In this document: piece after piece, positions 1 through 49,558 of the stretch
Layout: the number at the start of each line of letters is the position of its first letter
Position numbering within the stretch: the stretch's first letter is position 1
Assembly (NCBI GenBank): GCA_050249295.1
Contig: JBFWQT010000003.1
Location: 1 to 49,558, forward strand
Direction: 5' to 3'
Length of the DNA: 49,558 nt
Source: Planctomycetota bacterium
GTDB taxonomy: Bacteria; Planctomycetota; UBA8742; SKZP01
Notes under the pieces: model-generated
The model's database searches: none
Seen by the model: the letters and a program-made list of their open reading frames with translations, nothing else
Told to the model about the DNA's origin: nothing
Position numbers and translations under genes: made by a program

Positions 1-88
1 GCTTGCCGAGGGTGGCCTGCACGCCACCGGGGTCGATTTCCTTGTACTGGCGGCGCAGGTCGGCCAGCACGTCCTGTACGGTTCTCAT
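1..88 (-). CDS. N-terminus (partial, runs off left edge) of a probable rhodanese-domain MoeB/MoeZ-type E1-like sulfur-carrier adenylyltransferase
   Basis: Not in the ORF track. Manual translation from ATG at 88 gives MRTVQDVLADLRRQYKEIDPGGVQATLGK..., resembling the N-terminal helix of rhodanese-MoeB fusions. Lies directly downstream of MoaD/ThiS and JAMM genes. Only 29 codons visible. Confidence 0.55.
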   Translation of the reverse strand, partial: MRTVQDVLADLRRQYKEIDPGGVQATLGK

Positions 89-128
89 GATGTTGTGGCC
101 GGGTTGGTGGGTGGATGGTGGCATGAAG

Positions 129-215
129 AACAAGAGCCGCGACCGTCAGGGAGCGGATGTGATGGCGGGTGGTTCACATCCGTACATCCGCTCCCTCACG
201 GTCGCGGCTCTTGTT
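129..215. repeat. REP-like palindrome (32-bp arms, 1 mismatch, 23-nt spacer)
   Basis: aacaagagccgcgaccgtcagggagcggatgt (129-160) is the reverse complement of acatccgctccctcacggtcgcggctcttgtt (184-215) except at one position. Intergenic. Confidence 0.85.
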
Positions 216-224
216 GATTCGACG

Positions 225-533
225 TCAGTTCGTTGCGCCGCCGGCGATCGCCGGCACGATGCTCAGCACGTCACCATTCTTGACCGGCGTGGTCAGGCCG
301 TCGAGCGTGCGGATGTCGTCCTGGTTGAGGTACACGTTGACGAATCGGCGCAGTTCGCCGCTGTCGCTGTAGAGCCGTTCGCGCAGGCCGCTGGCGCGCT
401 CGCCGAGGTTGGTGAGCACGTCGCCGACGGTGTTGCCGGGGAGTTGCACCTCGGCCTGGCCCTGCGTCAGCGGGCGCAGCGGCGTGGGGATGCGGACGGT
501 GGTGACGTTCGGGTTGGTGGTGGTCGTCGTCAT
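225..533 (-). CDS. MoaD/ThiS/CysO-family ubiquitin-like sulfur carrier with C-terminal extension (…IAGG-ATN)
   Basis: Motifs VRIPTPLR, TVGDVL, RRFVNVYLNQDDIRTLDGLTT, GDVLSIVPAIAGG. ATG at 533 preceded by AGGAG, so the ORF-track start at 623 is too long. Confidence 0.93.
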   Translation of the reverse strand: MTTTTTNPNVTTVRIPTPLRPLTQGQAEVQLPGNTVGDVLTNLGERASGLRERLYSDSGELRRFVNVYLNQDDIRTLDGLTTPVKNGDVLSIVPAIAGGATN

Positions 534-618
534 GTTGCGGGTCTCCTGATCAGTGTGATCGTGATCTGCGAATGCGAGGTGAAAATCGTTCTTTTCGTGC
601 GTCTTCTGCACCTTCAAG

Positions 619-640
619 CCCACGGGCGGCTGCCCGTGGG
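619..640. repeat. Short REP-like hairpin CCCACGGGC-ggct-GCCCGTGGG
   Basis: Perfect 9-bp inverted repeat with 4-nt loop, intergenic between the JAMM and MoaD-like genes. Confidence 0.65.
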
Positions 641-666
641 TCGCGCACCGGGGTGACCTGTGGTCG

Positions 667-1122
667 TCACTCGGTCACGCGTTCGGGCGCGATACATCGC
701 TCCTCCGCGAACGCGGCGTTGCGCAGCACCCACGAGTTCCACGTTCCGGCCCGGCCCTTCGCGATCTGCAGGATCACGTACGACCAGCTCTCGGCGTCCA
801 CGTTGCCCCACACCTCCTCGGCCCGCGCGCGATCGGTCTCGCTGGGCCGCGACGGGTGGTCGGGGTGGGTGTGGTAGACGCCGATCACCTCGAGGCCCTG
901 CGCCGCGGCGTCGGTTTCAATCTGCAGGTATTGCTGCGGGTCGAGAATGTAGCGGTCGTGTGCGCGCTCGGTGTTGAGGTTGGCGGTCGCGCGGATCTGC
1001 TCGACGATGCGCGCGCCGTCGGCGGTGGTGCGCCCGACGAGGAGGCCGCAGACCTCATGCGGGTAGCCGGCCTCGCCGTGGCGTTGCATCTGCGCGATCT
1101 GGTCGTCGGTGATGATCAGCAT
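667..1122 (-). CDS. M67 family (JAMM/Mov34/MPN+) metallopeptidase, Mec/QbsD-like
   Basis: YPHEVCG glutamate and complete JAMM motif HTH-x7-S-x2-D (HTHPDHPSRPSETD). Start set at MLIITDD (1122); the upstream GQGQ extension is translated microsatellite. Confidence 0.93.
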   Translation of the reverse strand: MLIITDDQIAQMQRHGEAGYPHEVCGLLVGRTTADGARIVEQIRATANLNTERAHDRYILDPQQYLQIETDAAAQGLEVIGVYHTHPDHPSRPSETDRARAEEVWGNVDAESWSYVILQIAKGRAGTWNSWVLRNAAFAEERCIAPERVTE

Positions 1123-1134
1123 GGTGAACCTGTT

Positions 1135-1287
1135 CCCTTGCCCTTGCCCAATCCCTTGCCCTTGCCCTTGCCCTTGCCCTTCTTCCCGCTTGCCGTCGCC
1201 CGCCCCGCCCCGCCCGCTCCCGGCGAACACCGGGATGCGGGCAAGGGCAAGGGCAAGGGCAAGGGCAAGGGCAAGGGCAAGGAAGGG
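1135..1287. repeat. Inverted hexamer microsatellite pair (CCCTTG)n … (GGGCAA)7
   Basis: 1135-1182: eight hexamer units, six of them perfect CCCTTG. 1239-1280: seven perfect GGGCAA. The arms are mutually complementary. Confidence 0.9.
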
Positions 1288-1311
1288 CTCTCTCGTGTCG
1301 GCGCGCCCTGG

Positions 1312-1962
1312 TCAGCTCAGCTTCTTCTTGTTGAGGTAGAAGTCGAACTTCTCGTCCCAGTTCCCGGCCAGGCGGTTCTCGACATCGGCAGCCGTCTTCG
1401 GCGGCGGCACCACCACGTTCTCGCCGGGCTTCCAGTTCACGGGGCAGGCCACGCTGTGCTTGTCGGCGGTCTGCAGCGCATCCACCAGCCGCACCACCTC
1501 GTCCACGTTGCGGCCCACGTTCAGCGGGTAGTAGACGATCGCGCGCACGGTCTTCTTCGGGTCAATCACGAACAGCGCGCGAACGGTCACGGTGGCGCTC
1601 TCGCCGGGGTGCAGCATGCCGTAGAGGCGGGCCACGCTGCCGGGCGTGTCGGCGATCATCGGGTAGTTGATCTGCACATCGAGGATCTGCTTGAGGTTCT
1701 GCCGCCAGGCGAGGTGGCTGTGGATGCTGTCGATGCTCAGGCCGATCAGCTTCGTGTTGCGCTGGCCGAACTCGCTCTCGCGCTTCGCGAACTCGGTCAG
1801 CTCGGTGGAGCACACCGGCGTGAAGTCGGCGGGGTGCGAGAACAGCACCACCCACTTGTCGCCGGCCCACTCGTGGAAGCGCAATTCGCCGACCGTGGTC
1901 GGCGCCGTGAAGTCCGGCGCCTGGTCGCCGATGCGCGGCAGGGTCAATGCGGTATCGGTCAT
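1312..1962 (-). CDS. Peroxiredoxin, Prx6/TDXH-like subfamily
   Basis: FSHPADFTPVCSTE active site, YYPLNVGRNVDEVVR, C-terminal ACPVNWKPGE; AAGGAG RBS upstream. Confidence 0.95.
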   Translation of the reverse strand: MTDTALTLPRIGDQAPDFTAPTTVGELRFHEWAGDKWVVLFSHPADFTPVCSTELTEFAKRESEFGQRNTKLIGLSIDSIHSHLAWRQNLKQILDVQINYPMIADTPGSVARLYGMLHPGESATVTVRALFVIDPKKTVRAIVYYPLNVGRNVDEVVRLVDALQTADKHSVACPVNWKPGENVVVPPPKTAADVENRLAGNWDEKFDFYLNKKKLS

Positions 1963-2345
1963 GTCATCTCCTTGCGGGTCGTTGTGGTTGATGTGAACTG
2001 TGCGGAAGTCGGTGGCAGATGCTGACGCCGGTGCCGGACGATGCGACGCGCCATGGCGAGGATGCGTGGCGGATTCGACGAACGCGTGAGGGAGTGGCGA
2101 GAACGCCGACAGTCTCTGTGATCAGGAACGGCTTGCAGTGTGTGCCGATTCCGCCAGTCCTGCCGTCCTGTGTCCTGTCTCCGCCCGTCTCGATCGCGTG
2201 CACCGCACAACGCCCTCCGCCAATCGGCGGCAGTGGCGTCAGCAACAACAGGTGCAGGCGAGAGTCATCAACATCGTGCGGTGGCCTGTAGAGGCGCTTC
2301 AGATCAGAAGTAACGCAGGTGTCGCACGCGCAGAGGCACGCGACG
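1963..2345 (-). promoter_or_regulatory. Structured 5' leader / candidate cysteine-responsive attenuator
   Basis: 2228-2244 (last Cys codon, stop and following bases) is complementary to 2020-2036 at 15/17 positions. Inner stem 2067-2079/2144-2156. An alternative local hairpin lies right after the stop. Confidence 0.55.
2239..2274 (-). CDS. Putative cysteine-rich leader peptide MLMTLACTCCC
   Basis: Minus strand reads ATG TTG ATG ACT CTC GCC TGC ACC TGT TGT TGC TGA. Four Cys in the last five codons, in the 5' leader of a sulfur-relay operon. Confidence 0.7.
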   Translation of the reverse strand: MLMTLACTCCC

Positions 2346-2351
2346 GCCCGT

Positions 2352-2379
2352 GGTGTACCTTGCCGCTGTTCGCTGTCAA
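2352..2379 (-). promoter_or_regulatory. Candidate sigma70-type promoter TTGACA-N16-TACACC for the leader/prx operon
   Basis: Perfect -35 TTGACA (2379-2374) and weak -10 TACACC (2357-2352) on the minus strand, about 80 nt upstream of the leader ORF. Confidence 0.45.
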
Positions 2380-2482
2380 CCAGGCAATGCGGAAAACGAT
2401 CAATCGTCGAATCCCCGAACCCGGCCGCGGGTGGTCCGTTGAAGGTTCCGGACAACTGGCTAACCACCCCTCCATATCCAAC

Positions 2483-3844
2483 ATGCCACATCTGAAGCCC
2501 GCCCGCCCGATCCTCGCCTCCCTGCTGCTGGTCGGCGCGCTGCACATTCCGACCGCCACCGTCGTGGCCCAGCCGGGCCCGGCGACTGACCCGCAGCCCC
2601 CGGCCACCGATCCGCAGCCCCCGGCCACCGACCCCGCCGCCGCGTACGCCGCGAAGCTCGACGCCGCCGCCGAGAAGGGGCGCGACTACCTGCTCTCGCT
2701 CTATGGCAAGGATCCGCGCCAGGGCGGATGGGGCCCCGACATGCCGTTCGTCGGTTACAGCGGCCTCGCGCTCAACGGTCTGCTGCGCGGCCGCAAGCCG
2801 GTGTCGGTGAGCGACGAGCGCGTGAAGAAGACGCTCGACAAGCTGATCAGCCAGCAGCAGTTCGACGGCGCGTGGGTCTCGCCGCAGCGTGGCGAGGCGG
2901 TCTACGAGACGTCGGTGATTCTCCGCGCGCTGGTGGCCGCGGCGCAGGCCGACAAGGAGTTTGCCGCGCGCGAGGACGTGCTGTCCGCGATCCGCAAGGG
3001 CCGCGACTACCTGCTGCTCGCGCAGGTGGATGAGCACCCCGAGGTCGACAAGGACGGCAAGGCGATCGAGGGCAAGGTGGATTCGCCCGACGCCGAGGGT
3101 GGCGCGAACTACGGCGGCGTGGGCTACGGTCGCGGCACGCAAGGCACCACGCCGTCGGCCAACATGAGCAGCACCGCGATGGCGATGGAGGCGGTGGACT
3201 CGACGACGGCCGTGATCGGCGAGGACGACAAGCTGAAGGAAGCGCGCAAGAAGCTGCAGAACTTCCTGCGTCACTGCCACAACCTGGCCGAATACAACGG
3301 CAAGCCCTACAACACCGAAGCGACCGACACGCCGCAGGGCAAGGTCGTGCCCGGCAACGACGGCGGCGCCGTGTACGCGCCCGGCCAGTCGAACGCCGGC
3401 ACCACCGAGGGCGAAGGCGGCGTGCGCGTGCTGCGCAGCTACGGCTCGGTGACGTACGCGCTGCTGCAGCTCTATCACATCTCGGGCATCGTCGATCGCA
3501 ACGACCTGCGCATCCAGAAGGCGATGGAGTGGATCACGCGCTCCGAGAACTTCGTCTTCACGTATCACCCCGGCCTGAACCAGGACGACCGCAACAGCCA
3601 GTTTGCCGGCCACTACTACTACCTCTACACCGCGGCCCACACGCTGAGCATGCTGGCCGGCAAGGCCACGCTCGAGGACAGCCGCGGCGAGGAACACAAC
3701 TGGAGCAAGTCGATCGGCGACGTGCTGCTCGGCCTGCAGCAGGCCAACGGCGCGTGGAGCAACCAGAAGAACTCCGCGTACTGGGAGAACGCGCCGATCA
3801 TCGCCACGTCGTACGCCCTGGTCGCGCTCGGCTACCTGCGCTGA
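2483..3844 (+). CDS. Secreted prenyltransferase/squalene-cyclase-repeat (alpha/alpha-toroid) protein
   Basis: Signal peptide MPHLKPARPILASLLLVGAL…AQ, ATDPQPP repeats, QW-like motifs (LISQQQFDGAW, LLGLQQANGAW), DGGAVYAPG, SYGSVTYA, HYYYLY. Confidence 0.8.
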   Translation: MPHLKPARPILASLLLVGALHIPTATVVAQPGPATDPQPPATDPQPPATDPAAAYAAKLDAAAEKGRDYLLSLYGKDPRQGGWGPDMPFVGYSGLALNGLLRGRKPVSVSDERVKKTLDKLISQQQFDGAWVSPQRGEAVYETSVILRALVAAAQADKEFAAREDVLSAIRKGRDYLLLAQVDEHPEVDKDGKAIEGKVDSPDAEGGANYGGVGYGRGTQGTTPSANMSSTAMAMEAVDSTTAVIGEDDKLKEARKKLQNFLRHCHNLAEYNGKPYNTEATDTPQGKVVPGNDGGAVYAPGQSNAGTTEGEGGVRVLRSYGSVTYALLQLYHISGIVDRNDLRIQKAMEWITRSENFVFTYHPGLNQDDRNSQFAGHYYYLYTAAHTLSMLAGKATLEDSRGEEHNWSKSIGDVLLGLQQANGAWSNQKNSAYWENAPIIATSYALVALGYLR

Positions 3845-3915
3845 CCCGGCAGCGGGCGGCGGTGACACACCTGCCGCTGCTTGCTACACATGGGCGTTCC
3901 CAGCCCGGGCGCCCC

Positions 3916-4932
3916 ATGATTTCCGACACCGAAACCGGTACTCCGGCTGCCGCGGCCGTGCCCGCTGCCGTTCCGTCACGCCCGCCGCTCCTCGAGTTGC
4001 AGGGCGTGACGAAGCGGTACGGCCGCAAGGCAACCGCGCTGAGCGACATCAGCCTGACGCTGCATGGCGGCGGGATCGGTCTGCTCGGCCCCAACGGTGC
4101 CGGCAAGTCCACGCTGATCAAGTCGCTGCTCGGTCTCGTGCGACTCACCAGTGGCAGCGCCAGCGTGCTCGGCTACGACGTGCGCAAACGGTCGCGCCGG
4201 ATCCGCCGCAGCGTGGGCTACATGCCCGAAGACGACGACGCGATACCGGGCATGACCGGCATCGAGGCGGTGTCGTTCTCGGCCGAGCTCTGTGGCATCT
4301 CGCGCCACGCGGCGTTCCTGCGCGCGCACGAGTCGCTCGACTTCTGCGGCATCGGCGACGAGCGCTATCGGGTCCTGCGCACGCTCGCGCCCGGCACACG
4401 CCAGCGCTTCCACCTCGCCCGCGCGCTCGTGCACGGGCCACGGCTGGTGTTCCTCGACGAGCCGACCGCCGGCCTTGACCCGGCCGGTCGCGAGTGGATG
4501 CTCGGCCTGATCCGCGACCTGTGGGAGAAGCACGGCGTCAACGTGATCTTCTCGACGCACATCCTCAACGACATCGAGGTCGCGTGCGACCAGGTGGTGA
4601 TCATCAAGCTCGGCACGCTCGTCGCGCAGGGCCGGATCGACCAGCTGCGCACCACCGACACCTCGCGCCTGCGCGTGCAGTACCGCGGCGACGAGCGCGA
4701 CTTCGTGCACGAGCTGCGCCAGCAGGGCGTCGGCGACGTGCGCATCCTCGGACCGGGCCAGCTGATGATCGACGCCGAGCAGGGCGGCGTGCCTCCGGCC
4801 GTGCTCCGCGCCGCAGTGGCCGCCAACGTGCGCCTGCGGCACATCGCGCCGAACGCGACGCAGCTCGAGGACATCTTCCTCAATGCCGTGGCGGCGACGC
4901 GACGGTACCGGCGGGAGACGCTGCATGGATGA
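3916..4932 (+). CDS. ABC-2 type transporter ATP-binding protein (degenerate signature)
   Basis: Walker A GPNGAGKS, Walker B LVFLDEP, H-loop FSTH; signature reads LAPGTRQR. Confidence 0.93.
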   Translation: MISDTETGTPAAAAVPAAVPSRPPLLELQGVTKRYGRKATALSDISLTLHGGGIGLLGPNGAGKSTLIKSLLGLVRLTSGSASVLGYDVRKRSRRIRRSVGYMPEDDDAIPGMTGIEAVSFSAELCGISRHAAFLRAHESLDFCGIGDERYRVLRTLAPGTRQRFHLARALVHGPRLVFLDEPTAGLDPAGREWMLGLIRDLWEKHGVNVIFSTHILNDIEVACDQVVIIKLGTLVAQGRIDQLRTTDTSRLRVQYRGDERDFVHELRQQGVGDVRILGPGQLMIDAEQGGVPPAVLRAAVAANVRLRHIAPNATQLEDIFLNAVAATRRYRRETLHG

Positions 4933-6283
4933 CCGCACGGCGCTCAACTACTCGACGCGCTTCCTGCAGCCGGCGATCACCAACCGGCCGCTGCGCAAGA
5001 CGCATCGCGCCGTCGACCCGACGACGCTGCTGCCGGCGCGCTGGACGCTGTGGCTCGCCATCTCGCGCATGGGCGTGCGGCTGGCGTTCCGCAGCCGGTT
5101 GCTGCGCCGCTTCGTGTTCGTGGCGTGGGCGCCGATGCTCTACTTCCTGTTCGCGTTCTTCACGATCGGCTGGATCACCGACCACAACAACGCGCCGCAC
5201 GTCGAACGGGCGATGGAGGCCTACGGCGAGGCCGACTTCTTCGCGCAGACCATGCTCGAACTCGGCTTCACCACGCTCGGCGTGGACGAGAGCAAATCGA
5301 GGCGGCAGGAGTGGAGCTACGCGATGCAGAGCCTGCGCGACCAGGGCTACCGGCTGGATCCCGCGCTGTTCAACGTGGACAAGGCTCGCGCCGAGGGCAT
5401 CGACGTGGCCGCGTTGTGGGCTGACGCTCGCGAACGAATCGTCGAGAAGTCGGTGGCGATGATGACCGAGGAAGGCTGGGACCCGGCCGAGGCGCTGGAG
5501 TACGTGCGCGAGAACTGGGCCGACAGCGAGCCGCCGGAGCCGAACCCGCTGCTCGAGCGGCTGCGCACCGATCCGGAGTCGCTGCGCAACCTCGGCTGGT
5601 CGCTCGGCTTCTCGTTCTTCTTCATGTTCACACAGACCGCGATGCTGCTGTTCGTCGTCAGCATCGTCGGCCCGCCGTTGATCGCGCGCGACAGCGAACG
5701 CACGTGGCAGCTCTACCTCTCGCGGCCGATCACGGCGCTGGACTACGTGGCGGGCAAGGCCGGCGTGATCTGCTTCACGATTGCGCTGACCACGCTGGTG
5801 CCCGCGCTGGTGCTCTACGCCGCGACGATCCTGTTCTCGCCGAGCGCGCACGCGATGATCGACACACTGGCGGTGGTGCCGCGGCTGGTGCTCGCCTCGG
5901 CGGTTATTGCGCTGCCGGTCAGTGCGCTGATCCTCTGCATCTCGTCGCGCGCCGGCGACGAACGCTACGCGATGTTCACGTGGATCGGCCTGGTGCTGGT
6001 CGGCGAGGCCGCGTACCACCTGCTGTCGTTCGTGCCCGCGTTTGCCGGCAAAACGTGGATCCACCTGCTCTCGCTGCGGCAGTGTCTCGTGCGCTCGGCC
6101 GTGTACGCGCTGGGCACCGACCAGCAGTTTGCCGCGCTCGGCAGCTCGAAGGAGATCGACGGCTACCGCCAGTGGCTGACCGGCGGCCTCGATCCGACGC
6201 CGTTCGTCGTCATGCTCGCGATCATCACGGTGCTGTGCTTCCTGGACACGGTGCGCAACGTGCGCAGACTGGCGGCACGATGA
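4925..6283 (+). CDS. ABC-2 type transporter permease with extracytoplasmic insert
   Basis: Multiple TM helices, GPPLIARD…LYLSRPITALDYVAGK motif; overlaps neighbouring ATPase genes. Confidence 0.85.
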   Translation: MDDRTALNYSTRFLQPAITNRPLRKTHRAVDPTTLLPARWTLWLAISRMGVRLAFRSRLLRRFVFVAWAPMLYFLFAFFTIGWITDHNNAPHVERAMEAYGEADFFAQTMLELGFTTLGVDESKSRRQEWSYAMQSLRDQGYRLDPALFNVDKARAEGIDVAALWADARERIVEKSVAMMTEEGWDPAEALEYVRENWADSEPPEPNPLLERLRTDPESLRNLGWSLGFSFFFMFTQTAMLLFVVSIVGPPLIARDSERTWQLYLSRPITALDYVAGKAGVICFTIALTTLVPALVLYAATILFSPSAHAMIDTLAVVPRLVLASAVIALPVSALILCISSRAGDERYAMFTWIGLVLVGEAAYHLLSFVPAFAGKTWIHLLSLRQCLVRSAVYALGTDQQFAALGSSKEIDGYRQWLTGGLDPTPFVVMLAIITVLCFLDTVRNVRRLAAR

Positions 6284-7311
6284 GCACACCGGACGCGACT
6301 GCCCGCACCACCACCCACGAGGCGCCGTCGATCGCCGCGTCGATCATGCGCCGCGCGCCCGGCATGTCAGGCCACATCGTGGTGGCCGAGGGGCTGACCA
6401 AACTCTACGGCGGCGTGATCGGCGTCAACGGCGTGGACCTGCTGCTGATGCCCGGCGTGCACGGCCTCGTCGGCCCCAACGGCGCCGGCAAGTCCACGCT
6501 GCTGCGCCTCTGCACCGGCCAGATCCGCCCGACCAGCGGCACGATCCAGGTCTACGACCGCCAGCCGTTCCGCGAGCCCGAGGTCTTCGAGCGCATCGGC
6601 TACTGCCCCGAAGCCGAGCTCGGCTGGCTGCATCTCACGGCGCGCGAGTTTGTCACCACCATGGCGCACGCCTCGGGCGGCTCGCGCAAACAGGCCATCG
6701 AGAAGGCCGAGCGCGCGCTCGAACGCGTCGGCGCCACCGGGTTCATGCGCCGTCGCATGGTCGGCTACTCGAAGGGCATGAAGCAGCGCGTCAAGGTCGC
6801 GCAGGCGATCGTCCACGATCCGCGCCTGGTGTTCCTCGATGAGCCGCTCGACGGCACCGACCCGATCGGCCGGCGCGAACAACTCGAGCTGTTCCGGCAG
6901 CTGGCCTACGACGGCGTGTCGCTGATCATCTCCAGCCACGTGCTGCACGAGGTGCAGGCGCTGACGTCGAGCTTCGTGCTGATGTTCCGCGGCCGCGCAC
7001 TGGCCACCGGCACGATCGACTCGATCCGCCGATCGCTGGCCGGCATACCGCACCGCATGACCGTCCGCTGCGACGACGCGCGCGGCCTCGCCTGGCGCAT
7101 GGCGCGCGACCTGCCGATCTCCGGGCTCGATATCGACGTCGCGACCCGCCAGCTGAGCGTGAGCACGCACGAGCCGATGCAGTTCTTCGAGCAGCTGCCG
7201 GCCGTGCTCGAGGCCAGCGGCGTGCGCATCATCGAGCTGCAGACCGATGACGACAGCCTCAGTCCCGTGTTCCGCTACCTGCTTGGCCGGCACGACATGC
7301 CGGCGCGCTGA
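6280..7311 (+). CDS. ABC-2 type transporter ATP-binding protein
   Basis: GPNGAGKS, YSKGMKQR, LVFLDEP, ISSH; ATGA overlap with the upstream permease. Confidence 0.93.
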   Translation: MSTPDATARTTTHEAPSIAASIMRRAPGMSGHIVVAEGLTKLYGGVIGVNGVDLLLMPGVHGLVGPNGAGKSTLLRLCTGQIRPTSGTIQVYDRQPFREPEVFERIGYCPEAELGWLHLTAREFVTTMAHASGGSRKQAIEKAERALERVGATGFMRRRMVGYSKGMKQRVKVAQAIVHDPRLVFLDEPLDGTDPIGRREQLELFRQLAYDGVSLIISSHVLHEVQALTSSFVLMFRGRALATGTIDSIRRSLAGIPHRMTVRCDDARGLAWRMARDLPISGLDIDVATRQLSVSTHEPMQFFEQLPAVLEASGVRIIELQTDDDSLSPVFRYLLGRHDMPAR

Positions 7312-7314
7312 CCG

Positions 7315-8322
7315 ATGATTGCGATTGTCCGCCTCCAGATCCTGCAGATGATTCGCGGCCGCAGCCGACGGCCGTTGGTGGCGTTCGCGATCGCGCCGGT
7401 GCTGATCACCTTGTTGTGGGTGATCGGCACCAGCTACGGCGGGGGCGAGGATCCGGCCGATGCGACCGCTGTCGAGGCTGACGGGTTGACCGACGAGGTA
7501 CCGGGCCCGACCGACGTGGAGATCCCGGCGGACAACGCTGACGGCGGCGAGCCGCAGACGCAGACGCAACCGGGTGACGGCGACAGCGACATCGGCGACA
7601 CCGACGAGCAGCCGCAGACGATGCCGACGGAGTCGGACGAAGGTGAGGACCTGCCGTCGCCGTTTGCGCCGGACGCGGATGCGGGCTACACGATCGACGC
7701 GGAACTGAAGAGCGCGCTGTTCCTGTTCACGCTGGTAACGCAGGTGTTCTGCATCCTGCTGTCGCTGATGTACGGCGGCACGATCATCGGCACGACGTCG
7801 GACCGTCACGCGCTGGCGTACCTGTTTGTGCGGCCGATCGCGCGCTGGAAGATTGTCGCTGGTCGCTGGGCCGGCATTGTCGCGGTGATCACGGCCGTGC
7901 TCTGGGCCAGCCTGGCCGGCTGCTGGGCGCTGCTCGGCACGCCGGGTGGGTCGCAATTGTTGCTCGCGCTGTTGCTCTCCACGTTGCTGTCGGCGATGGC
8001 GTTCGTCGGGGTGTTCGCCGTGTTCGGCGTGATGCTCGCGCGCGCAGCTGTTCCGATGGCGCTGGTGTACGGGCTGTTCTACGAGGTGCTGCTGTCGTGG
8101 ATGCCGGCGCTGCTGCGCAAGTACTCGGTGTCGTTCTACACGCGCTCGGTGGCGTTCAACCTCGGCGGTGTGCCGGTCCCGCAGCAGGCCTCCGAGCTGG
8201 CTGGTGCCGAGCTGGCGCTGGGCCTGGTGATGCCGGTGCTGATTGCGCTGGCCTGCGTGTTCATCGCCGGTCGCGCCGCCCGCAGCATCCAGCTCGAAGC
8301 CGCCGACGCGCCCGAGATCTGA
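7315..8322 (+). CDS. ABC-2 type transporter permease with long acidic loop
   Basis: About six TM helices, YLFVRPIARWKIVAGRW motif, D/E/P/T-rich loop after TM1. Confidence 0.85.
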   Translation: MIAIVRLQILQMIRGRSRRPLVAFAIAPVLITLLWVIGTSYGGGEDPADATAVEADGLTDEVPGPTDVEIPADNADGGEPQTQTQPGDGDSDIGDTDEQPQTMPTESDEGEDLPSPFAPDADAGYTIDAELKSALFLFTLVTQVFCILLSLMYGGTIIGTTSDRHALAYLFVRPIARWKIVAGRWAGIVAVITAVLWASLAGCWALLGTPGGSQLLLALLLSTLLSAMAFVGVFAVFGVMLARAAVPMALVYGLFYEVLLSWMPALLRKYSVSFYTRSVAFNLGGVPVPQQASELAGAELALGLVMPVLIALACVFIAGRAARSIQLEAADAPEI

Positions 8323-8387
8323 GCGCTCGGATCGTGGGCGTCGTGGCAGAATCACCACGCACACCACGTCGCCGGCCACGTCTTCAC

Positions 8388-9617
8388 ATGCCCGTGCACC
8401 GTCGCTCGCTTGCTGCGCTGATTGCCATCGTCTGTCTGCTGGCCGCACTTTCGTCGTGCAGCTCGGGCAACGTGGCGCCCACCTCGGCGCCGATCGACCC
8501 GTCGCAGCTCGCCGACGCACGCATCGCCGGCCGCGCGTCCGCGGCGTTCGCGCTCGACCTGCTCCGCAAGCTCGACGACGACGGCAACGTGGTGCTCTCG
8601 CCGTGGAGCATCACGCAGGCGCTGACCATGACCGCCGCGGGGGCGCGTGGCGAGACGCAACGCGAGATGCTCGCGGCGCTGGGCGTCGGCGACTCGCTGC
8701 CGGTGGATCGTCTGCAGACCGCCGTGGCGGCCGTGTCGGACCATTCCGCGCCACTCACGGCGGCCAACGCGCTGTTCCCGGACGCACGCGCCACCATCGT
8801 CCCGGCCTTCGCCTCGGAGATGCAACGCACGCATCACGCGACAATCACGCCGCTCGACTTCTCCCCGGCCAACGCAGCGGCCGCGGCCGCGCAGATCAAC
8901 AACTGGGCCAGCCAGCACACGCACGGCATGGTGCGCGACATCGTGTCGGCCGGCGACGTGACCAACAACCGCCTCGTGATCGGCAACGCCGTGTCGTTCC
9001 ACGGCGAGTGGAAGACCGTGTTCGATCACACCGCGCCGGGCGCGTTCCACCTGGCGGATGGCTCGTCGGTGCCGGTCACGATGATGTCGCACACACACGT
9101 CGACACCACGTTCAGCCGTGCGAGAGGCCGCGATCTGATCGCCGTGTCGCTGCCGTACCAGAACAGCGGGTGCGAGATGTGCCTGATCGTGCCGACGACG
9201 GGCTCGCTGGCCGACCTCGAGGCAGGCCTGACCGGGGGGCAGCTGGACAACCTGTTCGACGCGCTCGACGTCGGGCACGACGACAAGTGCCAGGTGGTCA
9301 TGCCACGCTTCAAGTTCGAGTGGCGCGACGACCTGAACGACGCGCTGAAGGCGCTCGGCATGCGTCGCGCGTTCGTGCCGGGCGAGGCCGACCTCACCGG
9401 CATCATCGCCGACGGCTCGCTGTTCATCAGCCTCGTCCGCCATGGTGCGTGCATCGAGGTGGACGAGAAGGGCACCCGCGCCGCCGCGGTCACCACGGTG
9501 CACATGAACAAGAGCATGCCGCCGCCGCCGCTGATGTTCGATCGGCCGTTCCTGTTCCTGATCCGCCATGTCGAGTCCGGCGCCATCCTGTTCATCGGGC
9601 GGTTCGTCAAGCCGTGA
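8388..9617 (+). CDS. Serpin (serine protease inhibitor), predicted lipoprotein
   Basis: Lipobox LSSC, NVVLSPWSI, INNWASQHTHG, NAVSFHGEW, hinge EVDEKGTRAAAVT, FDRPFLFLIR…ILFIGR. Confidence 0.93.
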   Translation: MPVHRRSLAALIAIVCLLAALSSCSSGNVAPTSAPIDPSQLADARIAGRASAAFALDLLRKLDDDGNVVLSPWSITQALTMTAAGARGETQREMLAALGVGDSLPVDRLQTAVAAVSDHSAPLTAANALFPDARATIVPAFASEMQRTHHATITPLDFSPANAAAAAAQINNWASQHTHGMVRDIVSAGDVTNNRLVIGNAVSFHGEWKTVFDHTAPGAFHLADGSSVPVTMMSHTHVDTTFSRARGRDLIAVSLPYQNSGCEMCLIVPTTGSLADLEAGLTGGQLDNLFDALDVGHDDKCQVVMPRFKFEWRDDLNDALKALGMRRAFVPGEADLTGIIADGSLFISLVRHGACIEVDEKGTRAAAVTTVHMNKSMPPPPLMFDRPFLFLIRHVESGAILFIGRFVKP

Positions 9618-9666
9618 CGGGTGTGATCACTGCTGATTCTGCTCGCCCGTCACAAACCCGCGGGAT

Positions 9667-10452
9667 ATGCTTCTGACGGTCAAGGCGGCGGAATGCGTGC
9701 AGCACGCAGGAGCGTCAGTGCCGCGGGGCGAGAGCCACATCCAGGTAGCCGGGGCTACGGAGCAGGGTCGGCGCGGGAACAACCAGGATGTGTTCTTCGC
9801 AGACGGTGCGGCCGGACTGTTCCTGATCGCGGACGGCGTGGGCAGCTCGCCGTACGGCGATGTCGCGGCGCAACTGGCGGCCGAGGCGATCCGCGAGACG
9901 GTGTCGGCCAGCAGCGGCCGACAGGCGGTGGGCGACCTGCTGTGCGCCGCGGTGACGCACGCGCACGACCACATCCACGAACAGAAGAAGGTGCGCGGCA
10001 TCGACAAGATGAGTTGCGCGCTCGTGGTGGCGCTGCTGCGCGACCGCACGCTGACCGTGGCCAACGCCGGCGATTCGCGCGCCTACCTGCGCTGCGCCAA
10101 CGGCGACCTGCGCCAGCTGAGCTTCGACCATAGCGTGGCGAACATGATGCTCAGCAAGGGGTACATCACGGCCGACATGGTCCCGAAGCATCACCTCCGC
10201 CACACGCTGATCACGTCGGTTGGCGGCAGCCAGAAGCTGGTGGTCGCCGTCGAGGAGACGACCGTTGCGTCGGGCGACCGCATCCTGCTGTGCAGCGATG
10301 GTGTGAGCGATGCGCTCGACAGCGCGACGATCTCGGCCGTGCTTGGCGGCGATGCAAGCGCACAGGTGCTGGCCGAACGCCTGGTGGAAGCGGCCGTCGA
10401 GGCCTCGGGAAAGGACAACGCGACGGCGATCGTGGTCTGCCCCGGCTGGTGA
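9667..10452 (+). CDS. PP2C/PPM-family Ser/Thr protein phosphatase
   Basis: GRRGNNQD, IADGVG, AGDSRAY, LSFDHS, LLCSDG, KDNAT motifs. Confidence 0.92.
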   Translation: MLLTVKAAECVQHAGASVPRGESHIQVAGATEQGRRGNNQDVFFADGAAGLFLIADGVGSSPYGDVAAQLAAEAIRETVSASSGRQAVGDLLCAAVTHAHDHIHEQKKVRGIDKMSCALVVALLRDRTLTVANAGDSRAYLRCANGDLRQLSFDHSVANMMLSKGYITADMVPKHHLRHTLITSVGGSQKLVVAVEETTVASGDRILLCSDGVSDALDSATISAVLGGDASAQVLAERLVEAAVEASGKDNATAIVVCPGW

Positions 10453-10791
10453 ATGACGACGACGCACCCGATGGCCAGCGGCAGCGAACAGCGGAGCACC
10501 GGCGGCTCGACGACCCTCGGGTTGCCGCACTTGCCGAGCATGGATTGTCATCGACCCGCCGAACCTGCGGCGCCGGGCTACCAGCCGAGCGTCGTCCGAC
10601 TGCTCCCGTTACGGGTCGCGCCGGCCGCCACCAGGCCACGCACGCAGCCCGGCACACCATTCACCATCGTCTCGGTCGAGACGTTGCCGCGCCGCCACCA
10701 GGCCCCGCCCGATCAACGTCCCGGCGTGCGCTGCATGGTGGTGCAAGACGACCGCTACCCGTTCCGCCAGTCGACGAACGACGACGAGTAG
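10453..10791 (+). CDS. Hypothetical protein (doubtful)
   Basis: ATG immediately after the PP2C stop, fills the gap; Pro-rich with no motif. Confidence 0.3.
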   Translation: MTTTHPMASGSEQRSTGGSTTLGLPHLPSMDCHRPAEPAAPGYQPSVVRLLPLRVAPAATRPRTQPGTPFTIVSVETLPRRHQAPPDQRPGVRCMVVQDDRYPFRQSTNDDE

Positions 10792-10816
10792 CCGGAGTCG
10801 AGAGCATCATTGAGCG

Positions 10817-13246
10817 TCAGCTTCCCTGCGTGACCGCGCCGAGGGCCTTCTCGAAGGCGGTGCGCAGGTAGAGTGATCGCTCGCGCGCGAGGTGTGTGCG
10901 CAACATCGGCTCGAGTACGCTACGACCGCCGGCATGCCCGCTGATCAGCACGGCTGCCGCTTCGCGCACGTCGCGATCGAGCCAGCCGTCGTCGGTGGAG
11001 CCGGTTCCGCGATCGAGAATCAGTGGCTGCATCACGCGGAGCAGCGCGTCGTCATCCAGCCGGGCTAGCACTGCGCCGGCCAGCTCGGGTGGGGAGTTCC
11101 ACGGCAACAGCATGGCCGGCGGCACGCGCCCGTCGGAGAGCAACGCTGCCAGCACCGGGCTGACGGCATCGGGCGCGGACCCGTGCAGCAACGGTGGACG
11201 CGCCACTTCATGCGAGGACGGCGGCGCGGCGATGCCACCGGCGCGGATGCGCTCGAGCAATCGCGCGATGAATGCCGCCTCGTCCGGCGCCTCCAGGCCG
11301 GCTGGCAGCGCCCAGCGCCAGGCCAGCTCGCGCGCGGTCGCGGCCACAGTCGGGTCGGGGTCGTGCTCGCCGAGCTGCGCCAACGACGCACGCAGCGCCA
11401 GCGCGCGATGTTCTTTCGCCGCGCCAATCGCCGCCATGCGCACGCCCGCATCCGGATCGGCCAGGCCGGACTCGAGCACGCGCTGCATGTGGTACGCGCG
11501 GTCGGTCGCATCCACCCACAATGAGTAGTGGCCGATCACGTCCGGATGCCGCGGTAGCACTCGCAGCGCCGCCGCGCGCACCCCGGCATCCGGGTCCTCT
11601 GTTGCGGCGCGTGCAAGGTCCGACCCGCCCAGCCGACGCAGGTCAGGGTCGATGGCCAGCGCATCGATCACCTGCCGGCGCACCGCCACCGACGGATCGC
11701 GGAGCGGCGCGGCCATCACGGCGATTGCGCGCGCCACCGTGGCCTCGACGGCCGGGTCGTTGCGCAGGTGCAACAGGTCGACTCCGAGTCGATAGAGCGC
11801 CGCGGCCCGCTGCGCGTCATCCTGCAGGTTGCGCTCGAGCTGATCCAGGTCGGCATCCAGTTGCGCGGCACGCCGCAGCCGATCGCGGCGCTGCGTCTCC
11901 CGCTCGAACTCGCGCCAGGCCATGTCGGCTACGGCGGAGAGTCCGTCGGCACTGCGCTGCAGGCGGCGCAGGACGCTGGCGGTCTCCGGCTCGGCGAGCC
12001 AGCCCATGGCGTGAATCGCGACGGCGCGCGCTTCTCGATCGTACGTCACGCGTTCGGCTCGCACGGCAAGCAACGGCGCGACCCGCAGGCCCCATCCCAT
12101 GAGCACCTCGTGCACCGCCTCGTCGACCTCTCGTCCTCCGCCGGCGCCGGCCGCGAGCACGGCGTCCACCGCATCGGCCGGTTCGGCGCCGGCCATGGCC
12201 CGTACGGCGGCCGCGCGCACCGCCGGGTCGGCCGAGGCTGCGCCGGTGCGAACCTGCTGCAGCGGCAGCCATCGGTGCAGGCCGCGAGTGAGCAGCAGCA
12301 GCGTGAGCCAGCGGTAGAACGCCACGGCCACGGCAAAGCGAAACACCACCATCCACGTGGACCACATCGGCCCGCCGGTCCAGTTGCCCGACCACGCCCA
12401 GCCGTAGACCTGCGATGTGTCGAGCAGATCGATGCCTCGCCAGAGCTGTTCGACGCCGAACCACGCGACGTCGATCGAGCCGCTGATGCTCTCCGGCCAG
12501 TGCGCCACGAGCAACGCCGTGGCAGCGGTGTACGCGGCGGTGGCCAGCATCAGGGTCGGCAGGAAGGCGCGTGCGCGGCTCGCCGTGAACCACACGGCGA
12601 CCACCGATGCGACGAGCAGCGTGAGCGCGGTGACCACCGGCAGCGACGACGGATCGTCGAGCACCAGGCCGCCGCAGATCAGGAAGGTGAGGCACCCGAG
12701 CGGCGGCAGCGCCTGGTCCATCGCCTTGAGCAGCTCGCGCGATCCGGCCGCGTCGTGGCGAGCCGCAGCCGTCACACGCGAGCCGCGCACCAGGCGCCAC
12801 AACGCGGCGAACATCACGAAGTCGGTGAGCAGGTGCAGCAGCACGACGATGCTGCCGGAGAGGTAGCCGACCGTGTGAATCGTCTGCAGGTTGATGCGGT
12901 AGGCGTCGAGCGCATCCATGAAGTCGGACGCGCGCAGCACGTGCACCGCGGTCAGCAGCGACCAGTCGGCCCACTGCGGGTTGGCCGCATCAAACCGGTA
13001 GCTGCCGTCGCCGAACACGTCGGCGCCCAGCTTCAGCGCCACGGTGAACAGCGCGAGTTGCGCGGCGCTGATCAGCAGAACCAGGATCGCCGCCCGCTCG
13101 CTGCGCCAGAGCAACCGCAGACTGACCGCCGCGTTGATGGCGATCAGCACGCCGAGGGGCGCGAACCGCCAGGCCGGCGGCACGTCCTGCCACGCGGCGA
13201 GTGACGCGAGCGACGCGAGGTACAGCAGCACGATCGCGACGCGCAT
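10817..13246 (-). CDS. Polytopic membrane protein with C-terminal HEAT-like repeats
   Basis: N-terminal ~320 aa with many TM helices; repeats DPAVRAAAVRAM, DPSVAVRRQVIDAL, DPDAGVRAAALRVL, DPDAGVRMAAIGA. Confidence 0.8.
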   Translation of the reverse strand: MRVAIVLLYLASLASLAAWQDVPPAWRFAPLGVLIAINAAVSLRLLWRSERAAILVLLISAAQLALFTVALKLGADVFGDGSYRFDAANPQWADWSLLTAVHVLRASDFMDALDAYRINLQTIHTVGYLSGSIVVLLHLLTDFVMFAALWRLVRGSRVTAAARHDAAGSRELLKAMDQALPPLGCLTFLICGGLVLDDPSSLPVVTALTLLVASVVAVWFTASRARAFLPTLMLATAAYTAATALLVAHWPESISGSIDVAWFGVEQLWRGIDLLDTSQVYGWAWSGNWTGGPMWSTWMVVFRFAVAVAFYRWLTLLLLTRGLHRWLPLQQVRTGAASADPAVRAAAVRAMAGAEPADAVDAVLAAGAGGGREVDEAVHEVLMGWGLRVAPLLAVRAERVTYDREARAVAIHAMGWLAEPETASVLRRLQRSADGLSAVADMAWREFERETQRRDRLRRAAQLDADLDQLERNLQDDAQRAAALYRLGVDLLHLRNDPAVEATVARAIAVMAAPLRDPSVAVRRQVIDALAIDPDLRRLGGSDLARAATEDPDAGVRAAALRVLPRHPDVIGHYSLWVDATDRAYHMQRVLESGLADPDAGVRMAAIGAAKEHRALALRASLAQLGEHDPDPTVAATARELAWRWALPAGLEAPDEAAFIARLLERIRAGGIAAPPSSHEVARPPLLHGSAPDAVSPVLAALLSDGRVPPAMLLPWNSPPELAGAVLARLDDDALLRVMQPLILDRGTGSTDDGWLDRDVREAAAVLISGHAGGRSVLEPMLRTHLARERSLYLRTAFEKALGAVTQGS

Positions 13247-13261
13247 GGTGGTGCCGCCGGT

Positions 13262-13804
13262 TCAGAGCTGACGCCGGGTCTTGTTCGGATCGCGCTTCTC
13301 GTCGCGCAGCGCCGGCATCTCGACGGTCTCGGGGTCGAGGCCATCGGGGCCGACGTTGGCGCCGTAGCGGCCGGCACCGGTTCCCTCGGTGTCCGAGCCG
13401 TCGGTGCTGGCCGGGCGTACCGGGGGAAGGCCGAGCAACTTGGCGACCTCGTCGAGCACCTTCACCGGCGAGCACGGCTTGGTGAGGTAGCGGTGCGCGC
13501 CGGTCATCAGGCCACGCAGGCGGTCGCGCGAATCGACGCGCGCGGTGAGCATCACGATCGGCACGAGCGGCTTCTGGTCGCGCAGCTTCGCGGCCACTTC
13601 ATAGCCGTCCATGCCGGGCATCATCACGTCCAGGATTACCAGGTCGATGTCCTGCTCGAGCACCAGCTTGAGGCCGGATTCGCCGTCGTTCGCCGTCTCC
13701 ACCTTGAAGTGGTAGTGCGTGAAGATGCGCTGGAAGACGTCCCGCGTTCCGGGGTCGTCATCCACCACCGCGATCGTGTAGTCAGCTGGGCTGTTGCCCT
13801 TCAT
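13262..13804 (-). CDS. Response regulator receiver protein with unstructured C-terminal tail
   Basis: IAVVDDD, DLVILDVMMPGMDG, MLTAR, YLTKP; no recognisable output domain. Start taken at MKGN (13804). Confidence 0.9.
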   Translation of the reverse strand: MKGNSPADYTIAVVDDDPGTRDVFQRIFTHYHFKVETANDGESGLKLVLEQDIDLVILDVMMPGMDGYEVAAKLRDQKPLVPIVMLTARVDSRDRLRGLMTGAHRYLTKPCSPVKVLDEVAKLLGLPPVRPASTDGSDTEGTGAGRYGANVGPDGLDPETVEMPALRDEKRDPNKTRRQL

Positions 13805-14066
13805 GGCAGTCCGCGCATGCGTTCGGAATGCGTGTGCACAGTGTGCGGCCGCTGCGATCAGAACTGATCCGCCCGATAAATACAAAAGGTTTTCCTCACT
13901 CAAGTTCGGACCACGGCGTCACGACAAAGAAGCATGAGCCGCGCGCCCGCGATGGCTCGTCTCCGCGACCGTCGGATGAAATGCCGCCCGCGCCGCAAGG
14001 CCGCAGGGAACGGTGCGTCTGACGGCGACGGCGTATTCCAGGTGACCACCCCAGCCGGACACTGCC

Positions 14067-14417
14067 ATGAACGCTGCTGACTTTGCTGCTGCCGCCTCTG
14101 CCGCTGTTGCATCTCACTCCCGGCCGGCCTGCGTTCAGCTCGATGTGGCGATGGCGTCGATTCCGGCGGGTCAGGGGCTGATCGCCAACAACCTGCGGCC
14201 CGGCCAGCCCGGCTACCGCGAGTTGCTCACCGCTGCGAACGGCGTGCTCGCCGAGGCCTTCCAGGCGCTGCGCGAACGCTACGGCTACACCGACATCACG
14301 GTGGCGATGCCGCTCGTGCCGGCCGAGCCGGGTGCCGGTCCGGACGTCACGGATCAGCTGCTGGCCGAGATCGCGCTGATCACGACGCCGCTGCGCCGGG
14401 TGCGCCGGGCCAGCTGA
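14067..14417 (+). CDS. Hypothetical protein
   Basis: GC3-biased ORF, first of a co-oriented run. Confidence 0.55.
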   Translation: MNAADFAAAASAAVASHSRPACVQLDVAMASIPAGQGLIANNLRPGQPGYRELLTAANGVLAEAFQALRERYGYTDITVAMPLVPAEPGAGPDVTDQLLAEIALITTPLRRVRRAS

Positions 14418-14480
14418 CCGCCGCTCGCACTCGCCTCCGCACTTCCAGCATCACCACCACTCAACGACCCGACGCCACCG

Positions 14481-15278
14481 ATGACCCTGCCCCCGACCAC
14501 GCGAACGCATCCTGCCAGTGGCACGACGACGCGCCTGCGCTTCGCCTGGAATGGTGAGGCGCCGCCGCCGCGGCGATCGTTCCGCGGCATGTTCGCGGCG
14601 GTGCTGATCGTGGCATCGGTCGCGGCACTGCTCTCGCTGGGCCGGCAACTGGCCAACGCGGTGGACAGCCCGGGCTCGCCCGACCGCGCCCGCGTGCAAG
14701 TGACGGACGCGACGCTGCCGGTGCTGTTCGGTGACAGCGAGGCAGCGGTGAGCAGCATCAACGTCGTGACGGCCGGGCCCGCCAATGAGGCGCCACTGAC
14801 GTCGCTGATCAGTGCGCAGACAGTTGCCGTGGCGCAGTGCGACTTCTTCGCCGATTGCGGGAGCCAACCGCATGTGGCCGTGCTGGACCGCGCGGCCGAT
14901 GGCAGCCATGCACTGCGGGTGTTCGCCCGCGACGACGACCGCTGGTTGCTGACGTTCGAGTTCCGTGCTGGTGCCGATGCCGGCCACTTCACCGGGATGA
15001 CGCCGCGAGACCTGAACCACGACGGCGTGCCCGAGCTCTCCACATGGTGGACGCAGCCGGACGGATCGTTCTGCACCCGCCTGGTGTGCCGTACCGCGGG
15101 CCGGCTGGAGTTGGTCGAAGCGCCGCCGTTTGCCCTCGAGGTGTGCGTGCCGCCGCTCGAACCGCCCGCGCTGTGCACGCATCTCGGCCTGGATGATCTG
15201 GCCCTGAATCCGGAGTTGATCACGGCCGACAAAGAGACTGCAGCGCAGGCCGGACTGACCGCCATTCCGTCGCGCTGA
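14481..15278 (+). CDS. Membrane-anchored hypothetical protein with one FG-GAP/DxDxDG-like motif
   Basis: TM segment GMFAAVLIVASVAALLSLG; RDLNHDGVPEL motif. Confidence 0.6.
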   Translation: MTLPPTTRTHPASGTTTRLRFAWNGEAPPPRRSFRGMFAAVLIVASVAALLSLGRQLANAVDSPGSPDRARVQVTDATLPVLFGDSEAAVSSINVVTAGPANEAPLTSLISAQTVAVAQCDFFADCGSQPHVAVLDRAADGSHALRVFARDDDRWLLTFEFRAGADAGHFTGMTPRDLNHDGVPELSTWWTQPDGSFCTRLVCRTAGRLELVEAPPFALEVCVPPLEPPALCTHLGLDDLALNPELITADKETAAQAGLTAIPSR

Positions 15279-15336
15279 ACCACCAGTGTTTGCTGAACCG
15301 TCCTGACACCACCACATCGCCATCCCGTCTGGAACC

Positions 15337-16170
15337 ATGATCCTGCAATCGGCCGGCCCCAACACCATCCGCCTCGCTGCCGCCCTCTCGGCGCAGCACG
15401 CCGAAGCGCGCGACCGCTCGCTGACGGTCCTGCGGGGTGGTCTGGCGGCCGAGTGCGGGCTGCTCGGACTGCTGCAGCGCCTGCGCGAGAACAATGATCG
15501 TCGCCTGGCTGCCAACGGCAGCGCCTGGAACGAGACCAGCGATCGCGAGCTGCTCGAGACCTGGCTGCAGGTCGTCCAGCGGTTGCACGGCCGCGAGGGT
15601 CGTCGCCGCGCCACGCGGCTGCTGCGCAAGGAGACCGACGCCGAGGCCGAGCTGCGCCGTCTCGGTGCGCGCTTCGCCCGTCACTGCGGCCAGGGCTGCT
15701 CGCTGACCGGCGTGCGCGTGAGCGACTTGTCGATCGAACAGCGTGGCGCGCAACGCGTCGGTGCGGACACGGTGTCGCCGTCGCTCGATCAGCAGGGCCA
15801 GCCGTTTGCCGGGGCGTGGCTTGCCGGGGCGTTCCGCGTGCCCGGCAGCGCGATGGGCCCGGGTCGTCGCATCTCGCTCACCGTGCACAACGTGCTGGGC
15901 CGCACCCGTCCGCTCGTGCCGCTGTTCGTCAAGGCCGAGGCGCAACTGCCGGCCGGGCGGCGTCTGCCGTTGCGCGGCGAGATCTTTGTGTACGCCGAAG
16001 AGGTTGTGCCGGGCATGCGCCGCGACCTCACCTGCTCGGCCGATGGCCTGCTCGACCTGCTGCCGTGCCCGGCCGGTCTGATCCAGTCAGTCTTGTTGCA
16101 GGTGTGGATGCCGACCGGCCAGGTAACGGTGCCGGGACCGATCAGCCAGCGCATGGCGCGCGTGGCCTGA
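15337..16170 (+). CDS. Hypothetical protein
   Basis: 277-aa ORF with coding-like codon usage, co-oriented with neighbours. Confidence 0.6.
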   Translation: MILQSAGPNTIRLAAALSAQHAEARDRSLTVLRGGLAAECGLLGLLQRLRENNDRRLAANGSAWNETSDRELLETWLQVVQRLHGREGRRRATRLLRKETDAEAELRRLGARFARHCGQGCSLTGVRVSDLSIEQRGAQRVGADTVSPSLDQQGQPFAGAWLAGAFRVPGSAMGPGRRISLTVHNVLGRTRPLVPLFVKAEAQLPAGRRLPLRGEIFVYAEEVVPGMRRDLTCSADGLLDLLPCPAGLIQSVLLQVWMPTGQVTVPGPISQRMARVA

Positions 16171-16216
16171 TCGCGCAGGGCTTGCGTCAATGCGGCTCGC
16201 GTCGGATGTTGTGTGC

Positions 16217-16783
16217 ATGGAACCGCACACGATTCCGGATTCTGATCGGCGACTGCTGCTCGGCCTCGCGCGTCAGGCTGTGGCCGCGACAACCGGGGCC
16301 GCGACGTTGCCTGCACGGCCGGTTGCGGCGTCGAACGTTGTCGACGAGGCGCGCGGCGCGTTTGTCACCCTGCACAAGCTCGGTCGGTTACGCGGGTGCG
16401 TCGGACTGATTGAACCGGTGAAGCCGCTGTGGCTCAGCGTGCGCGACGCGGCAACGTCGGCGGCATCGCGCGACCCTCGCTTCGGCCCGGTGACCGCGGA
16501 CGAGTTGACCGACCTGGTGATCGACATCTCCGCGCTGACACCGATGCGCAAGATCGACAGCGTCGACGAGATTGTCGTCGGCGTGCACGGGCTGTACGTC
16601 GACGATGGCCGCCGGTCGGGCCTCTTGCTGCCGCAGGTGCCGGGCGAGTGGGGTTGGGATCGCGACGCGTTCGTGCACCACACCCTGCGCAAGGCAGGGT
16701 TGCCCGCGACCGCGCTCGAGAGTCCGCGGACGCAGCTCTACACGTTCATGGCCGAGGTGTTTGCCGAGCAGGAGCGCGACTGA
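16217..16783 (+). CDS. amrA: AmmeMemoRadiSam system protein A (AMMECR1 domain)
   Basis: GAFVTLHK.G.LRGCVG, AASRDPRF.PV…EL, IDISALTP, GVHGL, SGLLLPQV, KAGLP, AEVF. Confidence 0.92.
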   Translation: MEPHTIPDSDRRLLLGLARQAVAATTGAATLPARPVAASNVVDEARGAFVTLHKLGRLRGCVGLIEPVKPLWLSVRDAATSAASRDPRFGPVTADELTDLVIDISALTPMRKIDSVDEIVVGVHGLYVDDGRRSGLLLPQVPGEWGWDRDAFVHHTLRKAGLPATALESPRTQLYTFMAEVFAEQERD

Positions 16784-17826
16784 GCGAGCGAGACGAACAG
16801 CTCGCGCCACTGCGGCAGGATCGCCGACCAGTCCTGCGTGGCCACGAAGGCCGACGCGTTGTCGATCAGCCGGCTGGCGAGTGCGGCGTCGTCGGCCAGT
16901 CGTGCCACCGCAGCCGCAAACGCGGCCGCGTCGTCCGGCGGGGCGAGCAGCGCGCGTTGCTCGTGCGGCGCGATATGGGGCACACCGCCGACGTCGGTGC
17001 TGACGACCGGCAGCCGACTGGACATCGCTTCGAGGACGCTCACCGGCGTGTTGTCCACCGACGTGGTGTTGATGAACACGCCGTGGTGTGCCGCCAGCGT
17101 GGCGGGCACCTCGTCGCGCGGGATCGCATCGTGCAGCGTCATCCGCTGGGTCACGCAGAGTTTGCTGGCGACATCGAGCACCCGCTGGCGCGAGCCGTCG
17201 CCCTTGTCGGGCCCGATCATCGTCAGTCGTGCCGTCGGGTGCGTGGCCGATAGCGCATGCAACACGCGGACGGCCATGTCCGGCTGGTAGATCGCATGGA
17301 ACGCGCGCAGCCAGAGCATGTGCGGTGCCGGCGGGAGCGGTCGGTCCGGCGCGGCGTAGCGGGCCACATCCAGCGGGTTGCCGATCACGCGGATGTCGGC
17401 ACGCAGATGCTGCAGCTGGTCGCGCAGCCAGGACGACGGGGAGACCACGACATCGGCGCGTTCAAGCGTGCGCTTGAGTCGGGCCGGCTGGCGTTGCGCT
17501 AGTTCCGGGAGGTTGCCGCCGTGCAGTACCAGCACAATCGGACAGCGGCGGTGCGCGAGCCGGGAGCAGAGCTCGGCGAAGCGGAACGCCGCACTGCTGA
17601 ACACGTCGATGCACACCGCACCCAGCGTGCCCCGTCTCCACCACACGCTGCCAGCCATGTGCAGCAGGCGGGCTGGCGGCCAACGCAAGGGCGAGACCGT
17701 GCGCACGGCCAGACCACCGGTTGAAAGCCGCGCTGCGATCTCGGCACTGATCTGCGGACGGCCGGCGCCGTGCAGGTAGTTGCCGACGAAGAGCACGCAT
17801 GGTGTCGACGCGTGCGGGCCGCTCAT
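16738..17826 (-). CDS. Glycosyltransferase family 4
   Basis: VLHGGNL, LRAFHAIYQP, INTTSVDNTPVSVLEAMSSRLPVVSTDVGGVP. Confidence 0.92.
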   Translation of the reverse strand: MSGPHASTPCVLFVGNYLHGAGRPQISAEIAARLSTGGLAVRTVSPLRWPPARLLHMAGSVWWRRGTLGAVCIDVFSSAAFRFAELCSRLAHRRCPIVLVLHGGNLPELAQRQPARLKRTLERADVVVSPSSWLRDQLQHLRADIRVIGNPLDVARYAAPDRPLPPAPHMLWLRAFHAIYQPDMAVRVLHALSATHPTARLTMIGPDKGDGSRQRVLDVASKLCVTQRMTLHDAIPRDEVPATLAAHHGVFINTTSVDNTPVSVLEAMSSRLPVVSTDVGGVPHIAPHEQRALLAPPDDAAAFAAAVARLADDAALASRLIDNASAFVATQDWSAILPQWRELFVSLAQSRSCSANTSAMNV

Positions 17827-19223
17827 GGCAACGCTCGTGCTTGCGCCGGGGCTCGCACAAGGACCGGCAGCGGTGGCGGCGTGTCACGCGCGGAGTCGTC
17901 GATGATGTTGATGTAGCCGATGCCGATGCACGCCGCCGGCACCACCATTCGCGTGGCGCTGGGCACCATGTAGGCCAGGCCGAAGGCCACGAGGCCGGCG
18001 ATCATGGCGCGTGCCGTCGGCGGTTGCGGCCGGGTGAGCGCGTGCAGGACGACGCCGGCGAGCATCATCAGCGACAGCATGCCGAACCAGCCGTGTTCGG
18101 CCACCATGCGCGTGTACTCGGTGTGTGCCGCGTAGCCCTTGAGGCTCTCGCCGGGACCGACGCCGAACAGGGGGTGGTCAAACCAGATGCGCAACTGCAT
18201 CCACGCCAGCTCGCTGCGATGCGAATCGTTGGTGTCGGTGAAGCGTGTCATGAACGCGCCGCCGGTGGCGTAATCCAGAGCTGGCACGACCACAACCGCG
18301 AGCGTGAGCACGGCCAGCAACAGGCCAACGACCAGGTTCATTCTGGCCCGTGGCGTGCGTGCCATGAATGCGAACGACGTACCGACGCTGAGTACCAGCA
18401 GGTAGAGACCGGTGCGCGAGAAGGTGATCAGGCACTGTGCGGTGAACAACAGAGCCGACGCGAAGAGCAGCCAGCGGTAGGCCCGCGCACGCGCCGGCGC
18501 AAGCAGGCACGCAAACCACGCAATCAGCGCGGCAAACGCCATCGCGGCCGACACCTGGTTGGGCCCGAATCCGCCGCTGGTTGCAAAGTTGGACTCGTTG
18601 GAGAACACAACCTGACTGAGCCCGCCGCGTCCCGCCAGCGTCCACACAATCTGGCCGATCATCGCGAAGGCGGGCAATGCGGCACCGGCGATCACCCGCT
18701 GGAAGCCGGCGTAGTCGGTCCGGCAATGTGAGCAGAGCCATGCCATGAAGAACAGCGCGGCCGGGCCGGCAAGACAGAACGTGGCAGTGCGCACGGCATC
18801 AAGGATGTCGCCATCGGCCATGGTGAGCACCACGGACGGCGTCAACAACGCCACATACAGCAGAGGCAGCACCGGCAGACGCGCATACCCGCGGCGCAGG
18901 ATGGCCACGACCGCGATCGCGATCAGCGCCAGCTTGCCGAACTCCCAACGGATCGGCACCTGGCACATGCGCCACAGGACCTCCGAACCGGTGATGTAGA
19001 AGCACACCGCGATCACGCGAGACGGATGAATCCGCGTCAGGCCGAGGTACAGCGCGAACGTCAGGGCGCACCAGGCGTGCACCTGGCCGATGACCGGCAA
19101 GCGGTGCATGGCAACGCCCAGCACCACATGGAACGCCGCGAGGATCACGAACCACGTCCCGGGGCTCAGGCGCGCGCCGGAGCTCTGGGGCAGGAATTCG
19201 ACAGTCGCGTCGCGGGTGTACAC
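17823..19223 (-). CDS. O-antigen ligase / Wzy polymerase family protein
   Basis: Many TMs, GGFGPNQVS, TFSRTG, HPLFGVGPG, AHTEYTRMVAEHG. Confidence 0.88.
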   Translation of the reverse strand: MYTRDATVEFLPQSSGARLSPGTWFVILAAFHVVLGVAMHRLPVIGQVHAWCALTFALYLGLTRIHPSRVIAVCFYITGSEVLWRMCQVPIRWEFGKLALIAIAVVAILRRGYARLPVLPLLYVALLTPSVVLTMADGDILDAVRTATFCLAGPAALFFMAWLCSHCRTDYAGFQRVIAGAALPAFAMIGQIVWTLAGRGGLSQVVFSNESNFATSGGFGPNQVSAAMAFAALIAWFACLLAPARARAYRWLLFASALLFTAQCLITFSRTGLYLLVLSVGTSFAFMARTPRARMNLVVGLLLAVLTLAVVVVPALDYATGGAFMTRFTDTNDSHRSELAWMQLRIWFDHPLFGVGPGESLKGYAAHTEYTRMVAEHGWFGMLSLMMLAGVVLHALTRPQPPTARAMIAGLVAFGLAYMVPSATRMVVPAACIGIGYINIIDDSARDTPPPLPVLVRAPAQARALP

Positions 19224-19314
19224 AGTTCAGCCGGTCAGGGTCGTCGAGGACGCGCACTCATTTGTAGCGATGCGCTGTCGCGCTGTCACCGCACGATCGT
19301 CGTCGTGCACCACA

Positions 19315-21303
19315 CTACGACGCGCTGAAGCGCTCGCTGTCGGTGGCGGACATCGCGACCACGCCGCTGCCCGATCCGCTGGCGTCGGCCGGGATGTTGG
19401 CATCCGAGCCCGACGACGACTCGATCAGCGGCTGGTCGGCGTCATGCACGGCATTCACCTGTGGCGCCGGCGGCAACACCGACAGGGCCGGTAGCGAGTC
19501 GCCGGACGCTGTGGCGAACAACTCGTCCGCGCGCGGCAACTCGCGCAGCGGCACGCCGCGCTCGCGGCACACTGTCTCGACATCATCGAACTGGCCGGCC
19601 GACAGCTCGGTCCGGTTGACCAGCACCAGGCGAATCGGCCGCGAATCGAGCAAGCCACCAAGGTCGGCAACGCGGCCGACCACCGGCACATGATTGATCG
19701 TCTGCGATTGCGGCGTGTGAGTGGCGCACACCAGCCCGGCCAGCAGCGGGCGCTGATCGGGCGGCAGATGATCAATCCAGGTCAGCCAGTGTTCGGTGTC
19801 GGCACCGATGCCGACCATCAGCGCGCGCCCTTCGGCGGCGTCCGCGCCGCGGCGCACGTCGCTGCCAAGGCGCTGTGCAAGCCGGTTGGCGGCCACCGTC
19901 AGCAGCATCGTCGTGCCGAGTTCGAGCAGCAGCACGCCCGGGGTCAGCAAGCCGGTCGAATTCAGGTTGTCGACGGCCGCCAGCAGCAGCGATCCGATCG
20001 CTGCGGCGCGGAGCATGCCGGGCACGTCATAAACGAGGAAGCTCCAGCCGGGCGACGTCCGCGACACACCGTGGCGCAGGTAGAGGTAGCCGCGAGTCAC
20101 CGCGGTCGCGCCCAGCAGCGTGATCATCGGCACGCTGAACCGCGCGCCGGCAAACAGCCACAGCAGCGCCACGCTGGCAAACGCGAACGTCGACACGAGG
20201 CCCATCGACACGGGCAGGCGCATCCGCCGCACCGAGCGCGACCGCACCTGCAGCAACTGCTGGATCACGTGCGCCTTGCCCATCATCAGCATCGTCAGCA
20301 TCAGCGCATCCATCAGGATCACGGTGCGCGGAATGCTGAAGCCGGTCAGCGAGCGAACCAGCGGATGCGCCAGCAACAGCAGGACGGAGCCGAACAGCAC
20401 CGTCTGCGCGATACGGATCAGGTCGGCGTAGGTCAGCGTCGACGGTCGCCGCCGATACGTGCCGGCCGCCAGGAACACCGCTCCGCGCAGCATCACGACG
20501 GCGATCACGCCACCGGCCAGGCCCGCTTCGGTGGTGAGCCCCTCTTCCAGGCGGAACAGGCAGGCCACGGCGAAGCTGGCGCCGGCCACCACCAGGTCGC
20601 TGAGCAGCATACCCAGCGGCGTGAGGTGTCGTCGCAGACCCTTGCCCGTGACCGCGCCGAACACCGACACCAGCACGCACCCGAACAACAGGCGGAGGTC
20701 GGCGACAAGACCGGCCCGGCTGACGTAGTCCATGTCGGACTCGAGTTTGGCCGGCAGGATCTCGTGGCGATACCACGCCTCGATGTCGTCACACTGCGTC
20801 GGGTAGAGCTCCGATTCGTTGCGGTAGCGCATCTGCGTCAGGCCGAAGATGCCGGGCGGCACCTGCAGCACGCGTTGCCAGCGCGGGTCCGCCATGTTCA
20901 CGAACCGCTCGACCTCGGGCCGCGGACCGATCAGGCTCATGTCGCCGCGCAGCACGTTGAACAACTGCGGCAACTCGTCGAGCTTGGTGCGCTCCAGCCA
21001 GCGTCCGACGCGCGTCAGTCGCGGATCAAACCGGCGCGTGAGCATCGGTCCCTGGGCCCGCATGACGACCGGCATCTTGCGGAACTTGAGCATCAGGAAC
21101 GGCCGGCCGCCCTTTCCCACACGCGTCTGGCGGAAGAAGACCGGGCCCGGATCGTCGAGCTTGATTGCCAATGCAATCAGGGCGATCACTGGCGCGGCAG
21201 GGACCAGCAGCAGCAACGCACCGGCGATGTCGAACAGGCGCTTGAACACAGATGTTGCCGGAGGGTGAGCGACCGAGGCGGGACGTCCCGGAGCGCGGGA
21301 CAC
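19315..21303 (-). CDS. Sugar transferase (PglC/WcaJ-type phosphoglycosyl transferase domain) fused to a C-terminal TM + Rossmann-like region
   Basis: KRLFDI, GPVFFRQTRVG, LKFRKM, DPRLTRVGRWL…KLDELPQLFNVLRGDMSLIGPRPE; later IPRTVILMD and RALMVGIG…VPVVGRVADL. Confidence 0.88.
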   Translation of the reverse strand: MSRAPGRPASVAHPPATSVFKRLFDIAGALLLLVPAAPVIALIALAIKLDDPGPVFFRQTRVGKGGRPFLMLKFRKMPVVMRAQGPMLTRRFDPRLTRVGRWLERTKLDELPQLFNVLRGDMSLIGPRPEVERFVNMADPRWQRVLQVPPGIFGLTQMRYRNESELYPTQCDDIEAWYRHEILPAKLESDMDYVSRAGLVADLRLLFGCVLVSVFGAVTGKGLRRHLTPLGMLLSDLVVAGASFAVACLFRLEEGLTTEAGLAGGVIAVVMLRGAVFLAAGTYRRRPSTLTYADLIRIAQTVLFGSVLLLLAHPLVRSLTGFSIPRTVILMDALMLTMLMMGKAHVIQQLLQVRSRSVRRMRLPVSMGLVSTFAFASVALLWLFAGARFSVPMITLLGATAVTRGYLYLRHGVSRTSPGWSFLVYDVPGMLRAAAIGSLLLAAVDNLNSTGLLTPGVLLLELGTTMLLTVAANRLAQRLGSDVRRGADAAEGRALMVGIGADTEHWLTWIDHLPPDQRPLLAGLVCATHTPQSQTINHVPVVGRVADLGGLLDSRPIRLVLVNRTELSAGQFDDVETVCRERGVPLRELPRADELFATASGDSLPALSVLPPAPQVNAVHDADQPLIESSSGSDANIPADASGSGSGVVAMSATDSERFSAS

Positions 21304-21382
21304 ACAAGCTACGTGCTGGGATGCTTGTTGGCAACAATCCCGGCCTTCGCCGGTCGCCTGTCAGACGGTTCACCCGCGCGGC

Positions 21383-23443
21383 TCATTCGGGCGGTACGGT
21401 GCCGCCCAGCTTGCGCACTTCGCCGGCCAGCGCGCGCCGTGTGTCGCGGTCCGGGCACAGCCGCCAGGCGCGGATCATGCTTTCGACCGCCCGGTCCGGG
21501 CTGCCAGTGTTGCTCTGCGCGCCCGCAAGGTTGGCCCAGGCCTGCCAGAGGTTGGGGTTGGCCTCGGTCGCACGGGTCGCGTCCTGCAGCGCACCGTGGA
21601 AGTCGCGCGCCTTGAACCGCAGGCTCGCGCGGTTGACCCACGCCTCTGCATGATCCGGCTTGAGCCGCACCACCGACGAGTAGTCGGCGATCGCCATCTC
21701 GTTGTCGCCGTTGTCCATGTACGCGTTGCCACGCTGGAACAGCGCCGACCAGTCGCCGCCATGATCGGCGAGGTACTCGTTGAGCGTTGCCAATTGCTGA
21801 TCGCGCCGGCCGAGAATTCGCAGGCAGTTGGCCTTGTTCAGCCAGGCAGCGCGCAGGCCGGGGTCCATGCGGATCGCGCGGTCGTACCAGCGCAGCGCCT
21901 CGTCATGCTGACCGAGTCCCATCGTGTAGAGCAGACCGATGCAATGCAGATCCTCGGCGGTGTGCAACGTCCGGCCGAGTTGCTCGCTGCTTTCGACCAC
22001 CGCTGTGATCTCGTGGATGTACTCCTGGATGCGCTCGCCGCCGAGCGAGTCCACGAACTGCTGATCCGACTCGCCTCGCCGGCGCGCATCGGCCCACGCC
22101 TTCTGGAACTCGTCGCGCGCCCGCTGTCCGGCCACCTGCACCTTGCCACCCAGGCGCTCGGCCAGCTCGGCGAGCTGACCCTCGCGGGCGAGGTGCTCGT
22201 ACTCGGCGATCCTGGCCTGCTGTTCGGCCAGCTCGCGCTGACGCTCCGACTCCTCACGCTGCCGGTCGGATTCGGTGCGCTGGCGTTCCGACTCGGCGGT
22301 GGCCAGGTGCGCACTCTCCATCGCGCGCAGTGCGAACACGAGCACGAGCGCCACCATCAGGACGCAGATGGTGGCCACGCCGCTGCCCATTGCCCAGCCG
22401 GGATTGCGGCGCGCCCACTTGGCGACGCGCATCGGCAGGCCGTCTTTCCAGGCGATGCCGGAACGCGTGCCGAGGAACGCGTCGATGTCCTGCGCCATCT
22501 GCTCGACATGCTGGTAGCGGTCAGCCGGGTCGGGGGCCATCGCCATGCGCACGATCGCGTCGAGCTCGCGCGGGATGTTCAGGCCGGGCGCGCGACGGCG
22601 CGGTGGCAGTGCGCGGCTACGACGCGCGGCCTCGATCACCTCGTCGCTCGTGCGCGCGGCCCACGGTGGCGACAGCGTCAGCACCTCGTACAGCGTGGCT
22701 CCCAGCGCGAAGATGTCGGTGCGCTCGTCGAGCAACTCGACCTCGCCGAGTGCCTGCTCGGGCGACATGTAGAGCGGCGTGCCGATCACATCGCCGTGGC
22801 GCGTGAGGTTGCTGCCGCGGCTGGCACGCACCGTGGTCGACACCGGCGACGGCGGGCGGTCGGGCCGGTTGATCGGCCGTGCCAGACCCCAGTCCATCAC
22901 CAGTACCTCGCCGAACGGCCCGACCATCACGTTGTCCGGCTTGAGATCGCGATGGATCACGCCGCGGCTGTGCGCGTAGGCGATCGCATCGCAGACCTTG
23001 CGGATCGTGGGCAGGCGGCCGTCCTCGATCAGGTCGCCGAGTGTGCTGCGCCGCCGCTGCTTCTTTGCGCGCGATATGATCTCGCCGAGCGTCTCGCCGC
23101 TGACGAGCTTCATCGTCATGTACGGCCGGGCGCGATCGTCCTCGCCGAGCTCGTGCACCGGCACGATGTTCGGATGCTCGAGCTGTCCGGCAATCTGCGC
23201 CTCTTCGACGAAGCTCTCGACGGCCGCTCGATCGGCCGTGTCGCGCAACAGCTTCACGGCCGTCATGCGGCGCAGCGACGCGTCATGCGCCGCGTACACC
23301 ACGCCGAACGCGCCGGTGCCGAGCCGGTGCTGCAACTCGTAGCGACGGAACCCGACCGGCACGCGCGGGATCGAACGCTCACCACTCGCTCGCGGGGAGC
23401 GGGGCGAATCGTCGGCGTTACGGTAGGTCGGCGGAGGTTGCAT
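21383..23443 (-). CDS. Hanks-type Ser/Thr kinase, TM, coiled coil and TPR repeats
   Basis: LGTGAFG, AVKLL, HRDLKPDN, DWG, GTPLYMSPEQ, DIFALG; TM; C-terminal TPRs (AWLNKANCL, ALFQRGNAY, AWVNRASL). Confidence 0.95.
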   Translation of the reverse strand: MQPPPTYRNADDSPRSPRASGERSIPRVPVGFRRYELQHRLGTGAFGVVYAAHDASLRRMTAVKLLRDTADRAAVESFVEEAQIAGQLEHPNIVPVHELGEDDRARPYMTMKLVSGETLGEIISRAKKQRRRSTLGDLIEDGRLPTIRKVCDAIAYAHSRGVIHRDLKPDNVMVGPFGEVLVMDWGLARPINRPDRPPSPVSTTVRASRGSNLTRHGDVIGTPLYMSPEQALGEVELLDERTDIFALGATLYEVLTLSPPWAARTSDEVIEAARRSRALPPRRRAPGLNIPRELDAIVRMAMAPDPADRYQHVEQMAQDIDAFLGTRSGIAWKDGLPMRVAKWARRNPGWAMGSGVATICVLMVALVLVFALRAMESAHLATAESERQRTESDRQREESERQRELAEQQARIAEYEHLAREGQLAELAERLGGKVQVAGQRARDEFQKAWADARRRGESDQQFVDSLGGERIQEYIHEITAVVESSEQLGRTLHTAEDLHCIGLLYTMGLGQHDEALRWYDRAIRMDPGLRAAWLNKANCLRILGRRDQQLATLNEYLADHGGDWSALFQRGNAYMDNGDNEMAIADYSSVVRLKPDHAEAWVNRASLRFKARDFHGALQDATRATEANPNLWQAWANLAGAQSNTGSPDRAVESMIRAWRLCPDRDTRRALAGEVRKLGGTVPPE

Positions 23444-23530
23444 CGGGACGGGGGATGCGCGGGAATCCGCCTATGGTGGTACCCGGTGCCGGATTGGCGC
23501 AAGGGCATTGTCGCAGGGGCATACACCCGG

Positions 23531-24226
23531 CTACGCGAGTTCCGCGCTGTCTGCGTTGCGGAACGCCAGGCGGCAACGGCAGCGCGCCCACCAACGATCG
23601 TGGAACTCGTCGCGCATCGCCTCCGGCGCGATCTCCCATGCACGCCGCCGCCGGACATGCCTCACGCGATCGGTCAGCCACGCCTGGAACGCCTCGTCGA
23701 CGGCGGCCGCGGCGAGCGCGTCGGTGGCCTGATCGGAGCGCATGCCGCTCTGCAGGAACAGGTTCTTGTTGGCCGACGAGTAGGCGGACGCCGCGGCGGC
23801 TGCCACAAGGGATGCGGCCCGCGCATCGGCCGCGATCGCCTGGTTGCGCGCCGCCAGCACGCTCTGCTTCAGGCCGAGGCTCCAGTCGATGCCGCCGGTC
23901 AGCACCTCCCATGTCTGCTTCACGGCCCGCCGTGGCGCGGAAGTGGTCGCCTGCTGGTTGTCGTTCATCCAGCGATCCCAGACCGCCAGCACCATCTCGA
24001 CGCTGGTCAGCGCGCACACCACCTGCTGGGCGTGTCGCAGGCGCTGCAACAGCGAGCGAACCTGCGGGTAGCTGGTGCCCAGTGTGCCGCCCGGCGTCGG
24101 CCACTCGGGGTCGTCGGGCACATCGTGCGGATGCAGTTCATCAAGCATGTCGGGTTCGGCCAGGAACACCGACGGCGGCCGGTCGAGCCACTCGCGGAAC
24201 ATGCAGTAGTCGTCCGGCGTCATCAT
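23531..24226 (-). CDS. Hypothetical protein (weak resemblance to Imm5-like immunity folds)
   Basis: Starts 4 nt after the cysC stop; CALTSVEMVLAVW…APRRAV…AAR pattern followed by Ala-rich helices. Confidence 0.55.
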   Translation of the reverse strand: MMTPDDYCMFREWLDRPPSVFLAEPDMLDELHPHDVPDDPEWPTPGGTLGTSYPQVRSLLQRLRHAQQVVCALTSVEMVLAVWDRWMNDNQQATTSAPRRAVKQTWEVLTGGIDWSLGLKQSVLAARNQAIAADARAASLVAAAAASAYSSANKNLFLQSGMRSDQATDALAAAAVDEAFQAWLTDRVRHVRRRRAWEIAPEAMRDEFHDRWWARCRCRLAFRNADSAELA

Positions 24227-24230
24227 CGGA

Positions 24231-24854
24231 TCAGCCGGCGCTGCCGAGTGCGCCGCGCTCACGGAGATGATCGAGTACCCGCGCCACGCAGGCATCCAGG
24301 GGCATGGCACCGGTGTTGACCCGCACGTCGGGCTGCTCCGGCGCCTCGTACGGCGCCGAGGCCGACACGCCGGTGAAATCGGCGATCTCGCCGGCGCGGG
24401 CCTTCGCATACAGGCCCTTGGGGTCGCGCTGCTCGCAGACCGCGAGCGCCGCGTCGACGTGCACCTCCACGAACGACGCCGCACCCACGCGCTCGCGCAC
24501 AGACGCGCGATCGGACCGGTAGGGCGAGATGAACGCGACCAGCACCAGCAGACCGGCGTCGGCGAACAGCGCCGCCACCTCGCCGATGCGACGGATGTTC
24601 TCGACACGATCGGTGGGTGAGAAGCCGAGGTCGGCGTTCAGGCCGTGGCGGATGTTGTCGCCGTCGAGCACGTACGCGAGGCGGCCGTCGTGAGTCAGCC
24701 GCTCTTCGAGCGCGCGGGCGAGCGTGGACTTGCCGGACCCGGACAGGCCCGTAAGCCACACGACCGTGCCGCGCTGGCCGAGCAATTGCTCGCGATGGTC
24801 GCGGCGGACCGTGCCGTCATGCCAGGTGAGGTTGGAATCGCGGGCAGCGGTCAC
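24231..24854 (-). CDS. cysC: Adenylyl-sulfate (APS) kinase
   Basis: [61 protein letters not shown]. Confidence 0.96.
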
Positions 24855-24905
24855 GGGGTGAAGCGCGTGGGCAAGGGTGAGCAGTCTGCCGGAGTGTACG
24901 TTGAG

Positions 24906-26102
24906 TCAGCGCGGAATCGCCACCGTGGCCTCGCCGACCAGTTCGCCCTCGTCGCGCGGCCAGAGCATGTAGCGCAACTCGATGTGGGCGGAGCTCGCGT
25001 TGCCCCACGTGGTGGCGTCGGCGAAAGCGAACGTGAACTCCTGGCTGGCGCCATGCGGGATCTGCAGGCCATCGGTGCCGGCCCAACGACTGGGCTTCTG
25101 CATCGTGTAGTCGCGGCGCGCGATCGCGGTGCCCGTAGCGTCGTGCAGTGTGACCACCAGGCGAATGCGGCGAATGCGGTAGCCGGTGGGCAGCCGATGG
25201 CCGGTGCCGCGATTCTCCAGCGTGACGACCACGCTCTGCGCCGGCGCGTCGGTCTGCGCGCTCAGCCCGATCGCGGCACGCACGAACGCGGCATCGTGAC
25301 CGCCGGGCATCACGTGTGCCCGATGTCGACCGGCGCCACCCGCGGGTCCGCCGTCGGCCCACGGCATGTGACAGTCCGCGCAGGTCTGGTCGGTCAGCGC
25401 GTCGGCCGCCCACTCGTCGAACGAGTGCTTTGTGCCGGGCAGATACGACTGATGGCAGTTGGCGCACGCGGCCGAGGTGGCGAGTCGCGGCTGCACGAGC
25501 GGCGCGCACCCGGCCGTGTCACGCGAACTGCTGCGCCCGGCGCCGACGATCCGCCCGTTGCGCACGTGGCACGCCGCGCAATCGACACCATCGGATTCGC
25601 GCCCGTCACGCGGCCACGGAAGGGCCACCGCCGTCCGGGCGTCGGTCGTCTCGTCGGGCAACTCGAGGATCGGCGACGGCCGGTGACACGCCACGCATTC
25701 GGGCGCGGCCGGGTCGGATCGGATGAAGATGCTCAGCGTGCGCAGCGCGTCGTCGGTGCGCGACGTGCGATGCTGCGAGGCGAGCCACTCGGTGTGGATG
25801 GCGGCGTGACACGGCGCGCAGGTCGTCGGGTCATCGAGTGCGATGCCGCTTGCGTGAACAGGACGCGTCTGATTGGTCCGGCCGCCGCCACCCGCGGGCG
25901 GCGTCACCGGCGTGGCGCCGGGTGTGGTGAGCGACGAGATCGCGAGCACCGCCACCAGGCCGACCAGCAATGCGCCGGACACGAACGCGATGATCATCCG
26001 CCGCGAGACGAACGCGTCGTCGCCCGGCTCGAACGCGCCGGCCGCGCCGGCCGGGACGTGGGGTGCAGGGTGGTGTGGGTGGGTTCCGTCGGTGAGCGTC
26101 AC
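24906..26102 (-). CDS. Membrane-anchored pentaheme c-type cytochrome (c554/c552-like)
   Basis: Five CxxCH motifs (CAPCH, CVACH, CAACH, CANCH, CADCH), N-terminal TM, GHRLPTG motif; GTG start overlaps the upstream stop. Confidence 0.88.
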   Translation of the reverse strand: MTLTDGTHPHHPAPHVPAGAAGAFEPGDDAFVSRRMIIAFVSGALLVGLVAVLAISSLTTPGATPVTPPAGGGGRTNQTRPVHASGIALDDPTTCAPCHAAIHTEWLASQHRTSRTDDALRTLSIFIRSDPAAPECVACHRPSPILELPDETTDARTAVALPWPRDGRESDGVDCAACHVRNGRIVGAGRSSSRDTAGCAPLVQPRLATSAACANCHQSYLPGTKHSFDEWAADALTDQTCADCHMPWADGGPAGGAGRHRAHVMPGGHDAAFVRAAIGLSAQTDAPAQSVVVTLENRGTGHRLPTGYRIRRIRLVVTLHDATGTAIARRDYTMQKPSRWAGTDGLQIPHGASQEFTFAFADATTWGNASSAHIELRYMLWPRDEGELVGEATVAIPR

Positions 26103-26656
26103 TTGACGTGCTTCAGCGCCTGCTTGAACGCGGGCGTCCCGGCGCGGCGCAGCCACTGGTAGATCACCATCTCCCGCGTATCGAACGGGATGCCGTAGCG
26201 CTGCATGCGTTCCACGCCGAAGCGACGGCCGTCCTCGTTGCGCGCCGAGATTGCGTCGGGCACGACATGTACATCGTACCCGGCTGCGGCCGCCTCGAGC
26301 GCGGTCTGGCAGACACAGATGTGGCTTTCGATGCCGACCAGCACCGGCGTGTGCCGGTTGGTGGCGGCGAGGGCATGGCGGAACGTCTCGTCGCCCCATG
26401 CCGAGAACGACATCTTGTCGAGCGGACGGTACGCGTCACCGAGCGCCTCGACGAGCGGCGGAATGGTCGTGCCAAGCCCGGATGGGTACTGCTCGGTGAC
26501 AAGGATCGGCACCGCAAGGTCGCGCGCCACAGCGATGAGCCGCCGCTGCGCGTCGATGACCGCTTCGTGATCGATGATCAACGGAACCAGCGACGGCTGC
26601 ATGTCGATCAGCACCAGCACCGAATCGGAAACGTCAATCAACGGCGATGCAGCCAT
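26099..26656 (-). CDS. Isochorismatase-family (YcaC-like) cysteine hydrolase
   Basis: LVLIDMQ, TEQYPSGLGTT, KMSFS, GIESHICVCQT. Confidence 0.93.
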   Translation of the reverse strand: MAASPLIDVSDSVLVLIDMQPSLVPLIIDHEAVIDAQRRLIAVARDLAVPILVTEQYPSGLGTTIPPLVEALGDAYRPLDKMSFSAWGDETFRHALAATNRHTPVLVGIESHICVCQTALEAAAAGYDVHVVPDAISARNEDGRRFGVERMQRYGIPFDTREMVIYQWLRRAGTPAFKQALKHVK

Positions 26657-26672
26657 GGAATCGTCAACTCAC

Positions 26673-28358
26673 TCAGCCGCCCACGCGGCTCACGCCATCG
26701 GTGATCGACCCGGCGGCGATGCAGTTGCTGTTGAGCAACAGCGGCTGCAGCAGGCCGGACACGCCACCATGCATGCGGGCCAGCGCGATCTTCGCGCCAC
26801 GATTGGAAAGGGTCTCGGTGGCGCGCAGCAGGCCGCCCAGCGCGGGGTTGGCCACCGACCGGCACTCGCCGAAGTCGAGCACAAGGTGGAACGACGTGCC
26901 CGGTTCGTTGATCTGCAGCGCGTCTTCGATCAGCTTCCACTTGGCCGCGTCGAGCGCGCCCGTGATGCTGACCACTTCCACCGGCAGACTGCGTGCCTCG
27001 GCGACGACGGCCTGGCGCAACGTGCTCGGCGGCGTCGGCACCTGCACGCGGTTCAGCACCTCGAGCGTGGGCATGCGGCCCGACGATTCGTTCGCATCCA
27101 GCAGCGCAAGGGCCATCGCGTTGGCGGCCTCGGCCATCGACTGATAGCGGTCGGCCGGCCGCTTGGCGCACATCTTCGCGAGCACCTTGTCGATGCCGCG
27201 CACCATGCCCGGCACCTTGTCCATCAGCGACGGGAACGGCTCGGTGACATGCTGGTGCATGATCATGAGGTGCGTGCCAGTCTTGAACGGCGGCTCGCCG
27301 GCCATCAGCCAATAGAGCGACGCGCCCAGTCCGTAGACGTCGGTGGCCGGTGTGATCGCTTCGTCCTGCACCTGCTCGGGCGCCATGAACAGCGGCGTGC
27401 CGAGGATCGCGCCGGGCGAGGTCAGACGAACCGACGCGTCAAGCAGACGTGCGAGGCCGAAGTCGGTGACCTTGATGCCGCGCTGCCCGGAGACGGTCAT
27501 GATGTTGGCGGGCTTCACGTCGCGGTGGACGATGCCGGCGACGTGGGCCGCCTGCAGGGCGTCCGCCACCTGGATCGCGGTTTCGAGCGCGTCCTCCACC
27601 GGCATCGGTCCGTCGTTGACCACCACCTCGCGCAGCGACCGGCCGTCAACGAACTCCATCACCAGGAACGGCCGGCCCTCGTGCATGCCGTTGTCGTAGA
27701 TGCTGACGATGCCGCGGTGGTCGAGACGCGCCGCGGCGCGGGCCTCGCGCGCAAAGCGTTCGGTGTGCGAGGGCGCACTGCTGTGCAGCACCTTGATGGC
27801 GACGAGGCGGTCGAGCGAGTTGTCGAGCGCGCGATACACACACCCGGTCGCGCCGCGCCCGACTTCGCCGAGGATCTGCCACTGGCCGATCATGCGCGGC
27901 ATGTGGCGGTTCAGCGGATCGTTGCCGAGGCCGCGACGCTCGTCGCCGGGCTTCAGCGACTTCATCTCGGTGGACGACGAGCTGCCGCTGTTCGGGTTGT
28001 TGGGCCGTGCGACGATCACCTGACGATTGCCGGCCATCGTCAGACGGCTGTCTTCGTCATCCGTCAGGCTGCGCAGGTTGTGCCCGTGGCAGACCGGGCA
28101 TTCGAGGTCGCGCTCGCCAACAAGCGTGTTGCCCGCTGACGTTGTCTGGCAGGTGTCACAGATATACCGGTGTACGGCGAATTCGTTGCGCAGCGTCACC
28201 ACGCCCTGATCATCGAGGAAGCGCGCGCCCAGCGCCCACTCCTCGAAGTTCGAGTCGGGCGCAACAGCCTCGTGACTCGCCACCATCAGCCGCGCGGTGG
28301 CGTCGTTGACGAGTCCGGTCTGGATTGCGATCTCGCCGAGAGCGGTGGAGCGCAGCAA
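26673..28358 (-). CDS. Hanks-type Ser/Thr kinase with N-terminal zinc ribbon and C-terminal STAS domain
   Basis: CDTC…CPVC; GRGATG, VAIK, HRDVKPAN, DFG, GTPLFMAPEQ; C-terminal VVSITGALD…LVLDFGEC…ALGGLL. TTG start with GGGAG RBS. Confidence 0.9.
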   Translation of the reverse strand: MLRSTALGEIAIQTGLVNDATARLMVASHEAVAPDSNFEEWALGARFLDDQGVVTLRNEFAVHRYICDTCQTTSAGNTLVGERDLECPVCHGHNLRSLTDDEDSRLTMAGNRQVIVARPNNPNSGSSSSTEMKSLKPGDERRGLGNDPLNRHMPRMIGQWQILGEVGRGATGCVYRALDNSLDRLVAIKVLHSSAPSHTERFAREARAAARLDHRGIVSIYDNGMHEGRPFLVMEFVDGRSLREVVVNDGPMPVEDALETAIQVADALQAAHVAGIVHRDVKPANIMTVSGQRGIKVTDFGLARLLDASVRLTSPGAILGTPLFMAPEQVQDEAITPATDVYGLGASLYWLMAGEPPFKTGTHLMIMHQHVTEPFPSLMDKVPGMVRGIDKVLAKMCAKRPADRYQSMAEAANAMALALLDANESSGRMPTLEVLNRVQVPTPPSTLRQAVVAEARSLPVEVVSITGALDAAKWKLIEDALQINEPGTSFHLVLDFGECRSVANPALGGLLRATETLSNRGAKIALARMHGGVSGLLQPLLLNSNCIAAGSITDGVSRVGG

Positions 28359-28590
28359 AGCAGAACTCCCGGGTGGCGCGACGGGCTGTTAAGGAGTCAG
28401 AGAGGGATGGCGAGGCCGTTCCCGCACCAGGGTTGTAGACGCTGGGGCCGGATCGCGAAACGGTAGCCGCCCTTTTTGTGCCGATTTACACGTATTGGCC
28501 ATGTCAGCCATTCGAGCCAGTTCGGGCGCGCGGGCATTCTGGGCACTTGCATGACTGCCGGAATCTGACTGCAGCCCGTAGCGACGCGCC

Positions 28591-28618
28591 TTGCACACCG
28601 ACCGGAGCCGGCGATAAT
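28591..28618 (+). promoter_or_regulatory. Candidate sigma70-type promoter TTGCAC-N16-GATAAT
   Basis: Near-consensus hexamers about 45 nt upstream of the permease ATG. Confidence 0.4.
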
Positions 28619-28661
28619 CGCGCATTCCCGGTGGCCGTTCGTCCCGATACGCAGCGCGCGC

Positions 28662-30059
28662 ATGTTCGCCTACATCATCCGGCGATTGCTCTTCTCGATC
28701 CCGATTGTCATCGGGGTGAATGTGCTGCTGTTCGCGCTGTTCTTTGTTGTGTACTCGCCGGACCGGATCGCCCGCGAGATGCTCGGCGGCCGCAACGTGA
28801 CGCCGGAGAAGATCGAGCGCTGGAAGCGCGAGCACAACTATCACCTGCCGATCTTCTTCAACAACGGCTTCGATCGACTGGCCACGGCCGAAAACCGCGC
28901 CGACGGCACGCTGATCCGCGAGCTCAACTACACCGGCAGCGACGGCACCAGCCAGAAGAAGCCACTCGAGCTGACCGGCGCCATGGTCTGGCTGCCGGCG
29001 GCCGTGCCGGGCCACTACCGTCTGAACATGCAGTTCGTCCGCGGCCGCAGCGTGCCCCTGGAGGCCGAGCTGATCGAACTCGAGTCCGGCAACCGGAGCC
29101 CGCTGAAGCTCGACGAAACCGCATGGCTGGACGTCACACGCGAACAGGCCGGGCCATTTGTCATCAACGTCCACGCGGCGGCCGGCATGCCGGACGGAGA
29201 GGGGCACGACGAGGCCGGGCGCATCGCGATCGCGCTGTACAAGGTCAATGCGCTGTCGCTCGACGCGCAGATTACGCAGACGATCTTCTGGCAGAAGGGG
29301 CTGCAGCTGCTCTGGTTCGACTTCGGCAAGTCCGACGAGAGCAACATCCCGATCAACTACGAGATCCGTCAGCGGATGATGCCGTCGCTGCAGATCACGG
29401 TGCCACTGTTCTTCATCTCGCTGGCGGTGAACATCTTCTTCGCGATGCTGCTGGCGTTCTGGCGCGCGACGTACTTCGACCATCTCGGCACGATCCTCTG
29501 TGTGCTGATGATGTCGATCAGCATCCTGCTGTTCATCGTGGCCGGGCAGGTGGTGCTCGGCGTGCTGCTGCGCTGGCTGCCGGTGTCGGGCTTCGGGATC
29601 GCAGCCGAGGTCAACATCCTCGGCGTGAAGGTCGCGCTGGCCGAGGCGAAGTACCTGGTGTTGCCGATCATCATCGGCCTGCTGGCCGGTACGGGCGCCA
29701 GCGTGCGGCTCTACCGTACGCTGTTCCTCGAGGAGATCGGCAAGGACTACATCCGCACGGCCCGCGCCAAGGGCCTGCCCGAAAGCGTGGTACTGTTCCG
29801 CCACGCACTGAAGAACGCGATGATCCCGATCCTCACCTCGGTGATGATGACGATCCCGTTCCTCTTCATGGGCAACCTGCTGCTCGAGAAGTTCTACAGC
29901 ATCCCCGGGCTCGGCAGCTTTCTCATCGAGGCGATCAATCACAAGGACTTTGCCGTGGTCCGCGCGATGGTCTTCCTCGGCAGCGTGCTCTACGTGTTCG
30001 CGCTGATTGCCACCGACATCATGTACACGGTGGTCGATCCGCGTATCCGCTTCAACTGA
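28662..30059 (+). CDS. Peptide/nickel ABC transporter permease (OppB/DppB family) with enlarged extracytoplasmic region
   Basis: MFAYIIRRLL, FDFGKS, EAA motif DYIRTARAKGL…RHALKNA, IPGLG, DIMYTVVDPRIR. Confidence 0.92.
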   Translation: MFAYIIRRLLFSIPIVIGVNVLLFALFFVVYSPDRIAREMLGGRNVTPEKIERWKREHNYHLPIFFNNGFDRLATAENRADGTLIRELNYTGSDGTSQKKPLELTGAMVWLPAAVPGHYRLNMQFVRGRSVPLEAELIELESGNRSPLKLDETAWLDVTREQAGPFVINVHAAAGMPDGEGHDEAGRIAIALYKVNALSLDAQITQTIFWQKGLQLLWFDFGKSDESNIPINYEIRQRMMPSLQITVPLFFISLAVNIFFAMLLAFWRATYFDHLGTILCVLMMSISILLFIVAGQVVLGVLLRWLPVSGFGIAAEVNILGVKVALAEAKYLVLPIIIGLLAGTGASVRLYRTLFLEEIGKDYIRTARAKGLPESVVLFRHALKNAMIPILTSVMMTIPFLFMGNLLLEKFYSIPGLGSFLIEAINHKDFAVVRAMVFLGSVLYVFALIATDIMYTVVDPRIRFN

Positions 30060-30080
30060 CCAGACCCCGCGGGCGCCCCC

Positions 30081-30980
30081 ATGCCCTACTGCATCTACAT
30101 CTCGCGCGCCGAGCGCTACTCGTTCATCCACAGCGATGACGGCCTCAAGCGTGCCGAGCGGATCGAACGCGAGGACTTCGAGCGGATGATGCAGGGCGCG
30201 CCGGCCGAGCAGGTCGCCGACGGCACATTCGCGGTGCACTACCCGGACACCAACGAGCCGTGGTTCGTCGCGCACCACGACGACGACCGCGGCGTGGTGA
30301 TGCTGCGGCTGAGCTATTCCAATCCGCGCTTCCTGCGCAACTTTCCCGACGCGTTCGATCTGGCGCTGCGCATCGCCGATTTCGCGGGTGCGCACGTCTT
30401 CGAGGAGGCCGGCGGTGAGGAGATCACGCGCGAGAACATCGACACGATGCTCGACCCGGACGGGCCGCTGATCAGCCTGCAGGTCGGCGCGTTCCGCGGC
30501 ACGCAACGGCACGTGCGCAACTTCAGCGGCGCACTCGAACTGCCGCTCGGGCCGATCGACACCGTGCCGGACTACTTCATGTTCCTGGTGAAAAACGCCC
30601 CGCACGGTGGCGTCGCCACGATTGACGACGCGATGGCGATGTTCTGCGGGCTGCGCATCGAACGCCAGGCCGAGCGCGTGGCGCTGGCCTACGAGGGCGA
30701 GTCGACGCAGCCACTGGTGCACCTGCAGGCCGACGCCGACCACGGCCTGATCGTGCGGCCGGCATGGAGTTCGGCGTTCGCGGACCACGCCCGCGCCGTG
30801 CTGCAGTTGCTCGACGCGCTGATTGCCACCGGTCACGGCCCGGTGACCTGGCGCTGGGCGCAGCGCGAAGTCACCACCGACCTGCTCAACGAGATCCGGC
30901 AACACTCCGGCGGCCTCGGCGTGCAGTTCCTCGAGTGGGCCGAGTCGATGCGTCGGCCGGATGACTCGACCGACGCGTGA
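30081..30980 (+). CDS. Hypothetical protein
   Basis: 299-aa ORF with strong GC3 bias; possible internal duplication. Confidence 0.7.
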   Translation: MPYCIYISRAERYSFIHSDDGLKRAERIEREDFERMMQGAPAEQVADGTFAVHYPDTNEPWFVAHHDDDRGVVMLRLSYSNPRFLRNFPDAFDLALRIADFAGAHVFEEAGGEEITRENIDTMLDPDGPLISLQVGAFRGTQRHVRNFSGALELPLGPIDTVPDYFMFLVKNAPHGGVATIDDAMAMFCGLRIERQAERVALAYEGESTQPLVHLQADADHGLIVRPAWSSAFADHARAVLQLLDALIATGHGPVTWRWAQREVTTDLLNEIRQHSGGLGVQFLEWAESMRRPDDSTDA

Positions 30981-31033
30981 GATTGTGGCCCGTGGTAGAT
31001 TGACCGCACTCCCGGCCGGAACACGGATGCCAC

Positions 31034-34729
<3,696 letters not shown>

Positions 34730-34833
34730 CCCGCGCACATTCGGACTGGCGCCCGCGACGCGTCGCGCTATTCTCCCGCGTTCATCCTCTTTCCTTCATT
34801 CATCCACCTCGCTGACGCCGACAGGTTGAACAC

Positions 34834-35700
34834 GTGCCGACCCGCACCAGGAAGCAAACCGCGAAGAAGAAGAAGACCGGGGCCCGCAAGTCGCGCAGCG
34901 GCCCCACGCAGGCCAGCACGGCCGACCGCTACGTGCTCTACCAGCGTTCTGTGCAGGCGCCGGAGTCGGAGATCGACTTCTTCCTCAAGGTGTTCCGCAA
35001 GCACTACAACCGCAAGCCCACCACGCTGCGCGAGGATTTCTGCGCCGCCGCCTACCTGTGCTGCGAATGGGTCAAGGCGCACAAGGACAACGTGGCGGTC
35101 GGCCTCGACATTGATCCCGAGCCGATCAAGTGGGGCCTCGAGCACAACGCCGACGGCCTGAACCAGGACCAGTTCTCGCGCCTGCACCTGCACGAACTCA
35201 ACGTACTCGACCCGGCCGCCGCCAAACAGAAGGCCGAGGTCGTCTACGCCGGCAACTTCTCGTACTGCTGCTTCAAGACGCGCAAGCAGTTGCTCGAGTA
35301 CTTCACCGCGGCGCGCAAGGGCGTGGCGAAGGACGGCATCTTCGTCTGCGACATCTTCGGCGGGCCCGACTCGCAGCGGGTCGGCGAGGAGGAGACGGAG
35401 TACGAAGGGTTCACGTACGTGTGGGACCAGAACCAGTACGACCCGATCTCGAGCGAGATCCTCTGCCATATCCACTTCCTGTTCGAGGACGGCAGCGAGT
35501 GGCGCAAGGCTTTCACCTACGACTGGCGGCTGTGGACGATCGCCGAGATCCGCGAAGTGCTGATGGAAGCCGGCTTCGCCTCCACCGAGGTGTACTGGGA
35601 AGGCTCCAACTCGAAGGGTGAGGGTAACGGCGTGTTCTCGAAGAAGGAGAAGGTCGAGAACGAGGACGCGTGGGTGACCTACATCGTCGGGCTGCCGTAG
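34834..35700 (+). CDS. Class I SAM-dependent methyltransferase
   Basis: LYQRSVQAPE, LREDFCAAA motif I variant, GLDIDPEP, NFSY, FTYVWDQ, AFTYDWRLW. Confidence 0.85.
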   Translation: MPTRTRKQTAKKKKTGARKSRSGPTQASTADRYVLYQRSVQAPESEIDFFLKVFRKHYNRKPTTLREDFCAAAYLCCEWVKAHKDNVAVGLDIDPEPIKWGLEHNADGLNQDQFSRLHLHELNVLDPAAAKQKAEVVYAGNFSYCCFKTRKQLLEYFTAARKGVAKDGIFVCDIFGGPDSQRVGEEETEYEGFTYVWDQNQYDPISSEILCHIHFLFEDGSEWRKAFTYDWRLWTIAEIREVLMEAGFASTEVYWEGSNSKGEGNGVFSKKEKVENEDAWVTYIVGLP

Positions 35701-35801
35701 CGTCGGCCAGCGGTCCTCAGGCACGTTTGCCGATGCGGGGCCGTGAGCGGCAGCATGCCGGCCTGGCTTGCCTCCTCCCGGCAACCTGCCCCGACAGTGC
35801 A

Positions 35802-36140
35802 TGGCGACGCTCCGGCGGCGCCGCGGTTGGCGATGGCGATTGCGCGGCACAGACGCCGTGGCTCAGCGCGGACGGCCGCTACTGCGTGTTCAACTCGTCG
35901 GCGACCAATCTTGTCGGAGGTGACGCCAACGCCGGCGAAGACACGTGCCTGTTCGACCGCATGGCCGTTACGACCAGCCGGGTCAGCCTCGACTCGTCCG
36001 GCCTGGAGTTGCCCGCTGGCAGCGCTCGCAATCTGCTGATTTCACCCGACGGCCGGCAGATTGTGTTCCGCACCTTGTCGCCAGCCGGGGCCGGCGACAC
36101 GAACAATCTGGTGGACCTCTACGCCGTGGCCCGCAAGTGA
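35802..36140 (+). pseudogene. Remnant C-terminus of a TolB/PD40-like beta-propeller protein
   Basis: PWLSADGRYCVFNSSATNLVGGDAN and ISPDGRQIVF…GDTNNLVDLY repeats, but only about two blades and no credible start. Confidence 0.65.
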
Positions 36141-36202
36141 CGGCTTGCTGTCGCGCGGCTGCCCGTTGACAATGACCTGCGCACGGCTCGCGGCAGCAGA
36201 CG

Positions 36203-39200
36203 ATGACGACGAGCGAGTGGTCCCACGACAACCGGCGCATTGGCCACCTGGCCTGCCATCTCGGTCTGCTCGACCCGGCCGAGTGGGAACGCGTGCTGGC
36301 CGACGGACCGCCTGCTGACGCCACCGAACGCGCGGCCACCGACGCGGCGGTAGGCGGCACCCTGCTGCGGTTGCTGCTCGAGCGCAGCCTGATCGACTTC
36401 GACGCGGCCGACCGCCTGCGCGAGGCCGCGGAGTCCGGCCAGATCGACCAGTTGCTCGGCGACAAGCAGGAGCCGGCGGCTGAAAAGCGCACCGCCGCTG
36501 CAGGCGACGAAGATGATGACGGCGACTTCGACGACGGCGACTTCGACGGCGAAGAGAATGATGATGACGAGTACGAGTACGAAGATGATGACGACGACGA
36601 AGCCGATGAGACGGACGACGATGTAGCGCCGCCGAAGACGACCGGCACCGGCACCAGTCGCGGCTGGCTCGACGGCCTGGCCGACGCTGGCGCGAAGGAT
36701 CGCCGGCAAACCGCGCGCATCGCCACCGTCGCCGGCAAGGTGCAGATCCGCCCGACCTCCGGCGCGAGTGACGACCCCGGCGGCAGCGCCGATGATGTTG
36801 TCACCGCTGCGCCGATCGCGCCGACCGGCCCGACCGGAAAGGCGACGTCGACCGGCGCGGCGCGCGACCCGTTCACCGGCGCGTCGCAGATCGGGCCGTA
36901 CATCCTGCTCGAGATCCTGCGCCATCGCGAAGACAGCGCGATGTTCAAGGCGCGACACGCCGCGACCGGCGAGCTGGCGGCGCTGAAGCTCCTGGTCCGC
37001 CCGGCCGACGATCCGCGCGTGCAGCGCTTCCTGGCTGATGCCGCCAGTGCCGCGGCGCTGCACCACCCGCTGATCACCGAGATGCAGGAGCACGGCAGCG
37101 ACAACGGCCGCCACTTCGCCGCGGTCGACTTTGTCGCTGACGCGCGCACGCTCGATCAGTTGCCACATTCCGATGCGCGCGCCGCGGCAGACCTGGTGCG
37201 TCGCCTAGCGCTGGCCGTGCACGACGCCCACGGCGCCGGCCGCGTGCATGGACGACTGCGCCCCGGCTGCATCCTGATCGATCCGTTCGGTGAGCCGCAC
37301 ATCACCGGCTTCGTATTCCCCGGCGGCACGCCCGGCGATGCGGCGCCCGATCCGCCGTTCCACGCGTACATGCTCTACGCCTCGCCGGAGCTGGTGCGCA
37401 CCGACCGCACGCGGGTGGATGCACGCAGCGACGTGTTCTCGCTCGGCGCAATCCTCTACCGGCTGCTCACCGATGATGTGCCGTGGGATGCCGATTCGCC
37501 GGCCGCGTATCGTCGTCGAGTGACCAGCGAGGACCCGATGCCGCCGCGCCAGTTGGCGCCGGATGTTCCGCGTGGCATCGAGCTGGTCTGTCTCAAGGCG
37601 CTCTCGCGCGACCCCGCGCAGCGCTACCCGACCGCGTCGGACATGGCCGAGGATCTGCAGCGCTGGCTCGACGGCCGCGAAGTCGGGGCGCGCCCGGCCG
37701 GTGTCACGCAACGCATGCAGGCGATTGTCGTCAATCAGCCGAAGGTCGCGATGGCGATGGGCGGAATGGCCATCGGCGCAATCGTGGTCGTCGTGTTGAT
37801 CATCGCCGCGGTGGTGTTCGCGCTGTCGCACCACGCCAACAACCCGGCGGGCGACAACGGTGCGCGCCTCACCAACAACTCCAGCACATCGCCCGACAAC
37901 CACCTGCCGGCCGGCGGCAACAATACTGCGGCGACGCCGGCGCAACTGGCGGCAGCAAAGCTGCGTCGCGAGCAGGCGACCGCCGCGCTCGGCAAGTTGC
38001 CGGACCTCATCGACGACCCCGCGGCAACCCGCGCCGGGTTGCTCGATTGCATCCAGCCGTTGCGCGATGTGATCGCCGTCGACACCACCTGGTCGGCGCC
38101 GCACTACTGGCTCGGGCGCGCGCAGCAACGCAGTGGCGCGTTCGACGAGGCGATCGCCAGCTTTGCCACGGCCGCGACACTCGACCCGCCGATGCCGGCA
38201 GCCGACCTGCAACTCGTGATGCTGCTGGCCTTCGCACGCGACGCGGCGGCCGACGACCCGCTGCCGGCCGCTGCGGCAGCGCCGTTGCAACGGCTGCTCG
38301 CCATCGGCCCGTCGGCCCCGGCCGAGGCGCGCGCGATGCGGATGATCGCTGACGGGTTGCCGGGCCTGATCGCCGGTACCGATCCGCCGCGCGATCCGGA
38401 CGACGAGAACGAATCGTCCGGCCCCTCCCAGCAGGTCTTGCGCCGAGCGGTCGATCTGGCCCCGACGTTGTCGGCGGCGCAGACGGTCCTCGGCTACTCG
38501 CTCGGCGCGCTGTTCCCGCGCGGCCACACGATCGTTGATCGCCGCGACCAACGCGGCGCGAGTCGCCCGGCCGATGCGCTGGCGATGCTCGACGAATCGC
38601 TGCGACAGGATCCCACCGACCCTGGCGCCAACGCCATTGCCGGCCTGCATCGCGAGACGTTCGGTCAGGCCGGAGACGCGCGCGCGGCCCTGCAACGTGC
38701 CCTCGTGCTGCGGCCACAGTGGGCGATCATCGAGTACGCGCTGGCTCGCGCGCTGGCACTCGATGGCGACCTCATTGCCGCGACCCGGCAGATGAACGAG
38801 CTGACTGCGCGTATCGCCAACAACGCCGACTACTGGCGCTACTACGGCACGCTGTTGATCCTCGCCGGCGACTGGGCCGGTGCCGAACAACGCCTCACCC
38901 GCGCGCTGGCGCTCCGGCCCGACGAGCACGTGTTGTTCCTGCGTGCAATGGTGCGCACGCAGGTGCCGTACAAGCTGGAGCGCGACCAGGTCCACCCGGC
39001 CAGCAGTGACCTCGACGGCGTGATCCGCGACCCCGGCACGACCTGGAATCGCGACCGCTACCTGATGTGGGGCATGGCCGAGGATGCCCGCCCGCGCCTG
39101 CGCGCCGCGATTGCGTCGGCGCACGATTACTTTGCGATGCCGCCCGAGATAAAGGTGCTGATCCGCCAGCTGCGCGATCCGGATGCCACCGGCGGCGCGC

Positions 39201-39760
39201 TGATGTGGCGCGACGTGTGGAGCACAGCCAAGGCGCGGCCGTGGTCACCCGCGCTCGGCGATCTGCTCTACGTGCTCGACGGCGACGCGGCGCGCCACGA
39301 TGCGTTGATCGCCGGCCTTGAGCGGTTCCGACCGGAGAGCGAGACGCTGGGCCTCGACGACTGGCTCACGCCGGCGCGGCTGCAGCGCATGCTCCACAAC
39401 GAGCAACTGCTCGAACAGCGGCGCACGGCCGGGCTGAAGGCCGAGGAGCTCTACGTGCGGGCCTGTATCCGCTTCCGCACCCGCCACAACCTCAAGGGTG
39501 CATACAACGATCTCAGCGCCGCAATCGACCGCATCCGGCCCGGCTCGACCAGCGACCGGCTCGCCGCGCGCCTCTACTTTGCCCGGTCGGCGGTCAAGCT
39601 CAACGTCGGCGATCAGGCGCTGGTGCGCGACGAGATGACGCGCTGGGCCGAGGCCTTGCCGACGCGCCTGGCCGATCTGCAATGGGCGATCAAGCTGGAT
39701 CGATTGCTGACCTCGAACTGGCGTTCGGACCCCGACTACGAACGCCTCTGGCGCGACTGA
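36203..39760 (+). CDS. Ser/Thr pseudokinase, TM and TPR-like repeats, with acidic N-terminal tract
   Basis: Kinase scaffold (AALK, YASPE, DVFSLG, CLKALSRDP..RY) but no Gly loop, HRDLKPxN replaced by HGRLRPGC and DFG by GFV; TM; TPR-like helices. Confidence 0.85.
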   Translation: MTTSEWSHDNRRIGHLACHLGLLDPAEWERVLADGPPADATERAATDAAVGGTLLRLLLERSLIDFDAADRLREAAESGQIDQLLGDKQEPAAEKRTAAAGDEDDDGDFDDGDFDGEENDDDEYEYEDDDDDEADETDDDVAPPKTTGTGTSRGWLDGLADAGAKDRRQTARIATVAGKVQIRPTSGASDDPGGSADDVVTAAPIAPTGPTGKATSTGAARDPFTGASQIGPYILLEILRHREDSAMFKARHAATGELAALKLLVRPADDPRVQRFLADAASAAALHHPLITEMQEHGSDNGRHFAAVDFVADARTLDQLPHSDARAAADLVRRLALAVHDAHGAGRVHGRLRPGCILIDPFGEPHITGFVFPGGTPGDAAPDPPFHAYMLYASPELVRTDRTRVDARSDVFSLGAILYRLLTDDVPWDADSPAAYRRRVTSEDPMPPRQLAPDVPRGIELVCLKALSRDPAQRYPTASDMAEDLQRWLDGREVGARPAGVTQRMQAIVVNQPKVAMAMGGMAIGAIVVVVLIIAAVVFALSHHANNPAGDNGARLTNNSSTSPDNHLPAGGNNTAATPAQLAAAKLRREQATAALGKLPDLIDDPAATRAGLLDCIQPLRDVIAVDTTWSAPHYWLGRAQQRSGAFDEAIASFATAATLDPPMPAADLQLVMLLAFARDAAADDPLPAAAAAPLQRLLAIGPSAPAEARAMRMIADGLPGLIAGTDPPRDPDDENESSGPSQQVLRRAVDLAPTLSAAQTVLGYSLGALFPRGHTIVDRRDQRGASRPADALAMLDESLRQDPTDPGANAIAGLHRETFGQAGDARAALQRALVLRPQWAIIEYALARALALDGDLIAATRQMNELTARIANNADYWRYYGTLLILAGDWAGAEQRLTRALALRPDEHVLFLRAMVRTQVPYKLERDQVHPASSDLDGVIRDPGTTWNRDRYLMWGMAEDARPRLRAAIASAHDYFAMPPEIKVLIRQLRDPDATGGALMWRDVWSTAKARPWSPALGDLLYVLDGDAARHDALIAGLERFRPESETLGLDDWLTPARLQRMLHNEQLLEQRRTAGLKAEELYVRACIRFRTRHNLKGAYNDLSAAIDRIRPGSTSDRLAARLYFARSAVKLNVGDQALVRDEMTRWAEALPTRLADLQWAIKLDRLLTSNWRSDPDYERLWRD

Positions 39761-39789
39761 CCATCCGTCGGGCAACTCAGGAGACTCCG

Positions 39790-40551
39790 GTGCCGAACAC
39801 ATTCCGTCGACTGGTCCGCGTCTGGCATGCGTGGATTGTGTTGCTCGCCGCTGCGATCGCCACGGGCTGCGGCCCGGCCAGTGCGCCGCGCCCGATGGCC
39901 AGCAACGACAACGCGCGCCCGACCGCGAATGAAGCGCCAGCACCGACACCGCCCACGCCACCGCCGCCGGTCGCGACGCTGCGCATCCGCGGCGTGATCG
40001 TGGACGAACAAGGCGCGCCGCTCGCACAGGCCACGATCACGTGGCATCGAGTGATCGAGGGCCAGAAGCCACAGTGGGGCGGGCAAGTGGTGTCGGACGA
40101 CGAGGGGCGGTTCGCCGTCGAGAAGCTGCGCGAAGGCGAGCGGGTGCTGCTCGTCGGCCGCGCGATCGGCTTCATCGAGCCGAGCGCGCTGGAGCCCGCA
40201 GGCGAGGCGGTGGAAGCCGGGCGTGACGACGCACGCGTGGTGATGAAACGCGGGCAGTCGATCGCGGGCACGCTGGTCGGGCCGGATGGCAAGCCGCTGG
40301 GTGGCGTGAACGTGGTGCTCGCCTGGCCACGCACGGGTCGCCTGCTGAAGGCAACGGCGGTTCGCTCGGCCGACGACGGGACCTTCGACTTCGACGGGCT
40401 CGAGCCGGGCACGTACCAGTTGCGCGCGACTGACAACGCACTCGCGAATATCACCGATGTGAACGACGTAGTGGTGGGGGCCGATGCGCCGGTGGCCGGG
40501 TTTGTACTGCGCGCGTCGCGCGTGCCAGCGGCTGACGATGGCGACGAGTAG
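39790..40551 (+). CDS. Lipoprotein with two carboxypeptidase-regulatory-like (prealbumin-fold) domains
   Basis: CAGGAG RBS, GTG start, lipobox IATGC, IRGVIVDEQGAPL…SDDEGRF and IAGTLVGPDGKPL…SADDGTF…GLEPGTY. Confidence 0.85.
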   Translation: MPNTFRRLVRVWHAWIVLLAAAIATGCGPASAPRPMASNDNARPTANEAPAPTPPTPPPPVATLRIRGVIVDEQGAPLAQATITWHRVIEGQKPQWGGQVVSDDEGRFAVEKLREGERVLLVGRAIGFIEPSALEPAGEAVEAGRDDARVVMKRGQSIAGTLVGPDGKPLGGVNVVLAWPRTGRLLKATAVRSADDGTFDFDGLEPGTYQLRATDNALANITDVNDVVVGADAPVAGFVLRASRVPAADDGDE

Positions 40552-40633
40552 TGTCGAGATGGCGGGTCACCGCACCCCGATGTGCCGTGACATCGTATGG
40601 TGGCCGCATGCTCATGCCGTACCCCGGTCATTC

Positions 40634-41554
40634 ATGACGACGCCGACTGAAAACCCGCGCCCCGATTTCATGGATCTGTGGGACTTCCGCGACCCGGCTG
40701 CGACCGAGGCGAAGTTCCGCGACCAACTGCCGGCTATTCGCGCGGCGGGCGACGTCTCGACGCTGGTGCAACTGCTGACCCAGATTGCGCGCTGCGAAGG
40801 CCTGCAGCGCCGCCTCGACGACGCGCACCGCACGCTGGACGAGGCGCATGCCCTGCTCGCCGACGCGGATCTGCCGGTCGCACGGCTGCGGTACCTGCTG
40901 GAGCGCGGTCGCGCCTTTGACAGCGCCCGGCACGCTCCGGGGACAAAGCAGCCCGACAAGGCGCGGCCGCTGTACACCGAGGCGTTCGAACTCGGTCGCG
41001 AGCGCGGCTTCCACCGCCTTGCGCTCGACGCATCGCACATGCTCGGCATCATCGAGCCGCCGGACCTGGCGCTGGAGTGGAACCTGCGGTCGATCGAGCT
41101 GGCCGAGCAGACCACCGACGACGGCGCGCGCGGCTGGCTCGGCCCGCTCTACAACAACACCGGCTGGACGCATCACGAGGCCGGCCGCTTCGACGCGGCG
41201 CTCGACATGTTCGGCAAGTCGCTCGCGTACCGGCAGTCGCAGAATCAGCCGGTAGAGGTGTGTATCGCGAAGTGGAGTGTCGCGCGCTGCCTGCGTTCGC
41301 TCGGCCGCAACGACGAGGCGCTGACGATGCAGCGCGCGCTGATCGACGAGTGGATCGAGGCCGGCAAGGAGGAGGTCGGCTACGTCTCGGAAGAGCTTGG
41401 CAATTGCCTGTGGGAGCTGGGCCAGCGCGACGAGGCCCGCCGCTGGTTTGCGCGTGCGCACGAACGCCTCTCGGCCAACGAGGCATGGCTGCTGACCGAC
41501 GAAGCGGACCGCATGGCACGGCTGAAGCGGCTGGCAGAGGGCGCGGACGAGTAG
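40634..41554 (+). CDS. Tetratricopeptide-repeat protein
   Basis: DLWDFRDPAATE, LLTQIAR..GLQ, LYNNTGW, WSVARCLRSLGR, EELGNCL helical repeats. Confidence 0.82.
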   Translation: MTTPTENPRPDFMDLWDFRDPAATEAKFRDQLPAIRAAGDVSTLVQLLTQIARCEGLQRRLDDAHRTLDEAHALLADADLPVARLRYLLERGRAFDSARHAPGTKQPDKARPLYTEAFELGRERGFHRLALDASHMLGIIEPPDLALEWNLRSIELAEQTTDDGARGWLGPLYNNTGWTHHEAGRFDAALDMFGKSLAYRQSQNQPVEVCIAKWSVARCLRSLGRNDEALTMQRALIDEWIEAGKEEVGYVSEELGNCLWELGQRDEARRWFARAHERLSANEAWLLTDEADRMARLKRLAEGADE

Positions 41555-41557
41555 CGT

Positions 41558-42478
41558 TCAGCGGTTGTACGGCGGCACGGGGCCACGCAGATCGGTCCAC
41601 ACCGCGTCGCACTCCAGCAGCACGTCGGCACCCAGCGGGCCGGCCTGGAGCGCCGCGAGGTTGGCCTCGAGCTGCGGCATACTCGTGGCGCCGAGCAGCA
41701 GCCCGTCGGCGGTCTGCGCGATCCACTGCAGCGCGAGTTCGAGCAGCGTCCTGCCGGCGGCCTGCGCAATCTGCTCCAGTCGCGTGACCGCATCGAACAG
41801 CGCCGGATGCCAGAAGCGGCGGCGGTACATCTCGTTGCCGTCGAAGCGCGTGCCCGCGGCCGGCTCACTGCCGCCGTCATGCTTGCCGGTCAGCAGCCCG
41901 CCAGCCAGCTGGTTGTAGGCCAGCGTGACGATGCGGTACTTGCGCGCAAACGGCACCCACTCCTGCTCCAGGTTGCGCGTCATCACGTTCCACATCTGCT
42001 GCGCCAGCGCCGGCGTGTGCCCGGCCGCGACCATCTCCATCACCTGCCACGCCGCAAAATTGCTGACCCCGAAGCGCGCCGCCTTGCCCGCCGCAAACAC
42101 ATCGGCGAACGCCGCGAGCGACTCGTCGATCGGCGTGGTCGGGTCGGGCTGGTGCATGAAGTACGTGTCCACGCGATCCAGGCCGAGCCGTTGCAGACTG
42201 CCGTCGATCGAGGCGGCGATCCACTTGCGCGACAGGCCGGAATCCGGCGGCGCGGCGCCGTAGCGCGCACCCACCTTGGTGGAGACGATAATGTCGTCCG
42301 GCCGGATGCCCAGCGCGCGAATGGCGCGGCCGAGCATCTCCTCCGACTTGCCGGCGTTGTACGCGTCGGCCGTGTCGAAGCGCGTGATGCCCGCGTCGAG
42401 GCAGCGGCGCAGCATCTGTTGCGCGAGGGTATCGTCCACGCGCGACCCGAACGGCATGCATCCGAACCAGAGTTCCAT
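41558..42478 (-). CDS. Aldo/keto reductase
   Basis: GCMPFG, FDTADAY, STKVG, SLQRLGLDRVDTYFMHQPD, GVSNF, LAGGLLTGK. Confidence 0.95.
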   Translation of the reverse strand: MELWFGCMPFGSRVDDTLAQQMLRRCLDAGITRFDTADAYNAGKSEEMLGRAIRALGIRPDDIIVSTKVGARYGAAPPDSGLSRKWIAASIDGSLQRLGLDRVDTYFMHQPDPTTPIDESLAAFADVFAAGKAARFGVSNFAAWQVMEMVAAGHTPALAQQMWNVMTRNLEQEWVPFARKYRIVTLAYNQLAGGLLTGKHDGGSEPAAGTRFDGNEMYRRRFWHPALFDAVTRLEQIAQAAGRTLLELALQWIAQTADGLLLGATSMPQLEANLAALQAGPLGADVLLECDAVWTDLRGPVPPYNR

Positions 42479-42496
42479 CGCAGCTCCCGGGGTCAG

Positions 42497-42916
42497 TCAG
42501 TCGCCGATCGTTGCGACCACCTTCAGTTCAATCGCGATCGGCGTCGGCAGCGCGTTGATCTCGATCGTCGTACGGCACGGCGGGTTCTCGGCGAAGTGCT
42601 CGGCCCACAGCCGGTTGTAGGTCGGGAAGTCGGCCTTCATGTTCGTGAGAAAGACTGTCACGTCGACCATCCGCTCCCAGCTGCTGCCGGCGTCCTCGAG
42701 GATCGCGCGCACATTGGCGAACACGCTGCGGCACTGCTCGGCGATGTCGTAGCTGATGATGGTGCCGTCCGCGTCCTGCGTCACGCCGGGGATCTGCTTG
42801 CTGCCGCGCGCGCGCGGACCGACGCCGGAGAGGAACAGCAGGTTGCCGACACGGCGGGCGTGCGGGTAGAGGCCGACCGGTTCGGGTGCGCGGTTGCTGT
42901 CGAGTCGTTCGTTCAT
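42497..42916 (-). CDS. RidA/YjgF family deaminase (2-aminomuconate deaminase-like)
   Basis: APEPVGLYPHARRVGNLLFLSG, VDVTVFLTNM, PCRTTIEI..LPTPIAIELK. Confidence 0.92.
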   Translation of the reverse strand: MNERLDSNRAPEPVGLYPHARRVGNLLFLSGVGPRARGSKQIPGVTQDADGTIISYDIAEQCRSVFANVRAILEDAGSSWERMVDVTVFLTNMKADFPTYNRLWAEHFAENPPCRTTIEINALPTPIAIELKVVATIGD

Positions 42917-43347
42917 GCGGTCAGGCTCCGCAGGTCGTCGGCCGGGAACTCCACAATGGTCTCGCCGGCGTCGTAGTGGGTGTAGCGCGCCCACGTCGGG
43001 CGCACGCGGAAGTGGGTGATGCCGGGCCAGGCAAGTCGGTCGCGGCCGTCGGGATAGGGTACGAAGTACGCCGCCAGGATGCGCTCGCGCTCCGCGCCGG
43101 TCGGCTCGTCGGCGATGCCGTCGATCTGCACGGTGGTCTGGTCCCAGCCGATGACCACAGCGATGCGCGGATCGGCGCGGAGGTTCCGCGCCTTGCGTGA
43201 CGAGCCGAGGGTGTCGAACACGATCTCCAGGTGATCGGTGATCGCGATGCCGACGACCGCCGACTGCGGCGCGCCGTCCGACGAGACGGTGGAGACGACG
43301 GCGAGGCGCTGTGTGCGCAGGAAGCTGAGCAGGTCGCGTCGGTCCAT
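42913..43347 (-). CDS. Pyridoxamine 5'-phosphate oxidase-like (split-barrel) protein
   Basis: LAVVSTV..DGAPQSA, FDT..SRKARNL..DPRIAVVIGW, VQIDG.A. Confidence 0.88.
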   Translation of the reverse strand: MDRRDLLSFLRTQRLAVVSTVSSDGAPQSAVVGIAITDHLEIVFDTLGSSRKARNLRADPRIAVVIGWDQTTVQIDGIADEPTGAERERILAAYFVPYPDGRDRLAWPGITHFRVRPTWARYTHYDAGETIVEFPADDLRSLTA

Positions 43348-43435
43348 GATCACATCGCCTCGTCGAAGCGTGCTCCGCGCTCGTCGAAGTGCTCCGTCGA
43401 GATCGCAGGTTCAAGCGCGCACATCACCGCTCGCA

Positions 43436-44596
43436 TCAGCGGATGTGGAACACTTCGTCCTTGTAGGCCGGCTTGCCCTTCGTGCCGGGGACCACCTTGT
43501 GCCACGCGCTGGTGTCGTTCATCGGCGTCCAGCGGCGCTCCTCGGTGCGGTAGTGCCAGTCCTTGTTCACCTGGTAGTAGATCTGGACGTTGCGCCCCTC
43601 GAGAATGTTGATGATCTCGTTGTTGTGATAGTTGTGCTCGTCGAAGTCGGTGACGGCCATCTGGCCCATCTCCGAGTACAGCTCGTTGAGCTCGAGCAGC
43701 AGGTCGTTCATGCCCATGTCCAGCTTCACCGCGTTCAGGCCGATGCGCTGCGCCTCGGTCATCGTGATCGGGTAGCTGTGCGAGGGGTAGTCCTCGTTGA
43801 GCGTGCCGCTGATCGCCGCGATCTTCTTCGGGTCGCTCATGTGCAGCGACAGGATCTCGCTGCAGATGCGGTGCGACAGCGAACTGGCGCGATCGACCGC
43901 GCCGATCACCAGCGGATGGATGTGGTCGAACAGCTGCTCGTACGGGTTGCCGCTGTTGACGATCGCGTGGTGCGTGTCGATCCGGGCTGCTCCGTTGCCA
44001 CCGCTGGCCGCCGTCTTGACGGCCTTGGCCGCCGCCCGGCGCACGCGCTTGGCCACGGCCGCGCCGTTGCCGGTGTCGGTGCTGCCCCCGCCACTTCCGT
44101 TGTTCACCTTCTGCCACAGGCCGATCACGCGGGCGAGTTCGTCCTGGCTCACCGCCACGCGATCGTTGCGGTTGTCCACCGGCGAGAGGTCGTGCGTCAG
44201 CGACGTATCGACCGGCGTGAGATACGCCAGCGGCCCCATTTCAATCGAGTCCGCCCCGATCGCCAGCATCGTCGCCGCCGACGCGCAGTTCAGCGGGATC
44301 ATCGCCGTCACGCGCTTCACGTGCTGGCGCAGCAGGTGCACCATGCGCAGCGACGCGAGGCCGTAGCCGCCGTCCGACTTGATGAACAGCGACACGCGGT
44401 CGCGTTTGCCGATCGTGCGGAAGATCTCGTAGAACGCGACGACGTCCGCCCGGCAGACGTTGCCGCTCGGCGAGTTCCAGTACGCCAGCATCGAGTGGCC
44501 GAGCTTCTTCTCGATCGCGGCGATCACCTTCTGGGTGGCCTTGAACAGCACCGGCGGCTTGCGGATCGCTTTGCGTTTCTCGGGATCAATCGGCAT
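43436..44596 (-). CDS. SDH-family Clp-fold serine proteinase
   Basis: IKSDGG, CASAATMLAIGADSIEMGP.AYLTPVD, HSYPIT..EA..IGL. Confidence 0.82.
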   Translation of the reverse strand: MPIDPEKRKAIRKPPVLFKATQKVIAAIEKKLGHSMLAYWNSPSGNVCRADVVAFYEIFRTIGKRDRVSLFIKSDGGYGLASLRMVHLLRQHVKRVTAMIPLNCASAATMLAIGADSIEMGPLAYLTPVDTSLTHDLSPVDNRNDRVAVSQDELARVIGLWQKVNNGSGGGSTDTGNGAAVAKRVRRAAAKAVKTAASGGNGAARIDTHHAIVNSGNPYEQLFDHIHPLVIGAVDRASSLSHRICSEILSLHMSDPKKIAAISGTLNEDYPSHSYPITMTEAQRIGLNAVKLDMGMNDLLLELNELYSEMGQMAVTDFDEHNYHNNEIINILEGRNVQIYYQVNKDWHYRTEERRWTPMNDTSAWHKVVPGTKGKPAYKDEVFHIR

Positions 44597-44683
44597 GGAT
44601 CAATTGGTGTCGGTGTGGCGGCCGGGGCGAACGTAGCGATGGTAATACGACATCCGACGGCGGTTCGCGACGCCGAGGCGGCG

Positions 44684-46564
44684 TCAGCGCGCGCGAAAGA
44701 AGCAGAGCACCCCCTCCGCGATCACGGCCAGACGACGGCGGTCCGGCGAGCAGGCAATCGCGCTGAACGACTGCCGCGTGTGGCGCAGGAAATCGTCGGG
44801 CACCGTGGGTACAGCGCGAGCCGGCGGGCACGGCGCCTTCTGCAGACTGCGGCCGGTGGCGATGCGATGCCAGCTCACCGACTCGTCGCGGAACGCCACC
44901 GCCACCTCGCGACCGCCCGGCGAGAAGCCCACCGCCAGCCCGCTGTTCGCCATGTCCGGCGCGCGCAGGGGCACGCCCAGAACCTGGCGCCCGCTGGCAG
45001 TGTCGAAGACGAGCAGCCGCTGACCGTGCATGGCCAGCTGCGTGCCGTCTGGCGAGAACGCGGCGATGTGCGGCCAGGCCTCGTCGCGATGCGGCTCCGG
45101 CTGCAGCATCACCACGCGCGAGCCGTCGAGCCGCATCACGCGGTCGGCGTACGCCACAACCTTGCCATCTTGCGAAAGCGCCAGCGGGCAGCGCGTCTCG
45201 GCGCCGGACTCGAACTCGGGCAGCACGCGCTCGAACAGCACCCGGCCGTTGGCCGACTCGAGCACGACCAGGTGTTCGTCCGTTGCGGCCGCGACGATGC
45301 GGCCGTCCGGCGTGGCCGCGAGGTGGTCGCGCAGGGTGGCAATCTGCGGCCGCTCGCCGACGGCCCGCGCGGTGTCCGCGTTGAACAACGTGCCGGTGTC
45401 GGTCAGCACCGTGGTCTCGTCGATCCACACGAGGCGCGCCGGCGGCAGGTGCCAGCTCGCCGAGAGGCGCCGTCGCTCCGGCACGCTCCACACTTCGGAG
45501 CCGTGCAGCAGCAGCGAACCGTCAGGCGAGAAGAACGTGGTCGGCGGGACGCGATGCGCCACGCCGGGAAACTCGAACAGCGGCTGCGGCCCGGCCGGCA
45601 GATCCAGTCGGCTGACGACCACACCGCGTTCGTTGCCCAGCGCGAGCCAGGTCATGTCGTCGGACACCGCCAGCACCTGGTCCCGCAGGTAGTGGAGCGC
45701 GCGACCGCCGTGCTCGATGTCGTGCATGCTCGCGCTGAAGTCGGCGATCAACAGCGCGAAGCGATTGCATGGCGAGATCGCCGCGGCGTCCGTCTGCGCG
45801 CTTGGCCGTTCGAGTTCGGCGACCACTTCCCCGGACGATACATCGAGCACCTGCACATTGCGGTCACTCACAAGAATGCGGCTGCAGTCCGGCGACAAAG
45901 CCAGACGTACTCTTGCACCATCGAACCCGCAGGGAAGTGTGCGGTCCACCCGGCCGGTGACAGGATTGAAGACCAGCAACCGGCGAAAGGCGGCGATCGC
46001 CATCGGCGAACCATGACTCGAGCGGCCAGCGGGAAGTGACAGCAGCTGGTTCTCGTGCAGCTGCCACACGACCATTCCCGACGGCACGTGGATACATATC
46101 AGTCGGTGCTGGTTGCCGACCGCAGTGGCCAACACATGATCGCTGTCGGCACCCCAGCGCCACCCGATCACCCGCAGCGCAAGATCGTTGTCCGCCACGC
46201 GCAGCTCGACGCGGCCCGGCGTGCGCAGCGACTGCACGATGCCGTCGCGCGACAGCACCCAGCGGCCATCCGGCGAGATCGGCCCCGGCGCCGGCATCGG
46301 ATTCTGCGCGACAGCGACAAACTCCCACGCGGCCGGCGAGTCGGCCGCGGCAAGGCGCGCCATGTGGAACGGCAACGCGGCGGTGTCGTCGTGCGTCAGG
46401 CCGCGCGCTTCGGGCAGCGGCACACGCGTGCCGGGTGCAAACGGCAACCAGGTCTGATCGATCGTCGTTCGCGCCGGCAGGCTGCCGCACGCGATGCGAT
46501 CAAGCATGCCGAGCTTCGCGTCCTCACCGGTCGGAGGCGTCCAGTCGCGCTGATCGCGGTTCAT
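44684..46564 (-). CDS. WD40/beta-propeller repeat protein
   Basis: Repeated ISPDGR, LSPDCS, FSPDGS, LSQDGK, FSPDGT, FSPGGR blades; start at MNRDQ, 5 nt after the upstream stop. Confidence 0.75.
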   Translation of the reverse strand: MNRDQRDWTPPTGEDAKLGMLDRIACGSLPARTTIDQTWLPFAPGTRVPLPEARGLTHDDTAALPFHMARLAAADSPAAWEFVAVAQNPMPAPGPISPDGRWVLSRDGIVQSLRTPGRVELRVADNDLALRVIGWRWGADSDHVLATAVGNQHRLICIHVPSGMVVWQLHENQLLSLPAGRSSHGSPMAIAAFRRLLVFNPVTGRVDRTLPCGFDGARVRLALSPDCSRILVSDRNVQVLDVSSGEVVAELERPSAQTDAAAISPCNRFALLIADFSASMHDIEHGGRALHYLRDQVLAVSDDMTWLALGNERGVVVSRLDLPAGPQPLFEFPGVAHRVPPTTFFSPDGSLLLHGSEVWSVPERRRLSASWHLPPARLVWIDETTVLTDTGTLFNADTARAVGERPQIATLRDHLAATPDGRIVAAATDEHLVVLESANGRVLFERVLPEFESGAETRCPLALSQDGKVVAYADRVMRLDGSRVVMLQPEPHRDEAWPHIAAFSPDGTQLAMHGQRLLVFDTASGRQVLGVPLRAPDMANSGLAVGFSPGGREVAVAFRDESVSWHRIATGRSLQKAPCPPARAVPTVPDDFLRHTRQSFSAIACSPDRRRLAVIAEGVLCFFRAR

Positions 46565-46569
46565 CGCGA

Positions 46570-47193
46570 TCACGCCCACCCGTCGAGCAGCCGCGTGAGC
46601 AGTTCGCCGAGGCCCTCGTCGGCGTTGATCGCCTTCACCGGCGACATCGCCAGCAGCGTGACGCGCGCCTCGTTGACCGTCGCCGTCTCCAGCGGGTCGC
46701 GGTCGTGCAGGCGGGCGAAGGCCAGCGTGATGATCGCCGAGCGCAGCAGGTTGGCGCGCACGCGCATCGAGAGTGGCGAGTAGCGGGCCGGATGCACATG
46801 CACGTGGCGGCCATCCACCGGCGCCTCGCGCAGCACCCAGCGCGACGTGTCGCTGAGCTCGAGCGTCGCGTAGCCCTCGGTACGTTCCAACCACGTGCGG
46901 AACGCGTCGATCGGCCCGGCCCCGGCCGCGTGCAGTTGCGCCGACACCTCGGCCGCAATCGCCTCGGGCGTGAGCGCGCCGAGGTACAGGTCCATCAGCG
47001 CCGCGCCGATCTGCAGCAGGCGGTCGGGCAACGCGCTCACCGCGGCCACGCCCTCGGCGACGGTGGCATCAATGCGCTGGCGGATGATGCCGGCGTGATG
47101 CTTCCAGCAATTCATCAGCATCGGCGGCGGGATCGCGTCGTCGATCTCGGCCGGGCCATGTTCGAATGAATGGACGTAGGGCGTGTCGGTCAT
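46570..47193 (-). CDS. Hypothetical protein
   Basis: NCWKHH, IG..LMDLY.G.L, DTSRWVLR…HVHVHPARYSP.S.RVRA; coding-like GC3. Confidence 0.75.
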   Translation of the reverse strand: MTDTPYVHSFEHGPAEIDDAIPPPMLMNCWKHHAGIIRQRIDATVAEGVAAVSALPDRLLQIGAALMDLYLGALTPEAIAAEVSAQLHAAGAGPIDAFRTWLERTEGYATLELSDTSRWVLREAPVDGRHVHVHPARYSPLSMRVRANLLRSAIITLAFARLHDRDPLETATVNEARVTLLAMSPVKAINADEGLGELLTRLLDGWA

Positions 47194-47429
47194 GGGTGTG
47201 GGTGACCGTCGGGAAGCAAGAACCGCCGCTCGAGTCGAATCGGGCACCGGAGGCTGCGCAATGCGGCGTGCGCCAGTCTACCGCAAGGACGACGGGGCTC
47301 ACAGACCACCGCCGCGGCCAGGCCGCGTTGATGGTGGAGTTCGGCTGTGCGTCGGTTGCCGCAACCCGCCCAGCGGTGTACACACGCGGTCGCATTGCCA
47401 ATCGAGTCTGCCGCCGCCCGCCGCACGGG

Positions 47430-49558
47430 ATGACCACCGAGCGTTTCGCACGGAAATTCGAGCGCTGGAAGTCGGCGCTGATCGACCTTACCGGGCGCAA
47501 CCGGCTGCTGCGTCATCGGCCTTCGCGCTCGGCGAGCCTGCAGCTCAAGCGGCCCGGCGCCGTCGCGCTGTTCAACCGGCTCGTCGTCGAGGACAAGGCG
47601 TTCCGCGTTTGCCTGAAGGACCCGGACGCCGAGGAACGCGAGAAGCGCAAGCTCGCGAAGGCGAAGAAGAAGGCCTCGAAGGCCGCGAAGAAGAAGAAGG
47701 GCAAGGGCCGCGGCAAGAAGGTGGCCGCCGACCTCGAAGCGACCGACGCGACCGACTTCGGCACCGAGCTCACCGACGCCACGGCCGACGACGACGGCGA
47801 CGGCGACGACCTGGACACGCTGGCCGGCGACGTCGCGCCGAAGACCGGTGCGACCCCGGCTGCTCCGCGCGGCGGCTACGCCACGCCCGACGACGCGATC
47901 GAACTGCGTGACGACGAATGCCTCGCGCATCGCCGCGGCAAGAAGGCCGAGCGCTGTTGCACGCACCTGATGCGAGCGCTGCGCCAGGGCCTCGAGGAGC
48001 AGGGCATCCACGTGCTCTACCTGACGTTCGGCATGATCCGCTGGACCGAAGAGGAGAAGGCGCGCGAGCGCGACTGGGTCGCGCCGATGATCGTGGTGCC
48101 GGTGGGCCTTGAACGGCGCAGCATGCGCGACCCGTTCCGCATCGTGCCGGTTGAAGAGGAGCCGCGGATCAACCCGGCGCTGATCGAGAAGCTGCGCATC
48201 GGGATGAACATCACGCTCCCGCCGCTGCCCGAAGACCTGGCGACGTTCGACCCGGTGGCGTGGGCAACGGAGGTCCACGAGATCGTGCGGCCGCTGAAGG
48301 GCTGGGAGGTGACCGCCGACGAGGTCTGGCTCGACCGCTTCGACTTCGCGAAGGTGGCGATGTACCAGGACCTGCTGGCCAATCCGCAGACCTACGAACA
48401 GCACGCCATCGTTCGCGCGCTGGCTGGCGAGACCGAGGGCATCCCGCAGCCGCTCACCGATGTGCCGACCGCCGCGCGGCTCGATCAACTCGTGCCGGTC
48501 AATCAGCAGTGGCACGTGCTCGACGCTGACTCGAGCCAGCACGAGGCGATCGAACTCGTTCGTCGCGGCAGCAGCCTGGTGCTGGAAGGCCCGCCGGGCA
48601 CGGGCAAGAGCCAGACGATCACCAACATCATTTCGGAGTTGCTGGCCGCCGGCAAACGGGTGCTGTTCGTGTCCGAGAAGCGGGCCGCGCTCGAGGTGGT
48701 GTGGCGCCGCCTGCACGGCGTGGGCCTCGGCGACTACGCGCTCGACCTGCACAACCCGCGGCAGGTCAATCGCAAGACCGTCGCACACGACCTCTACAAC
48801 GCGTGGCGCGGCATCCGGCACACGCCGTCGGCGCCGTTCGTCGACTTCGGCCAGGTGCAGACCTATCGCGACCGGCTCAACGCGTACGTCGACGCACTGC
48901 ACACGCCGCTCGGTCGCCTGCAGCTGTCGCCGTGGGAGGGCTACCAGAAGTACTGGGAAGTCGTCGACGCGGCCGACGTGCGCTGGTCGTGGCCCGATCC
49001 GCTGGGCATGACGCCCGAGCTGCTGCGCCGCCTCGAGGAGGGCGTCGAGCGGCTGACCAACCACATGCCGATCCTGCGCGACCGCTCGGCGCATCCGTGG
49101 TCGTTCGTGGACACGGTCGATACCAGCCTGAAGTTCCGCGAGAACGTCGAAGATGAGTTCCGCGATGCGCTGAAGAACCTGCGCCTCGCGGCCGACTGGT
49201 CGCACCGCACGGCCGAGGCGCTGGGCGTGAGCGAGCCGGAGTCGCTGGCGCAGGCCGAGCAGTTCGCGTCGGCGATCGCCTCGCTGCTCACGTGGCCGCA
49301 TGCCGCGCCGCCGCCGTCGTGGTTCTGGCTGGCCAACCTGGCCGAGACGCTGGAGCTGGTGCGCGAAGCCGGTCGGCGCGGACCGCGCCTGGTGGCCAAC
49401 GAGAAGTCGCTGCTCGCGCACTACCACGAAGACCTGCTGCAGGAGCCTGACCTGCGCGGCCTGCTGGCGCGCGCCAACTCGCGCATCGGCTGGGGCGCGT
49501 CGCTCTTCCGCTGGCTCAATCCGGGCTACTGGTCCGACCGCAAGCGCATCTTCAACTA
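47430..49558 (+). CDS. DUF4011-domain superfamily-1 (DNA2/NAM7-like) helicase, partial (runs off right edge)
   Basis: Not in the ORF track. Manual translation MTTERFARKFERWKSALIDLTGRNRLL…; in-frame Walker A GPPGTGKSQTITNII (48588 onward) and VLFVSEKRAALEVV. Confidence 0.9.
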   Translation, partial: MTTERFARKFERWKSALIDLTGRNRLLRHRPSRSASLQLKRPGAVALFNRLVVEDKAFRVCLKDPDAEEREKRKLAKAKKKASKAAKKKKGKGRGKKVAADLEATDATDFGTELTDATADDDGDGDDLDTLAGDVAPKTGATPAAPRGGYATPDDAIELRDDECLAHRRGKKAERCCTHLMRALRQGLEEQGIHVLYLTFGMIRWTEEEKARERDWVAPMIVVPVGLERRSMRDPFRIVPVEEEPRINPALIEKLRIGMNITLPPLPEDLATFDPVAWATEVHEIVRPLKGWEVTADEVWLDRFDFAKVAMYQDLLANPQTYEQHAIVRALAGETEGIPQPLTDVPTAARLDQLVPVNQQWHVLDADSSQHEAIELVRRGSSLVLEGPPGTGKSQTITNIISELLAAGKRVLFVSEKRAALEVVWRRLHGVGLGDYALDLHNPRQVNRKTVAHDLYNAWRGIRHTPSAPFVDFGQVQTYRDRLNAYVDALHTPLGRLQLSPWEGYQKYWEVVDAADVRWSWPDPLGMTPELLRRLEEGVERLTNHMPILRDRSAHPWSFVDTVDTSLKFRENVEDEFRDALKNLRLAADWSHRTAEALGVSEPESLAQAEQFASAIASLLTWPHAAPPPSWFWLANLAETLELVREAGRRGPRLVANEKSLLAHYHEDLLQEPDLRGLLARANSRIGWGASLFRWLNPGYWSDRKRIFN

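Follow-up and report, generated by a model that had tools for sequence, protein, structure and literature searches.

A peroxiredoxin gene beside a CysO-type sulfur-carrier module in a planctomycete: a recurrent but patchy linkage, probably of peroxide defence to cysteine synthesis

Why should a peroxiredoxin be encoded beside a ubiquitin-like sulfur carrier, a JAMM protease and the start of an E1 enzyme? This arrangement is found at the edge of a contig (C3) from a Planctomycetota bacterium assembly, which comprises 768 contigs and is 78.5% complete. The window, that is, the whole stretch of 49,558 nucleotides analysed here (1-49,558), corresponds to the start of that contig. An earlier note on this DNA had described the gene order as peroxiredoxin (prx), M67/JAMM, MoaD-like carrier and probable E1, and had proposed that the peroxiredoxin may be the dedicated substrate or partner of the carrier in a possible urmylation-like system. 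The order was confirmed: all four genes are carried by the minus strand, running from prx through JAMM and carrier to the E1 stub. The features are as follows.

1312-1962, minus strand: prx, 216-aa peroxiredoxin, Prx6-like clade (Pfam, NCBIfam and structure match)
1123-1311, minus strand: prx-JAMM intergenic region, with a long hairpin (RNA fold)
667-1122, minus strand: JAMM/MPN+ metalloprotease, Mec-type, 151 aa (Prok-JAB)
534-666, minus strand: JAMM-carrier intergenic region, with a dispersed palindrome (about 36 nt) at about 606-645 (blastn-short)
225-533, minus strand: CysO/MoaD-type ubiquitin-like sulfur carrier, 102 aa (ThiS family)
89-224, minus strand: carrier-E1 intergenic region, with a REP-like palindrome (about 87 nt) at 128-215 (blastn-short)
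1-88, minus strand: 5′ end (29 codons) of a probable rhodanese-ThiF (MoeZ-like) E1, the rest being cut off by the contig end (alignment with relatives)

Profile scores from Pfam and NCBIfam bear out the identification of prx, JAMM and the MoaD-like carrier. The prx product matches AhpC-TSA (E 2.2e-34) and 1-cysPrx_C (E 1.2e-14) in Pfam and scores 268 bits with NCBIfam PRK13189, the cut-off being 211. Its best solved relative is 5ovq (E 6e-68), and its best families and structures (PRK13189, 5ovq and 1prx) are of Prx6 type and not of Ahp1/Prx5 type, as the earlier note had anticipated when it cautioned that Ahp1 represents another subfamily. The peroxidatic cysteine, Cys51, lies within PADFTPVCSTE; the PxxxTxxC site and the arginine are intact, P44, T48, C51 and R128 being invariant among 83 orthologues. 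A second cysteine (C173, in VACPVNW) is present in the protein and in most orthologues, and is replaced by threonine in the closest structures (VATPADW). We take its position to be that of the resolving cysteine (VCP motif) of typical 2-Cys peroxiredoxins. The Prx6-type (1-Cys) class is characterized by having no resolving cysteine, a trait from which this protein departs by its C173.

The JAMM product matches Prok-JAB (Pfam, E 1.2e-22), its best solved relative is 2kcq, and its E...HxH...S..D motif is intact, with E23, H84, H86, S94 and D97 invariant in 33 aligned sequences. Its start is the ATG at 1122, in register with homologues; a longer ORF starting with GTG and reaching 1230 crosses the hairpin of the prx-JAMM gap. 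A metagenome scan with this protein yielded one distant locus, at 33% identity, which was set aside. The carrier belongs to the ThiS family (E 2.1e-15), and M. tuberculosis CysO is its best solved relative (3dwg chain C, E 3.7e-21). It ends in ...AIAGG-ATN-stop, Gly98-Gly99 being followed by Ala-Thr-Asn; both glycines are aligned, and at least 90% of the 36 sequences compared retain them. Carriers of this and related genomes end in GG-stop, GGS, GGL, GGTR or GGATN or are fused to the E1, and in G278, the relative whose carrier is closest (64%), a single ORF encodes four domains, JAMM-carrier-Rhd-ThiF. As the carrier bears a three-residue tail after the diglycine, the JAMM would also have to serve as maturase. 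It probably cuts the ATN tail off the carrier and probably hydrolyses the carrier-cysteine adduct as well. A Moco role for the carrier is conceivable, given MoaE on contig C89 and a second, weak MoaD-like gene on C77, but the closest solved relative of the carrier is CysO and its usual neighbour is cysM.

The fourth gene starts with an ATG at 88 and can be read for 29 codons up to the contig end. No Pfam family scores on these 29 residues. They align with the N-terminal helix in front of the rhodanese domain of rhodanese-ThiF proteins, about 395 aa long, that occupy the same position in relatives (those of G130, G031 and G016), and also with the linker of carrier-E1 fusions in G292, G169, G082 and G234. 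The aligned proteins of the relatives carry Rhodanese and ThiF domains (Pfam), in keeping with the guess of a rhodanese-E1 made from the stub. Unitigs of DNA runs X1 and X2 reach 590 and 777 nt past window position 1, and the remainder of the E1 is absent from the contigs of the assembly. The sole ThiF found, on contig C243, was considered as the missing part and discarded: it is a complete, separate gene, only 26-30% identical to the E1 of the relatives' modules.

The window does not contain cysM, and the contig ends within the E1 gene. An orthologue (PALP) is present in the same genome on contig C43, 55% identical to a cysM adjacent to a JAMM gene. Of 29 Planctomycetota loci with orthologous JAMM genes, 20 have cysM at most 1.5 kb away; in 7 others the carrier and E1 genes occupy the flank on the cysM side, and cysM comes next in those that were read further. 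In G278, the E1 is directly followed by cysM. Every prx-linked relative examined has cysM in its cluster. Acidobacteria bacterium Mor1 presents the order prx, JAMM, carrier (GG-TR), Rhd-ThiF, cysM, sulfite reductase, CobA and PAPS reductase, with ORFs that overlap or abut, and in G057 the module lies within a sulfite-reductase/PAPS-reductase cluster, 8 kb from prx. The earlier note had warned that a cysteine synthase might explain the triad of carrier, protease and E1, and this is what the relatives exhibit. Taking into account the relatives' clusters and the gene on C43, the triad needs no protein-modification role; it probably belongs, as a variant, to the established Mec/CysO/MoeZ/CysM pathway, in which cysteine is made by way of a thiocarboxylate.

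The system of M. tuberculosis (Mec+/CysO/CysM with MoeZ(R)) shares with the present one a carrier of ThiS/MoaD fold with a GG end, a JAMM protease and, as far as the stub tells, a rhodanese-bearing ThiF E1, and CysM is clustered with them in relatives of our module. In MoeZ the rhodanese domain is C-terminal, whereas it is N-terminal to ThiF in the E1 relatives of the module. The planctomycete carrier further differs by its three-residue tail, the E1 is encoded inside the operon, a peroxiredoxin gene heads or faces that operon, and no cysM is visible in the window. Release of the GG end by a JAMM, from a carrier that is extended at its C-terminus or fused to another protein, has parallels: Pseudomonas QbsD/QbsE and Wolinella HcyD/HcyS are pairs of a JAMM and a sulfur-carrier precursor. 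Deinococcus DRJAMM cleaves a MoaD-MoaE fusion and is required for H2O2 resistance (excerpt of PMC8832034). These maturases differ by their acceptor pathways (molybdopterin, thioquinolobactin and homocysteine). In the literature that we could search, we found no description of a linked peroxiredoxin for the DRJAMM, QbsD/QbsE or HcyD/HcyS systems, nor of a peroxiredoxin gene within a CysO-type cysteine operon.

All three gaps between the genes are occupied by dispersed repeats. The hairpin between prx and JAMM is built from arms of (CCCTTG)n and (CAAGGG)n, with tracts at 1153-1176 and 1242-1277 and the 3′ arm stopping about 12 nt ahead of the JAMM ATG; its RNA fold is of -136.8 kcal/mol (z = -7.45 versus shuffles). 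Hexamer tracts of this type number 169 across the assembly, so the hairpin is a genome-wide repeat and not locus-specific, and a riboswitch-like role particular to this locus is ruled out. The palindrome in the JAMM-carrier gap has 171 blastn-short matches in the assembly, its own copy counted, and the REP-like element has 252, both arms and its own copy counted. In contigs of runs X1 and X2, depth spikes at the former repeat, as well as at the REP-like element (about 500-600 versus about 10). A promoter and terminator scan of positions 1-2400 revealed no site, the prx-JAMM gap containing neither a terminator-like nor a sigma-70-like one, and inspection by eye of eight loci revealed no common operator motif upstream of prx. 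Due to the strong repeat hairpins in all three gaps, co-transcription of prx with the module is no more than a presumption in this genome.

The proposal of the earlier note depended on prx linkage in related genomes, and such linkage does recur. Cross-reading the Prx and JAMM tables from a sample of 301 Planctomycetota genomes, we found prx adjacent to JAMM in 5 of the 29 genomes with both genes. Of 201 Acidobacteriota genomes searched, 14 have this Prx, and in 3 of these the module comes immediately after prx; one Bacteroidia genome is linked as well, its ORFs overlapping or abutting. When all phyla are considered by Prx locus, the module adjoins prx in 5 of 80. In total, ten genomes from three phyla exhibit the linkage, in three gene orders, and where prx and module are divergent only 65-116 bp of intergenic DNA separate them. 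The Prx tree implies six changes of the linked state, of which the well-supported branches force at least three. As it recurs in other genomes, the adjacency is more than chance. The linkage is nevertheless patchy: prx and JAMM lie apart in 24 of the 29 Planctomycetota genomes with both. These include G278, the closest relative, whose Prx is 73% identical and whose prx is not linked to the module. Linkage in a minority of genomes, and its lack in the closest relative, speaks against a dedicated-substrate role for the Prx.

On balance, we favour the reading that the Prx is expressed together with an oxidation-sensitive, stress-linked thiocarboxylate cysteine pathway and defends it against peroxide, and consider this reading probable. 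The rhodanese-ThiF E1 would adenylate the Gly-Gly end of the carrier, leading to a thiocarboxylate, and a CysM-type PLP enzyme, encoded on C43 and/or just past the contig edge, would transfer the carrier sulfur onto activated serine, its presumed substrate. The JAMM would cut Ala-Thr-Asn to leave a bare Gly-Gly and would later free cysteine from the carrier-cysteine adduct. The Prx would be an ordinary thiol peroxidase heading the cysteine operon or divergent from it. Joint expression of peroxide removal and oxidation-resistant cysteine synthesis would shield persulfide and thiocarboxylate intermediates, and would feed cysteine to thiol repair under oxidative stress. An oxidative-stress link has been reported for the M. 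tuberculosis system: mec-cysO-cysM is peroxide-induced and protective against oxidative stress, and thiocarboxylates withstand oxidation better than thiols (excerpt of PMC8280819).

A second reading, which we regard as unlikely, links the Prx to the thiocarboxylate system by chemistry: the cysteine of the Prx, once oxidised, would take sulfur either from the carrier thiocarboxylate, or from sulfide and then pass it to the E1 rhodanese domain. The latter form, rather improbable when taken on its own, would make the Prx the missing sulfur donor: a sulfenic acid formed by H2O2 would capture sulfide, and the resulting Cys-persulfide would load the rhodanese domain of the E1. Across 80 loci, this Prx clade adjoins rhodanese genes much more frequently than expected by chance: the density of rhodanese-domain matches 0-500 nt away from prx is 22 per 100 kb, versus 0-3.6 per 100 kb at 3-7 kb. 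Beside prx lie, among others, MBL-rhodanese fusions, tandem rhodaneses and an SQR-like gene accompanied by DUF1641, and in two Cytophagales loci a ThiF-rhodanese gene follows prx by 42-46 nt, one of these genomes (G317) having no JAMM that we could find. Chemical precedent comes from the one-cysteine Prx MtAhpE, whose sulfenic acid reacts with HS- to yield a persulfide (excerpt of PMC9538486), and the sulfur source of MoeZ is termed unknown in the excerpt of PMC8280819. In the SqrR regulon of Rhodobacter capsulatus, a sulfide-induced candidate peroxiredoxin, rcc00528, is co-regulated with SQR, a sulfurtransferase and a rhodanese and has been proposed to act in transsulfuration, persulfidation of its peroxidatic cysteine being suggested by the authors (excerpt of PMC9995734). 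That co-regulation matches the Prx-rhodanese neighbourhoods found here. It concerns, however, a regulon and not an operon, and sulfide detoxification and not cysteine synthesis.

The sulfur-loading scheme itself is conjectural and would cost one H2O2 per cysteine; moreover, most module-bearing genomes have no prx linkage, and the rhodanese neighbours are phylogenetically clustered. Heme catalases are inhibited by sulfide, and the same neighbours would also fit a Prx that merely covers for them. As a point against the favoured peroxide-defence reading, co-regulation by itself leaves the rhodanese neighbours of the Prx clade in other contexts unexplained.

Also improbable is the absence of any functional link, in which case chance, or the hitch-hiking of prx on a transferred fragment, would account for its place beside the module. 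The patchiness of the linkage, its lack in G278 and the dispersed repeats that separate the genes in this genome would fit such a view, and the Prx of G082 falls among acidobacterial proteins in the tree (95/90 support), a hint that a block was transferred. Against it stand the three gene orders in three phyla, the minimum number of changes on the Prx tree and the tightly packed ORFs of Mor1 and of the Bacteroidia locus. Furthermore, of the 36 Planctomycetota genomes whose Prx belongs to the close clade (E ≤ 1e-90), 27 also have the JAMM, versus 43 of the 265 others, a comparison that ignores kinship.

We assign the lowest probability to the urmylation-like form of coupling, in which the thiocarboxylated carrier would attack the oxidised peroxidatic cysteine, giving a persulfide and a lysine-linked carrier that the JAMM would then remove. 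In the yeast Urm1/Uba4/Ahp1 system, as presumably here, a rhodanese-bearing E1 thiocarboxylates a GG carrier, and the associated protein is a peroxiredoxin. Urm1-COSH and sulfenylated Ahp1 react with no E2 or E3, via an acyl disulfide, the chemistry requiring only a thiocarboxylate and a sulfenylated cysteine (excerpt of PMC9574740), and an archaeal Urm1 conjugates to Ahp1 in yeast (excerpt of PMC12645042). The linkage of Prx, GG carrier, rhodanese-E1 and JAMM in three phyla fits, and the carrier scores 62.9 bits with the NCBIfam SAMP1 model, narrowly over the cut-off of 60; the JAMM, however, stays under the cut-off of the NCBIfam desampylase model (80.7 versus 130 bits). The Prx is Prx6-like and not Ahp1/Prx5-like, conjugation is here only a conjecture, and the module, unlike that of yeast, has a biosynthetic acceptor enzyme, CysM, which accounts fully for carrier, E1 and JAMM. 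In addition, the linkage is missing from most genomes, and prx is also paired with E1/rhodanese genes that have no carrier or JAMM nearby. A 2026 review states that bacterial ThiS/MoaD proteins serve only as sulfur carriers (excerpt of PMC12954526). Complex prediction for Prx and mature carrier (residues 10-99) gave a score of 0.00 in both runs, performed without controls, and is uninformative either way. Taken together, the data neither bear out nor refute urmylation-like chemistry by the carrier on the Prx.

If the peroxide-defence reading holds, it would mean, at the least, that the wiring of peroxide defence to oxidation-resistant cysteine synthesis extends far beyond actinomycetes, and Acidobacteria bacterium Mor1 and the Bacteroidia genome, with their compact operons, provide concrete material for a test. 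Chemical coupling, if true, would bear on the origin of Urm1-type peroxiredoxin modification and on the sulfur loading of MoeZ-type E1 enzymes. Transfer of sulfur from carrier to Prx would represent a bacterial forerunner of Urm1-Ahp1 urmylation and persulfidation, with the JAMM as eraser; transfer from sulfide through Prx to rhodanese would be a peroxide-driven way of loading and would identify what supplies sulfur to MoeZ-type enzymes.

The window is the initial 49.6 kb of contig C3, which belongs to an assembly of 7.2 Mb (genome G000) that is divided into 768 contigs and is 78.5% complete. Its minus strand carries four genes in head-to-tail order:

1312-1962, minus strand: peroxiredoxin gene (prx), matching AhpC-TSA and 1-cysPrx_C (Pfam) and passing NCBIfam PRK13189
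667-1122, minus strand: JAMM protease gene, Prok-JAB
225-533, minus strand: carrier gene, ThiS/MoaD protein with the C-terminal end AIAGG-ATN
start at 88, cut after 29 codons, minus strand: fourth gene, aligning to rhodanese-ThiF N-termini

The 29 codons of the fourth gene align with the N-termini of proteins of about 395 aa that are encoded at the same position in relatives and consist of a Rhodanese followed by a ThiF domain (Pfam). Domain matches and this N-terminal alignment confirm the genes that the earlier note had read here, that is, prx, JAMM, carrier and the start of an E1. The remainder of the fourth gene was absent from the G000 assembly when this was searched for ThiF. The sole ThiF in the assembly, on contig C243, was rejected as the missing part, being a complete, separate gene of 26-30% identity to the E1 that relatives have in the module. 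Genes elsewhere in the window, none of them adjoining prx and the module, encode a serpin, an APS kinase, a protein resembling multihaem cytochromes and four Ser/Thr kinases, of which one carries a large WD40 propeller:

8097-9617; 21383-23443; 24231-24854; 24906-26399; 26673-28358; 31034-34729; 36203-39760: these further genes

The module belongs to a known pathway. The closest solved relative of the carrier is M. tuberculosis CysO (3dwg_C, E 3.7e-21), and residues E23, H84, H86, S94 and D97 of the JAMM are invariant in 33 sequences. A JAMM orthologue is present in 70 of the 301 genomes of the phylum sampled. When flanks of 1.5 kb were viewed at the 29 best non-self Planctomycetota loci, cysM adjoined the JAMM gene in 20, while in a further 7 the flank on the cysM side was occupied by carrier and E1; upon wider reading of three loci (L064, L066 and L165), cysM came next in each. 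A row of four genes in genome G218 consists of an Rrf2 regulator, cysM, JAMM and carrier, and G057 has sulfite reductase, PAPS reductase, CobA and TauE, then cysM, JAMM and a carrier-ThiF-rhodanese fusion. In G000, the cysM orthologue lies on contig C43 and shares 55% identity with a JAMM-adjacent cysM. We read the triad as one of the common variants of the known Mec/CysO/MoeZ/CysM pathway.

Carriers of this type end variously in GG-stop, GGS, GGL, GGTR or GGATN, or are fused in frame to the E1. The carrier nearest to that of G000 (64%) is encoded in G278, where a single 690-aa frame (L165, contig C490, 2724-4796) joins Prok-JAB, ThiS, Rhodanese and ThiF, and cysM follows at 4838-5731. Such a protease-carrier-E1 polyprotein would have to cut itself. 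Given the carrier tails and the E1 fusions, the JAMM would be needed as a maturase, besides the release of cysteine that the JAMM of M. tuberculosis Mec/CysO/CysM performs and that the G000 enzyme probably performs as well. In class-level relatives (family f5), the JAMM gene adjoins cysM and a GG-stop carrier adjoins homoserine dehydrogenase. In one of these layouts (L055, genome G011, 8395-10038), JAMM-cysM lies about 0.87 Mb from the carrier on the same chromosome; a single carrier may there serve more than one sulfur acceptor.

The linkage of prx to the module was counted in Planctomycetota by comparing by eye the tables of JAMM (E <= 1e-10) and Prx (E <= 1e-60) matches for the same 301 genomes. 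Both proteins are present in 29 genomes, and their genes lie within 1 kb of each other in five:

G000: prx and JAMM less than 1 kb apart, same strand
G136: prx, cysM, JAMM, carrier and E1 in this order, sharing one strand
G292, G234 and G082: prx divergent from JAMM (65-116 bp between starts), then a carrier-E1 fusion, then cysM

In G057, a distance of 8 kb lies between prx and JAMM, both within a single sulfur-assimilation cluster. Eighty Prx loci were taken from all species genomes, 54 of them flanked by 2 kb or more on either side, and the full module adjoins prx in five (G292, G082, L098, L100 and L120). L098 and L100 are from Acidobacteriota, and L100 is from Acidobacteria bacterium Mor1, in which neighbouring frames touch or overlap from prx through JAMM, carrier and Rhd-ThiF to cysM, with sulfite reductase, CobA and PAPS reductase after them; starts were set at the first in-frame start codon, so that these overlaps are upper bounds and no more than about 45 nt separates prx from JAMM. 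L120, from a Bacteroidia genome, reads prx, cysM, JAMM, carrier, ThiF-Rhd, with gaps of at most 3 nt at the first two junctions. In a sample of 201 Acidobacteriota genomes, Prx (E <= 1e-70) occurs in 14, and the module directly follows prx in three: G315 (Mor1), G322 and G477, the last with cysM first. The other 11, with G458 counted among these, are unlinked. Overall, linkage was seen in 10 genomes, in three phyla and in three gene orders.

Mapped on a maximum-likelihood tree with 84 Prx sequences, in which G000 has a long branch and an unsure place, the linked state requires six changes, at least three of them forced by well-supported branches, and it was as clustered in only 1 of 500 label shuffles. 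The close Prx clade (E <= 1e-90) is present in 36 Planctomycetota genomes, 27 of which also have the JAMM, versus 43 of the 265 others, counts that are uncorrected for relatedness. A tight bond between Prx and the module is disfavoured by the linked state being the minority one and by G278, in which prx and module lie on different contigs.

The solved structures nearest to the Prx are of the Prx6 type (5ovq, E 6e-68, then 7kuu, 6p0w and 1prx), and its active-site residues P44, T48, C51 and R128 are invariant among 83 aligned orthologues. It has a second cysteine, C173 (VACPVNW; codon 1444-1446), where the closest Prx6-type structures have Thr. C173 is retained in most orthologues, a count biased by the presence of the VACPVNW motif in one of the six search patterns. 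We take C173 to correspond to the resolving cysteine of typical 2-Cys peroxiredoxins, which makes '1-Cys' an unsafe label; this enzyme of a Prx6-like clade may not be a 1-Cys peroxiredoxin.

Dispersed repeats occupy all three intergenic gaps of the G000 locus:

1153-1176 and 1242-1277: (CCCTTG)n and (CAAGGG)n tracts, arms of a hairpin in the prx-JAMM gap (-136.8 kcal/mol, z = -7.45)
about 606-645: palindromic REP-like repeat of about 36 nt in the JAMM-carrier gap (171 short blastn matches in the assembly)
128-215: palindromic REP-like repeat of about 87 nt in the carrier-E1 gap (252 short blastn matches)

Sequencing depth in contigs of DNA runs spikes at both palindromic repeats. Across the assembly, the hexanucleotide microsatellite forms 169 tracts of at least three copies, which frequently pair into long hairpins and many of which lie at contig ends, so that they are probably a main cause of the fragmentation into 768 contigs; on C43, such a tract immediately follows cysM (17718-17771). 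A promoter and terminator scan of the locus gave no terminator-like or sigma-70-like site, and co-transcription of prx with the module in G000 is predicted from the relatives only.

We consider it probable that the module makes cysteine and that the peroxidase is expressed together with it. With Prx at the head of the operon, or sharing its promoter region, peroxide defence would be expressed alongside cysteine synthesis, with no new chemistry required. Passages of PMC8280819 report that AosR and SigH mediate peroxide induction of mec-cysO-cysM, that this cluster shields M. tuberculosis from oxidative stress and that thiocarboxylates resist oxidation better than thiols, and an excerpt of PMC8832034 ties H2O2 resistance to a MoaD-processing JAMM. 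The placement of prx fits these ties to peroxide stress.

Co-expression leaves unexplained that the same Prx clade repeatedly adjoins rhodanese-domain genes outside the module. MBL-rhodanese fusions, which are persulfide-dioxygenase-like, converge on prx in seven loci (five Planctomycetota, one MAG and one from a looser E-value), and in Saprospiraceae and their relatives the genes near prx include tandem rhodaneses, a fusion of MBL and rhodanese, and an SQR-like gene paired with DUF1641. In two Cytophagales loci, 42-46 nt separate prx from a MoeZ-like ThiF-rhodanese gene that follows it; neither carrier nor JAMM was found near prx in these loci, nor JAMM in the whole genome of the first (G317) with the JAMM query.

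L104 6983-8826; L115 7001-8788: the two Cytophagales loci
L083 7620-8993; L126 5416-6825 and 8003-9974; L145 190-968: sulfur-gene neighbours of prx
L095, L096, L099, L107, L109, L116, L124, L131, L137, L140, L144, L146: further loci with such neighbours

Rhodanese matches, which are not independent of one another, reach 22 per 100 kb at up to 500 nt from prx versus 0-3.6 per 100 kb when 3-7 kb away, a roughly tenfold higher density close to the gene. This suggests a link of the Prx clade to sulfide or persulfide metabolism, and its recurrence beside rhodanese genes keeps two bolder readings alive.

In the first, the sulfenic acid of Prx would trap sulfide as a persulfide and feed the rhodanese domain of the E1. 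Supporting chemistry is cited in a passage of PMC9538486, the idea is floated in part of PMC9995734, and the sulfur source of MoeZ is termed unknown in an excerpt of PMC8280819; we nevertheless regard this as unlikely. The linkage is conserved enough to be meaningful, and chance or hitch-hiking is quite an unlikely source of the adjacency. The second bold reading, very unlikely in our judgement, is the urmylation-like coupling of carrier and Prx proposed in the earlier note, for which PMC9574740 states in part that a thiocarboxylate and a sulfenylated cysteine suffice and PMC12645042 describes conjugation of Ahp1 by an archaeal Urm1 in yeast, against a 2026 review that treats bacterial ThiS/MoaD proteins as sulfur carriers only (PMC12954526). 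Of that proposal the conserved linkage stands, but CysM accounts for the triad and Prx as a substrate is unsupported.

A peroxiredoxin built into a CysO-type module across three phyla was not found in the literature searched.

Follow-up and report, generated by a model that had tools for sequence, protein, structure and literature searches.

The window, i.e. the whole stretch of 49,558 nt analysed here, begins with a gene cluster on the minus strand, which is headed by an ORF of 11 codons plus stop (2239..2274). This ORF is the first cistron and is followed on the same strand by prx, a 1-Cys peroxiredoxin (1312..1962; PF00578, PF10417 and NF009668, 268 bits), a JAMM/Mec-type metalloprotease (667..1122; PF14464 (Prok-JAB), E 1.2e-22; 2kcq_A, E 3.2e-22), a CysO-like sulfur carrier with a ThiS/MoaD fold (225..533; PF02597; 3dwg_C, E 3.7e-21) and the start of a further gene (1..88). 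The latter is cut by the contig end after 29 codons, matches no family and is of the MoeZ/MoeB type by position; its remainder was not found elsewhere in the assembly. Strand and spacing suggest that these genes are co-transcribed. An earlier note on this DNA had named the downstream genes as prx-JAMM-MoaD-MoeB, in agreement with the domain matches and, for the 29 codons of the MoeB-type gene, with their position.

The closest solved relative of the sulfur carrier is CysO of Mycobacterium tuberculosis (3dwg_C), and its C-terminus reads AIAGG-ATN, with three residues beyond the Gly-Gly. Across the phylum, CysO-like carrier, JAMM and cysteine synthase genes are clustered, and in the homologous clusters L062, L032 and L036 a full MoeZ is followed by CysM. 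All components of the M. tuberculosis type of pathway were found, namely a carrier ending in Gly-Gly that is nearest to CysO, a JAMM protease, an E1-like MoeZ (here 29 codons) and CysM, which the genome of the window encodes on another contig (C43). Judged by its genes, the operon encodes cysteine synthesis by the thiocarboxylate route (Mec/CysO/MoeZ). Cysteine sensing is more apt for such an operon than the earlier note realised, as in relatives cysM lies in the same cluster.

The small ORF encodes MLMTLACTCCC (2274..2239, minus strand; ATG TTG ATG ACT CTC GCC TGC ACC TGT TGT TGC TGA). Sequence and translation bear out the earlier description of an 11-codon minus-strand ORF with Cys in four of its last five codons (C-T-C-C-C-stop), two of them TGT. 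The Cys codons are TGC (2256-2254), TGT (2250-2248), TGT (2247-2245) and TGC (2244-2242), directly followed by the stop TGA (2241-2239). At least two consecutive Cys codons, typically in a C-terminal tract, are the mark by which Canestrari et al. recognize such short ORFs, and the window ORF carries it. The frame around it spans 19 codons from stop to stop, with in-frame starts at codons -11 (ATG), -10 (TTG) and -9 (ATG), and by inspection no Shine-Dalgarno sequence precedes it. The TGT codons had been called atypical of this GC3-rich DNA, and rightly so, because in 1661 long high-GC3 frames of the genome only 549 of 7173 Cys codons (7.7%) are TGT, vs two of four in the ORF. Two DNA sequencing runs contain the window stretch without any difference.

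The ORF lies in a gap of 520 nt between prx and a divergent plus-strand gene that starts at 2483. The GC content at the three codon positions is 0.64/0.58/0.65 in the gap vs 0.61/0.41/0.95 in prx, and because this bias is absent the gap is considered non-coding. A long open frame through the gap (2491..1967) was ruled out as a gene for want of codon bias. Dinucleotide shuffling of the gap, repeated 40,000 times, never produced a start-bearing ORF of at most 40 codons with at least four Cys in its last five codons; three consecutive Cys were seen in 0.2% and four Cys within six codons in 0.045% of the same shuffles.

The whole assembly (7.2 Mb, all six frames) holds 24 stop-terminated frames ending with at least four Cys in five codons. 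A looser rule for Cys-rich ends returned 69 frames, 62 of which overlap long high-GC3 frames. The window ORF lies in a gap, and among the other six only two (C7 and C13) have a start codon ahead of the Cys run. In the assembly, no other intergenic, start-bearing polycysteine ORF was found in front of sulfur genes. The upstream regions of cysK/M (C43, C620) and cysH (C133) in this genome contain no Cys-run ORF, and no cysE scored above the cut-off. There is thus no sign of a multi-operon set, with a second such ORF before other cysteine genes.

The comparison proposed in the earlier note, for short Cys-rich ORFs ahead of orthologous operons, came out in favor of its reading at the level of the class. 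A start-bearing Cys-run ORF was found just upstream of the JAMM-led operon in 17 of the 19 class-level relatives that have JAMM, and the JAMM genes that come after these ORFs are 46-54% identical to that of the window. Sixteen of these ORFs come from the 17 JAMM-bearing genomes of one family (f5), which are kin and not independent, yet fall into three sequence-divergent subfamilies (A-C). They have 11-12 codons, lie 45-55 nt before JAMM-cysM and take the forms M..CCCR, M..CLCCR or M..CLCCL before the stop, for example MSMTLNSCLCCR and MFMCPSNCCCR. In all 16, the Cys tract is CCC or CLCC, the ATG and the Cys codons share one frame, and the stop follows one or two codons past the run. Their lengths differ by whole codons, and the residues ahead of the run vary, whereas the run stays. 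TGT makes up 50 of 52 Cys codons in these ORFs vs 15 of 57 in the adjoining JAMM and cysM genes. In a second family (f3), genome G016 carries M(R)MFTSIAMACCCMCAASVV followed by a stop, an ORF of 18-20 codons located 116 nt before JAMM-CysO-MoeZ, the gene order of the window. Its tract is CCCMC, and it has in common with the window ORF an in-frame core xCC TGT TGT TGC.

All 16 f5 loci have a promoter-like TTGNNN-16/17-TAnnnT, and leaderless mRNAs are implied by its geometry, because the -10 element ends 6-10 nt before the ATG. The JAMM gene that comes next in these leaders has no Shine-Dalgarno sequence. A strict sigma-70 scan called a promoter at two of the four relatives' loci on which it was run; G016 has TTGATT-16-TACACT directly ahead of the ORF.

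The leaders of the relatives are also predicted to be structured. The f5 leaders have a mean folding z of -3.1, with at most 4% of shuffles folding equally well in 13 of 16, and the duplex between ORF and spacer is stronger than with shuffled spacers in all 16 (z -1.1 to -3.9), at p ≤0.05 in ten. In the consensus fold of each subfamily the ORF forms the 5' arm, with the Cys tract and the JAMM AUG region paired in the ORF duplex. Compensatory changes affect 2/27, 0/31 and 3/18 pairs, and the covariance models of one subfamily find the others at E 1e-5 to 0.07. A joint MAFFT alignment of all 16 leaders gave no consensus structure and no pairs, because MAFFT misregisters the subfamilies. When the footprint of a stalled ribosome was blocked in the folding model, the JAMM start region of the relatives was not consistently opened (0.19-0.64 vs 0.34-0.67 free). 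A strict terminator scan called one of four f5 leaders and missed a hairpin in G016, which is seen by eye together with a U-run. An antiterminator that we had proposed for G016, pairing GGUGGUG in the ORF with CACCACC in the terminator, received no support from minimum-energy folds and was dropped. Rfam has nothing in L065 or in four relatives' loci.

The window ORF resembles this family at least by kind, that is, in its length, M-x-M start, Cys run at the stop, use of TGT and place before a JAMM operon. The family covariance models R1 and R2 do not match window positions 2195-2274 at E up to 10, and the leader DNA of the window matches none of 40 relatives. The best promoter-like site on the strand of the ORF lies at 2352..2379 (TTGACA at 2379-2374, a 16-nt spacer, TACACC at 2357-2352). 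With a matrix built from the promoters of the 16 relatives it scores 9.5, vs 8.6 for the 99.99th percentile of the window and 10.9-20.4 for the relatives themselves. The TTGACA promoter candidate of the earlier note stands as the best promoter-like match, but the strict sigma-70 scan of 1900..2600 calls no promoter there, and no intrinsic terminator either. The site ends 78 nt before the ATG, with a predicted transcription start near 2345, about 70 nt ahead of the ORF, and the matrix scan found nothing promoter-like of comparable strength 6-10 nt before the ATG. In this respect the window ORF is atypical of its relatives and probably not leaderless.

A spacer of 276 nt separates the stop of the ORF from the start of prx, whose Shine-Dalgarno sequence AAGGAG lies at 1968..1973. 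Part of the spacer (1975..2150, minus strand) is C-rich and G-poor, with C/G ratios of 1.5-2.1 when read in stretches of 78 nt; among random genome stretches, 0.47% attain its peak value of 2.12. We regard this part as a candidate Rho loading region. A Rho homologue is encoded in the genome (E 8e-117, under the curated cut-off).

In the window leader, a local hairpin (2195..2260, minus strand) is predicted, whose 5' arm runs from codon 5/6 of the ORF to its stop and whose 3' arm is formed by the first 44 nt past the stop, with an inner stem-loop CCGCC-GAUU-GGCGG at 2230-2217. At -35.7 kcal/mol it has a z of -2.92 and is equalled by 3 of 200 shuffles; a 100-nt version has a z of -2.13. Neither the sequence nor the strict terminator scan shows a U-run after it. 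The duplex between ORF and spacer is not better than with shuffled spacers (z +0.52), and the entire leader of 351 nt folds no better than shuffles (z +1.47). Predicted pairing of the ORF with the prx Shine-Dalgarno sequence hinges on the assumed transcript ends (p 0.00-0.72) and is unexceptional, as 10.6% of shuffled ORFs match it and 73% of other genes' start regions pair at least as well. If the transcript is assumed to start at the AUG, the prx ribosome-binding site is unpaired with a probability of 0.34 in the folding model, and of 0.74 once nt 13-41 are blocked. Rfam has no match in the window leader, and its miRNA matches at 118-223 and 1165-1283 stay under the threshold and are ordinary hairpins.

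Outside the class, no polycysteine leader ORF was found at 29 CysO loci or nine JAMM loci. CysO matches occur in 113 of 301 genomes across the phylum, and the Cys-rich frames at the 29 scanned CysO loci are all inside coding sequence, as checked for L036 and L043. The search for JAMM loci returned one metagenome and three genome loci, none of them close and none with the ORF. At the order level (three genomes), G001 (54% complete) and G002 (83%) gave neither a JAMM nor a CysM match. The prx gene proved the wrong guide for comparison, since it is not part of the ancestral operon: none of the 23 loci of its orthologues (64-75% identity) has JAMM/CysO nearby or a Cys-rich ORF within 700 nt. The pattern TGYTGYTGYCGNTRR is about as frequent across the class as its reversed control, and the eleven matches examined are all in coding sequence; this small sample therefore gives no evidence of further polycysteine ORFs in the class.

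The window ORF likely belongs, at least by kind, to the family of 11-20-codon polycysteine ORFs before JAMM(Mec)-led cysteine-synthesis operons of the class, and most likely is a gene for a cysteine-sensing leader peptide. The proposed cysteine-sensing role of the polycysteine ORFs is well supported, and we infer their translation, ribosome stalling, cysteine response and read-out as follows. The leader ORF would be translated first, and when charged tRNA-Cys is scarce, the ribosome would stall at the Cys run, in which the TGT codons are presumably read by wobble by the single tRNA-Cys(GCA). A stalled ribosome would occupy the ORF, the 5' arm of the leader hairpin, so that the off state is blocked and the operon is on. 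With ample cysteine, the ribosome would finish and leave, the hairpin would form and expression would drop. As the read-out in the relatives, the JAMM start codon could be masked, or transcription could end at a U-rich tract past the hairpin. In the window, where prx and a C-rich spacer of 276 nt intervene, Rho may terminate transcription, or the ribosome-binding site of prx may be masked over a long range.

A broader evolutionary reading is put forward tentatively. A class of bacteria, probably within Planctomycetota, may have independently evolved leaderless polycysteine sensor ORFs of 11-12 codons that gate Mec/CysO/CysM, and the window lineage may have re-wired its copy, which would sit behind a 5' leader and command a 1-Cys peroxiredoxin together with mec-cysO-moeZ via a long C-rich spacer. 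If so, tRNA-Cys charging would directly set the level of an antioxidant enzyme through an RNA mechanism that depends on Rho or acts over a long range, and that differs from the start-codon masking of the relatives and mycobacteria.

The family could also be real in the relatives and the window copy a relic or a chance look-alike without present function, which we regard as unlikely. Here, prx would have been inserted, the spacer lengthened and the promoter moved, and control would have passed on, e.g. to a redox-responsive transcription factor. Such a history agrees with what the window lacks, namely leaderless geometry, detectable homology to the f5 leaders, ORF-spacer complementarity, a terminator and adjacency to a start codon, and with the prx orthologues elsewhere, none of whose 23 loci has such a leader. 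However, nothing is missing from the ORF itself, which keeps its start, its four Cys codons with the rare TGT among them, and its stop in a region otherwise without coding signal, and shuffles never yield it (0/40,000). The best promoter-like site is upstream of it on the strand of the operon, and the in-frame xCC TGT TGT TGC is common to G016, whose operon order is identical. Furthermore, a stable hairpin still begins inside it.

That the conserved element is RNA structure alone, a hairpin or terminator acting by itself or by binding a factor, with the reading frame incidental, is very improbable. In none of the predicted folds is the UGUUGUUGU tract left unpaired, and the TGT bias could stem from pairing needs alone, but then the frame would hardly be kept in three divergent subfamilies, G016 and the window. 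Structure by itself would also leave unexplained that 16 of 16 f5 ATGs lie 6-10 nt past the -10, in frame with the Cys codons and with a stop one or two codons after them, and that length changes by whole codons, with the residues before the run free to vary. A functional Cys-rich micro-peptide instead of a sensor, e.g. a metal or persulfide carrier or a JAMM/CysO substrate, would suit the conserved C-terminal CCC(R) and the constant JAMM neighbor, but is scarcely credible for 11-12 residues with a variable N-terminus of which only the Cys run is conserved, with different ends in the window (CCC-stop) and G016 (CCCMCAASVV-stop), and with codon choice and RNA pairing that point to a role at the RNA or translation level.

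In classical attenuators (trpL, hisL, pheL, and tnaC of the tna operon with Rho), a short upstream ORF has successive codons for the amino acid of the pathway that it controls, and the position of the ribosome decides the fate of the RNA. The cysteine-sensing leader proposed here would work alike, with Cys codons in a row in a short upstream ORF. It differs in that no clear terminator/antiterminator pair was found, and in that the f5 ORFs, leaderless by promoter geometry, span just 11-12 codons.

The precedent on which the earlier note relied holds: in mycobacteria, cysteine operons are attenuated by leaderless polycysteine ORFs (bioRxiv 10.1101/834739), and a study of 2005 predicted leader peptides with Cys runs for Actinobacteria (PMC1262725). 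Like the ORFs studied here, the mycobacterial ones (Ms5788A/Rv0815A and Rv2334A among others; Canestrari et al., 10.1101/834739) are described there as unannotated and short, with a Cys run by the stop, and as first cistrons before cysteine genes. The ORFs of the relatives are likewise leaderless by promoter geometry, the ORF is the 5' arm of a stable leader duplex reaching the start region of the next gene, and stalling on Cys codons is the proposed sensor. The lineage is different, and the two groups are likened by description. Ms5788A has 30 codons (90 nt), vs 11-12 here, and the run comprises up to eight Cys codons there vs 3-4 here; the operon here is mec-cysM or mec-cysO-moeZ, whereas cysO and cysM are absent from the text of 10.1101/834739. 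In addition, the next gene in the relatives has no Shine-Dalgarno sequence, and the window copy is separated from prx by 276 nt and probably not leaderless. Cys-run leaders before cys/cbs operons of Mycobacterium, Propionibacterium acnes and Bifidobacterium longum were described by Seliverstov et al. (2005, PMC1262725). As we do for the window, these authors suggested that the read-out is Rho-dependent termination; their leaders are from Actinobacteria only, precede other operons and are predictions only.

What is new is the bacterial lineage, the kind of regulator being already known from the polycysteine leader ORFs of Actinobacteria. So far, demonstrated cases of cysteine-sensing leader ORFs come from mycobacteria alone and predicted ones from Actinobacteria alone, and the same logic now appears in a distant, poorly studied lineage. 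In line with the earlier note, which knew of no such attenuator in a Planctomycetota-like genome, a full-text literature search turned up no description of such an element for Planctomycetes. The ORFs point to a putative regulator of the Mec/CysO/CysM pathway in the class, acting through presumed cysteine sensing. With 11-12 codons, apparently leaderless mRNAs and three divergent subfamilies, the family is a clean system for comparison and experiment. It also offers an explanation for an unannotated conserved element that is missing from Rfam, and flags mini-ORFs which gene callers miss. In the window variant a peroxiredoxin would be tied to the same sensor, which hints at a joint control of thiol supply and peroxide defense.

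The minus strand from 2274 to 2239 reads ATG TTG ATG ACT CTC GCC TGC ACC TGT TGT TGC TGA, which translates to MLMTLACTCCC*, the 11-codon polycysteine ORF that the earlier note had claimed. Its TGT codons are indeed atypical for this DNA, as TGT makes up 7.7% of the Cys codons in the genes of the window's genome (549/7173) versus two of the four in the ORF. The ORF lies in a 520-nt gap between the 1-Cys peroxiredoxin gene prx (1312..1962, minus strand), the first gene downstream, and a divergent plus-strand gene starting at 2483. Codon-position GC in this gap (0.64/0.58/0.65) lacks the bias seen in prx (0.61/0.41/0.95), and the gap is therefore non-coding. A long open frame across it was ruled out as a gene on the same grounds and regarded as a chance frame.

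The Cys run itself is hardly expected by chance. None of 40,000 dinucleotide shuffles of the 520-nt region gave a start-bearing ORF of at most 40 codons with at least four Cys in its last five codons, while three consecutive Cys appeared in 0.2% and four Cys within six codons in 0.045% of shuffles. The 7.2-Mb assembly as a whole contains 24 stop-terminated frames with four or more Cys among their last five codons. A looser Cys-run rule gives 69 frames, 62 of them overlapping long high-GC3 frames; outside such frames and with a start codon present, only the ORF and the frames on contigs C7 and C13 are left.

Conservation of the ORF in relatives was the decisive test. A search with the CysM of the window's genome revealed that in class-level relatives a tiny ORF with a terminal Cys run precedes the JAMM (Mec-type metalloprotease) and cysM gene pair. 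When the JAMM protein was searched against all 30 class genomes, it was present in 19 relatives. Sixteen of these, all from family f5 and covering four genera, carry an ORF of 11-12 codons located 45-55 nt ahead of JAMM, with the peptides MTNRAAMCCCR, MTTCAAVCCCR, MKSFAAMCCCR, MITRFAVVCCCR, MFMCPSNCCCR, MFMRPSNCCCR, MHMRLNDCCCR, MTMRVNSCLCCR, MSMTINSCLCCR, MSMTLNSCLCCR and MSMFMNSCLCCL. Genome G016, from family f3, has the same gene order as the window (JAMM-CysO-MoeZ) and an ORF 116 nt ahead of JAMM (ATG CGT ATG ... GCC TGT TGT TGC ATG TGC ... TAG, MRMFTSIAMACCCMCAASVV*). The conserved Cys-run short ORF that the earlier note had proposed to look for upstream of orthologous operons is thus found, start-bearing, in the 16 f5 genomes and G016 among the 19 JAMM-bearing relatives. 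The window's peptide resembles those of the relatives in its length, M-x-M beginning and Cys run at the stop, and shares xCC TGT TGT TGC in frame with the G016 ORF. G006 has no Cys-run ORF before JAMM, and G008 has a CCCCLC frame with no canonical start. This latter frame (...WRPGCCCCLCFSSSLPRC*, about 80 nt before JAMM at locus L118) overlaps the JAMM start and has no ATG, GTG or TTG ahead of its Cys run; this may be a leader variant whose start is unusual, or one that has decayed. The polycysteine ORF is absent from 29 scanned CysO loci across the phylum, from nine JAMM loci outside the class, and from 23 loci with prx orthologues (64-75% identity), which do not adjoin JAMM. The order comprises only three genomes, the other two without a JAMM or CysM match.

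The f5 leaders have a common anatomy. In all 16, a promoter of the form TTGNNN, 16-nt spacer (17 in one) and TAnnnT ends 6-10 nt before the ATG, a geometry implying leaderless or nearly leaderless mRNAs; a strict consensus scan called this promoter in two of the four loci tested. The ORFs differ in length by whole codons, with variable residues ahead of the Cys run, and a constant run, Arg (or Leu) codon and stop. In the relatives' ORFs, TGT accounts for 50 of the 52 Cys codons; the neighbouring JAMM and cysM genes use it for 15 of 57. The 52 are not independent events, because the genomes are kin. Leader folding in f5 is more stable than in shuffles (mean z -3.1), 13 of 16 leaders being matched by at most 4% of them. 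Complementarity between the ORF and its own spacer exceeds that with shuffled spacers in 16/16 leaders (15 distinct f5 leaders and G016; z -1.1 to -3.9), with p <=0.05 in ten. Consensus folds of the three subfamilies each show one nested hairpin, whose 5' arm is the ORF and whose 3' arm extends through the JAMM AUG, and a small GC hairpin at or just past the stop. Compensatory changes affect 2/27, 0/31 and 3/18 pairs. A covariance model from one subfamily matches the others (E 4e-5 to 0.07), and Rfam holds nothing resembling the leader family. Taken together, the relatives very probably carry a genuine cysteine-sensing leader.

For these leaders, the sensing step is likely, and two read-outs can be considered. 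In the established mycobacterial model (10.1101/834739), stalling of the ribosome within the Cys tract stops this tract from base-pairing with the next gene's ribosome-binding region. The predicted folds of the relatives fit this picture: stalling on the Cys codons would keep the Cys tract unpaired and free the JAMM start region. A crude fold test did not bear this out, as barring pairing across a 29-nt footprint that covers the Cys codons gave no consistent freeing of that region. Alternatively, the stalled ribosome would occlude the 5' arm of a terminator. Many of the leaders have a U-rich tract just past the inner hairpin, a strict scan called a terminator in one of four f5 leaders, and on visual inspection G016 has a hairpin with UUUUUGUUUUUG after it, which the strict scan did not call. 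Terminator-arm occlusion is therefore an equally good read-out. One tRNA-Cys(GCA) was found among the 61 tRNAs of the window's genome, so UGU is read by wobble. By textbook decoding rules, this would make the Cys run more sensitive to tRNA charging.

The window's copy is atypical of this family. The TTGACA promoter candidate of the earlier note stands as the best promoter-like site (TTGACA-16-TACACC, 2379..2352, minus strand), but its score of 9.5 is weaker than the 10.9-20.4 of the relatives, and its predicted transcription start, near 2345, lies about 70 nt before the ORF. Immediately before the ATG there is no comparable promoter and no Shine-Dalgarno. A stable hairpin (2260..2195, minus strand, z -2.9) begins inside the ORF, with no U-run after it. 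Complementarity between ORF and spacer is unexceptional (z +0.52), and the stability of the whole leader is not unusual (z +1.47). The ORF is predicted to pair with the prx Shine-Dalgarno only under some of the assumed transcript ends (pairing probability 0.00-0.72), and the energy of this duplex is ordinary. For a transcript beginning at the AUG, a stalled footprint is predicted to raise the accessibility of the prx start site from 0.34 to 0.74. R1 and R2, covariance models built from f5 leaders, did not find the window element, which would be a strongly diverged orthologue or else have arisen independently; the mycobacterial paper (10.1101/834739) likewise reports that polycysteine ORFs evolved independently at multiple loci.

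A different read-out is also conceivable here. Over its distal 190 nt the spacer is rich in C and poor in G (C/G up to 2.12, top 0.5% of genome windows), and the genome encodes a Rho homologue. Rho-dependent attenuation, proposed earlier for actinobacterial Cys leaders (PMC1262725), is thus a reasonable alternative for the window as well. The window's copy is probably a cysteine-sensing leader, and a relic or look-alike following a prx rearrangement seems rather unlikely.

The precedents for Cys-run leader ORFs are the mycobacterial work (10.1101/834739) and a 2005 prediction for Actinobacteria (PMC1262725), and a full-text literature search beyond these two found nothing on such leaders in Planctomycetes, in agreement with the earlier note. 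The one paper mentioning Planctomycetes (PMC4833913) deals with distances between leader and structural genes. While this kind of regulator is already known, the bacterial lineage, the operon and the very short form are new.

Downstream of prx, the minus strand encodes a JAMM protease of the Prok-JAB family (667..1122), a carrier with the ThiS/MoaD fold (225..533; best solved relative M. tuberculosis CysO, 3dwg_C, E 3.7e-21) and the opening 29 codons of one more gene, truncated by the contig end. In homologous clusters (L062, L032, L036), genes for a rhodanese-domain E1 of the MoeZ type and for a cysteine synthase come after the carrier, and the cysM homologue of the window's genome lies apart from the operon on contig C43. 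By its gene content, the operon represents the thiocarboxylate (Mec/CysO/MoeZ/CysM) route to cysteine. Family matches support the prx-JAMM-MoaD-type genes of the previously claimed sulfur-relay operon, its last gene being only a fragment; a cysteine-codon leader fits the more precise assignment better than that label implies. No cysE reached the cut-off in this genome (78.5% complete).

The window's carrier ends in AIAGG-ATN, three residues past the Gly-Gly, and would need trimming, presumably by the adjacent JAMM protease, before activation. Other CysO-like carriers end in AIAGG-LGSRSRQV (L036) or stop at GG (L043). At L043 and like loci in f5, the CysO-like gene is separate from JAMM-cysM; it lies immediately ahead of a homoserine dehydrogenase gene and is not itself preceded by a Cys-run ORF.

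A peroxiredoxin 65-69% identical to that of the window adjoins CysO/CysM clusters in four other genomes: G292 and G234 (L044, L046), G118 (L076) and G016 (its contig C43; L020, L125). Two of these genomes have it divergent from JAMM, another has it convergent behind cysM, and in the remaining one it follows cysM immediately on the same strand. The linkage between 1-Cys Prx and the thiocarboxylate pathway thus recurs. A link between Urm1 and Ahp1 is reported in yeast (PMC7016264).

Several minor features were observed around the operon. On the minus strand at 2315-2338, in a frame other than that of the ORF, TGC CTC TGC GCG TGC GAC ACC TGC has four Cys in eight codons. It begins about 14 nt past the candidate -10 element, near the start point of the relatives' leaderless ORFs, and lacks both a start codon (GTC occupies 2344-2342) and a stop close by; it could represent what is left of an older leader ORF, or a chance feature. 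The divergent neighbour (2483-3844, plus strand) has a signal-peptide-like N-terminus, three proline-rich PATDPQP repeats, no Pfam match, and in NCBIfam only a weak squalene-cyclase-repeat match far under the cut-off (E 1.3e-6). The gap separating the CysO-like gene from the one after it contains a long, hairpin-forming inverted repeat (118-223); sub-threshold Rfam microRNA matches there were rejected as chance matches to a plain hairpin. In the prx-JAMM gap, repeated GCCCTT hexamers and their complement AAGGGC are opposed at 1158-1181 and 1243-1278, making a long hairpin possible, and one frame of the first arm on the operon strand reads (Pro-Cys)n. The assembly contains 161 GCCCTT runs of at least three units, many at contig ends, which marks the hexamer as a repeat dispersed genome-wide.

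Follow-up and report, generated by a model that had tools for sequence, protein, structure and literature searches.

Does a short, cysteine-rich reading frame ahead of a peroxiredoxin gene (prx) sense the supply of cysteine and, if so, how would the signal reach the genes downstream? The question arises from a 49,558-nt stretch of a Planctomycetota genome (henceforth the window), in which a minus-strand leader region separates prx from a divergent gene (start at 2483), and in which the order on that strand is Cys leader, prx, mec, cysO and, at the contig end, moeZ (Table 1). The last of these is a probable assignment, based on a weak match to the MoeZ N-terminus (E 0.028) together with the gene order in relatives. 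Mec, CysO, MoeZ and CysM together make cysteine, and mec and cysO are tied to cysM and moeZ in relatives; we counted the downstream operon as cysteine/sulfur metabolism. The source genome (78.5% complete) has a cysM-like gene apart from the prx operon (contig C43 of genome G000, 17828-18730, minus strand), which is 57% identical to the mec-linked cysM of relatives and has no Cys leader in the 900 nt upstream. Inverted arrays of a GGGCAA hexamer were found between prx and mec (1136-1180 and 1240-1280) and similar arrays after cysM on C43, probably representing a genome-wide REP-like repeat. The divergent gene (2483-3844, plus strand) encodes a 453-aa protein that carries a hydrophobic stretch at the N-terminus as well as PQPPATD repeats and matches a squalene-cyclase type only weakly (E 1e-6, well short of the cut-off). 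No close relative of the source organism was present in the collections searched, the best non-self prx being 76% identical.

Table 1. Features of the leader region and the prx operon, in window coordinates.
Feature	Position	Strand	Details
Probable promoter	2352..2379	-	TTGACA 2379-2374, 16-nt spacer, TACACC 2357-2352
Leader ORF MLMTLACTCCC*	2239..2274	-	11 codons, putative
Local hairpin H1	2187..2272	-	leader ORF paired with 2221-2187; predicted OFF fold
Segment A (switching strand)	2235..2244	-	last Cys, stop and 4 nt; pairs locally or long-range
Inner CCGCC-GAUU-GGCGG hairpin	2217..2230	-	present in both folds
Segment S (G-rich)	2194..2214	-	3' arm of H1, or partner of 2050-2030 in the rod
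Nested stem of the original prediction (2156-2144 / 2079-2067)	2067..2156	-	complementary; minor fold
C-rich, G-poor tract	1975..2110	-	59 C, 30 G; candidate Rho-loading region
Segment D	2020..2059	-	2029-2020 closes long-range helix with A; 2050-2030 pairs with S in the rod
prx Shine-Dalgarno AAGGAG	1968..1973	-	
prx, peroxiredoxin	1312..1962	-	PRK13189 match above cut-off
mec-like JAMM peptidase	667..1122	-	Prok-JAB match above cut-off
cysO-like ThiS/SAMP sulfur carrier	225..533	-	
moeZ, probable start	2..88	-	cut by contig end; inferred

We examined the putative leader ORF and its surroundings. From the probable promoter, transcription would start near position 2345, which would give a 5' UTR of about 70 nt and a leader that is not leaderless. 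A strict sigma-70 scan left this promoter-like site unscored, and elements of a similar kind were also found before a paralogous leader on contig C133 and in relatives. The ORF has no Shine-Dalgarno sequence in front of it; we infer that it is translated. Its cysteines occupy codons 7, 9, 10 and 11 (i.e., a tail of Cys-Thr-Cys-Cys-Cys with at least two consecutive Cys codons), and two of the four are UGU, a codon that is rare in this genome (TGC 11573 vs. TGT 1027 genome-wide). The ORF is separated from prx by 276 nt. We rejected a relay ORF or a frameshift into either of two spacer frames ending at the prx start, as their GC3 was 0.64-0.66 (vs. 0.96) and they had no Pfam match. An Rfam covariance-model search of the leader returned only two chance-level matches, far below gathering scores. 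The leader was unchanged in two DNA sequencing runs of one study (one of them possibly the source), and no RNA sequencing runs holding it were listed.

Leaders of this type recur in the source genome and in its class. Specifically, a short Cys-rich ORF follows 6 of 293 promoter-like sites in the source genome, and two of those six head sulfur operons: the prx locus (contig C3) and a locus with cysH and sulfite reductase (C133). Without the promoter filter, the genome-wide scan was too noisy to use (117 short Cys-rich ATG frames, most of them inside other frames). The C133 leader (start at G000:C133 position 11550, minus strand) encodes 24 aa, contains ACCTC and has a U-tract terminator, a type of terminator that this genome uses. 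It is followed by a small membrane ORF, a gene that we take to be YeiH-like, cysH, a cysG-like gene and sulfite reductase. Pairing is also possible between the Cys codons of this leader and the RNA immediately upstream of the first AUG (-28.7), and is weak given the background (24 of 376 starts).

In one family of the same class, a leaderless Cys ORF precedes mec-cysM at 16 of 17 loci, ends 45-55 nt before the mec AUG and pairs with the RNA just before it. Given that RNAalifold found few pairs in these leaders (none in a first 14-sequence alignment, and 6 and 19 in sub-alignments, with 1 and 3 double changes), we used an alignment-free arm-swap test with three groups defined by leader sequence type, which gave -15.9 kcal/mol for cognate arms, -15.2 within a type and -7.5 between types. 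In 14 of 16 of these leaders, the start region became cheaper to open on stalling. The leaderless ORFs before mec-cysM (loci L201-L216, L230 and L231) are of a CCCR type, with arms that covary with the pre-AUG RNA and with no evident Shine-Dalgarno sequence, and are better covariation material than the window leader; in several, the inner hairpin is also followed by a run rich in U, which may allow weak termination. A covariance model built from four relatives' mec leaders matched four further relatives and had no match to the window leader at E 1 or below, which counts against our best model.

A further group of leaders was found at the cysC loci of class relatives. Among 20 fetched loci (L266-L285), a Cys leader with an intrinsic terminator was present at all 19 that hold cysC, and a second Cys leader lay inside the operon after cysC at 17 of the 19, with a terminator flagged by script in 15 of these, although none of the counts from relatives represent independent events, since the genomes are kin. 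The ORFs at the cysC loci are leaderless and of a Cys/Met kind; in many of them, codons for Met and Cys occur together, a hint that both sulfur amino acids are sensed. Outside these groups, Cys leaders with terminator-like hairpins were found in two Acidobacteriota (L059 and L061, with the order prx-mec-cysO-moeZ-cysM) and before prx- or mec-headed sulfur operons in two further genomes (L219 in G016, L022 in G057), which suggests that this peroxiredoxin subgroup may often be tied to sulfur supply. Our orthologue search covered 61 relatives, 80 genome loci and 80 metagenome loci. Among 190 prx loci, a credible Cys leader was found besides the window only in L022, L059 and L061, all three with terminator-like hairpins; flagged Cys frames before prx at L099, L104, L109, L181 and L194 were judged by eye not to be credible. 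None of the 190 loci (167 with at least 350 nt upstream) had an orthologous long leader, which again counts against our best model, and homology between the window leader and those of relatives is therefore architectural only. Among the matches listed, class relatives (L002, L004, L007-L011 and L019) shared a conserved short element about 70-110 nt before prx, with a tiny frame (MRMRC) that often lies behind a Shine-Dalgarno-like motif.

The second Cys leader of the source genome and the Cys leaders before mec and cysC in class relatives strongly support cysteine sensing, and the window leader is very probably a Cys-codon attenuator. The original prediction had gone further, proposing that the end of the leader ORF couples to the region just before prx through a long-range RNA helix. 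The two arms (2244-2228 and 2036-2020) are indeed complementary at 15 of 17 positions and form the top inverted repeat of the region 1900-2500. The ORF's final Cys codon and its stop lie in the 5' arm, while the 3' arm, placed by the prediction about 60 nt before prx, ends 58 nt upstream of the prx AUG and 47 nt before the Shine-Dalgarno sequence, which the helix does not cover. With the leader as query, 6 of 3000 dinucleotide-shuffled spacers reached 15/17 complementarity, none of 1000 shuffles gave a duplex as stable (-28.7 kcal/mol vs. -17.9 ± 2.4), and equally good pairing with the leader occurred at 1 of 376 other gene starts. The match is thus beyond chance given the leader as query (p about 0.002-0.003); without a fixed query, some 15/17 helix appeared in 12% of 1000 whole-leader shuffles. 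In folding, the 17-nt helix held up in part: its outer 10 bp formed with a probability of 0.56-1.0 in six of seven free folds (0.05 in the seventh), but its inner 5 bp did not exceed 0.17, as they give way to the small CCGCC/GGCGG hairpin, which can form alongside the outer helix. The further stem proposed to nest within it has complementary arms but belongs to a minor fold, with a probability of at most 0.12 in all seven free folds and 0.35 at most among the folds listed.

The same segment had been predicted to form a local hairpin instead, and we found this hairpin (H1) to be larger than first described, with a z-score of -3.04 and an equal in 2 of 200 shuffles. H1 and the long-range fold are both beyond chance. 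H1 reaches as far past the stop as the hairpins of relatives (45-55 nt), and here it is followed not by an AUG but by 225 more bases. That the two folds exclude each other and are set by ribosome position was supported by folding, all structure results being equilibrium predictions. The probabilities of local and long-range pairing of the stop segment summed to more than 0.8 in all 42 choices of fold boundaries; the local fold prevailed in 29 and the long-range fold in 12, and with 5' ends near the inferred transcription start (2340-2350) the local fold won in 20 of 21. The free full-length leader is thus predicted to prefer H1. This dependence of the outcome on the chosen boundaries counts against our best model, as does the difference of only 0.1-3.4 kcal/mol between forced H1 and forced long-range states.

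The predicted switch is a strand exchange between three segments, with A pairing to S in H1, whereas in the alternative fold, a long rod, A pairs to 2029-2020 and S to 2050-2030. In the growing RNA, H1 is predicted to form first and the long-range helix to compete once position 2020 has been transcribed. With RNA transcribed to position 2000 and no ribosome, S paired with the leader ORF at a probability of 0.80, while with a ribosome on the leader (the 3' edge of a ribosome lies at +16 from the P site) and the upstream RNA dropped from the fold it paired with D at 0.56-0.83. With the ribosome at Cys7, the long-range helix formed at a probability of about 1.0. Because a leader-bound ribosome drives the RNA into the long rod, in which the C-rich tract is partly hidden, the long-range helix more likely belongs to the ribosome-occupied (ON) fold than to the OFF fold, as far as these models go. 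Two results count against our best model: the stability of the rod as a whole was unremarkable (z -1.3), and the fold with a ribosome at the stop codon was the same as with a stalled one, so that dwell time rather than position must carry the signal.

What would such a switch act upon? The original prediction left two outputs open, exposure of either a Rho-loading site or the prx ribosome-binding site (RBS), and noted that a U-tract terminator is absent and that the downstream leader is C-rich and G-poor. We found no U-tract terminator in 1100-2600 and no U-run after H1. C exceeds G by 29 over 2110-1975, a value equalled by 3 of 376 gene starts, placing the tract in their top 1%; its last 45 nt contain 20 C and 6 G. 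The source genome has a Rho gene, found as a C-terminal half of 158 aa at a contig end (E 1e-84), which fell below the full-length cut-off because the gene is truncated there. On contig C638 of G000, two rho-like genes lie in tandem, the canonical Rho C-terminal half and a 422-aa Rho-like ORF. The long untranslated spacer before prx likewise counts for Rho. By folding, a ribosome on the leader made the upstream windows of the tract (2100-2001) dearer to open by about 2-10 kcal/mol; opening 2100-2041 cost 19.9-22.1 kcal/mol in H1, 25.7-30.2 in stalled states and 33.1 in the long-range fold. Against Rho count the last windows (2040-1971), in which the opening cost was the same between states, the cost of about 20 kcal/mol per 60 nt even in H1, and the numbers of exposed C, which lay few apart between states and in mixed directions. 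The Rho branch of the prediction is thus plausible and modestly supported. By contrast, the RBS branch found little support: across 35 constrained folds, the cost of opening the prx Shine-Dalgarno sequence and AUG shifted by no more than 1.6 kcal/mol with ribosome position, and the leader-RBS duplex (-14.0 kcal/mol) was at background level (-15.2 ± 4.6 kcal/mol over 376 starts).

Considering this, our best model is that the leader would read cysteine supply through ribosome speed and that two RNA folds would decide on Rho-dependent termination. Plentiful Cys-tRNA would let the ribosome move off the leader, and H1, forming first, would tie up S and leave more of the C-rich tract open, so that Rho would stop transcription upstream of prx or inside it. 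If Cys-tRNA ran short, a ribosome held at Cys7 or Cys9-11 would keep H1 from forming; S would then pair with segment D, which is C-rich, to give a long rod that the long-range helix would close or lock, either while the ribosome is at Cys7 or after it leaves. We regard a Rho-dependent output as just short of an even call, and the specific wiring, in which a three-segment strand exchange couples the Cys codons to Rho and the long-range helix locks the ON fold, as a tentative proposal on the unlikely side. The leaders of relatives, which have intrinsic terminators or start-codon pairing and no evident Rho design, count against our best model.

Alternatively, attenuation may act on translation, with the long-range helix as the OFF state that stalling opens. 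Once the ribosome is released, the helix would close a 191-nt loop and put leader codons 1-10 over the prx RBS, and mec and cysO would follow by polarity. This mechanism was experimentally shown for Ms5788A (10.1101/834739, according to its accessible text), and relatives' mec leaders pair just before the mec AUG with covarying arms. In the window, the Shine-Dalgarno sequence was unpaired at a probability of only 0.23-0.26 in the long-range fold compared with 0.49-0.66 in stalled states, and minimum free energy folds zip the leader onto this sequence and the AUG. However, we rejected this zipping as a designed pairing given the background-level duplex described above, and the opening shifts are small; furthermore, the helix stops well before the Shine-Dalgarno sequence and, with the probable full 5' UTR, free RNA favours H1 over the long-range helix. 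We thus consider a translational output possible but unlikely. It is quite improbable, in turn, that H1 alone matters, as a pause site or a U-less terminator blocked by a stalled ribosome, and that the long-range match is incidental. H1 is significant and extends as far beyond the stop as the hairpins of relatives, and some 15/17 helix turned up in 12% of the whole-leader shuffles; yet the match is significant with the leader as query, D is a second and better partner for exactly the strand used by H1, and no U-tract follows H1 in a genome that uses such terminators. Less probable again is that the rod serves mRNA stability or is cut by a ribonuclease (RNase III-like), with ribosome occupancy of the leader setting its processing: it would indeed be a long imperfect duplex (2244 to 2020), but the long-range helix has no uninterrupted stretch longer than 10 bp. 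Finally, it is very improbable that chance alone produced the ORF and helices in a GC-rich intergenic region, since, although the genome (68% GC) abounds in short Cys-rich frames, mostly inside other open frames, and the leader has neither a Shine-Dalgarno sequence nor a found orthologue, the ORF lies behind a promoter-like site before a sulfur operon, has a paralogue at another, uses rare UGU codons and belongs to a type conserved class-wide.

If our best model is true, it would tie peroxiredoxin to cysteine supply, extend the Cys ribulon to another phylum and provide a reporter-sized test of Rho-coupled cysteine attenuation. Across the planctomycete class, such a ribulon would have three outputs, namely intrinsic terminators (one of them inside an operon), start-codon pairing and Rho. 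A literature search, with most subscription journals outside its reach, found no Cys leader ORF in Planctomycetota and, with preprint supplements not covered, none for the mec-cysO-moeZ sulfur-carrier pathway; demonstrated Rho-dependent cysteine attenuation was likewise not found in the papers searched. The available text of one paper mentions Planctomycetes leader genes with no occurrence of cysteine (PMC4833913), and that of another cites only the mycobacterial case (PMC13236596).

The closest known systems, as described in the accessible text of the sources cited, share several features with the window leader. Like the window leader, the mycobacterial attenuators Ms5788A and Rv2334A (the "Cys ribulon"; Canestrari et al., 10.1101/834739) are polycysteine short ORFs that carry a C-terminal run of Cys, precede a sulfur/cysteine operon, lack an intrinsic terminator and have a Cys/stop region that pairs with distant downstream leader RNA, with several operons per genome under such control. 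Unlike Ms5788A, the window leader is probably not leaderless (leaderless ORFs being found in class relatives), its spacer is 276 nt rather than 97, it is predicted to have two competing folds of similar energy rather than one very stable duplex, and its helix excludes the Shine-Dalgarno sequence, with leader pairing to that sequence only at background level, although the pairing probability of the sequence shifts. In mgtA/mgtL and corA/corL (PMC12360218, a review in whose accessible text "cysteine" does not occur), an upstream ORF (uORF) steers refolding that unmasks a rut site for Rho. As in mgtL and corL (and also tnaC and speFL), uORF occupancy is predicted here to refold a long leader and to hide or expose a C-rich tract, and, as in mgtL and corL, there is no intrinsic terminator; the signal would be Cys-tRNA rather than Mg2+ or an arrest peptide, and the role of Rho is a predicted one. 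In actinobacteria, Seliverstov et al. (2005; PMC1262725) described cys operons preceded by Cys leader peptides that lack terminators, with a Cys run near the stop as in our leader, and proposed Rho-dependent attenuation, for which the Rho strand-exchange reading, if true, would supply a concrete, testable case; that paper found no conserved hairpins and called the prediction weak, whereas two explicit folds are predicted here. A classical Cys attenuator predicted upstream of cysS in Rhodobacterales, uORFC-8-2 (Brewer et al., PMC8632094), also has tandem Cys codons but possesses an intrinsic terminator, which the window leader lacks and its C133 paralogue has. Relative to the classical trpL and hisL attenuators, the window leader is predicted to share alternative structures chosen by ribosome position and differs in having no intrinsic U-tract terminator after it. 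The sensor proposed here is a variant form of a kind that is already known.
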